A stretch of DNA of 64,000 bases, taken from positions 97,464,001 to 97,528,000 of the forward strand of contig JBNRSN020000009.1 of assembly GCA_051313645.2 (NCBI GenBank), in the 5' to 3' direction. The notes beneath the pieces were generated by a model that was given only the letters and a program-made list of their open reading frames with translations, was not told where the DNA came from and did no database searches. This DNA comes from Centroscyllium fabricii (lineage: Eukaryota). Within the stretch, counting starts at the first letter, position 1. Every line of letters begins with the position of its first letter. This document shows, piece by piece, positions 1 through 64,000 of this stretch. Both the position numbers and the translations under genes were made by a program.

Positions 1-1975
1 TCGATAGTGAGCGCTGGCAGATTATTTGCTTGTGGAAGGCAACAGAAGCATGCTAGCCAAGCCTAATCTTAGCCTTATTCAACATTGACACATGCACACT
101 TTCCAGCTTAGTGATCTGCAGTTGGAACCCTGATTTCTCCCTTCATTGGCCAAATTTTCAAGGTGTAATTTTAGCAGCCAAATTGTTGTTCTGGATGAAT
201 TTAGATCACTCAGCACAGACTGAGAATTTGTTTCTCAATTTATTCCATAAGTGAGTCTATTATAAAAGTAACTTGTTATTTTCTACCTTTCCATTCATTC
301 GGCTAACAGTACAACGGACAACAGAAAGGCAACCTATTCCCATGTGTGTGCGCTGATGCACACGTGTACCCAGGTGTTGTCACTAGGTTTATTTAGTGTG
401 TTGGTATCAATGTGCTGTATGAAAAATTACACTTATGCCCCTATGATTTAGTGTATACCACCAGTGCAGGCCTGTAACCACCATCCTGGTGTCATTTAGC
501 TCAACATGCTCACTCCAGGTTTGAAAGGACTACAGTTGCTGGATTCTTCTCACAGGCCAAGTGAACTTGGTCTAAAAATTTCACACACCCAACATTATGC
601 TTTAGTGAAATCCTGGTGACAACACTGACCCAGGATAGTGTCCCCACTATCTTTTCTTCACTCCCTGTGGGAAAGTGACTGGCCTCTATTCAATGTCATC
701 CATTGGAGATTACAGGCACATTCTGATAAGCCTCTATTTAGAACAGCAATATGCTGATCGACTGCAACAGCTCCTGTAAAATAGTAGTTTTTTTTAAGAA
801 GCTCGCAAAAAATTAAATTCACATCAATTAACTGTTTTTCCAATACTTTGAAAATGTGCTTGCTGACCCAGACTATGTGGCCACTCTTCCTATCTATGTT
901 AAAGCTGCGCATTTTGGAAAAAAAACACCAGCCCCTCTTACTTTTCTGTATGGCAAAGGACAAGTCTATAGCTGTATATGAACAGCTGGGAAACTCACAG
1001 CACACACCAGCGGCCTTGATGAGCCCAATCTCACATGTTTCATTTGCCCACAATTGAGTGACAAAATAAATTATAAGCAAAAAACCCTTTCATGCCCCTT
1101 TCCACCAAATGAAACTATTCGGCAACACAACCAGGGCGGGAACAAAAACTCGGCACACTGTGCCACTGCACAAATGAGCAAAGCTCAAATGATATTGTGC
1201 ATAACACATGCACTCAAAAAATGTAAATATTGCCCCATGACTAGTTTGCTACATTTCTACTGACTGCAACACATTTAAATTCTAGAACAGCTGCCAACTG
1301 GAAATAAGTTAGTAGAAAATAGTTCAGTGAAGATTTCTACTTAACCCCAATGCAACCCAGAAAAACCCATGCTGTAAAATCTCTAGAAATGGGTAGACAA
1401 GGTCACGAGGTCAAAGCAGGCATTAATAGGTCATTGTGCAACCCACTTGGGAACAATTACTCCTAGTCATGGCTAAGTGGACACTTGATTGAACACAACC
1501 AAGTCTGCTCACATCCCACAGATAACAATCATTCCAGCGATTAAGAATTAAAGCCCACTAATTCTACATTTATTACAAAAGGAATCAAACTATTCAAGAA
1601 ACCACTAAGATATTTTTATTACAAGGCATAAATGAAAGTCCACGCCATTAAACTACACCATATCATTTTATCCAAGTTAATTTCCATGCAAATATTTACT
1701 CAAGTTTTAAGACACTTAAACTACACAATTCCAGTTTTACTTCTTCAATAAAAAATTAGCAAAACTGACTCAATAAAAGTTGGCACATTACAAAAGAACT
1801 AAGTTCCTATAACATTTGTCATTAGCGCAATGTATAAAATGATAAAAGAAACTTTTTTCATATTACATCTTTGAACCCGATAGGAATCGGGTTTTTTACT
1901 AGTCTACCAAAAACACAGCACTGACAAGCAGCAAATACTGAAGTAATGTTTATCGCAATCAAAACCCCTACATAC

Positions 1976-2130
1976 TAATAATAGCTTAATTTTCAATCAA
2001 ACTTTTTGTAAAGGTCTCCTTGGCTGTCTATGGACCACTCTAGGCATAATGTCAGGCAGCACTTTCTTTTACGTATTATTGTTGGCTGAACAACACTATT
2101 TGCAGTTCGGAATGATTGTTAATGCACAAC
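1976..2130 (-). other. Possible untranslated exon of the minus-strand host gene
   Basis: Minus strand shows acceptor tatatctatttttAG|gttgtg and a weak donor tta|GTATGT, in repeat-free sequence; no long ORF. Confidence 0.2.
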
Positions 2131-3308
2131 CTAAAAATAGATATAAACAGTGAAAATAATTCTAACACCACTGTAGGCTTTTTCTTAAACCTATTTTGCC
2201 TTGGCTACCAGCATCATTTCTTTCCTGTTCTAATCGCCATTTTGGTGACTTGAAGAATCCCCCTTTAAACAGGGAATACCACCACCTTTGGGGAGTTTAT
2301 AGCACAGCTGGTACAATAACAGTGGTCTTTTCTGTAACTATTCGATTTACTTTAAATCTTAAACCAGGAAATGGAAGAATAGAAAACAAGCTCTGCGGGA
2401 GAGCACTGCAATTCTTTGACTCATAAACCAGGTGTGCCCAGAATGAACTTTGGGAGGAGGGACTGGAGTGAGCATCAGTCGGGTGGGGGGTGAAGTCGGA
2501 GGGAGCGCTCCTTCCCTTCCTGCCTCCACATAAACTATTTTTTTAATTTAACGTTTAGTTGGCAGCCACAGGAGTCACTGATAAATCCTGTCGTCTGCCC
2601 CGCTCATTGGTAACAAATTTTGTAGAGGGGTCATTCAGCAGGTGTTAAGGCCCCTAAGTAACATATTCAATGGGCCTAATGTCTGTTTTAGGTGCTACCT
2701 GGGGCACGCCAGGGAATATGACTGATCTTGGAATTCAACTGAAACGTCATGTGCCATGCCACATAGTAAACACCGTTTTATGCAGCTGTCTTTTAAATAA
2801 TTAAGCAGCTATCAAAAAAAAATTAAACGACAGAGGCAACAAATATATTTGAATTTTTATAACCACATGACTGAATGAGCCAAAGACCAGCCTTCCCCAA
2901 TTTTTGCAGAACAAAACCTGGACTCTCAAACAGCATAGCCAAGAATTGATAAGTTGTGTTAAGACTACATGGTGTCAACTGAATGTGAAATAGGTTTCTC
3001 CTAGAAGACACCAGCTAACACTGATAAAAACATTCTCAGGACATTGAGTTAAGCCAAGTAGCTCGAGCAGTTGAGTGCTAAGACTGCCATCCAAAGTGCC
3101 TGGAATTTAATTACAGCTTTGGCTGACATCTGATCTGGCCTATCCTTACTCTATATAGAAGTTTTATTAATTCTTGTCTGAGCTGGCAGAAAGAACACTT
3201 TGCAGTAACTGAGCATACCAGTATAAAGAGAAGTGGGCAAGCCTCAGCCGACAGGAGTCCACCTCCTGCAGGTTGCTCGAGGAGATGGTAGCAGCATGTT
3301 TGGCGGTA

Positions 3309-3628
3309 CAGGTGGAGCATTGGTAATCCGGCGCCCTCGGGACCAGGCCGGTACCGCACCACTGAAAATTACGAAGCACTGAAGGTTCAGGGGGAGCACG
3401 CAGGTAGAACACTCCCCGGGGTCCGGAGCGCGCGGGTAGAACACTACCCGGGAGGGAGCCCGGGGATAGAACACTCACAAGCCCTAAAAAACCAGAAACC
3501 CAAACGCCCGATGCCTTCGGCGCTCGCTCACCCTTCACGGGGAAACGACACCGCCGCCAAGCGCCGGCTCGTGCCGGGCCACTGAAGGTGCCAGACCATC
3601 GGGTGCCAGATTACCGGTGCTCAACCTG
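3309..3628. mobile_element. Tc1/mariner (pogo/Tigger-like) MITE, family A copy 1
   Basis: TIRs caggt(t/g)gagca..ggtaatccggc / gccagattaccggtgctcaacctg; TA on both flanks; near-identical copies at 35387-35705 and 42593-42917. Confidence 0.9.
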
Positions 3629-3864
3629 TAGTGGAAAGGAAAATTAATGCCTTCCAATCAGCCAATTGAATCGTTGGAATCTAATGTGAATTAACGGTTA
3701 CCATATCTCATAGTATTATGGTAGCCAGAGATTTAAGTTACAATCTTTAGTGTGCCAAAGCCTTGCAGCACCCTGAGCATTGTTTTAGCCAGTTTATGCA
3801 ATGCTGCAAATAATTGTTTCACATCCTAAGTGTCAATGGGTCAATTTAATTTGTCTTTTACATT

Positions 3865-4175
3865 TCTTTCCCAATTTTATCTCATCCTCTCCAATGGATG
3901 CTGTCGCAGGCTGGATTCGGTCTCAACCATGAGTCCATTCTTCATGTGAGAGGCTGCACAGTGTCAGCAGGCTATTCAACCATGAAGCATATCATCGTCA
4001 AGCCCACACAATAGCCACATATACATACACATATTTCCAGCAGGGGCCACCAGACAGTGGCTAGGAATGGGAATCCTGGCTTCACTAACCCAGGGAGATT
4101 GTGGTCATCTGTAGCAACCATTACAGCCTCCAACTGAGATCAGCTCATAAAGGGCTGAAATTTTGGTATTGTGGT
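3865..4175 (-). mobile_element. Old tRNA-type SINE-like repeat (family X), degraded
   Basis: Reverse complement resembles the copies at 17005, 29630 and 43480 (gctgatctcag, gaatagcctgctgacact, cacatgaagaatgg). Confidence 0.6.
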
Positions 4176-4344
4176 CTATATGCCTTTAAATGAATTGCTG
4201 GTGTCACTTCATGCCACCATGCTGGAATTTCATTTGGGAGGAAATTACTTCACACAGTACATTGCAAATTCAGATGCTATCTCCTTCTGGGATGGAAAGA
4301 TCATGGCAAACATTCTTTTTAAACATAAGTCATTAAGGAACTTC

Positions 4345-4540
4345 GAAATAACAACAGAAAACGCTGGAGAAACTCAGCAGGTCAGGCAGCATCGATGGAG
4401 AGAGAAACAGAGTTAACGTTTCAGGTCAAAGACCTTTCGTCAGAACTGGAAAAAACAGGAGAGGGGATCAATTTTAAAACAAGTGGGGGCTGGGGAAAGG
4501 GGGAGGGGGTGGAAGAACAAAAGGGAAGATCAGCGACAGG
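4345..4540 (-). mobile_element. Penelope-like element terminal (pLTR) fragment, family P1
   Basis: gaaataacaacagaaaacgctggagaaactcagcaggtcaggcagcatc shared with 31981-32209 and 49959-50079; carries a hammerhead motif. Confidence 0.8.
4411..4447 (-). ncRNA. Minimal type I hammerhead ribozyme (Penelope-associated)
   Basis: Minus strand reads agtt-CTGACGA-aaggtc ttt gacct-GAAA-cgtt-aact: core boxes, stem I, stem II and palindromic AACGTT at stem III. Confidence 0.75.
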
Positions 4541-5599
4541 ATCGATTAGGCTATCTATAAGGAACTTTATAGTCAGTCAAGGTATAAGTTAAGCAAATTT
4601 ACTTTGATTTTAAAATATATTTTATTATATATTTGCTGCAGACCAGAGCACAGTAGTCATGCCAAATATACTAGCTAAAAATAAATGCAATCCAATGTCA
4701 ATGGCACTACTACTTAACTCCGCCCCTCTCTGGTGGCAAGTTATAAAATAAATGTGCCATGGCCAATGGGAGAGGGGGGAACACAAGGTACAACATAGTA
4801 AACCCTGAGATCCGCAACACAGCACAATGTATTTGCAAAGACATATGCTTAAACAAAATTAGAATACCATCCTGATTTCCAATTACAAGTGGCTAGTGTA
4901 GCATAATAGCCCACTGGGTATTTTTACTCTGTACCCGATGGAAATTAAAATATTTTTTCACCACGTAGCTCCATTGTATCACTAATGTTGTCCATTAAAG
5001 ATTACATTTACATTCTGATAAATCTCTCTCAGTTTTGCCCATGAAAATGTTCGCCTTAAAATTGGAAAATAAATTTTGGAAATAGTTTTGATTTAATTTT
5101 TTAAAAGTTTTTCTCAATGGTTCACTCCTCTCCTAAAGGCATTGGCTCTTGTTAGTTCATGAGTGCGTAGACGCCGACAGCTCTTTGATTTACAGCAAAT
5201 GGAAACCAAAGGCTAGACAGTTAGGAGCTTAAAGTGCAGGTGTAAACGGCATGGGTGAGAGTTTTTTTCTGGGGACTGAAGCTGTAGCAAGTGGGGTTGG
5301 AAGGGAATAGGGGGATATGGGTGACAAGGGATACAACAAAATGGTTTGAGATGGTCTTGTCTGTGATCAAGACAGTGGGAGTAGAGCGGCCACATGAGAT
5401 GGCAAGGTCGAAGGGGTGGGTATGAAGATGAGTAGAAGAGTTTACATGGAGGGAGAGGTTAGGGGAGGACAGAAAGGAAGTGAATTTAGAGGAGAGGCCA
5501 AAGGAGCAAAGATGGAGATTGAAACCATCGCAGAGGAGGAGTCATTCAGTATAGAGGCTAAGGGAGGGAAGGAGAGAGGAGAGCTCAGGGAGAAACTCA

Positions 5600-6674
5600 G
5601 GGGGGGGGATTTTCATGTCCCCGTGAGGCGGGATTTTGGGCAGCTGGGAGGTGAAAATAGAAAAATTTGGGCCCCGCCAGCCCGCCGGTTTTGCATTTTA
5701 GGACGGCCACTTTCCCCGCCCCGAATCCTTCCCACCGGCAGTGATGGTTGTTGAGGTTGTTAAGGGCCCTTAATTGGCATCTGTCCTGCCATTTTAAGGG
5801 CCCGTAGCCATTTTTAGCCGTTTCCCACCCATTTTCCGTCACCTTAAACCCCGCTGGGTGAAACCCAGCGGGAGCACAGCGCTGTTCATTACTTTCTCCT
5901 TCAAGGTCCTGAGGACATGCTGCAAACTGCTTGGCATGCCTCCAGCACCTTAGAGGATTAATTAATCCGTGGTGAGTGCACCAGCTGTGGGCAAAAAATG
6001 AGAAATCTCAGCTTTGCACATTTCTTCACAGCCGGTGCTGAGCTGTCAAGGATTCGGAGCCTGCCCGCCCACCTGTCAGTCACCAGCACTTGACCGTTCC
6101 CATTGGTTCCACTCGACTGTGATGTCACAGTGGAGTGTTTCCATGGGAGCTGTCAACAACCAGTGCTGGAACTGTCAATCAAGCTGCTCGATTGTATAGT
6201 TGTTAGCACTATTGCCTCACAGCGCTAGGGGCCTGGGTTCAAATCCGGCCTCGGGTGACTATCTGTGTGGAGTTTGCACATTCTCCCAGTGTCTGCATGG
6301 GTTTCCTCCGGGTGCGCCGGTTTCCTCCCACAGTCCAAAGATGTGCGGGTTAGGTTGATTGGCCATGATAAATTGACCCTTAGTGTTAGGGGGATTAAAT
6401 AAGTGGGGTTACGGGGATAGGATGGGATGTGTGTCGGTGCAGGCTCGATGGGCCGAAATGGCCTCTATCTGCACTGTAGGGATTCTATGATTCTATGATC
6501 CCCGCTGGAGCCCCGACTCGATTGATTCAATTACCACCCACTGCCGCAGGCGGGGATTTAATAACTCAATTAAATGAAAATTGCGTGGGGTTCCCAGGTC
6601 TTTGGCCAGGCGGGACAGGAACCTGCCCCGACCAATCCCCGCCAGGTTCCCGCACTTCCGGCAAAATTCCCCCC
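5600..6674. mobile_element. PIF/Harbinger-type non-autonomous element (MITE) inserted in L2
   Basis: TIR ggggggatttt / aaaattcccccc; 3-bp TSD TCA (5597-5599, 6675-6677); internal TGACAG/CTGTCA repeats. Confidence 0.75.
6196..6498 (+). mobile_element. HE1 V-SINE (short-tail variant)
   Basis: tRNA head with B box (gggttcaaatcc), V-domain tgtgtggagtttgcacattctccc, CR1-type tail ending gattctatgattctatga. Confidence 0.92.
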
Positions 6675-7329
6675 TCAGGGTGGGGCATGGGGGGGGATTG
6701 CAAAAAATTAAGATTTTAAAGGAGAGGTGAGAGGGATAGAATGCAGTGAGGTACCTGAAGGAGGAGTAGGTGCTGCGGGGGGGGGGGGGGGGGGGGGGTA
6801 GGAGGAGAGACCAAGGTGTGACTTAGTGATTAGGACCACACCACCACTGCGGTAGTTTGGGTGGGGCAGGTGGTGGAAAGTATAGCAATGTAATGAGGCT
6901 TCAGTAAGGAACAAAGTGTTGGCACCCGTGAGCTAAGTTTCAGTTAAAGCCAGGATGCCGATGCAATCATCCACAATTCGGTTGTGGATGGCAAGGGTAT
7001 TATGGAGAGTAAACGGACATTCTGGAGAAAAATGTGGAGCAGAGTGGGGATTGCTCCACTGACAGGGTCTAAGGGTGTAGTGGTGGGTGGGGTGCAAACG
7101 AGGTTGGCAAAGTTTGCCCCAAACAGCCACATTGGGCAGGAAATTGCCAATGCAGGAGGATGGAGCAATTAGGCTCGCTACTCAGAAGAAGCCACGAAGG
7201 ATTTCTTGATGGTCAGCTCAGGGAATCCTAAGAAAGGCACAGTGGGTAACTGTGGGCTTATTCAAGGAGAATTCAAGTCTGGGGTGGCAGCTGAAGAGTA
7301 GGAAAGCAGTAGATAGTGAGGAGTTATAG

Positions 7330-8721
7330 TCAATTCAATTCAAGTATTATTGTCATTGCAGAGTACGAGTACAATACAACAAAATGAAGACTCGCCGCTC
7401 CCGAGAGTAGTGCAAATAATTTACATACAATTACAACTAGGGGGATCAAGGGATAGGGCGAGAAAGCAGGAATGGGGTACTGATGTAGCATGTTCAGCCA
7501 TGAACGTGTTGAATGGCGGTGCAGACTCGAAGGGCCGAATGGTCTACTCCAGCACCTATTTTCTATGTATCTATGTATACAGTAAAGTACATTTTCAGGT
7601 GTGCAGGTACCGAAGTTTTTTGTTAGAGTTCAGGAGGCTGACAGCCCTGGGGAAGAAGCTGTTCTTGAATCTAGTTGTGCGGGTGCGAATTGATCTGTAG
7701 CGACTCCCAGAGGGCAGGGGGACGAACAGACTATGGCTGGGGTGTGTGGGGTCTTTAATAATGTGCAGAGACCTCCGTAGGCAGCGTTTGAGGTAGATGC
7801 TTTCAATTGACGGTAGCTGTGTGCCAGTGATTCGTTGGGCAGTTTTGACTACCCGCTGCAGGGCCTTCCGGTCCGAGATAGTGCAATTTCCATACCAGAC
7901 TGTGATGCAGCTTGTCAGTATGCTTTCGATTGTGCAGCGGTAGAAGTTGAGAGGATGCCGGATGACAGCTTGGCTTTTTTCAGCTTCCTTAGGAAGTACA
8001 GGCGCTGTTGGGCCTTCTTAATCCGAGAGGAGGTGTTTAGTGACCAGGAGAGGACGTCCGAGATGTGGACCCCGAGGAACTTGAAGCTGGACACCCTTTC
8101 CACCTCAGCCCCTTGGATGAAGATGGGGGTGTGTCTTCTGCTTTCAGTCCTCCGGAAGTCCACTATGATCTCCTTAGTTTTCTTGGTGTTCAGGGCGGTT
8201 GTCGTTCAGGCACGTCACGGCCGTTTTCTTGGGCACAGGGATGATGGTGGCGGTCTTGAAGCAGGTAGGGACAGCTGCCTTAGCCAGTATCAGGTTGAAG
8301 ATGTCAGTGAAGACCTCAGCCAGTTGGTCGGCATATTCTTTGAGTGCCCAGCCGGGGATGCCGTCAGGACCCGCGGCCTTCCGTGCATTCACTCCACGGA
8401 GAGCACCTCTTACGTCGGAGGAGGACAGTGTTAGTGGCTGGTCTTCCAGAGATTGCAGGACTTTGGTGGCTGGCTCCCTGTTGTCCCTGTCAAAGCGAGC
8501 GTAGAAGTTGTTCAGTTCCTCTGGTAGGGAGGCATCGCTGGTCGGGGGACTGGTGTTTTTGCACTTGTAGTCCGTGATGGACTGTATGCCTTGCCACATA
8601 TGCCGAGGGTCCGAGTTGTTGTGGAAGTGTTCCTCTACCTTCAGTGTCTGATTTCGTTTGGCAGACCTGATACCCCTCTTTAGGTTGGCCCTGGCTGTGC
8701 TGTAAGCCGCCACATCCCCAG
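7330..8721 (-). mobile_element. Rex1/Babar LINE, 5'-truncated with internal deletion
   Basis: ORF pieces KAAGPDGIPG, CFKTATIIPVPKK and KKAQQRLYFLRKLKK; (TTGAA)n tail; collinear with 27422-29497. Confidence 0.9.
7433..7576 (+). mobile_element. CR1 3' tail nested in the Rex1 3'UTR
   Basis: Closely matches the reverse complement of 13384-13525; ends in ctatgtatctatg. Confidence 0.85.
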
Positions 8722-9277
8722 TGGAGATTGGAGTAGCAAAGCATCCAAGAGGGGAGAAATGAAAGGTCGCATGACTGGAAGGGGAGGAGACAGGAAAGAG
8801 GGGTCAAGAGAAATAAGGAGATAGTAGGAATGGGGTATGGTTCAGAACAGCATCCAAAATGCACTTGCAAATGGACAAGCAGTGCTCTATGCATTTCATT
8901 TAAACCAGATATACTTTGTAGAAATATATTACACTACTAATAACTCTCCCATGGTGTTGCAGTGAGTCAGAGGTTACACTGTTTAATTACAATAGGAATG
9001 TTTTTGCCATGGCGGGGATAACGTTAGATTTACAGTGACTAAGTATATCAAATTCCATTTTTATTACATGGTATTGCAGGATTTTTATTGGTGGCTTGGC
9101 GATCAAATTTTATGGCTCTGTCCATTATTCTGTGAAAACCATAAATGAGTGGCTTTTATTTCACACATTTATTCCTTCAACAATTATATTCTAATTTTTA
9201 TCCCTTACCAGTTTTAAAATTAAGAATACACGACAAGTTGGTATGCAGGGTGTACCAGTTGGAGTTAGATAACTGGT

Positions 9278-9510
9278 ATTTAGCAGTACTGGGTAAGGAG
9301 AGTTAACTGCACTGGAGCAGTCCTGTACTTTGGTAGCACTGGGGGATACTCTTGGACTTTTGGCAGAAATGACTAGGGGCCCTAGAATTTATCAGCACTG
9401 CAGTAGGGCTGCTGGAATTTGGCAGTATAGGGGGATCCTTTGAATTGGTATCACTATGGAGGGGAACCTCGGATTTGCCAGAACTGGAGTGTGGAATCCG
9501 GGGGTTGGCT
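9278..9510. repeat. Degenerate ~28-30 bp tandem repeat
   Basis: About 7 recurrences of ttt(g)gcagcact...gggg...gga-like units. Confidence 0.5.
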
Positions 9511-9672
9511 CATTGGTGGATTCCTGGTGTCTGTCAGCAGGGTGGTGGAGGGAAGGGCATTGGCCTGACAGCCTGACGCCCCGGGTGGTGCTGATGATGT
9601 CCCAATCTGGCAGTAATTTTAAAATGTTTAATTTTTTTTAAAAACAATCAAATAGATTTTGTCAAAGACCAA

Positions 9673-10414
9673 GGGCTGGATTTTCATTGAGGAGGCAGGA
9701 CTACAACTTTCGGGCTCAGCAGGCCAATTAAGGGCCGCCCGGCAACAGGTGACGTCACAGACAGACATTTCATCTGTCAAGAGCTTTTGACAGATGAAAT
9801 ATCAGCGTTTCACAGCTGTTTGAAGTTGTCAAACACTGACAATCTGTATTCTAAGTTAATTCCTTCCTCTCAGGCTGATTTAGAGATCTCTCCGGAACAG
9901 AAAGCTGAAGGCTGCAGATTTTGACAGCTCGCAGCCATTCTGCTTTCTGTGTCGGGGAGATGAGGGGCTCCCGAGACCTGAAGGAAGGAAGCAAGGCTGT
10001 AAAGGTAAGTACGTGTAAGTAAAACTTCTTTAAACACTTTATACACACCAAACACACTTACCTCTGCACTCATGCACCCATCACTCACCTGAACACCGGA
10101 CATCTCGACCCCTCCAAGCCCCAACAGCCGGACGGCCCGCCTCGCTAACTTGGCGTGGTTTAGAGCCGTCATGGATCCCACACTTCACCAATAAAAATAG
10201 GGATTAGAGTAAAAACTGCCTGTTAACTACCTGTTAACAGGCAGTTAATTGGCACTAATCCCCTTCCCGCCTCAGGGAGGCGGCTCCCAGGTCAGGTACC
10301 CGCCTCCTTTGAAACCGGCATGGAGGCGGGTTGGGTTTGTGCCCCCCCGATTTCAAGATTTTAACCCCCACATGCCTCCAATCCCACCTCCACAGCCCAA
10401 TGAAAATCCTGCCC
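9673..10414. mobile_element. PIF/Harbinger-type MITE, family B
   Basis: TIR gggctggatttt / aaaatcctgccc; TSD CAA; internally related to 15499-16293. Confidence 0.85.
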
Positions 10415-10557
10415 CAAGAGTGAAGCACTCCATCATTGGGTCAGTTAAAGGTTATTGACAGATCCTGGGAAATTGTGTATACTGTACATGCTCAAATGCA
10501 GAATCTGTCTTCAACAGTCACCCCTCTGGGTGGGGGAGGGTGTGGTAAGGGCCAGGC

Positions 10558-11415
10558 TTTTTTTAAATTAATTCACGGAATGTGGACATCACTGACAAGG
10601 CCAGCATTTATTGCCCATCCCTAATTGCCCTTGAGAAGGTGGTGGTGAGTCGCCTCATTGAACTGCTGCAGTCCGTCTGGTGAAGGTACTCCCACAGTGC
10701 CGTTAGGTAGAGAGTTCCAGGATTTTGACCCAGCGACGATGAAGGAACGGCGATATATTTCTAAGTCAGGATGGTGTGTGACTTGGAGGGGAACTTGAGG
10801 TGGTGGTGTTCCTATGCGCCTGCTGCCCTTGCCTTTCTAGGCAGCAGAGGTCACGGGTTTGGGAGGTGCTGTCAAAGAATCCTGGGCAAGTTACTGCAGT
10901 GCATCTTGTAGATGGTACACTCTGCATCCACAATGCGCCAGTGGTGGAGGGAGCAAATGTTTAAGATGGCGGATGAGGTGCAAATCAAGTGGTTTGCTTT
11001 GTCCTGGATGGTGTTGAGCTTCTTGGGTGTTGTTGGAGCTGCACTCATCCAGGCAAGTGGAGAGTATTCCATCACACTCCTTACTTGTGCCTTGTAGATG
11101 GTGGAAAGGCTTTGGTGAGTCAGGAGGTGAGACACTCGCCACAGAATAACCAGCCTCTGACCTGCTCTTGTAGCCACAGTATTTATGTGGTTGGTCCTGT
11201 TAAGTTTCTGGTCAATGGTGACCCCCAGGATGTTGATGGTGGAGGATCCAATGATGGTAATGCCATTGAATGTCAAGGGGAGGTGGTTCGATTTTCTCTT
11301 GTTGGAGAAGGTCATTGCCTGGTACTTGTGTGGCGTGAATGTTATTTGCCACTTAATCAGCCCATGCCTGGATGTTGTCCAGGTCTTGCTGCATGCGGAC
11401 ACGGACTGCTTCATT
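10558..11415 (-). mobile_element. CR1-clade LINE 3' fragment (lineage distinct from HER1)
   Basis: ORF2 C-terminus WQITFTPHK...TIYKAQVRSVMEYSPLAW followed by 3'UTR and an A-rich end. Confidence 0.85.
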
Positions 11416-13383
11416 TACTAAGGCCTCCAAAAAAAACTTTATGGAATGCATCAAAAGGCAATTTAATGGGTGAACATGTTATTGTGAAATTTACATTTTA
11501 TTCAATTCTTTTTGTTTAAAACTTTATTTTAGACATTTGAAACTTCAGTTGTTGAGAAAGAAATGATGGACTTTTTTTTGAAAAACAGTTTGGGTGATTC
11601 AATTGCTTCATTAACAGACCCCGATGGTGAATAGTTGTGAAGCTGAGAACGGTTTTTCGATTAGGAATACTGACATAGGTAATTTCAGTGTTATATGTAG
11701 ACATAAAAAGCGTGACTCAAGATCTTTATACAGGAAGGAAGGTTTGTGGACAGGAAGTGCACACTATGTGCAATATTTTTATATACACACACACAAATTA
11801 TTAAATGGTGGAAGTGCTAAGTGAATGATTGTATCTTAGAAATTACTACTGGCAATATTAGTGGATGCATGCTTAATATATTAGGATGATATACATCTGT
11901 CCGTTATTTTAAAGGAGGTGTTCATTTATTTATTTTAAATGGGTTAATGCCTCTTTTAAAATAACAGAGAGAGAAATATAGAAATGCATCAAACATGTGT
12001 ACAATAATATTGTCAAGAGCAGTAGTTGAATGCCTCCACCAGCGGACAGAGGAATGCCATGCAAATGTGTTAAACCAAAACTGCGAACTGTAATTTATAG
12101 GCTTACATGACTGCAATGCCTTGATCCCTTCACAAAAAATCAGAATGCCTTTCAAGTCAAACCAATCATCTCGAAATACAATTTGATGCAGTAATTACAC
12201 AAAGTACACCCAGCGAAAATGTGTGATTTTTACTGTCAGTTTCATTCATATGAAGAGGATAGCACCAGTTGATATTACATAACTAAAAGGATCGGTGAAA
12301 ATATTTTAAAATACATTTTGGCCCAATTAATTTCATAACAAAAATCCTTTAATTTCTCAGAACAGTGAAAATTTCAGTACTCTAAACCATAAGTGGAAAA
12401 TGACACTATCAGGAAATAAACTGCTGTGCATTAAAACCGAAGTGATCTCATCACAGATGATTTTTAAAGGGTTCCATAAAAACTCAACGTGTATAACTGC
12501 ATCATGTGTTCTGGCTCCTGTAGGACTGTGACAGGACAAATGATTTAAGATTGCCATGTCCTTGACTGAGTTGAAAAATATAAAAGAAAACTGAGTCTGT
12601 CAGATTTGACTTAATCAAACCTATGGGATTCTGGCTGCTCATAAAAGATTCTATATACTATCAATGGCTTAGTATATACTATTAAACAATGAACTTATAT
12701 GGGTTTGACTTAGGTGACCCCTCTATAACTGGCATATATTGAAGTCAGTTGAACCCTGCGGTTGCTTTTACCTTCTTGCTTGGGGGATTACTCCTTTGAA
12801 CATTCCACAGGTACCATTATTTATCCCTTAAATAACCTGCAAGAAACAGTATGGCACCTTACATTTGTCTATTTGTCTGGTTGTCCAGTTGTGACAGTCT
12901 TTGTCCGAGTACACTCTTGCAAGGTCATTGCTATGAACCATAATAGATCAAATACAAAACTGGTAATGGGGAGTGGCAAGAAAGGGATCGGAAATACAAT
13001 CCTCAACACTATACATTCTGCGCCTTTAAGATAATGTGCAGTATAACCTCACAGGAATTTTTAAGAATATATTGACCTCTTTCACTAATTTGAAAGGTCT
13101 GCGACATTGAGTTTCAAATCCACTCAGGCATTGAAGCCTTATGTTCTAGGTTTTAAAGCCCAAATGCCTTATGAATTTCTGCAACAGCCTTTGCAGTGAT
13201 GCTGTTTTGGAAAAATAATGCATTTTAATGGTTTTGTAGAACTATATTCAACTTATAAAATGGCCTAACTCCAAACATAAATATTCAATATAATCTTGTT
13301 TTAAATAATGTAATGAAACCTACGTAACTTAGGTGCAATAATATATTTGTCAAGGCCTGGCCTATTCGTATAGGGAGATTTAG

Positions 13384-14152
13384 CATAGAAACATAGAAAA
13401 TAGGTGCAGGAGTAGACCATTCGGTCCTTCGAGCCTGCATCGCCATTTAATGCGTTCATGGCTGAACATGCTACCTCAGTACCCCATTCCTGCTTTCTCG
13501 CCATACCCTTTGATCCCCCTAGTTGTGAGTATTATATCTAACTCCCTTTTGAATATATTTAGCGAACTGGCCTCAACAACCTTCTGTGGCAGAGAATTCC
13601 ACAGATTCACCACTCTCTGGGTGAAGAAGTTCCTCCTCATCTCAGTCTTAAATGGCCTCCCCTTTATCCTTAGACTGTGACCCCTGGTTCTAGTCTTCCC
13701 TAACATTGGAAACATTCTGCCCGCATCTAACTTCTCTAAACCAGTCAGGATTTTAAACGTCTCTATAAGATCCCCCCTCATTCTTCTGAACTCCAGAGGA
13801 TACAAGTTCAGTTGATCCAGTCTTTCTTGATATGTCAGTCTGGCCATCCCAGGAATCAATCTAGTGAACCTTCGCTGCACTCCCTCAATAGCAAGAATGT
13901 CCTTCCTCAAGTTAGGAGACCAAAACTGCACACAATACTCCAGGTGTGGCCTCACCAAGGCCCTGTACAACTGTAGCATCACCTCCCTACTCCTGTACTC
14001 AAATCCCCTTGCTATGAAGGCCATCATGCCATTTGCTTTCTTGACCGCCTGCTGCACTTGCATTCCCACCTTCAGTGACTGATGTACCATGATGCCCAGG
14101 TCTCGTTGCACCTCCCCTTTCCCTAATCTGCCACCATTCAGATAATAGTCTG
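13384..14152 (-). mobile_element. CR1 (HER1-type) LINE, young 5'-truncated copy
   Basis: Uninterrupted ORF2 C-terminus (LYRALVRPHLEYCVQFWSP...RTRGHSLRI...FFTQRVVNLWNSLP); tail ctatgtttctatg; tagcat on both flanks. Confidence 0.95.
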
Positions 14153-14756
14153 ATAGCATGTGTGTTTCAGATCTAAAGAACAATGTAACACAGGGAAACG
14201 ATTAACAGTTCACATCAATAAATATTTTCTTATACATTATATATGGAATTTGTCTGTGATCTACAGCAAATTATTTTCTACTGAGGCGAAATAATGAAAT
14301 CACATTCTTCTGTGAATATCATTCATCACTGCACTGAAACGGGAACAGTACCAAAAAAAAACTTAGCAACACTGAAACTCTCTTGATGATGGCAAGCAGG
14401 TGTGTAGCTAGCAATCTGAAGTTTTGTCTCAACCCTGGCTTCGGATCCCTGGGATTCAGGTGCGCATATACCAATCTTGCAGACGGATCGGTTTGTGCAA
14501 CTGCGTATAAATTAATTTCAGCAATGGAAAGAAAGGGAGCTTCCTATCCTAAATGGCACAAACTAAATATGACGCATGAGCAAAGTCATTGCTCCCTCCA
14601 TGTTGCTGAAATAAATATGTGCACAACTGCATGCATTACCTGTACCCTCCTACGCCCATTAATGTAAGAAACACTGCAACACATAAAACTCTCGAGCCTC
14701 AAAAATTACAAAGGAACACCAGAGCTCCTCCCCTAAGGGAAACATTGGCGCTTCAC

Positions 14757-16906
14757 TTTTAGAAACAATAATCCGGGGTAAAATGAACAGTCACTTAGAC
14801 AAGTGTGGATTAATTAAGGAAAGCCAGCATGGATTTGTTAACGGCAAATCGTGTTTAACCAACTTGATTGAGTTTTTTGATGAGGTAGCAGAGAGGGTTG
14901 ATGAGGGCAATGCGGTTGACGTGGTGAACATGGATTTCCAAAAGACATTTGATAAAGTGCCACATAATAGGCTTACAAGCAAAGTTGAAGCCCATGGAAT
15001 AAAAGGGACAGTGGCAGCATGGATACAAAATTGGCTAAGTGACTGGAAACAGAGAGTAGTGGTGAACGGCTGTTTATCGGACTGGAGGAAGGTATACAGT
15101 GGGGTTCCCCAGGGGTCAGTACTAGGACCACTGCTTTTCTTGATATATATTAATGACTTAGACTTGGGTGTACAGGGCACAGTTTCAAAATCTGCAGATG
15201 ACACAAAACTTAGAAGTATAGTGAATAGTGAGGAGGAGAGTGATAGACTTCAGGAAGACATAGACAGGCTGGTGAAATGGGCAGATACATGAAATTTAAC
15301 ACAGAAAAGTGTAAAGTGATACATTTTGGTAGGGAGAACAAGGAGAGGCAATGTAAACTAAAGGGTACAATTCTAAAGAGGGTGCATGAACAGAGAGACC
15401 TGGGGGTATATGTACACAAATCGCTGAATATGGCAGGGCAGGTTGAGAAAGCAGTCAAAAAAGCATACAGGATCCTGGGCTTCATAAATAGAGGCATAGG
15501 GCTGGATTTTGTCAATTGGAAGCTTTTGGAGGCGGGCTGCTGCTTGCTGGCTTTCAATCGCGCCTCCATCAGCTTCTGGCCAACCACCGATTGACATTGT
15601 TAAGCCCTCCCAGCGGGCTCAGCAGACTAATTAGGGGGAAGTCAGTGACAGAGCACATCAATGTATGACGTGCCATCTGTCAAGATTTTTTGAATGAAGA
15701 AATGTCAGTGTTTGACAGCTCTGCGAAACTGTCAAAACACTGACAGTCTGTATAGTTTGATGAGTCCTTGTGTTCAGGACTCATCAAACCTTTCAACTTT
15801 GCAGAAATCACCTGGCTGTTGGTTCAGAGGATCCAACAGCCAGTCTGTGAAATCTACAATGGAAATGTCAGGACTCCGGCTCCACAGCAACTGAAGGCTC
15901 TAGGCAGAAACAAAGGTAAGTGAACATTTTCTAACACTTTACACTCACCTCACATACTTGCACCCATTACTCACCTCTACGTTGCACTTTCAGACCCCTC
16001 CGACCCCTACTCGTCTCTTACACCCTGGCGGGGTTCCCAGAGGTCGGGAAGCCTGCACTTCGGATGGAAAAATGGGGCTAATCCTATTTTATGCCTGTTA
16101 ACAGGCAGTTAATAGGATTTAATCCCTTTCCTACCTCAAGGAGACGGGACCCGGGACAGGACGGCTTCCCGCCTTCTGGCAAAAGGGCACGGAGGTGGGT
16201 TGCGGCGGGCTTGCCACCCGCCCTCAAATTCTGCCACTTTACTGGCAGTCCCACCTCCATACCCGCCTCCTCGGGGCTGACAAAATCCAGCCCATAGAGC
16301 ACAATAGCAAGGAAGTTATGATGAACCTTTATAAAACACTGGTTCAGCCCCAACTGGAGTATTGTGTCCAATTCTGGGCACCGCACTTTAGGAAGGATGT
16401 GAAGGCCTTAGAGAGGGTGCAGAAAACATTTACAAGAATGGTTCCAGGGATGAGGGACTTCAGTTATGTCGATAGACTGGAGAAGTTGGGGTTGTTCTCC
16501 TTGGAGCAGAGAAGGTTGAGAGGAAAGTTGATAGAGGTGTTCAAAATCATGAGGGGTCTGGACAGAGTAGATAGAGAGAAACTGTTCCCACTGGCGGAAT
16601 GGTCGCGAACCAAAGGACACAGATTTAAGATGAGTGGCAGAAGACCAAAAGGCGACATGAGGAAAAACGTTTTTACATAGCAAGAGGTTATGATCTGGAA
16701 TGCACTGTCTGAAAGGGTGGTGGAGGCAGATTCAATTGTGGCTTTCAAAAGGGAATTGGATAAGTACCTGAAGGAAAAAATTTGCAGGGCAACGGCGAAA
16801 GGGCAGGGGAGTGGGACTAGCTGAAGTGCTCTTGCAGAGAGCTGGCTCAGGCTCGACGGGCCGAATGGCCTCCTTCTGCGCTGTAACCAATTTATGATTC
16901 TATGAT
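14757..16906 (+). mobile_element. CR1 (HER1-type) LINE RT and 3' end, split by a MITE
   Basis: QHGF...[44 protein letters not shown]; resumes at 16294; tail tatgattctatga. Confidence 0.95.
15499..16293. mobile_element. PIF/Harbinger-type MITE, family B
   Basis: Perfect TIR gggctggattttgtc / gacaaaatccagccc; TSD ATA; removing it rejoins the CR1 ORF. Confidence 0.92.
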
Positions 16907-17004
16907 ACTGTAACACCAATATTCTCGTTTAAAAAAAATTTTTGTTGAAAAAGTGGAAGTCTCCAGAGGCAAAACAACAAATGCTATAACTTAGCAAGCA
17001 CACC

Positions 17005-17350
17005 CACAACATGGTGTGTTACTGAGTTATGCAGATGAAGAAGGACACAGGTTCAATCTGAGTTGGTCAAAGTCAGCCAGGGTGGTATTGAGAATGCCAG
17101 AAGTGGCTTCAGAGTCCCTGGACTAAAGATGAAAAATCATCCAGGATTCCCACTCTTGATCACAATCCAGTAACCCTTACTGGAAAGTCCATGCGTGTGG
17201 ACACTGAATAAGGGTAAGGATACAGGTTCAACTATAACAGCCCATGGTCAAATAGCCCACTGATATTCACTATGCAAGTTCACACGAGAATGGCCAGCTG
17301 CTGTATTCCATAGTGAGTTGGCTTCTTCAGCACATGAGTGTTGAGGACAG
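17005..17350 (+). mobile_element. Old SINE-like repeat (family X)
   Basis: Similarity to 29630-30040 and 43480-43865 (atccagtaacccttactggaaagt, gtcaaatagcc, cttcagc). Confidence 0.6.
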
Positions 17351-18838
17351 AACAGGCCATACAATAATAACCAATATGTAAAATCTGGTGTACAAGTCGG
17401 ACCTTAAGTACACCAAGTCCTTACAAACTTGGGAGGAATGAATTCCACGTTTGTTTTCTGGATATTAATCTGATTCTGAATGCTGTACCAGTAGTGCAAA
17501 ATTTCATATTTACAGGCATTTGGTGAGTATTATTGTTCTAATACTGGCTTATATTTTCAAGAACAAAGCATAAAGAGATGCCACACAAAAAGAATAACAG
17601 ATAAAAAGTGACGTACACAAAGTGAGATTGAGAAACCGAAGTAAAAAAGAAAATATATAAAAGCGAGGGGAAAAGACTAACATACAAAGAAGAGATGTAC
17701 AAAGAGAACAAGCAGATAAAGAGAAGGAGGAGAAGGGTAGAAGCCTGTACTAGTAGGTGTTAATGCATCTCCAGCTGTTCAAGAATAAGTATTAAAATTT
17801 GAACGAGGTTATTTTGAGGGTGACTAAAAATGGCATTGATGAAAACCTCATTTCACAACACAAGCCTGGATTACTGAATGTACAATTGGGTTATCATAGT
17901 CGCACAACATATACAATGTGATAAATAAAATTGTCATTCACACCGCAATCAATAATAATGTGGATTATAAATGGCATGGCACTGTGTATGCACGACATCG
18001 CACTAGATCTGTGGATTTGTGACGGTGGAGTAAGCTATCTATAATAACACTCTTAAAAGGTGTTAATTTCAGAGCTTCTATTAACTCAGCTCATCCGACT
18101 AACTTTTGATTTGAAGCTTTGATGAGCAATTGCAGGCTCTCCAAAATGTTGCCCTTTTATCTACAAAACACACTTCTGCAGTATTCCATCGTGTGTTGGC
18201 TTCTTCAGCATATGAAAACAGCAGCTTTTGTTTGCTCAGATCACTTCGTATGAATATGAACTTATTGCCTATTAAAACTTTTTTCTCAGCTCTACTGAAA
18301 AGGTCCAATGCTATAGTAGTACAGTAACTTGGATACCCTGTATTTTAAAACTTACTCCAAAAAATTATGTTGTTCATAGGCCCTGTTCCATGACGCAAGA
18401 GGTATTACTCAATAAAAACAGATGTTTACGAAGTTTCACAATCAAACTTACTTCAGAAATAACCACTGAAATATAATTTTGGAGTTCCTTTTTCAATTTT
18501 AACGGTTACAGGATCATCACAAATTTCCAGCTTCCATGCCAGAAATTCATGTGTTCAAACAGCAGTAAATTTCAAGTATTAAAGCTGATGACAGACAAAT
18601 ATATCTGCCAATATTTTTACAATAAAGACTTTTTTAAGAAAAAAAGGTTCACTGAGAGGTTTAATCTTCATGTCATATCTTTCCCATTAAAATCACACCA
18701 TTGAAATGGTTCAAAACCATACCTTTAGTTGTATAAATTATAATACACTTGGATGGCCATTAATTCTTATTCAAATCTCAACACTAATTGTATACAGAAT
18801 TTTCTGGTTTGCAAGTTAGAAATTCCTGATTGTGTTTT

Positions 18839-19172
18839 ATAAGAACATAAGAAGTAGGAGCAGGAGTAGGCCATACGGCCCCTCGGGCCTGCTCCGCCAT
18901 TCAATAGGATCATGGCTGATCCGAACTTAGACTCACGTCCACTTCCCTGCCCGCTCCCCGTAACCCCTTATTCCCTTATCAGCTAGGAAACTGTCTATCT
19001 CCGTTTTAAATTTATTTAATGTCGCAGCTTCCACAGCTCTGAGGCAGCACATTCTATAGATTTACTACCCTCCGAGTGAAGAAGTTTCTCCTCATCTCAG
19101 TTTTGAAAGGGCAGCCCCTTATTCTAAGATTATGCCCCCTAGTTCTAGTCTCACCCATCAGTGGAAACATTC
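18839..19172 (-). mobile_element. CR1 3' end fragment
   Basis: ataagaacataagaagtaggagcaggagtaggcc tail plus the ORF2 end. Confidence 0.9.
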
Positions 19173-19174
19173 TC

Positions 19175-19480
19175 ATATTTGTTCTTCGGATGTGTGGGCG
19201 ACACTGGCAAGACAGCATATTTACCCACCTTTGGTTGTCCTAAAGGTATTAAGAGTCAACCATCTAGAGTGGGACCTGATTCACGTATAAGCCAACCCAG
19301 GCAGGTTCCCTTCCTTGAAGGACATCTGTGTACCAGTTTTACAACAAAACAGCAGCTTTTGTGGTCATTTTGTGGTGCGAACCCACAAATTCTCAGATTT
19401 ATTGAATTCAATTTCACAATTTTCCATGGTGAGCTTTGAGCTTACAATCTCTAGGGTACTCGTCCAATACTATAACCTTA
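19175..19480 (-). mobile_element. Degraded SINE sharing its 3' tail with the CR1 at 10558
   Basis: ggatgtgtgggcgacactggcaagacagcatattt resembles 10578-10612; decayed tRNA-like head near 19430-19480. Confidence 0.5.
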
Positions 19481-19835
19481 CCCTTCAATAAATAACTCAT
19501 GTTCTGGGCTCAGTTTTGCTCTCTTTAGAATTCTATGCCACAAACTCACCTCAAAAAAGGCAAAAAATGAATACATTAATTCCTCCTCTCAGAGACCAAA
19601 ATCCTACAGTAAAAAAAGTCTTTTTTTTTTTAAAAGGGGTTCCTTTGGGGAAAGGATTGGGGAAATCCATGATCTTTCTTCCCCAGTCGATTCCCAACAA
19701 GAGCAGGAAAAGGCAAATTTACATATCTTTATCACATCCACCATAAAAATAGCATTTCAGTGTTGAAATACCATCACATGCCCGAACACATGCCTCTGCT
19801 TCTGCCAAGGAACAGAAATTAATTTCAATATTATT

Positions 19836-20810
19836 CAGTTGGCTCCCTTGATGGTTTGGTGATTCAATGCACCTTGTGGTGTACGACGCCATACTTGATC
19901 AGGAAGATCCCAGGTTTGATCCGTCCCCTGTGCTGAGTTAGCTGATCCCAGAGGACAGTGAAGATATTTGGCCCAGAAATTAGGGCCGCAACGCGCGAGT
20001 ACGGACGGTGTACTCATGCTTGCGGCCCTCGGAAGTGCTGGTTCGGTGTGTACACCGCACTTGCGCACAGAACCAGCACTTCTGATGCAAGTCCTGGAGG
20101 GGGCAGGAGCCCCAGCGCGTTGGCCTGCGCAGTGAATTTGCGATTTTTTCAACAGATTTGTATCAGGGTATGTATTTAAATATTTACGGCTTCTTTTTTA
20201 TGTGCAAAGAGTGGATTACAGCAGGTAAGTCATTATTTAATTCAATTTAAACAATTTTTCCACAGGTTTTTAATTTTTTTAAACTTTAAAGACAGGTAAG
20301 TTGATTTTTAGGCCCGTTAAAAACATTAAATATTTTTCTTTAATTTATTTTTGGTTTAAAATAGCTAATTTATGTTACTAATAGTAATTTTAAAAAATGT
20401 GATGGTTTTAAAATTTTTATTTTAAGGTTTAGTGTGGTTTTGGGGCTCTAGTATTTCATAGGTTTGACAGATTTTTCAATCAAACTTATGAATGGAGCAT
20501 TCTTTACTCTGATTGGCTCCCCACGGACAACGTGATCCCATGGGAAGCCTCGCACTAACTCCGACGTGAAGATGCCCCAGCGCGGTGCGGGGGAGTTTCA
20601 GAAGGCCTCTAGATCGGGAGTTCTAGTGCCAGAAATCGAGAACGGCAAGCCTCCGATCCTAATTTCTGGGCCATTACAATTGGCATCAGCCTTCCCAAGC
20701 TAAAGCGGAGTGGGTGGGTGGAAACAGCCATGCATCCTTCAACCTACCTCGGGAGAGCTGGTGGAAGAGGACATTAGGTGAGGATAGGTTACGGCCAGTG
20801 TCACTAATTT
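19836..20810 (+). mobile_element. Old SINE-like repeat (family X) split by a MITE
   Basis: Head caggaagatcccaggtttgatcc...tgtgctgagttagctgatc resumes as acaattggcatcagcc after 20672. Confidence 0.65.
19970..20672. mobile_element. PIF/Harbinger-type MITE, family C
   Basis: TIR ggcccagaaattagg / cctaatttctgggcc; AT-rich flanks (TSD imperfect); inverted homologue at 33301-34235. Confidence 0.85.
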
Positions 20811-21074
20811 AGAATGACTGAGTCAAGTTCCGTTTTTAACAGAAGGAAAGAAAATGCATGAAATTCCAGGATTTTGACCAGTGTTTTAGGATCACATTCT
20901 GACATTACATCTATTTATAATTAGGCACGTTGGTTTATGGTGACCAAATAAGTCAAATTCTATATTTATTGCATGGGATTCCAAAAATGGGAGTCTGGGA
21001 TTTCTGCCAGTGTTCTGGGGTTTGAATTTCATGATTCCATCCATTTTTCCATGAAAACTACAAAACCGTGGCCT

Positions 21075-21512
21075 TGGTTAGGGTTCAGTTGTGATTGCTG
21101 CCAAAGCTGAATAGCTTGTTGACACTCACTAGCTAGATTCACACTAAGAACAACCCTTTGCGTGAGGTATCAGAGCACCCATGGAACTACACCAGAACCC
21201 TGTTCCTGGGACTAGGGACAGGGCCACTGGCAAGGCTTGGAAGCTAAGCAGAGCCAGGCCTGGTTAGTACTTGGATGGGGGAATACCAGGTGCCGAAGGT
21301 CACGAAAGGAGCCCCGGGGAGGGACGGTTGGCTGAAGATTGTCGGAATGATGGGAAGATGGAATGGCGGCGCGCACAGACGCAGCGGCTTTGCTGGACTC
21401 TTGGGAGCTTGCAAGATCACATTTCGTTGTTCATGTACTTGTACATTGTATAATGACAATAAAGTTGAATTATTATTATTATTATTATTATGATTTGCCT
21501 TCAGGAGAGGTG
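21075..21512 (+). mobile_element. Old SINE-like repeat (family X) 3' part, split by the 5S-derived SINE
   Basis: gaatagcttgttgacactcact...cccatggaactac [insertion] ttgccttcaggagagg. Confidence 0.6.
21196..21490 (+). mobile_element. 5S rRNA-derived SINE (SINE3-type) with Rex1/Babar-like 3' tail
   Basis: 21239-21293 matches 5S rRNA ~nt 47-111 (ggaagctaagcag..ggcctggttagtacttggatggg[~10-nt gap]gaatacc.ggtgc); tail tcgttgt..gtact.gtac..aatgacaataaagttgaa(tta)n matches the Rex1 tail at 61708-61766. Confidence 0.75.
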
Positions 21513-21965
21513 GACAGTCCATATTACGCAGGTCTCATTGCAATGGCTCGGCTGTAAATATACCAACCAGCAAGTTAGACCCAGAAAGATCCCATATTTA
21601 ATAATCAGCTGACCTCAGCAGTAACTTTGGCCAGAGATACTTGCTTTTGATTGCTGTCATCCATGCTGTAAAGTGCCCGTATTGATAGTATGAATATTGA
21701 ATTTGCCTAGGATGAGCCTGACAATCCAATGCCATGTCATGGTTTAGGTTCCTACATGAATGGCCACTTTGGCCAAGTACCAGAGACCTGCTGGTGCCAT
21801 GGAACTACAGGTTGAGCACCGTTATACCGGCACGGGCGGGTCTAGGCCCACGCCGGTAGAACGAAAAAAACGGTAGACTGAAGCCGGCCAGTGCGCATGC
21901 GCGCACCATTCAAAATGGGCGCGCGCATGCGCACAACATTGGAAATGGCCGCCGAACATTCAAAA

Positions 21966-22210
21966 TATTAGATCATCTCATCCAGAACTCTGCTGTTTGC
22001 ATCCTTGTTTGTCCATCGCTGACCTGCATTGGCACCAAGTTCCCCAATGCTCACACTTAAAGTTCTAACCTCTGTGTTTAAATCTCTTCACGGGCTCACC
22101 CCTCCCTATCTCGGTAACCTCCACCAACCCCACAACCACCCACTTCTGCCCCTTAACTATCTGTTTCTTTGACTGTGGGCACTTGTGCATCTTCCCCTCC
22201 GTTCCCCTTC
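21966..22210 (+). pseudogene. Decayed L2 ORF2 C-terminal fragment inside the MITE
   Basis: Reads approximately LIQNSA..., ADLHW..., LKVLTSVFKSLHGLTPPYLGNLHQP; no L2 tail or TSD seen. Confidence 0.7.
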
Positions 22211-22404
22211 GTTTAAGGGTTTCAGGGATGGCAGGTGAGCCACCGCACCCTGACGTCACGGAAGGCCCAGCTCGTCTGGCAGCCGTTTTGAATGCTCTGT
22301 GCATGCGCTCGCCGTTCGGCGGCGCATGCGTAGATCATTCAAAACTTCCGGTGGACTGGGCTCTGCTGCTCTCTCTCGCCTATCCTCTCCTGTCTGTCTG
22401 CTCG

Positions 22405-22557
22405 CCCGACTGCCCTGCGCATGCGCAAAATGGTCGCCACGATCGAGGCTTCGGCAAATGATCTGCGCATGCGCCGCCGAACGGCGAGCGCATGCGCAGA
22501 TCATTCGCCGAAGCCTCGATCGCGGCAGCCATTTTGCGCATGCGCAGGGCAGTCGGG
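22405..22557. repeat. 153-bp near-perfect inverted repeat (hairpin)
   Basis: cccgactgccctgcgcatgcgcaaaatgg...cgccg-aa-cggcg...ccattttgcgcatgcgcagggcagtcggg. Confidence 0.95.
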
Positions 22558-22653
22558 GCAATTTGTGCCGGAAGACTGAAGTTGCCGGCTTTTTGGTTAC
22601 CGGATTAACGGTGCTCAACCTGTATAACCATGCATGAGTCACTACTCCCAGGA

Positions 22654-22881
22654 TCTCTCTCTATATATGCTATTTAAATGTAACACTTAAAATATGTTAA
22701 TAAGCCTTTCTGTGTCTAGCTCTATGGAGGTGTGATGTGGGAGATATCAGATTTCTCTCATCACACATGTGCGTTCTTTAAGCCAGACACTCTTTCGCCT
22801 GACGAAGGGGCAGAAGCTCCGAAAGCTTGTGATTTAAAATAAAACCATTGGACTATAATCTGGTGTTGTGTGACTTCTTGC
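22654..22881 (+). mobile_element. Penelope-like element terminal fragment, family P2
   Basis: 10-bp TSD actcccagga (22644-22653, 22882-22891); end homologous to 41857-41923. Confidence 0.85.
22795..22832 (+). ncRNA. Minimal type I hammerhead ribozyme
   Basis: tcgc-CTGACGA-aggggc agaa gctcc-GAAA-gctt-gtga; palindromic AAGCTT at stem III. Confidence 0.75.
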
Positions 22882-23078
22882 ACTCCCAGGAGAGGAAGGG
22901 AGAAACAAGGTGCTCAGAATTATTTTCATCAAATTATTTTCCTCAAAACCATTCTAAGGTATCTTAACATATTTAATGTTGCAGTAACTTGATTATTTTG
23001 ACAAAATATTCTTACTAATTATTGAAAGAATTAACCTAATATTTAGACGGTGTCATCAAGCCATAATAAACATCCTAC

Positions 23079-23254
23079 CAGTTGAAATGTCTATTCAGAG
23101 CTATGGACAAGAATGTCCTAGCCTCACAATGGATAAATACAGGTTAATTGTTATTATATTTCCCAGCTATGTATTTGTCGGTTAACCTGGCTAATTGTCA
23201 AAACCCAAAATACATTGTATTTGTTCCCCTTAGTGCAAAAATATCCCTAGTCTT
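23079..23254 (-). other. Candidate untranslated exon of the minus-strand host gene (176 nt)
   Basis: Strong acceptor (T-rich tract, tgtttctcttttacAG|aagact) and donor caactg|GTAGGA. Confidence 0.45.
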
Positions 23255-26200
23255 CTGTAAAAGAGAAACAAAAAAAAGCAATTCAAAAGGTGTATGTAGA
23301 CTGTGCCATGCCCAGACTGTCCCTCAAATTCAGCCTCTGCATTTCAATTATTTCTCCTCCCTACACACACACTGCGAAATCAACAAGGTTCTTCAAATGC
23401 CGTTTCAACAAGGTGTGCACCAAAATAGAACTAGTTACAAATTATTTGAGAGATATATTTGCAAAAATTATTTGAATTTTCAGCTAAACAACTTTAAACA
23501 GAATGCACATTTGCAGAGAGGGAGCATTCAAACAGTTAACAGAAACTAATCCGATTGTAGTGGTTTCAGGTATGTCCTATTTTTAGTTTAATGGAATGTG
23601 ATCATTTGCAGTTTCAAAGGCTTCTGACAAACTTCTATCCTTCTAAATGCATTTAGTATTCATGGGAGTCATCCAGAACTGACAGTACAAATGTGTCTTA
23701 TTACAGCAAACATGGGTGCAGACTAAACAACTTAATTTATGAAAAATATTTGCTACATTCAAAATGCAAAATCCAAGACAATAATATTTATAAAAGTACA
23801 CACTGGACCTTCAATTCTAAAACATGCTGTTACATCAGAGATCACCAGATTTTAAAAAAAATGTCATGGCAGCTTTATCCAGCTTGCAAGTCACACACAA
23901 AGAAATATAGAAAGTAGTACAGACCCAGAATGAAACCAACCACAGAAAGTTCATGTTATGAGGTTTATTCGCAGTACAAAAGAAAAAGTCAGAAGAAAAT
24001 ACAGGAAATCGAACAGCATACTTCGACTTCAAATGGCAGTGTTCATTTTTCAGTCTATCTGAACATTCTTTACACACCAGTGGTGCATTGCACTAAAATA
24101 AAAATAAAATAATTTCATTTATGCATTTCTCGGATTGAACAATAAAATGGTGGGGCCTTTTATCACCTGCGTGATAATACTGAGCAAAACACACCAAGCA
24201 CCGTCAGGCACAGTTCTAATGTGTTACTAAAATTAAACACCTTATCTACTCCATTGTTTCCAATCCTACACATACATTAGGAGCAAATCCTTCATAATTT
24301 CCCTGACACCTAAATCTTACTTAAAATCACAATGCATTTCTTACATGTTTATAATAGCTTACACATTAAACAGCTCTAAAGAATAGTTTAGTTGATAGTA
24401 AGAAATATTTAGTGGCTCAGTCAATACCCAACTGTTACTCAATTTCCTCATTTTGAAACTGAATTTTACAACAAATCTTTGATGTTCAATTTTTTCACTT
24501 TGTTAATTTGTAAACATAAGAATTGTTGCAGTAATTGATTAGCAAAAGATGTGCACATTATTCAAACATTGCAAAACTATTCTAGATGGTACAGTCTTCA
24601 GAGGTTCTGCATGACCTCCAAAGTTTACTGGTGTGCTGTTACTACAATGGCAAACTGGAAAGATTCTGTTATATCAACAATGGGCTAAAACATAGTAATA
24701 CAAAAAACAAAGATTGTTCCAAAGTATAGCATTTATCAATCCCAGGTTATCTGGCTTTACATTATAAAACAAGGAACAATAAGTGAAAAAAATCTGCGAA
24801 ATGTCTAAAAGCAAAGGACATCAAGCAAGAAAAGTATCTGCTTGAAGTGATGTGAAGAGTAATGCTAATCAGAGCATAGCACCCCTCAGATATGTGACAT
24901 CAGATCAACACAGAATACTCATCAAATGTAACACATTCAGCATTCTCTACAAAAATGGAATTTAAGTTGTATGTACTTTATTAAACTTTCAAAATGAAAA
25001 CTTGTGTTCAGTAATAATTGAGCATGATGCAATAGGTTCCTGCACAAATCTGTTAAATGTGGAGAATGACAAAGCAAGCTGGACCAGTTGATCTCAGACC
25101 TCATTCCCCTTTCTTAAAAATCATTTCCACATTGTAGTTTCCATCAGACTGTTGCAGCAGATGTTGGCTGTTAAAACTCCACAGACGACACAGTTCACGA
25201 CTTCACTGAGACGGCTGCTAGCCACGTCTGTAGCTGATGAGACTGGGAGTCCAAAAGTGTGGCAGACACACAGACAGCCCGGCCAAAGCATTGTATTCCA
25301 CTCTGCCCTACACAAAATCACTTTATGCAAACTTCTACTGTTAATCCTCTCTGTCAATGCCATTTAGAAGCAGCCAATCAATGTAACTTCCTCAATACAA
25401 CTTGAGCTGTGTGTATGCATGGGACAGAAAATGAGAACATCCAGGAAGCAATGTGTTTGCACAGAGGAAGCAAGCTGTGGCAGTATTTCACAAACCATAA
25501 CACCTCTACTAACTCCTCATTAACTGGGCTGCATTCCAAATTCATTTGCAGCCCCTAGAGAAAGCAGCTTCTTGTATTTATTAAAATGACAAAACAGAAC
25601 AGATTTACATATGCAAAACACAGAAGCAACAGGCATTCCCCCCAATTGACCTACAGCATGTAGGAGCTGCTGTGGCAGCATAGTTATTCCCTCACAGATT
25701 CTGTACCAAGTCAGAGGCGTAAGAATACCATCTGGGTACCGCTTATATAAATCTGGCAGCTTTCCTGCAGCAGGCTGGAATGGAAATGTAGTGAAATAAA
25801 CTGCATCATTTACTTAACATCCACTTACTATTGTGCTGTAAAACACTAACGAACAATCAGTTTCATTATTTCTACTGTGTCATCCAAATAACATTTTGCA
25901 AGTTAGACTATAAACAGCAATATAACAAGACTGTGGATTCACAGTGAAGTGACAGCAGTGATTTTATTCTAACCAGGTCCCTCACATGCGAAAGACACGG
26001 TGATCTTGCAGACCACCGTGACCCGAGTAGAACACTTCCTTTTTAAAACCAATACTGCTTTTGAAGTGGGTTTCACTGGGCCTAGCATTCTGTAGAGCAT
26101 CACGTCAGTGAGGCCATTGCTAGTATCTATGACCTCCTTTGTATCGGGCACTTTCACATTTTCAGCAACTCAACCACAGCCTGTCACGTCTGCATCAAAA

Positions 26201-27421
26201 TATGAATTCTCAAATCCCTAATGCATAACTGACATTGGAGCTTTTTTTTTAGGTGCAGAGAAAACGCGTTCACTCCCTTTTCCAAAACAAAACAAAGCAA
26301 AGTGTAACATGAAATGTCTGCAAAATATATTCATTCAGGTAATAATATCTTTTCGAATTAGCTTAGGCTGCACAATATGAAAGGGGAGCGGTGAATTTCA
26401 GGTTGGCTGCAGGGTTAGTGATACACAAGTATGACTCCCACATCTGGTGCATGCTGACACAGAGCTGTGTGTGCTAACAGCGCACTGTGCGCAGTGCCTG
26501 AATGATCGCAGTCTTTTGGTGACATGCTTGAGAAAGGGCACAGAGGCACCTTCCTAGTTTGTCCTTCTGACTTATACCCCATTTACACTTGTCAACTTGA
26601 CAGAACCAACCCCATATCCACATTGGTGTATTTTTGGCACCGAGTATAAACTCTGCAAATTCTGAGTTTCAAAGTCACCCCACTTCAGGGGTAGGTGTCA
26701 TGCTAACAGCAATTCAGAGGCGGTACAGTGTAAACTGTCAATGAATTTCAAGCTGACAGCTACATCCAAGGAACCTCCACCTTCAGTGAATCGTCACACT
26801 GTAGGGACAAACAGCCATTATCTGTGCACATATGGTCACAATGCAGGTGCATTAATGAAGGTCGGACAGAGAGCAACAGTGGAGGTTCCGAGTACATGAA
26901 AAAGGCCAAGTCTGTTGATGTTAGAAGCATATTTTCTGATACGATTGGCAGTCTTACTCAGCATAAATGCAGTATGTGAGACAGCTGAACAAAGCTTAAT
27001 AACTTCCCTTTTAGAAATAATCGAAATCACATTTGTTATGTTTTAATTTATTTTTCAGTCACCCAATGCTTTGGGGTTAAAAATACATTAATAATTTGCC
27101 TGTATAAAAGACAGCCTTATATCACAGCACTGCTCACAGAAGCTTGTCCTCCATTTTGCATGTGGGAAAGCAGCATGGCACTGCCCAATCGAACATATTT
27201 AAATTATTCACTAATGTCATGAAAACAGAGCACATAACACAGCAAGTGTGCACGGATTGTGTAAGTCTATTAAGCAAGAATGGACATGCATGTGGACTGT
27301 CTTCCAAAACTGAGAATGGGCTCAACAGGATGAGACCAAAGGCAGAGTCTGTTACTCTAACTTAAGCAGGTAGCTGTTAGCATTCTAAAGCAACTTGAAG
27401 ATTTTTTTTAAATGCTGCTTT

Positions 27422-29497
27422 AATTCAATTCAATTCAGTTTTGTTGTCATTGCAGTGTACTAGTACAATACAACGAAACGTAGATTTGCCGCTCCCGAGA
27501 GTAGTGCAAATAGGTTACATAACATGGGTTGCATACAATAAAGTGCATGCGGATAATGGAGTTTTTTGTTAGAGTTCAGGAGGCTGACAGCCCTGGGGAA
27601 GAAGCTGTTCTTGAATCTGGTCGTGCGGGTGCGGATTGATCTGTAGCGTCTCCCGGAGGGCAGGGGGTGAACAGACTATGGCTGGGGTGTGTGGGGTCTT
27701 TAATAATGTTCTGAGACCTCCGTAGGCAGCGTTTCAGGTAGGTGCTTTCAATTGATGGTAGCTGGGTGCTGGTGATTCGTTGGTCAGTTTTGACTACCCG
27801 CTGCAGGGCCTTCTGGTCCGAGATGGTGCAGTTTCCATACCAGACTGTGATGCAGTTTGTCAGTATGCTTTCAATTGTGCAGCGGTAGAAGTTGGAGAGG
27901 ATGCCGGATGTCAGCTTGGCCTTTACAGGCGCTCTTGGGCCTTCTTTATCAGAGAGGAGGTGTTTAGTGACCAGGAGAGGTCTTCTGAGATGTGGACCCC
28001 GAGGAACTTGAAGCTGGACACCCTTTCCACCTCAGCCCCTTGGATGAAGATGGGGGGGGGGGGCCTTCCGCCTTTAGTCTTCTGGAAGTCCACTATGATC
28101 TCCTTAGTTTTCTTGGTGTTCAGTGCCAGGTTGTTGTCGGCACACCATCCCACAAGGCGCTGGATCTCATGCCTATAGGCTGACTCATCGTTGTTGGCGA
28201 TCTGACCAACCACCGTGGTGTCGTCCGCAAACTTGATGATCTTCTTGGAGCCGTGGACAGCCGCACAGTCGTGGATAAAGAGGGAGTAGAGGAGGGGGCT
28301 CAGCACACAGCCTTGTGGGGCCCCCGTGTTCAGGGTAAGGGGTGGGGGGAGGTGAGGTTGCCTAACTTCACAGACTGTGGTCTGTTGGTTAGGAAGTCCA
28401 GGGTCCAGTTGCAGAGGGAGGTGTTCAGGCCAAGGGTGAGGAGTTTGGTAGACAGCTTGCTGGGGATGACAGTGCTGAATGCTGAGCTGTAGTCGATGAA
28501 CAGCATTCTGATATAGGTTTCTTTGCTATCCAGGTGGTTTAGTGCAGAGTGAAGAGCTGTTGTGATTGCATCTTCCGTTGATCGGTTTCCTCAATAGGCG
28601 AACTGGTATTGGTCGAGGGCGGCGGGGACGCTGGCTTTGATGTGGACCAGGACCAGCCACTCAAAACACTTCATGATTATGTGCGTGAGTGCGACAGGGC
28701 GGTAGACGTTCAGGCACGTCACGGCTGTTTTCTTGGGCACAGGGATGATGGTGGCGGTCTTGAAGCAGGTAGGGACAGCTGCCTTAGCCAGTAACAGGTT
28801 GAAAATGTCAGTGAAGACCTCAGCCAGTTGGTCAGCACAGTCTTTGAGTGCCCGGCCAGGGATGCCGTCAGGACCCGCGGCCTTCCGTGCATTCACTCCA
28901 CGTAGAGCACCTCTTACGTTGGAGGAGGACAGTATTAGGAGCTGGTCGTCCGGAGATGGCAAGACTTTGGTGGCTGGCTCCCTGTTGTCCCTGTCGAAGC
29001 GAGCGTAGAAGTTGTTGAGTTCCTCCGGTAGGGAGGCATCGCTGGTCGGGGGGCTGGTGTTCTTGCACTTGTAGTCCGTGATGGACTGGATGCCTTGCCA
29101 CATACGCCGAGGGTCCGAGTTGTTGCAGAAGTGTTCCTCTATCTTCAGTGCCCGATTGTGTTTGGCAGACCTGATTCCCCTCTTTAGGTTGGCCCTGGCT
29201 GCGCTGTAAGCCGCCACGTCACCAGATTTGAAAGCTGCGTCGCGTGCTTTCAGCAGTGAGTGGACCTCCCCGTTCATCCAGGGTTTCTGGTTGGGGTATG
29301 TCTTGATGGTTTTTTGGGTAGTGGCCACCTCAACGCAGCTGGTGATGTAGAATAGCACTGTGGATGCATATTCCTCGATGTCCATGTGAGCAAACATGCT
29401 CCATTCAGTGCGTTCGAAGCAGTCTTGTTGCTCTGAGACTGCCCCTTCTGGCTATACCCTAACTGTTTTGACTGGAGCTTTCACCCTTTTGATGAGC
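27422..29497 (-). mobile_element. Rex1/Babar LINE, 5'-truncated, with RT domain
   Basis: ORFs 28591-29397 and 27923-28306 (YRPVALTHIIMKCFE, LSPLLYSLF, KFADDTTVVG); nonsense codon at 28591; (TTGAA)n tail. Confidence 0.95.
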
Positions 29498-29629
29498 TAC
29501 CTTACCAAAATACTGGGCTGTTTGTATATTCCTCACCCCTCCCTCACTGCATATGGTTGAATCAAATACGACACTGCAAAAATACCCTGAATAAAGATAA
29601 ATAATGCCCAGGCAGAATTTGTAGAAAAC

Positions 29630-30040
29630 TCCATTGATGGCTTAATGGGTAAATGCACTGACCAGTGTGGTTCTCAACGAGAGAAGATTCCCAGTCTACA
29701 CTGAGTTAGCTGATTTCAGCTGCAACAATCGCGAGGGATTTAAAAATGGTTTCAGTGACTCAGGGCTAGGGAGGGAAGGCGGAGGAAAAAAAAGTCAGCT
29801 TGGAGTCATGCTCCAGATCATTATTGATTCTTGCTAGAAAGTACACGTGTATGGACATCAGGTGAGAACACAATCAAGGACAGATGTGGTACCCTCACAA
29901 TTCAACAATGTGCTGGCGCTCACTGTCTAGACTCATGCATGAGGAACGGTTGCTTGGGTGAGACACTTAAGAGTTGTCAGCACCTGTGGAACCACATCCC
30001 AGCAAGATTCACTGCCTTCAGGAGAGGGGAGAAAATGGGG
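29630..30040 (+). mobile_element. Old SINE-like repeat (family X), most complete copy
   Basis: tggcttaatgggtaaatgcactg head, ctgagttagctgatttcagc body, gccttcaggagaggggagaaaa end. Confidence 0.65.
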
Positions 30041-30105
30041 GGAAAAAAGAAAAAGAAAGTAATTGAAGACATTCAGCTGATGAGGTTTCAGTATTCATTC
30101 TGAAT

Positions 30106-30995
30106 TGAAACATAGTAACATAGAAGATAGGAGCAGGAGTAGGCCATTCAGCCCCTCGAGCCTGCTCTGCCATTTAATGAAATCATGGCTGATCATCCAA
30201 ACTCAGTACCCTGTCCCTGCCTTCTCCCCATATCCCTTGATACCTTTAGCTCTAAGAAATATATCTAACTCCTTCTTGAATATTTAGCTCTAAGAAATAT
30301 ATCTAACTCCTTCTTGAATATATTTAATGACTTGGCCTCAACTACATTCTATGGTAGAGAATTCCACAGGTTCACCACTCTCTGGGTGAAGAAATTCTTC
30401 CTCATCTCTGTCCTAAATGGCTTACCCCTTATCCTTAGACTGTGACCCCTGGTTCTGGACTCTCCGAACATCGGGAACATTCTTCGTGCATCTAGTTTGT
30501 CCAGTCCTGATAGAATTTTATAAGCTTCAATGAGATACCCTCTCATTCTTCTAAAGATGTGCAGGTTAGGTTGATTGGCTATGATAAATTGACCCTTAGT
30601 GTTAGGGGGATTGAATATGTGGGGTTACGGGGATAGGGTGGGATATGTGTCAGTGCAGGCTCGATAGGGATTGAGGGATATGGGGAGAAGGCAGGGACAG
30701 GGTACTGGGTTTGGATGATCAGCCATGATCTCATTGAATGGCGGAGCAGGCTCGAAGGGCCGAATGGCCTACTCCTGCTCCTAGTTTCTATGTTTCTGTG
30801 TTTCTATGTTTAAACTCCAGCGAGTGAGTATAAGCCCAATCGACCCAATCTCTCCTCATACGTCATTCCTGCCATCCCATGTATCATCAGCCTTGTGAAT
30901 CTTCGCTGAACTCCTTCCATGGCAAGAACATCCTTCCTCAGATAAGGCGACCAGAACTGCACACAGTACTCAAGGTGTGGGCTCACCAAGGCCCT
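30106..30995 (-). mobile_element. CR1 3' fragment split by HE1, with a 38-bp tandem duplication
   Basis: ORF pieces PHLEYCVQFWSPYLRKD and SRTRGHSLRIRG; duplication 30245-30282 / 30283-30320. Confidence 0.9.
30553..30810 (+). mobile_element. HE1 V-SINE, 5'-truncated long-tail variant
   Basis: aaagatgtgcaggttaggttgattgg body plus extended CR1 tail; flanked by taaa. Confidence 0.9.
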
Positions 30996-31980
30996 TTTAT
31001 TTGTGCAGAAAAGACATAAAAACTGGCACATATCTTTGCAACATCATAGAATACAGCCGTTTATTCGTACTGGCACAGTACTGCATTTACTGTAATGCAA
31101 GAGTGCTTGTTTTACTTCAGAATTGTTTCCTGCAGTGGGTCCCTAGATTTTGAGCATTGAAGTTCAGCTTCCAGATATTACTGAAACCAGTAGAGCAACT
31201 GAATAAGCCACTCGGAACTTGCATAAGTTCATCGTTATTATATTTCTTTCAGAAGCACAAAATGACAGGTAGAACTATGCCATACTGATGAGATGCAAGA
31301 GACAACTGAGAACCTTGTCTTGTAATGTTGCGAGGAAGCGGCATTACTGAGCAGTTGTTGGCATTATTAAGAGGGAGAATGATGATGAAAATATTGCTGT
31401 TTTTAAAATTAAGACCTGGTGATGCAATGCGTCAGTCCACCGAGTAGTAGGACACGGGCTTTCCACTTTGGTATCTCTCACATCAAATTTTGAATGGCAA
31501 TAAGTAAGTCAAAATTCCATCATTGAGAGAGGAAACATTTTATTTCACACTGCTTTTAGTGTTCAAAACAATGCAGAATGAGTCAACATGTATAGTACAA
31601 CTCTCAGCAGTCAGTTCAAAAGCAGCATTAGCAGAGGTATGAGAAAAAGTTGCCTTTCCTGGTCGCTTCTTGCGCAGGGATTGGTGTGTGACAAAAGGGA
31701 GAACAAAAGTATGGGAACAAAGTAACATAAAAGAGCAAGCAAAAAATTCACAGCTGTTACTGTATGTTCATATTTTCTATTGAACATATCCCACTTTGCA
31801 ACCTAATAATGTACAAGGTGCAGCTTCAAGACAGTCTTGTATTGTATTACTTCATCAATCGAGGATATAAACAAATGGCAAAAAAAGTCATTTGTGCCAT
31901 CAAGTTACAAATCCAGATAAATTCCAACATCCATTTTAATAAGCTGACTATGGAAAAGAGAAAAAACACAAGAGGGTCCA

Positions 31981-32209
31981 ATAGCAAAATACTGCGGGTG
32001 CTGGAAATCTGAAATAACAACAGAAAACGCTGGAGAAACTCAGCAGGTCAGGCAGCATCGAGGAGAGAGAAACAGGGTCAACATTTCAGGTCGAGCGTAA
32101 CGTCGAATGAGTTCTGACGAAGGGTTTGACCTGAAACATTGACTCTGTTTCTCTCTTCGATGCTGCCTGACCTGCTGAGTGTTTCCAGCACTTTCCGTTG
32201 TTATTTCAG
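31981..32209. mobile_element. Penelope P1 end arranged as an inverted repeat, with a hammerhead remnant at 32109-32145
   Basis: Arm 32009-32092 pairs with 32126-32209; gagtt-CTGACGA-agggtttgacct-GAAA-cattgactc. Confidence 0.85.
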
Positions 32210-33300
32210 CCGCATATTTGTGTTTGTTTCTGGTATTATATCTGAAAATTCTCTTAAGAACATCAACAAGTCTTCATTAATGTAGATTATATATTAATGA
32301 CCTTTTTCAAACATGATCGTGCTGAGCTGAGATCTGCACTTGAAATTAAAATCAAAATCTTAGTAACTCATTGACACGAAGCATACTAGATCCTCGACTT
32401 GGAACACCGTGCCTTCCAGGAACTCTATTTCAGTGTTCATCTAGGCTTGTGATGATCAGACATCAGAATGAATTTAAAGCACTGTAGTGTAAAGAATGAC
32501 CCACAATGACTCAAAAATCTTTAAGCCGTGGATAATGCAGTCACACCGATTGGCAACTGTCCATCATCCCAGCAGAGAAGTTAAATCTGCTATTGTTTCT
32601 GTTCTGCTGAGTGTGCACAAATCAATAAGCATGTCTTGACAGCGCTGGCCGTGAATGTTGAAGACTGGAACACCCTTGGAATGTGACTGGTTTTGTGTTA
32701 ATGACATAAGATTGTCAGCATGCCCTAGGAATAAACAAGAAACCCAGCAGCAAAAGGCCCAAGGATCCACTATCTGAAAGCCAGGTTTGAAAGAGCTATT
32801 TTAAAAAAAACTATTCCTTCATTCACACCATCTGTTTCATAGTTTCCAATTTCTTCATTATTTTCTACTTTTTCTCTCCTATATTTTTCTTCTCGTTTCA
32901 CTCCCATCTTGGAGGGGTGAAATTATTCTGAGTGCAGAACAGGTCCATTAAATGCAGTTATTTGTTTAATTCCTTTTTAATGCAAACACAGAAAGTCACA
33001 ACTTTACTCAGTGCCGTTTCTGCAATACATGTTAGAACCAGTGTACAACTGTATGGCCAATCAGAACACGCCTACAGGACTGCTGATCTGCTTGTTAAGT
33101 TGCTAACCACATACTTAATGAGCTAAAACGTGCAAAATATAGATAATGCTGCAATGCAGAGTGCTTTTTCTTCAAAGTGGTTCCTGTAAAATTATGGGAA
33201 GCCATTGTACCCAGAAGACACTGCATTAGCTCCTATTGATAATGATGGCAATTCTGCTTTCCACCTTACAAAAAATGGAGGAGCATGTGGCAAAATTATT

Positions 33301-34235
33301 GGGCCAGAAATTAGGATCGGAAGGCTAGCCGCGAGTGCAAGTCTCCAAAGTGCACTCACCTGCCGTTCTCGATTTCTCGCACTTGAACTCCCGATCCTCT
33401 GGCCTGCTGAAAGCCCCCCGCGCCGCGCTGGGGCTACTGAACGTCGGAGTTAGTGCGAGGCTTCCCGCAGGATCACGTGGTCCGCGGGGAGCCAATCAGA
33501 GCAAAGAATGCTCCATTCATAAGTTCGACAGGAAGATCTGTCAAGCTTATCACAGAATCATAGAATCGCTACAGTGCAGACAGAGGCCATTTCGGCCCAT
33601 CGAGCCTGCACCGACACATATCCCACCCTATCCCCGTAACCCCACGTATTTAATCCCCATAACACTAGGGTCAATTTATCCTGGCCAATCAGCCTAACCC
33701 GCACATCTTTGGACTGTGGGAGGAAACCGGAGCACCCGGAGGAAACCCACGCAGACACGGGGAGAATGTGCAAACTCCACACAGAAAGTCACCCGAGGCC
33801 GGATTTGAACCCGGGCCCCTAGTGCTGTGAGGCAACAGTGCTAACCACTATGAAATAATATTTAACGTTTTTAACGGGCCTAAAAATCAACTTACCTGTC
33901 TTTAAAGTTTTTAAAAATGAAACACCTGTGAAAAAAATGCTTCAATTGAATAAAATAAAGACTTACCTGATGAAATCCACTCCTTGCGCTTGAAAATAGG
34001 AGCCGTAAATATTTAAATACTTACCTGATACAAACCTGCGAAAAAAATCGGAAGTTCACTGCGCACCTCCTGCTGCGCAGGCCAACGCGCTCCGGCTCCT
34101 GACCCCTTCAGGCCCTGGATCGGAAGTGCCGGTTCTGCACGCATGCGCGGTGTATGTAGGCAACCTGCACTTTGGATGGCCGCACGCCTGAGTACCCCAT
34201 CCATACTCACGCGTTGCGGGCCTAATTTCAGGGCC
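33301..34235. mobile_element. PIF/Harbinger-type MITE, family C (contains HE1)
   Basis: TIR gggccagaaattagg / cctaatttcagggcc; inverted homologue of 19970-20672. Confidence 0.85.
33550..33851 (-). mobile_element. HE1 V-SINE (short-tail variant)
   Basis: Reverse complement nearly identical to 6196-6498. Confidence 0.92.
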
Positions 34236-34499
34236 AATATTTACCACATCCTTGCACGCCTTTACAAATGGCTTATCACCAGCTACAAAATACATATCCA
34301 CCAACGCATGGAACAGGACAGAAATGTTTCAAAACTGTAAGAATTATATTTAATAGGCCTCAAACAAGAGTCATGTGCTAGGAATGTGAAATTTTACACT
34401 GCCATCTACAGAACATAGCAACTGAACAGTGTATAGCGTATATAAGCTCAGGTACATAATTGTGGCATTATGAACCTGTTATTTTGCACTGTATCAGCT

Positions 34500-34946
34500 A
34501 GTGTCAGCTGTGTCGCCTCTGAGTCAGAAGGTTGTGGGTTCAAGTCCCACTCCAGCGAGCTGAGCACAGAAATCTAGGCTGACACTCCAGTGCAGTGTTG
34601 AGGGAGTGCTGCACTGCTGGAGGTGCCGTCTTTCAGATGAGATGTTTAAACCGAGGCCCCGTCTGATCTCTCAGGTGGACATAAAAGATCCCGTGGCACT
34701 ATTTCGAAGAAGCGCAGGGGAGTTATCTCTGGTGTCCTGGCAAATATTTATCCCTCAATCAACAGAACAAAAACAGATTATCTGGTCATTATCACACTGC
34801 TGTTTGTGGGAGCTTGCTGTGCGCAAATAGGCTGTCGCATTTCCTACATTCCAACAGTGACTGCACTTCAAAAGTACTTCATTGGCTCTGAAGCGCTTTG
34901 GGATGTCCAGTCGTGAAAGGTGCTCGATGCAAGTCTTTCCTTCTTT
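34500..34946 (+). mobile_element. DeuSINE (SacSINE1-like)
   Basis: tRNA B box gggttcaagtccc; Deu domain ggtgccgtctttcagatgagatgtttaaaccgagg...aaagatcccgtggcact; L2-type tail aagcgctttgggatg..gtgaaaggtgct. Confidence 0.85.
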
Positions 34947-35386
34947 GTAAGCAGATCTTTCAACCTGAGGTTCATTTTGTGAGGGTAAAACCTCAGTCAA
35001 GTGCTGAAGTCGTGAGGTATAATGACGCTGGCTGAGAATGAGGGGCTGCTTTATGTCTACAGAAGCTCTGGGTTGTTGCAAATGCTTCTATTATTCTGAC
35101 TGATATAAAATGTGCTAGTAAACAAAATAAGGAGATAACTTTATGTATAGTAAGAATTGCAAGTGATTGCTCAAAATGATAGTGAATTGGAAGTACTGAG
35201 AAACTGATGAAGCATGCAAGTAGTTATTCTTGAACTTGCAATAGCAGTAGCCAATTCCTGTGCTCAGTTCAGAAGTAATTTGGGCACATCGCAACCCAAC
35301 AACTACAGTCAGAGATCTTTCGTGGTTCCACAATTTAGATGTTTTATTGTGTGAAAAAGTAAAACTGTAACCATGCCATGCTAATA

Positions 35387-35705
35387 CAGGTTGAGCACCG
35401 GCAATCCGGCACCTGATGGTCCGGCAGCTTCAGTGGTCCGGCACGATTGGAAACCGGCGCTCTTCATTTTGCGGAGCAACCGCTTGGTGGTGCCACTGTT
35501 TCCCACGAAGGGTGGGCAAGCGCCAAAGGCGTCGGTCATTTGGGTTTGTTTTTTCAGGTCTTGTAAGTATTCTATCCCCGGGCTCCCTCCTGGGGAGTGT
35601 TCTGCCGCGCGCCCCCCCGCCCCCGAAACCTTCAGTGGTTCAGAATTTTCAGTGGTCCGGCACCGGCCTGGTCCCGAGGGTGCCGGATTAATGGTGCACA
35701 ACCTG
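35387..35705. mobile_element. pogo/Tigger-like MITE, family A copy 2 (inverted)
   Basis: Same TIRs and interior as 3309-3628 in reverse; TA left flank, CA right flank. Confidence 0.88.
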
Positions 35706-35768
35706 CAGTTGTTTGAATGTCAGCAGGTATAGTTAATTTAATAGTCCTGTTGATCCTATGTACACAAT

Positions 35769-36935
35769 GGCCCAGATATTGCAGTGGAGCCTTCGTGCGG
35801 GTGCAGTACCTGCTTAACGGCGGCACGGTGGCCCAGTGGTTAGCACTGTTGTCTCACAGCACTGGAGACCCGGGTTCAAATCCAGACTCGGGTACTATCT
35901 GTGTGGAGTTTGCACATTCTCCCCGTGTCTGCGTGGGTTTCCTCCGGGTGCTCCGGTTTCCTCCCACAGTCCAAAGATGTGCGGGTTAGGTTGATTGGCC
36001 AGGATAAATTGACCCTTAGTGTTAGGGCGATTGAATATATGGGGTTATGGGGATAGGGTGGGATGTGTCGATAAGGCTCAATAGGGATCGAAGGATATGG
36101 GGAGAGGACAGGGGCGGGGTACTGGGTTTGGATGATCAGCCATGATCTCATTGAATGGCGGAGCAGGCTTGAAGGGCCGAATGGCCTACTCCTGCTCCTA
36201 TCTTCTATGTTTCTATGTTTACGCACTTTAATTGCCCATATTCAGTTTTGCTTTTTTGCACTGAGAAATTCCCGTTAGCCCAGCCTGTCAGAGCTCCATG
36301 CGAGTTTCATGGGCATCTGAAGGGCGTAATTAGTGCGAGATGGCTTTTGAGACCACGTGATTGGCAGGGAGCCAATCAGTGGAAGCAATTCTCCGTTCAA
36401 AACTTCCACAGAGAAATCTGTGTGAGTTTTGAAAAGAGAGATTCTCAAAAGACATCTAAACACAAAAATAAAATTTTACAAACACCACATTTTTTAAACA
36501 TTACCCCAACTAACACAAATAACCTATTTTAAAGAAAAAATAAAAATTTGCAGAATTTTTTTTCCACTTCCAACAGGTCTAAAAATATACTTACCTGTCT
36601 TTAAAGTTATCAACAATTAAAAACCTGAAAAAACAACAATTAAAATCAATAAAATACACACTTACCAGATGAAAACGGGTGTTAACGACTCCTTTTTTCC
36701 AGCGTTGAATTTTCTTCTCTTGGTCCGTAGAAAAAGTTAAAAAAACATCGGAAAGTCTGGGCTCTCCCGTAGTTCGCAGCTTCCTGTGCTGGACCTCGCA
36801 GGAAGCAGCGACCCCCCCGCTGGGCGGCACAGGAAATCCCGAAGCGTGCGCTCTGGCTGCTTCCTGCGGGTTTAAGCTCTGGTGCGCTTGCACCAGAGCT
36901 TAAACCCGATATGCGCTGACTGTAATTTCTGGGCC
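35769..36935. mobile_element. PIF/Harbinger-type MITE related to family C (contains HE1)
   Basis: TIR ggcccagatattgcagt / actgtaatttctgggcc; TSD AAT. Confidence 0.85.
35819..36218 (+). mobile_element. HE1 V-SINE, full-length long-tail variant
   Basis: ggcggcacggtggcccagtggttagcact head (A and B boxes), V-domain, extended CR1 tail. Confidence 0.93.
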
Positions 36936-36980
36936 AATAATTCGTAATACAATCTTAACATTGTTATGAAATTGTGTTAT

Positions 36981-37237
36981 TGTAGGAGTCGCTGAAAACA
37001 AACAGACTGCGAGATTTTCGTAGCAGCAAAGAAAAACGCCTGTTAGCTTTATTAACTCTCCGCATGGACTGAGGGACTCGGCCTCGTCACAGGGCTATGA
37101 TGTCATCACACAATCGACAACTCTTAAAGGGACCCTGCCCTGATAACCCAACCAAGTTCCGTACATAACGAGGTGCGATAACAATATTGGCTATACATAG
37201 TGAATTGTGCTCCTGTCCCTATGTGGTCTCCGCCACA
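36981..37237 (-). repeat. 3' LTR
   Basis: Direct repeat of 41074-41330; minus-strand AATAAA at 37048-37053; preceded on the minus strand by a G-rich PPT (~37238-37250). Confidence 0.95.
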
Positions 37238-37275
37238 TACGCCCCCCGAGAATTCACTAGAACTGGCAATGTCAG

Positions 37276-40200
37276 TCATTGAGGGGCCTGGATCGCACGA
37301 CCGAAACGGCTCCTTAAGTCAGGGGCGGGGACCGGGGGGGTCGCAGGAGGGTGCCCGGGCGCTCGGTGTTGGACTGAGGGTGCAAATGCCAGAGGTCGGC
37401 CCCACCGCGGGGGCTGAGCCAACCCAATGGGTTGGTCCAGATCCAGGTGGGCCAGCTTAAGACGGTCCATGGAAATGTAGTCTGGTTTACCGCTGGCATG
37501 CACCACGAAGGCCTTGTCCCCGGCTTCCAGGATGCGGAATGGTTCGTCGTAGGGTGGGTGAAGAGGTCCCCGGTGGGCGTCGTGGCGGACGAAAACATAC
37601 TCCGCCGCACGAAGGTCGGGCGGAACGTGGGACTGAGGGAGACCGTGCTGCGATGTGGGCACTGGTGCGAAAACCTTGGCATTGTCCAAGGGGGCGGACT
37701 GCTGACGGGCTGCAGACCAAGGGTCCGTGGCGCTGGGGACGAAATCCCTGGGTACCCTCAGTGGCTGCCCGTAGACAAGCTCGATGGACGAGGACTGGCG
37801 GTCCTCCTTGGGGATGGAACTGAGTCTCAGCCTGACCCACGGGAGTCTGTCGATCCAACTGTCGTCCTGGAGGCTGGCCTGGAGTGTGGCCTTCATGGAG
37901 CGATGAAACCGTTCGCACAGCCCGTTAGCCTGAGGGTAATATGCGGTGCTGCGGTGGAGCCTCAACCCGAGGCCTTGAGCGACGGTGTTCCAGAGCTCTG
38001 ACGCGAACTGGGGCCCCAGTTGGAGGAGACATCAGATGGGGCACCAAACCGGGCGACCCAAGTGTTGATGAAGGCCCGAGCCACATCGGCAGACGTTGTT
38101 GACGACAGCAGGATGGCTTTCGGCCATCGGGTGGTTCTGTTGACTGTTGTGAGGAGGTGTGTGAACCCACAGGCGGGCGGCAGGGGCCCCACCAGGTCCA
38201 CGTTAACATGGTCGAACCGCCTCTCGGGCACCGCGAAAGGCGCCAACAGGGCCTTAGTGTGGCGATGCACTTTCGAGTGCTGGCATACCACGCAGGTATT
38301 GGCCCAGTCGCGAACGTCCTTCTTGAGCCCATGCCAGGTAAACGTAGCCACCACCAGCTTCTGTGACGGCTTCCTGCCCGGGTGGGAAAGGCTATGGACG
38401 GCGTCGAAAACCTGCCGTCTCCACCCGTTCAGCACGACGGGACATGGCTGCCCAGCGGAGATGTCGCACAGGAGCATGGTGCCGGCATCATCAAATGCGA
38501 CGTCCGCTAACTGAAGGCCCGTGACAGCCATCCTGTAGGCTTGGACGTCCGGGTCGGAGGGCTGGTCGGCCGCCATGCGGGTGTAGTCGATGCCGAGGTG
38601 TATGGCGCAGGCAACGGCCTGGAAGAGACAGTTGGCGATGGGGTTGTTTTTCCCAGCCACATGCTGGATGCCCGTCGTGAACTCGGAGATGAAGGAAAGC
38701 TGGCGCTGCTGGCGGGCCAACCACGGCTCGGAAACTTTGGCCATGGCGAAGGTCAACAGCTTGTGGTCCATGAACGCCCTGAACGGGCGGGTCTCCAGCA
38801 GGAAACAGAAGTGTCGGACGGCGAGGTAGAGGCCAAGAAGCTCACGATCAAAGGTGCTTTACTTCCGCTCGTTGGGGCGGAGCTGCCGGCTGAAGAAGGT
38901 GAGTGGCTGCCAGGTGCCGCTGACCCACTGTTCATGAATGGCGCCGACAGCATAGTCTGAAGCATCAGTGGTGAGAGCGATCGTCGCATCGGGCAACGGA
39001 TGCGCCAGCATGGTCGCATTAGCCTGGGCCCTTTTCATGTCCGTGAAAGAATTGGCCATCTCCTCGGACCAGTCAACGGCGAGCTTGGCAGGCTTGCCTT
39101 TGAGGGCCTTGTAAAGGGGCCGCATAAGCTGGGCTGCCCGGGGAACGAAGCGACGATAAAAGTTCACCATGCCCCAAAACTCCTGCGGGTCCTTCACAGT
39201 GAGGAGTCGCGCAAAATCCTTCACGGCATCCACTTTCGAGGGCAGTGGCACCACCTCGTCCTTTATGATACGGTGCCTGAGAAGGTCGATCGAGGACAGC
39301 CCAAACTGGCACTTGGCTGGATTGACGATTAGGCCGTGCTGGCTGAGGCGTTCAAAGAGAGTCCGGAGGTGGGACACATGCTCCGTCCTGGAGGCGCTGG
39401 TGATGAGAATGTCATCCAGGTAGACGAACAGGAATGGCAGGTCTCGTAAAACGGCGTCCATTAGGCGTTGAAAAGCCTGAGCGGCGTTTTTAAGACTGAA
39501 TGGCATGCGGAGGAATTCGAACATCCCGAACGGGGTAATCACCGCGGGTTTCGGGAGGTCCTGTGGCCGGACAGGAACCTAGTGGTAACCCCAAACGAGG
39601 TCCACTTTAGAGAAAACAACTTTCCCGGCCAGGTGGGCGGAAAAGTCCTGGATGTGTGGAATCGGGTAGCAGTCGGGGGTCGTAGCGTCATTGAGGCGCT
39701 GGTAATCGCTGCACGGGCGTCAACCGCCACCTGGTTTTGGTGCGATGTGGAGGGGCGAGGCCCACGGACTGTTCGACCGGCAAATGATGCTGAGGCGCTC
39801 CATCGTGTCGAACTCGGCTTTAGCGACGGCAAGTTTCCCCGGGTCGAGGCGCCGAGCGCAGGCGTAGACAGGCGGACCGGTGGTCGGGATGTGGTGTTCT
39901 ACCCCGTGCTTGGTAGTGGCGGACGAGAAAGTGGGCTTCGTGAGGTCAGGGAACCCTGCGAGGAGGCTGGAAAACTCGGAGGCCGAGAGTGCGCCGGAAA
40001 ATTTCGTCATGCTGGAACCACTGAGCGAACACGGGAGCGAACTGAAAGTCTCAGCGTTGACCAGACGTTGGTTCTTGACATCCACCAAAAGGCCATTGGC
40101 GCAGAGGAAGTCAGCGCCGAGAAAGGGGGTGGACACTTTCGCTGTAACAAAGTCCCGAGCGAAACGCTGCCCACCAAAACACAGCACCACACTCCATTTA

Positions 40201-41026
40201 CCGAAAGTATGGATGGAACTGCCATTGGCGGCTTCGAGGGCGGGGCCGTGGTTTCCCCCCTGTATGTCTACGGTTGACGCAGGCAGGATGCTCACCTGGG
40301 CACCCGTGTCACAGAGAAACGACGTCCAGAGTCAGTGTCCATAATGAATAACAGACTACCTGAATGGCCGACAGCCATGGTAGCTAATGAGTGGGCCTTC
40401 GCATTTCCCGACACGGTAAAGCTGCACGGGGGCCGGCACTTCTTAGCTTTGGGGCCGAACTGCGCGTGGTAGAAGCACATGCTTGGGGGCTGCCGCCGTT
40501 GGGCTGTGGCGGTGGAGGCAGGGCCCTGCATGGCCGCGCAGTACTGTTGCCCGGCGGAGAAAAATTTGTCGGCCTCCTTGGCCAGGGCGCGGTAATCACT
40601 AATATGAGAGTTGGCTAAAGCCAACCGCACCTGCCCTGGCAGCTGTTGTAGGAACAATTCTCTGAAGAGGAAGCATGGCTTGTGCTTGCCCAGGAGGGTT
40701 AACATGTGGTCCATCAGTTCTGAGGACTTGGAGTCATCAAGCCCGGGTAGAGAGAAGCTGGCGTGCGCACTCAGGTTCAGTTAGTCCAAAGGTCTCTAGG
40801 AGGTGCGTTCCCAGCGTCACATATTTGTGGTGCTCCGGGGGGGTCCTCAAGCAGGCTCATGACTGGCTGCAGTGGAGCTGCCGAGAGCAGAGACAACGTA
40901 ATAATACTTTGTGTCGTCCGCGGTGATGTCCTGGAGTGCAAACTGAGCCTTGGCCTGGGTGAACCAAGCGGCAGCCTGTCGTTTCCAAAACTCTGATAAT
41001 TTGAGAGAAATGCCATCCGTCGCCAT
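37276..41026 (-). pseudogene. Frameshifted gag-pol polyprotein
   Basis: Gag MATDGISLKLSEFW; protease region FLGADFL; RT FEFLRMPF...YLDD; RNase H TDASD; integrase H-H-C-C, HVNVDLVG, YYPQANGLCERFHR. Confidence 0.93.
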
Positions 41027-41061
41027 CTCGGATAAGTCTTTGGAAACGTCCAAAAGAGAAA

Positions 41062-41072
41062 CGGGGTCACCA
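41062..41072 (-). other. Primer-binding site (tRNA-Trp)
   Basis: TGGTGACCCCG one base inside the 5' LTR boundary; complementary to the tRNA-Trp 3' end. Confidence 0.9.
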
Positions 41073-41073
41073 A

Positions 41074-41330
41074 TGTCGGTGTCGCTGGAAATAAACAGAC
41101 TGCGAGACTTTCGTAGCAGCAAAGAAAAATGCCTGTTAGCTTTATTAACTCTCCACATGGACTGAGGGACTCGGCCTCGTCGCAGGGCTATGACGTCATC
41201 ACACAATCAACAACTCTTAAAGGGACCCTGCCCCGATAACCCAACTAAGTTCCGTACATAACGTGGAGCGATAACAACATTGGCTATACATAGTGAATTG
41301 TGTCACTGTCCCTATGTGGTCTCCGCCACA
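41074..41330 (-). repeat. 5' LTR
   Basis: Direct repeat of 36981-37237; retains a perfect TGACGTCA at 41191-41198. Confidence 0.95.
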
Positions 41331-41724
41331 TTATAACACTTTTCAGCGAAGATATGCAGTCCTACAGAAACATCACTGATGGCCTCGGTATCAATGGTAG
41401 CATATGCCACAGGAGCACTTTCCTGCTAAGGAATTTTTATGCAGTCTCTTTACCACTCTATGCACCAGTCTAATTCCTCAGTGTCCTGCAGCCTAGTCCT
41501 TCTCAGGTCACTTTGCACACCGCTCTATTCCTTTGACTACTCTTACGGCTAGCTCAAGCATAGGCATCATAAATGCCTTTCTGTTGGAATTCAAGCCAGT
41601 GTAATTTTGCTTAAACTGTTGCTTAACAAGCTTTTTTTTTAAAGTTGCTCCCAGGTCTATGCATTAACATGTATTACGCCTGCTTAATCTCCAAAACAAT
41701 TTTATGACTGTGGCAAAAGTTAGT

Positions 41725-41923
41725 CATGATGTGGAGGTGCCGGTGTTGGACTGGGGTGGACAAATGCAAGAAGTCACACAACACCAGGTTATAGTCCAAC
41801 AGTTTTATTTTAAATCACAAGCTTTCGGAGCATCTGCTCCTTCCTCAGGTGAAAGAGGCTCCGAAAGCCTGTGATTTAAAATAAAACTGTTGGACTATAA
41901 CCTGGTGTTGTGTGACTTCTTGC
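41725..41923. mobile_element. Penelope P2 end arranged as an inverted repeat, with a hammerhead on the minus strand (41815-41852)
   Basis: Arms 41766-41831 / 41858-41923; TSD (gc)aaaagttagt; minus strand tcac-CTGAGGA-aggagc agat gctcc-GAAA-gctt-gtga. Confidence 0.88.
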
Positions 41924-42592
41924 AAAAGTTAGTGACTGCTCCATTAATGCTTAACACACAAAATGATTACACTTTAATGCACAATTAACGTGCACTATCA
42001 CTAATATGGAGAAATCCCCCCCACCCCCCACCATTATCAGTTGTTACTTTCAATATTGTTCTCACTCCTTTGGTTCTTTCCATTTAATTTCCAGCATCTC
42101 TCCATTAATTATCTTTCTTTCCTATCTTCCTGCTATTCTTTTGATAAATCTAACTTATTCCACTGCAGCGTGTTGGTCAAAGGCCCAGTCAAAAAGTGGG
42201 CAGATGATAAGCAACTGAATAAAGAAGATTTAATGGCAAATTCCAAAAGCCAAGTTAATCATAAATAGTGACCAATAAACACAAATTAAGTTGCTCATTT
42301 CTATGTTCAGGTGACTCAGGGAGACACCCTACATACTGGAAGATGTGGTTCCCAGCAGATGTTTTACATATATAACATCCACAGCGCTACACTTCTGTGA
42401 AGTCTAATTTCATGTTGCTTACTGAGCCCAGTTTTCAATTCTTCCCAATAGGCACAGCAGTCCCATTTTAAAGGTTTTTTCTGCCTTTTCAATTACAACT
42501 CATAATAATTGCACTTGGTGTTTTGTTGATATACCGGCACATCTTGCAAATCCGCCTACTTTTAGCAAACCCAAATTGCTGCATTAACAATA

Positions 42593-42917
42593 CAGGTTGA
42601 GCACCGGTAATCCGGCACCCTCAGGACCAGGCCAGTGCTGGACCATTGAAAATTCCAAACCACTGAAGGTTCGGGGGGAGCGCACGGGTAGAACACTCCC
42701 CGGAGCCCGGGGGTAGGACACTCCCCAGGAGGGAGCCCGGGCATAGAACACTTACAAGCCCTAAAAAAACAGAAACCCAAACGCCCGATGCCTTCGGCGC
42801 TCGCTCACCCTTCACGGGAAATGGTGGCGCCGCCGAGCGACTGCTCCGCAAAATGAAGAGCGCGGGACCACTGAAGCTGCCAGACCATCGGGTGCTGGTT
42901 TACCAGTGCTCAACCTG
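42593..42917. mobile_element. pogo/Tigger-like MITE, family A copy 3
   Basis: TIR caggttgagcaccggtaatccggcacc; TA TSD. Confidence 0.9.
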
Positions 42918-43479
42918 TACATATTTTGATTTAATAAACACATTACTATGAAAAAAACCTCAGCGCAACCAGTTGTAGGAAATGTGATGTATATATGCTA
43001 AATAATAGTGGTTGTAACATTTGTGTCTCTGAATTATAGCACCTCATTTGGTATACTGTAATGATACATTTTACTACGTATGTTTAATTAGATTTGTTGT
43101 TCAAGAACTACAATATACTATGTGCCTGATATCAGGGATGATTTAATCTAAAATTGCACATTGGTTTCATTATTTATATACCATAGTCCAAAACTCAGGT
43201 TGTCCATTTACTGAGGTTTAAACCAATTGTGCACATTTGTTCTGGACAGATATCTATCGAATACTGAGCTTGTTGAATTAACGCGCTACAACTAGCAGGG
43301 AACCACAAGAGACAATGTGGCAAAAGCTAATACATTACACACATGCAAGCAGCATTTTTATTAAGCTGCGCTGTCCCACAAATTGACTTTTCCAAAGGAA
43401 ACATCATAATGAAAGCAACCTGCCAGCAATCCCATTTCAAATGCAATCTGTGCTTAAGTCATTTATGTGGGCTCTCCTG

Positions 43480-43865
43480 ATCACTCAGTGAGTTTATCCA
43501 ATAAGTAGCTGAGTCCCACAGACCAGTAAGGACCCAAGCCCCCGGTCTGTGCTACATTAACTTATCTCAGCTGGAGAAACAATGGGATGTGACAATTGAC
43601 CTCAGTGGCCACTGGGTTAGGGAGGGGAAAATCTGCTAGGGAAAACACAACTGAGCAAATGACTGCTGTTTGGAACTGCATTTGTTTGGAGGCCAGTTGA
43701 AAATAAGCCGGGCTCAGCGGTGATATCTCCATCGTCCCCAATGGAACAGACGGTCAAAGCTGAAACACGGTCAATGACCACCAGGAATACAGAAGGCCAA
43801 TCAGTGTCAGTAGAACCATATCCCAGCAAGTAGAGGAGGGAAGAGGAATAAGCACGCAAAGAAAA
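43480..43865 (+). mobile_element. Old SINE-like repeat (family X)
   Basis: cagaccagtaaggacccaag...ggtctgtgct...acaattgacctcagt...gggttagggaggggaaaatc. Confidence 0.6.
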
Positions 43866-44367
43866 TTTGTTCTTTTTTTATAAAATTGGATTGGTGTTTT
43901 AGAATGGAAATCATGTTTATAAATAGCACTAAATTCAATCTTGCTGTATGATTGGTAAGAACTAATAAAAGCAATTATTTATACATGTCGGAATCAAAAT
44001 TCTGGGAGACCCCAAATGCTGTGCAGAAGAACTTCCAGGCACCCAGGGAACCCGCCACAGACCCCATCCTAAATTGTGGAGACATACTCAGGGTGGGTCA
44101 CGGGTGCCTGTAAAGGTACATCAGTGGAGCCTGCCCCAGAACAGGAGGCCTGGCAAAGCCCTCCCGAGTCACAACATGGCCCAACTCAGCAACTCCCAAA
44201 AGAGCTGTCAGGCTATCTCTGGAAGGAAATCAAATCCCCTCGAGGACCATTACCTGTTCCCTCCTACATAAAGGAGCCTTTGGAAGGCCCATAGCAAAAC
44301 CTACACCAGTGCAGATCAGAATTTTTTCCCTATGGTCTTAAACTTGACCTGCACTGCAAAAAATAAA

Positions 44368-44986
44368 GGGGGAAAAATTTGGTTGCGCTCCCTATGGGGC
44401 GCTGACTTCTGCCCCTGCATCATACATTGAGTGGTAGCGCCCCAAGCAAGAGGCAGGGCACTATTGGAAGCGCTCCCGCGCCTTCCTGGGGAGCTACCAT
44501 TCAATAGCACAGTGCTACGTGCAACAGCGCCACGTGCATCGGCACATAGCGCCGCAGTATTATAGGCCTCCCTCCCCTGATTAAAGGGGAGGGGTGCACC
44601 AGGGGCCTGCTGGACCACCGGGGAGCGGGGTGCCGGGAAAACAGTATGGCACTCAAGAGGCCAGCACCTAACATGAGGAAGCGCAAGGGGGCAGGTGCTG
44701 GCAGACGGCCCAAAAAAAAGGGCCACCTGCACCTGCCCTTTAATTTGCGCTGCCGTGACCGCAAAAAACACCCCCCTGATCCTGTGGGACATATCGTCCG
44801 GTGGTAGGTCAGGGGGCGCAACTGAAGTTTGCAACCAGGGCGCGAGCAGGGTGTTGTGCATGGCGATGATGTCATCGCCGGAGGTGCAGCACCAGGGGGC
44901 GCTACCGGCTACCACCGCCACTGACCTACTGCTGAATTTCGCGGGAGGCGATAACGGGAGGTGCTAAGTAACCTAATTTTTACCCC
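44368..44986. mobile_element. PIF/Harbinger-type MITE, family D
   Basis: TIR gggggaaaaatttggtt / aacctaatttttacccc; TSD AAA; GC-rich interior. Confidence 0.8.
44887..44904 (+). promoter_or_regulatory. Candidate CTCF site
   Basis: cagcaccagggggcgcta closely matches the CTCF core CCACCAGGGGGCGCTA. Confidence 0.55.
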
Positions 44987-45056
44987 AAAATGTCTTAAGA
45001 ATAAACTTGGTTCCAAATGTAATTTTTGATAAGCAGGTTTAATATAATCAGTTGCA

Positions 45057-45255
45057 ACTGCCTGAAAGGGTGGTAGAGGCAGGAACCCTCACAACATTCA
45101 AGAAGCATTTAGATGAGCACTTGAAATGCCATAGCATACAAGGCTCCGGACCAAGTGCTGGAAAATGGGATTAGAATAGACAGGGCTTGATGGACGGCGC
45201 AGACACGATGGGCCGAAGGGCCTCTTTCAGTGCTGTATAAATCTATGACTCTATA
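45057..45255 (+). mobile_element. CR1 3' end fragment
   Basis: LPERVVEAGTLTTFKKHLDEHL followed by gatgggccgaagggcct...ctatgactctat. Confidence 0.85.
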
Positions 45256-48200
45256 ACACAATGCAGTAGATTCAAATTTAAGTGTTAAGTTCTTTTCAAT
45301 GGAATGGGGAGGAACTTGCCATGACAAATGTGTGTAAAGTATGCTCCAAAACTAAACTAAACTGAAATGAACTCACTGGTGTTAAATGAGCTTTAAAATA
45401 GTTAAACGCATTGTTAGATTAACCGTGTCTATTTGTTCCTATGTTGCTAACCTTTAGATATTGCTTGCAGCTAAACAACCTTTTCAAGCATAAAGGTGCT
45501 TTTCAAATTACAAGAATTTAGCTATTTTTTTTATAAGCATACCGGCTAGCTTTTTTTTAAAATCGGGTGCCAATTCTATTAATCAAGTTAGTTGTGGCTT
45601 AGGACACAGATGTGTTAAATATTAAAAGCTCATTGGTACTGTACCAATAGATTCCTTCACCAGGTTACAGCATGATTTTATCCACTGCAATGTGAAAATC
45701 AAATATAGGACATGTGTAATCAAGGTTGCGCAGATTACCAATAAAATTATGACAATGTACATATGCTACATGCTTTGAAGCAACCAGGTAAAGATCCCTC
45801 AGGGCTGTTAAAAGCTTAACTTAAAGGTAAACTTCAAAAGTAATGAGCGTTTCTGTTCATTTGCTTAAGGTCAGGATTAGTTTTTAATAAAACAAACATC
45901 AAAATCTCCTATTCAATAATAATTGAGTTAATAAGAATTTTTTTTTAAATTCAAATTAAGCAGCACTGTGCATTAGTGGGTATTTGCAACTGTCCACACA
46001 TCCTGTGTTTAGATAATACCAAAGTTGATTATTATTTATTTAAAGCATCAAAAAATCAAAATTCAAACTAAAACCAAATGCATTCCTTTAACTGATAAGG
46101 GCAGAAATTGACACTGACTCACTAGACCGAAGCCACCAGCAGTTGACTGGTGACAGTGGAAATGTGACTGACTCAATGGCACAGTACAACAATCTAGAAT
46201 GCTCACTACATTGTGTTACAGCAATACATCAAGTTTTTTTTCAGGCTTTTTGTTGCCTCCAAAAGAAAACTGCCTGTAAAAGCTAAGTATATTTTCAGTT
46301 TCAAACACCATCTGTTTCTTTTTGCTGTGAATGCAGTGGTGCTTTCTACTGGCCCGACAACCAAGATTTCAGTCCTGGAGAGAGATTTTAGGTGACCTTG
46401 GCAGATAGTCCAGTCACAGTAATTCCCGCAGGTATATTTCACCTTTACTATGAAGACATTCCAGCATCTCAAAATACGATGCATACCATTTAAATAGTAC
46501 ACTTTCTGCAATGTAATATCATTGCTACTGTTAATTAATAACTAATTAAATTCATTTCCTTGTCATTTGTAATACCCTAATCTCAATTTCACTCTCTTCA
46601 TATGAGAATGATTTACTGGACATCAAGTTCACATATTTGATGAACAGCTAACAAGTTTAATAAGTCATTAATTTAATATAAAGTTTTATTTTTTCTTCAA
46701 ATTATGCAGTGTAGTTTGTACCAGTGTAACAACTCAACCTCTTTTTTCCCCAAAGCTAGTCAAGCCTTTAATCATTAAGCTTGTTTTAGTAAATGCACAG
46801 GATCGACGTGTTAAACTTCTGGACCTGCTTATGTGGACCACCCTAAATATGGTAAGATTTTGTTAATGCTGCAGAGCTCCTTAAAGCTGTATCTTCCATA
46901 TAAACGTTAGTGTAGTTTATCAACAGTCTGCACAAAATTGTGAAGTCTCTTAGGGAAAAAAAAACACAATTCCAATTCTTTCCATTTTGAAACTGTTAAA
47001 ACTTCAATCATTGCAGCAAATGACATTCACTATTTACACTGGATCTGTAAGGCTGGCCGTCAATCACAAACAATGACAAACCACAATAATATATATTATT
47101 GCCCGGTGTTCAAAATACATATGGAAAAAAAGTTATTATGGCACATTATCAAAAATGGACTGTCGGCAGGCCTTCTGGACACAGTGTAAACAAATAGTGT
47201 TATGTTTACAAACTCTCAAATTTAAACTCATTAGATTTTTAAAGTGGATTTAAACAAACTTTTACGTGGTTTCATTGCTATACTAATAGAGTTGATTTTC
47301 TTTTAGCCATAAAATTTGACAAACAACAAGCTTTTAACCTACGGGTGGAACAATGTGAAACAACACTGTAATCAAAGGTGGAATGAAACTGTCTTTGGTC
47401 CACTTTCAATACAGAATCCTCAGTGTTCAGATCAAGAACCATTGTGTGTACTCAAACAAATATGAATTTAAAACATCTAAAGGAACTCACAGCCCAAAAT
47501 AAAGTGTTTCTGTTTGTGTAAAATAATAGATTAGAAGAAATTAGATAAAATTTATATTTTCTGAAATGAATCTGATCGTCAGTGATTACATATTTTATCT
47601 AGTGGGGGAAACCAAATAAATTAATCAGAATCACTTGTTGGGTTAATATGTATGATAGCCTCAAAAATAAAGATGCACCTGAGCATATGGAAAATACCGT
47701 CAGATCTCGGAAAACAACCATTTCACAGAATGAAAATAATCAAATGATACTTTAGCTGCAACTGCTCTTATGAAGTCATGTAACCCTATTAGCTTGCACA
47801 GAATATGCTGCTGGCATTCAGAAGTCATGCGTCATTAACCCTTTCTCTATCAGTTCAGCTTGCCTGCAAAAACTGAAAAGTGATTTTTCACATTTGCATC
47901 TAAACATCATCCATGTGGTATACAAAAAGAAACTTTTAGATGCCAAAATATACGATAAACAATTCACTGTCAAAGAACCGGAGGAAATAAACTTAGAAAA
48001 ATATTTAGTTCAGATAATTAAGAAGCAAAAAAAACTATTTATACAGGCATTGTCAACATTTTAAAGTGGTTTACAACCTATTCATAATGTTATTGCTGGT
48101 TGACAAAGGCCACTGGCAAACAGTCAAACTGAACTATTATATAAAAAATTCTCTAGAGAATCTGGTATGCTTTTGGGAAGTATATTGATCTGCAGATACA

Positions 48201-49002
48201 AAACCATATATCTACATCTTACTTTATGTGTAATTAGGTCTGTCAGCACTCTGCTAATGTACTGTTCTCAAAAATCATTAATTCTCCAATACCTAATGCC
48301 AACTTTATTCATTAACAGCCAATTACTTTTTTACTATGGATTGCTTGTCCAGCAATTTTGTGAATTTATGTACAGGTATGAATCTACTGTAATACTGATT
48401 ATTTGCCATGGCAAATAGCTGTTAATGTACACCCAGGATAGCAATCTATATTCAAATGCATATTTGTTAAATATTAATATATTGATACTCATTTATTGAT
48501 ATTCAGCAAAAGCAACTGAAATAAAGAATTTTTGAGTAATAATTAAACATTAAATATTATCCTAAATTTCAAACTATTCTGATTATCATTCATAAAGATA
48601 ACCATATATGAAATAATGCAATAATCATTACAAACAGTTCAGATTTTTCAATACATTACACCAGTTGAAATGTATAATTTGTTTCATTATAACATATGGT
48701 TTAGCATTAATGTAATTTGTCAGGAGATGCTACTGGTATAGCCAAAATGAATGAATTTCTCAGACAATATACGACGAACAGGACTTAACATTTCTATCTC
48801 CTCCCCTCAATCACAGATCTTCAATTTGCACAGTTTCATTTTAGTTGAGAGTGCTCAAACTGTTTGTACAGATGAGTAGGGCCCCAGTCCTTAGTTGGAC
48901 CACACAGTTGATATTTTCAAATGTCAGCTTATGCAGCGACTCAAACCTACAGCCACAACAGTGCAAAGCAAGTGACTCAACTACTGCAAAAAGGAAGACT
49001 CT

Positions 49003-49398
49003 GGGCGGCACAGTGGCATAGTGGTTAGCATTGTTGCCTCACAGCTCTGGAGACCCGGGTTCAAATCCAGCCTCGGGTACTATCTGTGTGGAGTTTGCAC
49101 ATTCTCCCCGTGTCTGCGTGGGTTTCCTCCGGGTGCTCCGGTTTCCTCCCACAGTCCAAAGATGTGCGGGTTAGGTTGATTGGCCATGATAAATTCACCC
49201 TTAGTGTTAGGGGGATTGAATATGTGGGGTTACGGGGATAGGGTGGGATATGTGTCGGTATAGGCTCGATAGGGATATGGGGAGAGGGCAGGGGCGGGGT
49301 TTGGATGATCAGCCATGATCTCATTGAATGGCGAAGCAGGCTCGAAGGGCCGAATGGCCTACTCCTGCTCCTATCTTCTATGTTCTATGTTCTATGTT
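49003..49398 (+). mobile_element. HE1 V-SINE, full-length long-tail variant
   Basis: Nearly identical to 35819-36218; (ttctatg)n tail. Confidence 0.93.
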
Positions 49399-49958
49399 AC
49401 TGATTGACAGGTTCAATATGCTCACCCCAATCCTGACTAACAAAGCACTGCTTTCTTTTTGTCATTCAATTTTATAAAAAATCAATGACTTTTGAAAGAA
49501 CACAGTTAAATATTTTTTTCAGACATTATTACATTCCTCTTGAATTTAGGGTGCACTTAATTATTCTATTTTGTGTAGCTGCCACTTCTCAAAATCTGTC
49601 AACTTTTTTCATTACTCTCCAATTTACCCAGTCTTACAATTCAAAGTGTACTAACAGCTGTAACTACAGAGGGGTCCCTGTACAACCTGTTAGAATGTTA
49701 CAATATAGCAACTAGAGATAACTGGATACAATGACTATTGATAGGAAATTGCTTTGGCTTTTTGAAATTGTTTACACTTCATGCGATTACAAACGGTGTC
49801 AATGTAAGAACATCGTTTAGTAAATTGTATATACTTAAGTAAATTACAGCTAAGAAGATATACTTCCATGGATTTCGCTTAAATATATAGACATGAGGTT
49901 TATTGAAATGTGCTGCCTCATTGCAATTTCTCTGATGAAAACAGGATAATTTTATATA

Positions 49959-50079
49959 AAATAACAACAGAAAACGCTGGAGAAACTCAGCAGGCCAGGC
50001 AGCATCGGTGGAGAGAGAAACAGAGTTAACGTTTCAGGTCGAAGACCTTTCGTCAGTATTTCCGCAGTATTTTGCTATC
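49959..50079 (-). mobile_element. Penelope P1 end fragment with hammerhead core
   Basis: Matches 4345-4443; flanked by the 15-bp direct repeat attttatataaaata (49949-49963, 50080-50094). Confidence 0.8.
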
Positions 50080-51338
50080 ATTTTATATAAAATAGCTCAT
50101 TTTTAAAATAAATACTTAAGAAAATCTATATCTACAGATATCAGTATCGATACTTACTTTTTTTATTACACCGTGCATATTGTTTACCAGAGTTTTAAAC
50201 TTAACTGGTGTCAGTGTCTTTATGACTAGAAAATGAACTCCAGTTGAATCCTACCCTGAAACTTTAAAAGAAAAGTTCTGTCAAAGTCCTACTACAACTA
50301 GAACTGTACCAAGTCTCAATGTGTTCCAATGTGGTGTTAGCTACAATCAATGCATGTTATGTCTGGATATATATGTTATGTGGCCCCACCTATTTTATGC
50401 ATTATGCTCTACTGTATTTTGTATCAGTCAAAGTACTATTTATTCCTATTGCAACCATGCTTTGGTAACAGATAATAAAATTGCACTTAAAACAGCATTT
50501 TCCAACAAAAATCTACAATCGACACTTGGACCATAAATCCACAAAAGACACAAATTGAAAAACCCGCAATGCACGTAATAAACGCCTGACTTCATTACTA
50601 AAGCAGTAATCTATAAGAACTTTTCAATTCATTGTATAAATATGCACATATACAGACACGCACAGACGAAAAACCACTTCTAAATAATCTTTTTTTTTGT
50701 GCCCCAACTTGTTAAGAATGGACTCGGCAGATGTGATCCTGATGACTCCAATGTGAAGTGGCTCAAGGTTGAATTTTGTCTTAAGACCGAAACTTTTCAT
50801 GTGCTTTTGGACCAGTGGACCTTATTGGGGGGTTGGTGTGAAGCCAGAGTGACTGTTTCATTTCCACATTCTGTCCCTCTTTCTCCTTGTTTTTTTGATT
50901 TTACGACTGTGCGGTTCCATTTGTGGAGAAGTGAGAAGGCAAGCCCGCCCGCCCGCCCGGGCACACGGTTGAAAGCTTTCAGAGAAGCGGACCCTTGACA
51001 ACGGCCCCAGCACAGGCTTTGTTTGATGTGCAACTGCTTTACTTGATCTGGGTTGTCAAGGTTCGCTTCTTGCCGGGCTGTTTACTTCACTGCGATTTTC
51101 TCAAGTCACTCGGTAATCCAAGATGAAGGAGGCTGAATTCCACTTGGTGGTTTTTTTCTCGCTATAAACATTAAACAGTCCAACCAACCCCCCCGCCCCC
51201 CCCCTCCTCACATCCCTGAGAGACAACCAAAGTAAATAACAAGAGGGGCTGGAATGGGGCGAGGGTGGCCAGGCTGATTTTGTAATGTCCAGAGAGTTAC
51301 TTTGTCATTAATTTGTATTTAATTTAAAAAGGCAGTAC

Positions 51339-51800
51339 CTTGCTTCTGCCGCCGTTGTCCTCTGTAAACTCCGCTGACAAGACACAAACAAGTCATTGTC
51401 CGCCGTGCAGCCGCCAAAACCTCGCAACTCGGCGAAGTCAAGCGGACAACTTTCAGCGAGAAACTGGCGGGCCAGGTTAGGAGGGGGGAGATTCGCGGCC
51501 GAATTAATGTGACTCGCAACAACAACAAAAACATTCTTTAAAAAAAGTGTTTATCAACGATTCGTGTGAAAAATGTGAAGTGGGTTTTATTGTGTGGTGT
51601 TTATTCTGTGTGTGTGCAATGATGCAGCTGCCCCGTCCGAAGACCCGACAGCAGCATCTGACGGGCAGCAGCAGAGCCAGACTGACAGGAAAGTTTGAGG
51701 GAAGATGTGGAAGATCTGACTTTAAAACATCACCGCAACAAAGAGCCTCCCTCCGCACTGCCCGGCTACTCGCACAGCCTGCTCGCTCTCTCTCTCTCTC
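51339..51800 (-). other. Candidate alternative untranslated first exon (5' end uncertain)
   Basis: Donor gaagcaag|GTACTG at the CpG-rich to AT-rich transition; (GA)n tract near the presumed start. Confidence 0.4.
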
Positions 51801-53220
51801 TCCCGCCTTTCATCAACAAAAAGTTATAAACAAACACCAAGTTAACAACAAAAGTAATGGAGGTGGCCCGGGGGAAGGCTGGTGGCAAAACAATTGATGC
51901 GGGGTGGGGGACAATTGGGAGGCGGTGGGTCCATTGCCCCCGTCCCCCCTTGCCGGGTGAGTGAGGGGTTCTGCCTGCACCCCCTCCCGGCTCTCTCTCT
52001 CCCCCCCCCCCCCCAAACTATCGCAACATCTCACCTCACCCTCCCCAAGTTGGCAGGGAGAGCTGAGGTAGTCCAGCTTGGAGCGGACGCCAATTCCCGT
52101 CGGGAAAAGTCATCTCCCCACTGACGGTGAATGACTGGGCAGTGTTTTTTTTTCTCTCTATTGGGAAAGGCTGGGACCATTTCAGGGGGCGACTGAGGTG
52201 GGGACTTGCGCTCACCCTCGCGGCCGAGGCGAGTCCAGCCTTGCAGCCGTCTGGCCAGAGCGTTAGGCCGTGTGACTGACTGAAGTCCAAGTGTCCAGCA
52301 GATAGCAGTACTTTCTTTCTGAAAATACAACACTAAGTTGAAACCGCCAGCACCTTGTCTGCGGGCTGCTCACTCTCAGGATTGGAGCTTCCAGCGGCCA
52401 AAGCTGGAGGAAGTGGCGGTGAAGTCTATTCGGGTCGCAGTCGAAAGCTGCCGATACTCGGCATTGCCCTAACTTAATCCCCCCTTCCCCCCAAACACAA
52501 TACAGGTCTGCCACACACACACAAAACAACTCAATACAATGCAGTGTGGACTGTTCAAAGTATGACTAAATAAAATTGCGGAAATGTTGGCCCCCACAGT
52601 TTCGATGACCTCCATAGGTAATCCGATGCTATCACGCCCACCTGATGCCCACCCAAACTCGCAGGGGGCCTTTCTGAAAGTCCAGGATAGCAAAAAGTGA
52701 CAAGTTTCAGGAGTTTATCCCCCTTCTCCCTTCCCCATGCGGTTCTCACTCTCTCTCTATGCCCTTCCCCCTGCAGGAATGGTGCGATCCTGGAGGAGAG
52801 ATCTCCAGCCTGTCAAGTCTCCGGCGATCTGCCGACTATTCCCCCAGCCCCCTCACTAAAGTCGCCAGAAAGAAATCTCACGCAACTCAACTCCTTCAAA
52901 CTGACCACACTGGCTAATAACCCCCCCCCCCCCCGGTAAACAACCCAGGGACTCCCACAACCTCAACTCAGACACAGACGGCCGTCTCCCCCCTCCTCCC
53001 TGGCCAGCATTATTTGGGTTTTTTTGCATTACCAATGCAAATTGTTTATCTCCCAGTCGAAATCTACTTTGACAAACAACAACAACAATTTTTTTGCAAA
53101 ACACCCCGAACTGCACGTGGGGGGCTTTGCAGGAAATTAAGAGTCAAGCCAAGCAGAAAGAGTTAATGTGAAAGCGAGCAAAGGGGGAAGAGGGAAGAAA
53201 AGAATCAAATTCAAACTTAC

Positions 53221-53560
53221 CAGTTGGTAACTGCTTTAGCTTGTTGGGCAAGAAGATAATTTGACCCCGCTACACACATGCGATTGTGTACGAAAAAGCA
53301 TGCAACAAGCACACAATAAATAACAATATATTACTCCGCTCTCTGGTACTACGTTGTAGAGCAGCCGCTTTCCAAAGACACACAAATCCCCCCTGGTCCA
53401 ACTAAGAAGCCGGATCGAACTCACACTTGATCGGATCCTTTCCTATTCTCCCGCCGCGCTTTCCCCCCACTCTTCATTATTCAGAATTGTAGTGAAGTTA
53501 ATGAGCTTTTGGGGGTTGGTGGTGGGGGGGAAGATACAAATCGCGGAGTTGGATGTTGTT
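53221..53560 (-). other. Candidate untranslated first exon (5' end uncertain)
   Basis: Consensus donor caactg|GTAAGT (acttac 53215-53220) downstream of the CRE/forkhead cluster; no convincing ORF. Confidence 0.55.
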
Positions 53561-53718
53561 ATTTTTTGCTGCGAGCTGCCCCCTGACGTCATATCCACCT
53601 GCTGTGTAAACAACATGTAGCAGAGCTTTAAGGGGGGGAATAGCTGGGCTCGGATCACAGCTCTCAGTCAGCAGCATAGGCGGCCGCCGCTCAGCACAGC
53701 TCAGCCTAGCCCAGCCCA

Positions 53719-53848
53719 NNNNNNNNNNNNNNNNNNNNNNNNNNNNNNNNNNNNNNNNNNNNNNNNNNNNNNNNNNNNNNNNNNNNNNNNNNNNNNNNNN
53801 NNNNNNNNNNNNNNNNNNNNNNNNNNNNNNNNNNNNNNNNNNNNNNNN
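53719..53848. other. Assembly gap (130 N)
   Basis: Run of N flanked by cagcc/cagct pentamers. Confidence 0.99.
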
Positions 53849-56574
53849 GTACAGCCCAGCTCACCACTGCAAGTTTGGCGTTAACGCCAAAAAAAATAAA
53901 AGCAACCCCCCTCCCCCTCCGGTGTCATTCGGGCTCTGAAGGAGCTGGGAACCTAGTGAAACTGATTGTGGAAAAAAAGTGAAAGTGTCTTTTTTTTAAC
54001 TAACAAACAGGCCAGTTGGGGCCAAGGAGCAAAGCGACTCCGGAGAGGCGCAGCGCTCGGCTCGGTGCGCTCTGGCCAATGGAGGCAGCTGGGTTCGGGA
54101 GGTGAAAGTTCAGCAGGAGGACAACCCTGTCAGGAAGTAGAAAGTGTCAATCCTCAGAGTGCCAAACCCTACTCTTATCTACTTCACCGACCATTTCACC
54201 CCCAAAAAACACACGGGACATTCAGGGAAGTGTCGATCCCACTAATGCACCAATGTGTTATATTTCTCTCCTTCAGTGACTGCGGCTAAAAGTCCCAGGT
54301 TTATTCATTATTTGACCAAAAAAAGAAATAACAAAAGAAAGTTAAGTTGGAAGGGATAAGATGTAGCAGGTAAAGTTTGTTACTTGTAATATATGTCACT
54401 GTTTATGAATGGTTTGTTGTGCACATTTAGGTGCCTTATTTCAGCTCTGGTGAATGGTGAAGATCCTCTTTGATATGATTGTGTGATCAGCTCTGAACTC
54501 CACCATAGCGGAGTATGACACCAGTCCTCAAACCTTTAGTCGCCCTTTAACACCCAGCTCCTGAGGCATTGCTACTCTGCGTATTACTGCAATTGATATA
54601 TAACTCTTTCCGAAACAATCGAGCACACGAAACTGCGACAGATTTTTTTCCTTGATAGCCTTATAATAAAAACATTAATTACGAACCCGATGGGGCGATT
54701 TTTCTTTTCTTGAAAAATGCTTGCGAATCGGTTCAGTAGTCCAATTAACACTTCTAGAACGTAACATTAATCTGCAATTTAAACTGAAATCTTTCTGAAA
54801 CCTTGCGTGTCCTTGATCAAGGACTGAAATGCAGAGATATAAATTTATTTATAAATGACGCTTAATTTATTACAGGGGCCATCAGTGGCCGTGCTGAAGA
54901 GTGGCGGATTTCTCTCAAGTCTCCGTTGCACTGAGAGATGGATTTGTGCAAACGGAGAGGCTGGGACGCCATCCCCTGGTTGGAAAAGTATCGGGAAACG
55001 CCAAGCAGAATATATACAATGGCAGGATTATTTGTGTGCGATCCGATGCAAAATTAAATGTTATAAAGGTATAAATATTATAAATGTATGATGCTTGAGG
55101 GCGTCAGGATTAAAATCATTTAACAAGAAAAAAATCTGAATTCTCAGTCTGAATCAAATTATATTCTTTTATTGCCACATTTAGGTTTCATCCCAGTTGT
55201 GCAAGAAATGCTTTTATTAAATTTGTTAGTTTATATACATTTCGAGAATTGACTACAGCCCGGTTTAAGCCAATCCACATGTGATTACAATAGCCTTAAC
55301 ATGAAATAGCTGCTCAACGCTTCAAACTTTGTGAGTCATGCAACTTCGAGCAAACCAGGCAGTTCTTTCCAGCCGTCTAAATACCAGCCTATTGTGCGCA
55401 AAACAAATTAAAATCGCTTATTGCCAACAAGGTGGAAACCGAAAATCGTTGGGATCGTTCCCCCTCCTAACGAATGGGCTCAGTAGAAAGTAATAGAGTT
55501 GGTTTTAATTGCCTGCACTTTCCTCAGTCCTTTGCGAGCACATTTCTAACGCCGTTCCTACTGTGCGAGCTCTATCGCTTACCGCAAGGAATGCGCCGCC
55601 AGTTCTGTCCGCCTAGCATCAAACTGTGAGGATCCGCGGGACTTTGGGAGAACTGTGTGCACATTTAGCGGGGCTATTGGACTTCGCTGGCTGCTGATTT
55701 TGTGGACATAACACTGGTAGAGCAAAACAGAATTACGGAGTAGGCAACAAACAACGGGGACAACAATAAACAAATCTGGGGTGTAACCTAAATGTTGAAC
55801 TTTATTACAAAGTTAATCCAACTACGATTTCTCAATACTTCATTTGCGTTTCGTCCCAATTTCTTTGAAAGCTACTTCCTATTTAATAACCAAACACACT
55901 CAACTCGTTATATAATGAGATTTTTTTAACTTATGCCCAGTTATCACCGAATTATATCTTTAAATGATAATGTTCAATCCGAAATAAAAATGATAACGGG
56001 TTAATGTATTTTAAAAAACTGAATTCAAATAAACTTTAAACACCTGATGGATGAATCCACAGATTATAGCACATTACACCGAGTATTGTTTTCCCTCCTA
56101 AAATAACCTCATTCTTATTTTAAATTCTTAAAACCCAGTGAAAACTATTTTTTTTAAATGGGAGAAATGGACTTTCGCGATATTCCATTCCAATCGTTCA
56201 GGACTCCAAGGTACTTACGGTTGCAGAGTAATTGAATTTTGTTTCAGCCGGGAATATTGTAAAGATTTTATGAAAAGATTCATTCATTTACTAAGCATGG
56301 TGCCCATTCATTGTCTGCACATCTGGAGTATTCTGGAGAAGATAACCTCACGGTGAGCAAAGCCGTTCAGAATAACCTTGTGTAGTCCGGGGTTCCCTGA
56401 CCCCGGGCTCTGTTAGCGCTTGTATCATTTTGTAAAATTATTATTAAAAATATCACAGTATAATTCAAACTGCCTGGGTGCGATAGACGGAGCATTTAAA
56501 TCTTTGTGAAGGGTCATCGGCAATGTCGTGTAACTGGGCGTTAGGTCATTTGGGGATTCATCTGTGTTGATGTT

Positions 56575-56830
56575 CAAGTGTGTAGCCCCCTCACCTGTAT
56601 CGATACTCACTCTCGGGGCTTGTGGATGTTCGCATGTATGGGCTATCTCCATTATTGTGTAGTCCTTTATATGTATAGGCTCCCAGTAGTATCGTCACTT
56701 ACTGGGCGGTCAGTTGTCCAGCTATTTACCTGGATGGGCCCGTACAGAGTGGGGGCTTCCACATGTGCATTCAGTCAGCGTGATGGGCTCTCAGCTGTAT
56801 CGTCACCCGATGCACGGGCTCTCAACCTTG
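56575..56830. repeat. Degenerate tandem repeat
   Basis: Recurring gggct(ct)cag(c)tgtatcgtcac-like units. Confidence 0.4.
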
Positions 56831-58111
56831 TGTGCTTTACCACATTAAACTCATGCTGCAGCAACGACGGTTTTACAGTGGGGATGGATTCGCCGTTAAT
56901 AATACTCGCTGTTCAACTGTTAGACGTGATTTTGTTGTTCTTAGGACGGTACCAACATCTGAAGAAAACATGTCGAAGCTCTGATCACACAGACAACTCA
57001 AGGGAGAGGGCAGGATGGGCGGAGGAGAAAGTTCACTGCTGTGCTTCCTTCTGACTCATTCTCCCCCTGTTCCCCTTCTTTCTGTCGATCTCTGCTTAAC
57101 ATTTTTTGAAATCGTTTTTTAAAATCTCATTTTGACTTTAATTATATTCTGCTTTGTTTTTGCCCCTCAACACTTTACACTTTGAAGGCTTCTGTCGCCT
57201 CAGCCATTCCAGTGTCTGTCGATTCCTGGGTCAGTCAGGTTGTTTGCTCCTTGTATTTCTCATCAGTGGACAACAGGTCTTGCTTCCCCCCCCCCCTCCC
57301 CCCTCCCATCACTGGCCAGACATCCCAGCTGCTCTAGCCTACTGTGCATGCCCAGGGTTTTCCTGGGTACGTAGTGCCATTGGGGCTAAAACACCCACCT
57401 ACCCATGATGTGTTTCATTTCATATTAACCATTTAGCCCATCTTGCATTCAGCTGAGAGCACACGAGGAGATGATCACTGCTGGGCAACTTGCAGGTTAG
57501 GTGTGACATTGGGGATTTGGAGGAGTGCACTGTCCTTTATCAAGATGAGTATTTTCTTGTCTCATTAATTTCCCCCTGTAATTTTGCAGTTTTTAAAAAA
57601 TGTATATTTTTCTTTATATTTCCCTGTGTACACAGAATCACAACCAGACCATATAAATTAAAATGACTCCATACTTCCTTGGTATCCACACTTGTCTATG
57701 TGGAAACAAAATATTCCTTCAGGTTGTGAATAATCTTACTGCTTTTGTTTCAATTTCAGTTCTCATTTTTCCTTCACTCTTATTCCTGGTCACTTCCATT
57801 GCTTCTCCCCTGTCTGTGGCAGAGATAAACTGACCAGAAATAAACAAGATACAAACTCTTCCCTCAATACTAAACACCTCTCAATGCCTGAAAAGATTTC
57901 ATAAGTATGAAGAAACAAGTCTTACTGTAAGCATGCAATGAAATCTAGAGACAATAATTTCACGGAACCTAGTGGGTATTTTCTCTGAGTGGCAATATCA
58001 CCACAGTGACATCACTGAATTTAATTTAAAACCGCCCCCCTCACTTACAATAATGTTTATTCAATGTTTGTTTAAAAATAAAAATTGTCACATACATGCA
58101 CAATCAGCAGT

Positions 58112-58421
58112 GGAGGAGCCGGATGAACTACTGGGCATGGACCTCCCTCGCCGGCAGTGGACAATGCTCAACCACCTCAGGACTGGTGTTGGCCGTTTCG
58201 CCGCGACCATGAAAGGATGGGGACTCAGGGACTCGGCTGTCTGCGACTGTGGTCACCCTGAACAGACAGTCGATCACATCATCGAGTCATGTCTAAAACA
58301 TCGACCACCCAACGGCGAAGCCGGCATAGCTGCTCTAGACGACGAAACACTAGCATGGCTTTCCTCAACCGAGCTGGTGATCTGACAACGGGATACTGAA
58401 GCAAACGAAAGAAGAAGAAGA
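58112..58421 (+). mobile_element. Vingi/Ingi-clade LINE 3' end
   Basis: GMDLPRRQWTMLNHLRTGVGR...CDCGHPEQTVDHIIESC zinc-knuckle C-terminus; (GAA)n tail; TSD agcagt. Confidence 0.85.
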
Positions 58422-61400
58422 AGCAGTAGAATTTAAATTAAAAATAAATACTGCATTCTGATATAATCATGTAAAATGCTGAAAATATACAACTTGTTAA
58501 TAACCTAACATTAACCTGCCTTATTTCTTTTTAGAAACTGATGGACTTGCTGTGTATTTCTATTATTTTTTCTTTCAAAAGTTGAAATACCTTTTTTCTT
58601 TTGCTTTCCTTTTTATTTTTTTCTGGATTCCATTATACATTTCTTGTTTCTTTTTTATTTTTCTAATTTCTTTCTTCTACATTAATCTTCTTTCATTTTT
58701 TTCTCTTTTGTTTGTTTTATCCCCATTAGCTTCCCTGTTACATCTTTAGTTTGATTTCCCATTTGTTCCTTTAATCTGTTGCTTTATCATCACTCTCGCA
58801 GCTTCACTGCCTGATGCTTTCTCTGCGATGCTGCAGTGGTGAATGTGTTCCTATTGATCATACAGCCAACTCAAAACCAAACAGCACATGCAAATCTACC
58901 TCTTCTTTCTACCTCCAAAGAGATCAACAGTGCTTGAGGATGCAGCTATTGTATTTTTTTTTCAATTTCCAGGACTGCTCAGCAGGACAAATAGAGACTT
59001 CAGTTGGGGCCTGTTGATGGTTGTAATAGATGTAATAAGCATGGTCCTGGTGCCTAACTACACAGGCAGTTTTATATATTTTTAGCTGAACCAAACAGTA
59101 TCATGTCTAGGCATACATCTGGAGGATAAATGAAAGGAGATTGATTTCTGAGATAAAGGAGTTCAAAGATTTCTTTTTTTACTGATCAGTCGCATTCCCT
59201 AACCGGATGCCGCTCGACATATTTTCTTAGTCTAGGGTATTTGTGACAAATAAAACACGTGGATAATTGAATGTCCCTATGATCATTAGGAGTGCATTTA
59301 CATTCATCCTTAGACGCTTGTTGCAGTAGAAAATTAAAGCAAGATGAAGAAATATTCTGGAAGATGACTGGCCACTTTGTTTTTTGGGTGGTGGGGGTGC
59401 ATGGGGATAGGGTTGTATTGATCTCATCCCTAACCTAGAATCAGAACTGAAATTAAGTTTTCCCTGTTCCGATATGCAATTGGCAGGCAATTTTCCGAAT
59501 GATGACCAGGTATCAATTACTTTGTATTAGGGTATACAAAATAGGGGTTTTCATTATTTTTGTAAGTCTTAAATTTGTACAATTCACTGTCTACTATTTG
59601 ATGAACTGTGTGATATTAGAATAGAATCATTGATATGGAAAGTCTTGGGTTGAAGCGCAAATTCCTCATCACCATAAGGGAGAAATACTTTGACGTCCTT
59701 CACTATATTCTGTAAACAGATACAAGCCTCCAAGCGGATGACTAAAATCTGGGTCCTATTCTCTCACTATAAAGGATGTGAGCGCTCAGACATGGCTGAC
59801 CCAAATGCTTTCATTGATTTTAACATCAACATAAGGAAGATAAATAATTTGAAGTACTTACAGCTGAGTCTTTCTAGGTGTTTCAAACTCACTTTGTTTA
59901 AGGAGAGTTTTCTATGGTATTGTCACCAGTGACTGTGGCTCATAATACCATTAATTTCCCAGCTAAAACCAGTGACTTATCTTCAGGCAGTGCAGCAATA
60001 TGATAATTGTCCTGATGATTGGAAAGTTGGCACTGGTTCTGTTGTCTCATTAACTTCTCTTATTGTCACCCTTAAGGCATTAGGGTTTAATTCTATGATA
60101 CTAGAGGTGCAATGGAGCAGTTTTTGGCTTTAAAGCTTAGAATGTGCACAACATAACTAAGATTTGGCAGCAATGACAGTGTTAGGGAATCAGACAATGG
60201 TGTTGAATTCAATCATACTGGATGGGACAATGCTCTGAAGCTAACATTTTAGCTTCAAACCAAATGCATCAACTAAGGCTTTGGTAGTTGATTATGGCTT
60301 GAATTCTAATCTAAAATGATGAATTCAAGTTCATAATCAAATTAATAAAGCACTTTGTTACATTTCCTGAACACTAGATTGTTTGGTTTCCGTTTCCTCA
60401 TGCACTTTTTGTTGTTGATTGAGGTGAAGGAGTTAGGTTTTAGAGAACAGGCCGTTGCACCTAATGAGGGTAGTAAACATACCTCAATTAAAAATATATA
60501 TATACATATTGACAAATACAGGATTATAAAAAAATCAGCTTTATGCATGTGAAATCCAATGCAACATTAAATTTCCACTCTTCTTCCTATCAAGTGTTAA
60601 CTTCAAGACAACCTTCTATGGTCATTTCACATTTTATTACTTGGGTCTAAACAAGGACCTCCTTGTTGATTTGTGGTGTGTTAAATACCACATAAAGAAT
60701 ATCAGTAATATTTATTATTTCTTGTATTTGCAATACAGACATATAATGCAAGTTTATTTAAAAGATTTCATAAAATATGAATGTATTCAGAAAATTAGTA
60801 CTCAAATGTGGTAAACAGAACAAAGTTAAGGATCCCTTGTAGTTTGACTCATATTGTCTTCTTAAAATATGATGTCTAAATGCACCATCCACCACATGAA
60901 TATTAAAAATATTCAGACCTAGACCAAATAAGAAATATTAGAATACTATTGAACTACCCTGCATCTTCTGAGTGCTATAGGGGTTAGTATATTCTGACGT
61001 GTACCATCTATACATTTTATTCAGATATCTTTGATATTAACCTTTACTTTCAAATGCATTGTGTTAATACAACTAGGTAAATTAGTATATCTGATGGGAA
61101 AATCATTTTGCATAGTAACAGATCCAGAAAAAAAGCTTATTTTTGCTTGAACACAGCCTGCTACTCTTCTGCTAAATATGCATTGCTAATTTCACATTAC
61201 TGAACCTAAATTGAATCATTGATGAAATAAGATTTCAAGGAAAAATTACAAACACCTCATATAAGTACTGTACTATAATCAAGAACCTTATTTTGTTGTT
61301 TGTGTGCATTGTGCTACTCATTCTATTTAAATATTGTGCAAGAATTATCTCTCCATTATTAATTTAGTCATATTAATACATTCATAAATGTAAGGATGTG

Positions 61401-61456
61401 TATTATTTATTGATCGTTTATGGATATCAAAATATATTGATATGTCTATGTCTATG

Positions 61457-61766
61457 AACATTATTAAAGACCCCACACACCCCAGCCACAGTCTGTTCGC
61501 CCCTCTGCCCACCGGGAGACGCTACAGAGCAATTTGCACCCGCATGACTAGATTTCAGAACAGCTTCTTCCCCAGGGCTGTCAGCCTCCTGAACTCTAAA
61601 AAGAAACTCCGGTACCTGCACGACTGATAATGAACTTTACTGTATGCAATTTTCATGTAATTTATTTATTTTGTTTGCACTACTCTCGGGAGAGTCGAGT
61701 CTTCGTCTCGTTGTATTGTACTAGTACTCTGCAATGACAATAAAACTTGAATTGAATTGAATTGAA
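61457..61766 (+). mobile_element. Rex1/Babar LINE 3' end
   Basis: IIKDPTHPSHSLFAPLPTGRRYRAICTRMTRFQNSFFPRAV; tail aatgacaataaaac(ttgaa)n. Confidence 0.92.
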
Positions 61767-62849
61767 TATCATTCTGTTTATATTGGTCTTCAGCTTTCAA
61801 AGGGTGTTGGGTAATTTATTAGGGTTCCATCATTTTCAAACTGTACAAATTAGTGAGACATGATATTAGAAAAAAAAGATTCACATGAATTCTACGGCGA
61901 TTCCTGGCAGCATATCTAAATACACAGGGTGGAATTAAGTTGGCCTGCTAACCATTTAAAAGTAAATATCCTTCCCTTCCACGACAAGCCAGGGAAAACA
62001 ATAAAACACCACATTGTTTCAGTTGTTGCACCCCTCCCATAATCAGGACACTTTAGAGTGCAGCACTCACGAGTGACAAGATGCCTGGAAGTGAGATATG
62101 TTGATTATTCTATTAGCGCACAGCTCCCAGTGGACCTTTTCACTGTCTCACAGCCCCTAGTGGTACCTCTTCAGAACCACATACATTACAGGATTGATCC
62201 CAGTCTGAAACTGGGATTTTACTAATTCCCATGGGATACCATACTTTTTAATCATTAAGAAAATACTAAACATAGCTATTGTCTTTTTAAAGTATATATA
62301 ACTCTTACATTATTGTTTAAGTTTGACAATTGGTATTTTAACAAATCATTCATAAATGAGATATGTCCCCAAAATATTTTTGTCACAGAAAGTCTAGTAG
62401 TGTTACATACTATATGAAACAAATATTGACTACAAGGGAAATTGTTTACCTTATAGCTCTGAAACTGCAATCATTATTATTTTGAATTGACCATTGGATT
62501 CATTTTCGAGCAGTTATTGTAATATATGATTATAATAATCACATCTGTAAAATTACATTTACAATATACCTGTAGTTCATTGGAAAAGTATCAGTTTTCA
62601 TAGAAACTAACTGTATAGAGACACAAAACTAGAAGATAATTTTTAAAATGCTGTCAAGTATGTTTCTAATGTATAAAGGCTGTACAATCAATTGACCAGG
62701 GTAAATTCCATTTTACTTTTCAATAATTATTGTGATCTAAAATAAATACACTGTATTTCAACCAGTATTTGAAATAAGTTATAAAGGTATGAAAGCTACC
62801 ACTTCACAGCTGGTCACTTTCCAATGTCAGAAGCTTGAGCCTTCAGGAC

Positions 62850-63210
62850 TTGTAAGACACTTTTGAGCTGTATGTAGTTTGGAAGTGTTTGGAATAAACT
62901 CTCATCCACTGTCACCTCCTTGGAGCAAGCTCTCTCACCATTGACAGATCGCTTCTGTCATCACAACTTCAGCTGCCATCTATTCCAGCAACATTGGTAC
63001 AATTGAAGAAGTCCTCTGAATGCCTCCACAATCAGCCCCAAGACCAATATCACCAGGCACACCAACATCACCAACAACAATAACAAACTTCTCCGCAATC
63101 ACCTAATGCTGCACAGGACAGAGGGCATCAGAACCCGACAACATTGCTGCCCGGGAGGCCAGCAATGGCCTAACCATGGCCAGATTTACTTTACTTGACG
63201 CTGTATACCC
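62850..63210 (+). mobile_element. Possible internally deleted Harbinger remnant
   Basis: AAREASNGLTMARF (63146-63187) resembles Harbinger transposase C-termini; weak, recalled similarity only. Confidence 0.3.
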
Positions 63211-63439
63211 TGTGTCATAAAACACGACTTCAGAAATAACTTAGGAAGAGTTACTGGTTGGCCAGCTGAGGGCGGCGACCGGGGAGTATAAATACTCAGG
63301 CATGGGCCCACCTTGGACAGAAATAATCTGAAACCAGGAAGCTAGTGACTGTTAACCAGCTCTCTTTATGTTGTGATATAAGTCGAATAAAGCCTTGCTT
63401 TATATCCAACCAAGAGCATAGTAAGTCTTTATTACGTCA
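63211..63439 (+). repeat. Probable 5' LTR of a second Gypsy element
   Basis: Starts TG, TATAAA ~63287, AATAAA ~63387, ends CA; gag follows; partner LTR lies outside the window. Confidence 0.6.
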
Positions 63440-63537
63440 ATTTATTTGACTTATTATTGTCTCCACGCTTGGGTGATTCGGAACAACCAGTTGCAACTCA
63501 ACCTCAGAAAGTAACTTGGCAAGGAATTGAATCCATC

Positions 63538-64000
63538 ATGGAAAACTCCTGAGACCCACTCGCCTTGACCTGGACCCAAATATACCTGCAGCAGCAAAGG
63601 TATGGAAGCATTGGTTTCATACTATTAGCAACTTTCTTGAAAAATGTGGGGCGGAGGCCTCTATTAAATTACTAATGCTTATCAACTATGTGTCCCCTCA
63701 TGTATATGATTATATTGAGGACTGTACAGACTACGACTCTGCTATCCAAATTTTACAGCAGCTGTATGTCAAATCTCCGAATGAAATCTTTACGCGACAC
63801 TTACTGGCAACAACTCGGCAGCAGCGGGGGGAATCACTCAACGAATTCCTCCAGAAACTTCGTAGGCTTAGTAAAGACTGTAACTTTAAGGCTATTACAG
63901 CTGAGCAATATCAAGAGGAACTCATCTGCAGCAAAAAAGGACACTTCTCCAAGGTATGCCAGTCAAAAGCCTCTGCTAACAAGCAAGGCCGCTTCCATAG
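63538..64000 (+). pseudogene. Ty3/Gypsy gag, frameshifted near the ATG, open to the window end
   Basis: LLRPTRLDLDPNIPAAAKVWKHW...NEIFTRHLLATTRQQRGESLNEFLQKLRRLSKDCNF...CSKKGHFSKVC. Confidence 0.85.

Follow-up and report, generated by a model that had tools for sequence, protein, structure and literature searches.

A candidate 5S rRNA-headed SINE with a bipartite Rex1-type body in an elasmobranch genome

The window, i.e. the whole stretch of 64 kb that was analysed, is repeat-rich animal DNA with 130 N and an assembly gap at about 53.7-53.85 kb. Within it, a leader, the promoter region of a 5S rRNA gene without its terminator, a spacer, the 5' terminus of a Rex1 LINE and a Rex1-type tail follow one another in this order and run out in (TTA)7 (Table 1). 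These five modules form one block that is inserted in an older repeat. The window further contains Rex1-type LINEs, a Gypsy-type LTR retrotransposon and a MITE-like family of short inverted repeats, of which the copy from 21806 begins about 300 nt to the right of the element. A set of abundant repeats is presumably made up of HE1/HER1-like SINE/CR1 sequences, and the two LINE-like ORF fragments at 57942-58385 and 10872-11414 are taken by us to be RTE-like and CR1/L2-like, respectively. A CR1-type ORF at 13479-14201 has its best named relatives in rays and a skate (Mobula, Leucoraja, Hypanus; 78-81%), and the bamboo shark relative stands at 64%, which indicates an elasmobranch host, either a shark or a ray. 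ARAGORN found no tRNA genes in the window, and Rfam matches to SOX2OT, KCNQ1OT1, PhotoRC and miRNAs were rejected, as they lay far under the cut-offs.

Table 1. Features of the element, its flanks and the surrounding window.
Feature	Position	Strand	Basis
Left flank, older repeat	21117..21195	+	aligns to 29911-30002, 57/92 columns, 0/300 shuffles reach score
Leader replacing 5S +1..+43, 40 nt, 11-bp hairpin 21198-21223	21196..21235	+	fold; empty-site alignment
5S rRNA-derived head, +44..+117	21236..21299	+	by-eye match to stingray 5S; Rfam RF00001
Spacer, 55 nt, purine- and GC-rich	21300..21354	+	between 5S head and Rex1 start
Extreme 5' end of Rex1 LINE, including the start codon; its first nine codons, from 21363, read MAARTDAAA	21355..21389	+
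Rex1-type 3' tail, 83 nt, two predicted hairpins	21389..~21471	+	blastn, profile, shuffles
(TTA)7 terminal repeat	21470..21490	+	sequence
Right flank, older repeat resumes	21492..21514	+	aligns to 30006-30030, 22/26 columns, 4/300 shuffles reach score
5'-truncated Rex1-type LINE, relative of presumed partner	27420..29502	-	RVT_1; spans residues 326-974 of P0115
Second truncated Rex1-type LINE, interrupted	7326..8734	-	89-93% like 27 kb copy; tblastn
Third Rex1-type LINE copy, 3' end only	61394..61765	+	blastn/tblastn-type matches
Gypsy-type LTR retrotransposon, 258-bp LTRs 93% alike	36981-41331	-	RT, RNase H, integrase zinc-finger matches, broken frames
Short inverted-repeat family, TA-flanked termini, MITE-like	3307-3630, 35385-35725, 42577-42919, from 21806, 22600-22632
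Abundant repeats, 85-97% alike	4337-4447, 6196-6499, 30104-30810, 33549-33852, 35819-36219, 49004-49398
LINE-like ORF fragment, no Pfam match	57942-58385	+
LINE-like ORF fragment, no Pfam match	10872-11414	-

Both flanks of the element align to a second copy of the older repeat, where their targets lie only 3 nt apart, and therefore the roughly 295 nt from about 21196/8 to 21490/1 represent one insertion. The boundaries of the original prediction thus hold. The right-flank match is short by itself and picks up directly where the left-flank match stops. The host repeat (21117-21195 and 21492-21514, with its second copy at 29911-30030) may have come from the tail of an ancient SINE, for example SacSINE1. 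No target-site duplication was found, as no exact direct repeat longer than 4 nt joins the element edges; Rex1-type insertions often come without such duplications. No tandem array was reported at the element locus. The CpG richness that had been claimed applies to 21300-21388, where nine of the 11 CpGs of the element fall, but not to the element as a whole, in which the observed/expected ratio is 0.66 vs 0.52 for the window. As the 5S and Rex1 5' parts are near-identical to their references and the (TTA)7 is unbroken, the data suggest that this copy is fairly young.

Set by eye against the stingray 5S alignment (+44..+120; PMC3123226, supplement 1), the 5S segment is identical to class II at 59 of 64 positions and to class I at 60 of 64 (92-94%). 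With box coordinates of Xenopus as quoted in PMC6204057, box A (21242-21256) matches at 12-13 of 15 positions and the intermediate element (21259-21264) at all 6. The 5S internal control region that had been noticed from the letters at 21239-21293 lies within this segment, which spans 21236-21299. A partly deleted box C had likewise been seen and is confirmed: its remnant at 21272-21279 keeps 8 of 18 positions, the other 10 nt being lost in a gap at +88..+97 between two G runs, which the Rfam alignment shows in the same place. Once the gap is closed, +80..+90 reads 10 of 11, and this is the part of 5S that we take to hold most TFIIIA contacts. The RF00001 match scores 19.7 bits (E 0.29) in 901 nt and 20 bits (E 0.04) in 151 nt; at gathering scores Rfam returned no match in the 64 kb, the 5S segment lying below the gathering score of 38 bits. 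The +1 of 5S projects to 21193, and the insertion edge at 21196-21198 sits 3-5 nt downstream of it, in agreement with the proposal that the 5' edge falls where a type-1 Pol III start would be. The 5S terminator is absent, and the element contains no T4 run, the first one following at 21645.

The leader has no relative elsewhere within the 64-kb window. The stem-loop that had been described in it exists as an 11-bp hairpin but is not significant alone, since the 45-nt leader fails against shuffles (z -1.74; 12 of 200), whereas the head of 105 nt folds better than 199 of 200 shuffles (z -3.42). Of the five positions that differ from class II 5S, three lie at +60..+62, and two of these may, as a lead, be within a 5-bp helix with the leader; in the region 21223-21257, leader bases pair with those bases of box A in which it differs from stingray 5S. 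Positions 21223-21231 also resemble +1..+9 of 5S at 7 of 9 bases (primer sequence in PMC3123226). As a further lead, the head could represent a 5S gene with an internal deletion, beginning within flanking sequence of its own.

Between head and Rex1 part lies the spacer, for which no relative was found within the window and which probably has an origin other than a Rex1 5' UTR, because the matching Rex1 families have almost no 5' UTR. The following segment had been said to resemble Rex1/Babar 5' ends, and several comparisons now bear this out. By eye, 21363-21389 is identical at 26 of 27 positions to the starts of three consensuses from the PMC13343379 supplement, LeuEri_Rex1-9 (little skate), SolSen_Rex1-1 and ThaAma_Rex1-4, and all 17 occurrences of an 11-nt piece of the motif in that source fall in named Rex1 consensuses, within their first 11 nt. 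In the same collection, of which the first 400 letters of each consensus were searched, neither the exact 26-mer nor the feature at 21355-21362, which looks like a short doubled start, was found. At the protein level, the N-terminus of P0115, MAARTDAAA, is exactly the peptide encoded from 21363. Among the 120 relatives of the window LINE listed out of 861, MAARxxAA occurs in at least 14, always inside the first 25 residues and in none of those listed at a later position. A profile of 26 such N-termini gave 34.1 bits at 21363, compared with 10.4 bits at the next site in the window and a maximum of 17.8 bits in 40 shuffled windows. Start motif and homologues fit a donor with the Rex1/Babar layout, i.e. 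a single ORF that opens at the 5' end, Rex1 having no ORF1 (PMC13343379).

The Rex1 5' terminus is joined directly to the Rex1-type tail, so that the bipartite LINE-derived body suggested at the outset is indeed there. In blastn, this tail matched the tails of the three window LINEs at 76% (E 9e-7), 73% and, over a shorter stretch, 78%; a profile built from these LINE tails over 85 nt recovers it with E 4.3e-7, and a longer profile of LINE 3' ends with 190 positions missed it, nothing having passed the first filter. Against each of the three, none of 2000 dinucleotide shuffles reached the score (z 12.8-18.5). The claim that the 3' end matches the local Rex1 tails and ends in (TTA)n thus stands as homology to all three and as a (TTA)7 end, but it needs a qualification: the LINE tails are 88-90% alike among themselves and end in (GAATT)n, whereas the element tail is only 69-76% like them. 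Because of this distance and the different terminal repeat, the partner belongs to a different Rex1 subfamily, unless the element has diverged from it. A consensus fold of the four tails gives two hairpins with 19 pairs, none of which covaries, i.e. no pair is changed on both sides.

All three local LINE copies are 5'-truncated. The fragment at 28591-29448 has 861 homologues at E<=1e-20, and the best 120 of these are nearly all teleost proteins with RT and PF09004 where named, the top ones being up to 63% identical. Judged by the common start motif and the single-ORF layout, rather than by a tree, the local LINEs can be classed as Rex1-type. The published Rex1 forward primer (PMC3728117) has no match in the window at up to 3 mismatches; the motif that it encodes is present in the consensus of the window LINE family.

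We think it fairly probable that the element is one copy of a 5S-headed SINE of the SINE3 type, which is putatively transcribed by Pol III, has an internally deleted Rex1 as its body and is mobilised by Rex1. This is supported by its being one block with flanks that are adjacent in the second repeat copy, by a 5' edge close to the mapped 5S +1, by the absence of a T4 run and by the direct fusion of a Rex1 5' terminus to a Rex1-type tail. The promoter region of 5S is kept at 92-94% while the part upstream is replaced, and the heads of SINE3 and Ajax likewise combine a conserved promoter with a diverged upstream part (PMC10886601). Also the layout of head, LINE 5' part and LINE 3' part recurs, in CoeSINE5 and SINE-1_Pmo (PMC5786205). 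A one-off chimera, by comparison, would presumably have had to make four joins during one insertion. The SINEBase definition in PMC3531059 asks for less than 1 kb, a stretch of 60 nt or more that is no less than 60% identical to 5S, tRNA or 7SL, and at least 100 interspersed copies; with about 295 nt that are not tandem, the element is within that size, and by eye it is identical to stingray 5S in 59 of 74 columns (80%, gap counted). Outside 5S, the spacer, the Rex1 ends and the repeat together give a body of about 190 nt, which is more than a plain 5S pseudogene would have, and a LINE-shared 3' tail ending in a simple repeat is what characterizes a LINE-mobilised retroposon.

In such a pathway, a Rex1 element would probably have been reduced to its first ~30 and its last ~85 nt, and the internally deleted LINE would then have gained a small-RNA head, a route as proposed in PMC5786205. 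A master copy would be transcribed by Pol III, and the Rex1 protein would recognise the tail and copy the transcript. The box C deletion between the two G runs may be private to the present copy. Several observations weigh against the SINE reading, namely the single copy in 64 kb, the missing target-site duplication, a box C short of 10 of 18 nt, a tail only 69-76% like the local Rex1 tails with another terminal repeat and no covarying pair, a leader hairpin that is not significant alone, a right-flank match reached by 4 of 300 shuffles, and low-power searches that gave no second copy. Within the 64-kb window, head and body find only themselves. However, this single copy decides nothing, because even a family of 10,000 copies in a genome assumed to be 3-6 Gb would leave such a window without a second copy 81-90% of the time. 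Among the searches with little power, the exact 26-nt pattern had no match in contigs of bacteria and archaea, and two translated body reading frames had none in protein collections. One record came from plasmids and 10 from phages, with E 0.3-0.9, which is chance level.

As alternative to the SINE, the mobile unit could be a bipartite Rex1 derivative of about 135 nt (21355-21490), which acquired 5S, leader and spacer on a single occasion, either through a template switch during the present insertion or because something had already inserted at this site. We consider this unlikely but worth keeping in mind, as only a single copy is seen, box C is damaged, the 5S match starts abruptly at +44 with near-identity, and template-switch chimeras of LINEs with small RNAs are documented (PMC4494074). 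However, the 5S part ends at +117, a 55-nt spacer precedes Rex1 and the leader is foreign, which demands several extra joins, and the 5' edge is close to the Pol III start. Still less probable, in our view, is a wholly one-off rearrangement, in which a 5S pseudogene fragment lies beside an ordinary Rex1 insertion whose 3-kb interior was later deleted at the locus. By eye, Rex1 5' ends and tail starts are alike near the junction (PMC13343379), which could favour a deletion, and no second bipartite copy occurs in the window. But this scenario requires a full-length Rex1 insertion, where each of the local copies is 5'-truncated, and the deletion must have spared only both termini, and this inside a block with an edge that agrees with a Pol III start. 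Finally, it is very improbable that the 5S segment stems from a Cassandra- or Ajax-like terminal repeat or from a functional 5S gene variant: Ajax does retain only the 5S promoter region (PMC10886601), but Cassandra and Ajax TRIMs have two terminal repeats and a 4-5 bp target-site duplication and the element has neither of these nor TG...CA ends, the segment is under the Rfam cut-off and without 5' half and terminator, and the LINE-type tail together with the missing duplication largely excludes both origins.

The SINE reading places the element next to several known families. A 5S-derived head followed by LINE-derived parts is likewise found in CoeSINE5 of the coelacanth and SINE-1_Pmo of the python, both annotated as 5S - RTE5' - RTE3' (PMC5786205), in HaSE3 of a moth and in Ped-1 of the springhare, which has a 5S head and BovB as partner (PMC3747384). 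These four use RTE parts, whereas the element uses Rex1, of which it has the very 5' end, start codon included; outside 5S, the sequences of CoeSINE5 and SINE-1_Pmo are, by eye, unlike it (PMC5786205). SINE3 of the zebrafish, AmnSINE1 and OS-SINE1 are vertebrate families with a 5S head as well, but they are DeuSINEs with tails of the CR1-4_DR type or, in OS-SINE1, of its partner RSg-1 (PMC3747384). Compared with the DeuSINEs, the element has only 55 unassigned nt separating its head from its Rex1 parts. Among the partners of these families, RSg-1 is probably L2-like. Vertebrate SINE3 families are described as being moved by the CR1 clade (PMC7245038), with RTE-partnered exceptions (PMC5786205). 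A Rex1 partner does not flatly contradict this description, because Rex1 is a distinct lineage within the wider CR1 group of Repbase (PMC13343379), in which it is also the element that is most often horizontally transferred.

A SINE-Rex1 pair is described in the covered part of PMC3747384 only once, at its sole occurrence of the word "rex1": SINE2-5_NV and Rex1-24_NV of a sea anemone, where a tRNA-headed SINE of a cnidarian host has only the tail in common with its LINE, unlike the present 5S-headed element with both Rex1 ends. The known SINEs of cartilaginous fish, HE1, SacSINE1 and the CmiSINEs, share the type of host but have tRNA heads and CR1- or L2-type tails (PMC3747384, PMC5499810). 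5S-derived SINEs make up 2.3% of the first SINEBase release (PMC10946416), and the table of rDNA-derived elements, as covered from the same source, is without cartilaginous fish. The body resembles RTE-N, Bov-A, RIME and the Vingi and R2 derivatives, which likewise retain nothing of a LINE but its two ends. According to the 2018 survey in PMC5786205, such bipartite non-autonomous LINEs are reported from RTE, Ingi, Vingi and R2 only; "rex1" has no occurrence in its text and supplement as covered, and the survey leaves open why only four LINE clades yield these derivatives.

In the parts of the open literature that were searched, neither a 5S/Rex1 SINE nor a bipartite Rex1 was found, and within that scope the description of the element as undescribed is correct; the family may already be catalogued in Repbase, Dfam or SINEBase. 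Only tentatively, and with less confidence than for the SINE as such, we propose that the element represents a SINE3 family of elasmobranchs that is uncatalogued, fairly young and mobilised by Rex1, which would make it the first 5S SINE of a cartilaginous fish, the first 5S/Rex1 pair and the first bipartite Rex1 derivative.

5S-derived SINEs are rare, and the element extends a known design rather than pointing to a new mechanism. If the reading is true, Rex1 would be the fifth LINE clade with bipartite derivatives, beside RTE, Ingi, Vingi and R2. Such derivatives may then be typical of LINEs with a single ORF in which either end has to carry a cis signal, because Rex1 is without ORF1 and the RTE, Ingi, Vingi and R2 LINEs are not known to have one. 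The Rex1 case would thereby test the missing ORF1 as common cause of bipartite derivatives, and it would suggest that the minimal cis signals of Rex1 lie in its first ~30 and its last ~85 nt. The bipartite Rex1 part would be notable even if the 5S head were a one-off.

Fish-type Rex1 LINE sequence was also encountered in eight prokaryotic assemblies of GTDB (L001-L008; 8 of 51 candidates were fetched), where it most likely represents eukaryotic contamination. The element head has no convincing match in these eight (best 1 of 60 shuffles). Of four tails from them that were compared with the element, that of L001 is marginal (7 of 500 shuffles), and those of L002, L004 and L005 are not significant. 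The Rex1 locus of L002 is nearly full length, and the start of its ORF agrees with the element at 22 of 28 positions, a score that is reached by 10 of 500 shuffles when the comparison is confined to the 400 nt at the 5' end and by 39 of 200 over the whole locus.

Follow-up and report, generated by a model that had tools for sequence, protein, structure and literature searches.

The window analysed here is a stretch of 64,000 nucleotides from Centroscyllium fabricii (contig JBNRSN020000009.1, positions 97,464,001 to 97,528,000 of the forward strand), and at 21808-22622 it contains a non-autonomous element of 815 bp, bounded by terminal inverted repeats (TIRs) that are set inside TA dinucleotides. 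Its parts, in window coordinates, are the following:

21806..21807, no strand: TA target-site duplication (TSD), left; TA is present on both sides in 28 of 30 fetched copies
21808..21830, plus: left TIR, ~23 bp; TA followed by the first 17 bp of the TIR is found 55,367 times genome-wide without a mismatch, the control 0 times
21831..21955, plus: CpG-rich left arm, common to the recipient family
21956..21965, minus: CENPW 5' UTR remnant; the exon-1 part on its left (~98 bp) has been deleted and persists in elements L116 and L117/L119
21964..22206, plus: captured, decayed LINE 3' ORF2 region (presumably L2-like); donor at C1:460.91 Mb, 207/238 with 9 substitutions
22207..22210, no strand: 4-nt filler where the captured interval has lost ~350 bp internally
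22211..22235, plus: right end of the captured LINE-locus interval (donor DNA past the LINE 3' end), 24/25
22236..22263, minus: CENPW promoter remnant, including a CRE-like octamer; exon 1 of the gene at C1:428,958,893, exon 2 at 428,969,638
22264..22351, plus: inner right arm with a short hairpin (22285-22308 / 22322-22345)
22352..22404, minus: DDX60 5' UTR remnant, apparently from a sister lineage carrying the DDX60 5' UTR, exon 1 and the start of the intron
22405..22557, no strand: large hairpin of the right arm, with 70-nt arms at 94%
22600..22622, minus: right TIR
22623..22624, no strand: TA target-site duplication, right

Positions 21964-21965 can be assigned either to the CENPW remnant or to the LINE piece. 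An earlier note, made from the letters of the window alone, had recognised intact TIRs with a TA duplication and CpG-rich arms around an older cargo, and both observations hold: the duplication recurs in the copies, and the arms have CpG observed/expected ratios of 1.37 and 1.27, against 0.43 for the cargo they enclose. The 7.2-Gb genome contains at least 40 full-length copies of the 815-bp element, the window's own included, and the 39 others are 96-97% identical to it (the best 40 of 7,377 candidates). They are spread over many contigs, each with its own TA duplication, and among the 30 fetched copies the flanks are mutually unrelated except for 8 pairwise matches, which are ordinary repeats. 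Non-CpG divergence from the consensus of these 30 copies is 1.6% in the left arm, 1.0% in the cargo, 1.7% in the promoter-like piece and 0.9% in the right arm, figures that lean young because the copies compared are those nearest to the window's copy. As the earlier note had proposed, we collected elements with these arms: among the first 30 loci seeded with the TIR they measure 318-849 bp and have the arms in common while their interiors differ, several of them with no partner TIR in range. Elsewhere in the window, other ends belonging to this TIR clan, more diverged, lie at 3571-3628, 35387-35444 and 42593-42615.

The TIRs, at ~23 bp, fall within the limit of 40 bp that characterises the pogo superfamily, and the element is likely of pogo type; the TA duplication is not diagnostic in this respect, because it is shared with Tc1/mariner. 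Pogo (DDE_1) transposons are abundant in this genome and their TIRs begin similarly to those of the 815-bp element, which we take to resemble the TIR of human Tigger4/MER46. A transposase with a matching TIR was found at none of the 50 DDE_1 loci examined (of 150 listed, from 1,715 candidates), and the family TIRs that lie near five of these loci are those of inserted MITEs. On contig C967, seven pogo DDE_1 transposase matches carry the same open frame of 558 aa, possibly as an amplified array. The Tigger-like pogo MITEs of Gao et al. (2020, PMC7386202) likewise have a TA duplication and TIRs shorter than 40 bp; unlike them, the shark element has no autonomous partner with the same TIR among the 50 DDE_1 loci.

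The main cargo, 245 bp of LINE-like sequence, comes from an abundant dispersed repeat and is frameshifted; copies of the repeat in unrelated flanks match it (E 2e-8 and 5e-8), and relative to them it has a deletion of ~30 bp. What remains of its reading frames resembles the C-terminal end of an L2 ORF2, and from the motif there we assume that it belongs to the L2 clade. A protein search with one frame of the cargo gave no match, and no reverse transcriptase domain lies beside three related fragments, all of them short 3' fragments. The earlier reading of 21966-22210 as an L2 ORF2 fragment is to be split: a decayed, LINE-like 3' ORF2 is indeed present, but the LINE-derived part spans about 21964-22206, and 22211-22235 is a separate piece of the donor. 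A 28-mer of this cargo occurs 1,423 times in the genome at up to 2 mismatches. The first 30 of these loci comprise 21 copies of a ~715-bp subfamily, 5 of the 815-bp element, 3 of a sister with a different deletion and 1 left untagged. At ~1,400, the copies of the LINE piece are well above the numbers reported for animal capture. Contigs from DNA runs under a second organism label contain pieces of the LINE cargo and of the arms, none of them bridging a junction, a hint that the family is shared.

The earlier note had also suggested a search for a donor locus lacking TIRs, and one was found. With the start of the cargo, free of the arm, as the pattern, we obtained 85 matches, fetched 33 and judged the other 52 from their matched letters. 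A single arm-less locus was present among the 33 (L097), where the LINE continues both upstream and downstream and where no TIR occurs in 40 kb (20 kb on either side); three further candidates from the 85 matches proved to be one element and two chance matches. The donor matches 21964-22200 at 207 of 238 positions (22 of them gap positions) and 22211-22235 as listed above, and 400 bp of donor sequence separate the two pieces. When the donor middle, which the window copy lacks, was used as the query, 41 matches were returned: the donor itself, 11 rows in nine places (78-98%) and, for the rest, the tails of ordinary LINEs (72-78%). Both TIRs are present in seven of the nine places. These nine progenitor copies retain most of a 640-bp donor interval and, at full length (~1,010 bp), keep it through the LINE 3' end and ~200 bp of flank. 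Among the 41 matches the first ~40 bp of the donor middle occur in the donor only, and a segment of ~45 bp near the right end of the LINE piece, present in the donor, is missing from all the element copies seen. In sister lines the 640-bp interval is shortened by another deletion.

Sequence distances show when the LINE decayed. The progenitor consensus departs from the donor at 3 of 175 sites, the other LINE copies being at most 78% alike, and the distance to their own consensus is 2.4% for the progenitor copies and 0.9% for the 815-bp subfamily. Given this near-identity and the low divergence of the copies, the decay predates the capture, and the claim that old sequence lies inside a younger element is borne out. 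The comparison of arms with cargo that had also been proposed finds the two equally diverged among copies (non-CpG 0.9-1.7%). The captured piece does not end in a LINE tail, has no TSD and does not come from a young source. As the earlier note had supposed in preferring capture to L2 retrotransposition, the LINE-like cargo is captured genomic DNA, with a TIR-free donor and an interval that runs past the LINE 3' end. At four small deletions of the donor (19, 2, 7 and 17 bp) the elements keep the longer state, which reflects either decay of the donor after the capture or a true template that was another allele or a lost paralog.

The promoter-like piece on the right of the cargo is a host promoter, as the earlier note had suspected, but it comes from CENPW, by a separate and earlier capture, and not from the L2 donor. 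Without LINE cargo on its left it has at least 700 matches, the pattern being a narrow one, and 28 of 30 fetched elements with the CENPW piece are bounded by TIRs, most of them 440-560 bp long. Read on the minus strand, their interior has a start codon followed by ~28 codons, which Pfam matches weakly to CENP-W in all three tested (best E 0.0019, below the cut-off). The family search finds one CENP-W exon 2 in the genome (PF15510, 48 bits), and exon 1 lies 10.7 kb upstream of it, with a GT donor and within a CpG-rich stretch; the interior of the elements aligns to C1:428,958,824-977, that is, to CENPW exon 1 and its promoter. This locus is a parental copy not associated with TIRs. A consensus of 16 copies differs from it at about ten sites and by one 5-bp gap, and since the CENPW-carrying copies stand 4.8% from their own consensus, their capture is older than that of the LINE.

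Both captures are joined in surviving intermediates: in L116 and L117/L119 the CENPW exon is joined directly to the LINE cargo, and the LINE interval stands in place of ~6 bp of the CENPW 5' UTR. The loose end at 21957 corresponds to the undeleted CENPW exon junction, seen in two independent DNA runs. In one further element (L110) a recombinant junction leads from the start of the CENPW exon into LINE cargo at a shared 6-bp word. The window copy keeps only 21956-21965 and 22236-22263 of CENPW. The CRE-like octamer comes from the gene, and an ETS-like hexamer spans the junction, with recipient bases making up the rest of it; the left remnant presumably contains the reverse of a CHR-like cell-cycle box. 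Two signals read from the letters do not survive this dissection. The splice-donor motif cagGTGAG, which straddles a junction, is present only because this copy has a private T for the consensus C at 22236. The inverted pair cattcaaaa/ttttgaatg, taken as a bracket left by the capture, consists of a CENPW 5' UTR remnant on the left and, on the right, of a recurrent arm motif seen again at 21905 and 22334.

A third host locus contributed to the right arm. The stretch 22352-22385 has 2,534 matching places, and a longer version of the piece is present in 25 of 30 fetched. Two patterns of cargo without arm, with 18 matches each, gave no donor directly; a longer element from the second (L265) pointed to DDX60 at C711:330,405,392, which has neither TIR nor arm motif. 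In L265 and L314 the donor-matching cargo spans the 5' UTR and exon 1 and reaches 57 bp into the intron (L314: 323/398), and because of this intron sequence it derives from DNA and not from mRNA. Among shark DDX60 proteins, three match exon 1 of the donor (61-63%) and one matches exon 2 (23/24); RRP15, considered as the donor gene, lies on another contig and was ruled out. The 53-bp remnant in the window aligns to the DDX60 5' UTR by way of the sister elements, a direct BLAST of the remnant against the donor giving no match. As the DDX60 piece occurs in the 815- and ~853-bp lines and is absent from the progenitor and the 715-bp line, its distribution suggests that it was gained by a switch onto a DDX60-carrying sister. 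Other DDX60-carrying elements (L217, L218, L222-L224) have extra cargo of tandem CCAAT-containing repeats, with a nested repeat in some copies.

The interior of the 815-bp element thus matches three separate single host loci, and we consider it highly probable that the pieces were captured one after another, likely by template switches, and that the products were spread by transposition. The donors, the intermediates, the junctions, the copy numbers and the TSDs can all be observed in this genome, and they are consistent with the following series: (i) an ancestor would have acquired most of CENPW exon 1 together with the 5' UTR and the promoter; (ii) the 640-bp genomic interval, with the decayed LINE end and its flank, would then have replaced the ~6 bp inside the CENPW piece; (iii) deletions would have taken out the CENPW exon and also portions of the LINE interval that differ between two daughter lines; and (iv) the 815-bp subfamily would have acquired its DDX60 remnant, likely through the switch onto the sister element. 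We infer that acquisition likely proceeded by template switching in DNA repair or replication, at a gap under repair or a stalled fork, for which the 70-bp hairpin may have been a break or stall site. The internal insertion with both recipient sides intact, the intact and distant donors (32 Mb away on C1, or on another contig), the intron DNA, the filler and the junction overlaps of 1-5 bp, read from alignments, fit template switching. Amplification was by cut-and-paste transposition, likely with a pogo-type transposase acting in trans.

Could a LINE transcript with 3' read-through (3' transduction) instead have been retrotransposed into a CENPW-carrying MITE that was then amplified? The insert begins inside ORF2, as 5'-truncated LINEs do, and extends past the LINE 3' end; moreover, L2-type LINEs often leave no clear TSD. 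We nevertheless hold this to be very improbable: the source is one decayed, frameshifted copy and no young subfamily, the insert ends ~200 bp past the LINE tail, has neither a new tail nor a duplication and stands in place of ~6 lost recipient bases, the related DDX60 cargo contains an intron, and the 41 matches include, apart from the donor, no retrocopy of the 640-bp interval without TIR arms. We give no better chance to an end-bypass or composite capture, in which elements beside the donor mobilised the DNA between them. Such a mechanism has been proposed for plant Pack-TYPE elements (Gisby and Catoni 2022, PMC8903248), and the starts of CENPW and DDX60 do have family members at a distance of 10-30 kb. 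However, the LINE interval is embedded in CENPW sequence, the recipient is intact to its left and right and has no internal TIR, the 20 kb on each side of its donor contain no TIR, and the donors are still in place. Least probable of all, and hardly credible, is the reverse direction, namely that ectopic conversion by an element gave the LINE locus its sequence; the longer LINE-like states that elements keep at the four donor deletions would agree with it, but the donor LINE stays in register upstream, its flank continues downstream, and the donor alone has the ~45-bp segment.

Several features relate the element to known systems. Like the multicopy Pack-hAT-N8_XT and Ssk-FB4 (Tan et al. 2021, PMC8277862), it is a non-autonomous TIR element whose interior duplicates a parental locus devoid of TIRs, and it shares with animal Pack-TIRs the short junction overlaps, the distant donors, the distinct TSDs from repeated transposition and the capture of the 5' part of a gene. 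TIR arms with a TSD, TIR-less parental copies (the LINE locus, CENPW and DDX60) and multiple copies at distinct sites and TSDs are all found here. Tan et al. ask in addition for a non-TE interior, whereas the main cargo here (270 bp) is TE-derived, and for this reason the 815-bp copy qualifies only through its small remnants of CENPW (10 + 28 bp) and DDX60 (53 bp); the ancestral families also have such an interior. That study gives four multicopy Pack-TIR cases for 100 genomes, the example having three copies. In contrast, single cargos of the shark family have as many as 1,423 and 2,534 pattern matches, three loci contributed to the nested captures, and intermediates still exist. Plant Pack-MULEs and Pack-TYPE elements (PMC8903248) resemble the shark family in the stepwise gathering of fragments from several loci within one TIR family, and Pack-Mariner has the same TA duplication. 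The shark family differs from those plant elements in its vertebrate host and in its mode of acquisition, in which DNA of a distant locus was inserted internally, with no evident part played by insertions nearby. A search of mostly open-access literature returned no such family in sharks. The family is new relative to known cases by its scale and nesting, and otherwise works as animal Pack-TIRs do.

The captured pieces are probably passengers. We incline, if only slightly, to regard the family as a vertebrate counterpart of plant Pack-MULEs, in which serial capture would be biased to gene starts, cargo would be swapped and spread to hundreds or thousands of sites, and a dated series of intermediates would record the process; CENPW promoter pieces with CRE and CHR-like boxes would then be scattered over the genome and open to co-option. 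Animal gene capture by cut-and-paste elements had been described as rare and mostly single-copy, and its multicopy route was inferred from few examples. Here donors, recipients, intermediates and daughters occur together in one genome, and because the whole series is kept, the capture mechanism, the donor bias and the exchange of cargo can be tested on hundreds of junctions. Dispersed CENPW and DDX60 fragments can also mislead gene annotation and read mapping.

Inspection of printed sequences suggests that cargo has been exchanged between arm lineages. Elements of 839 and 1,016 bp, each with at least 40 copies, have a fourth cargo after the CENPW piece, promoter-like and 380-550 bp long (L131, L139, L140, L148, L151 and L155), for which the donor searches returned elements only. 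Three others (L182:2374-3078, L067 and L051) have interiors matching no donor found, one of which replaces most of the CENPW piece. A near-identical, young subfamily of 531 bp (L046, L058, L060, L061 and L065) has a GC-rich interior with what we take to be an X-box-like palindrome, and elements of ~697 bp (L055/L056 and L070) belong to the same subfamily and carry in addition ~166 bp of another repeat. Finally, three near-identical copies of one element lie at 56.36, 56.40 and 56.79 Mb of contig C224 (L397-L399), probably within a segmental triplication.
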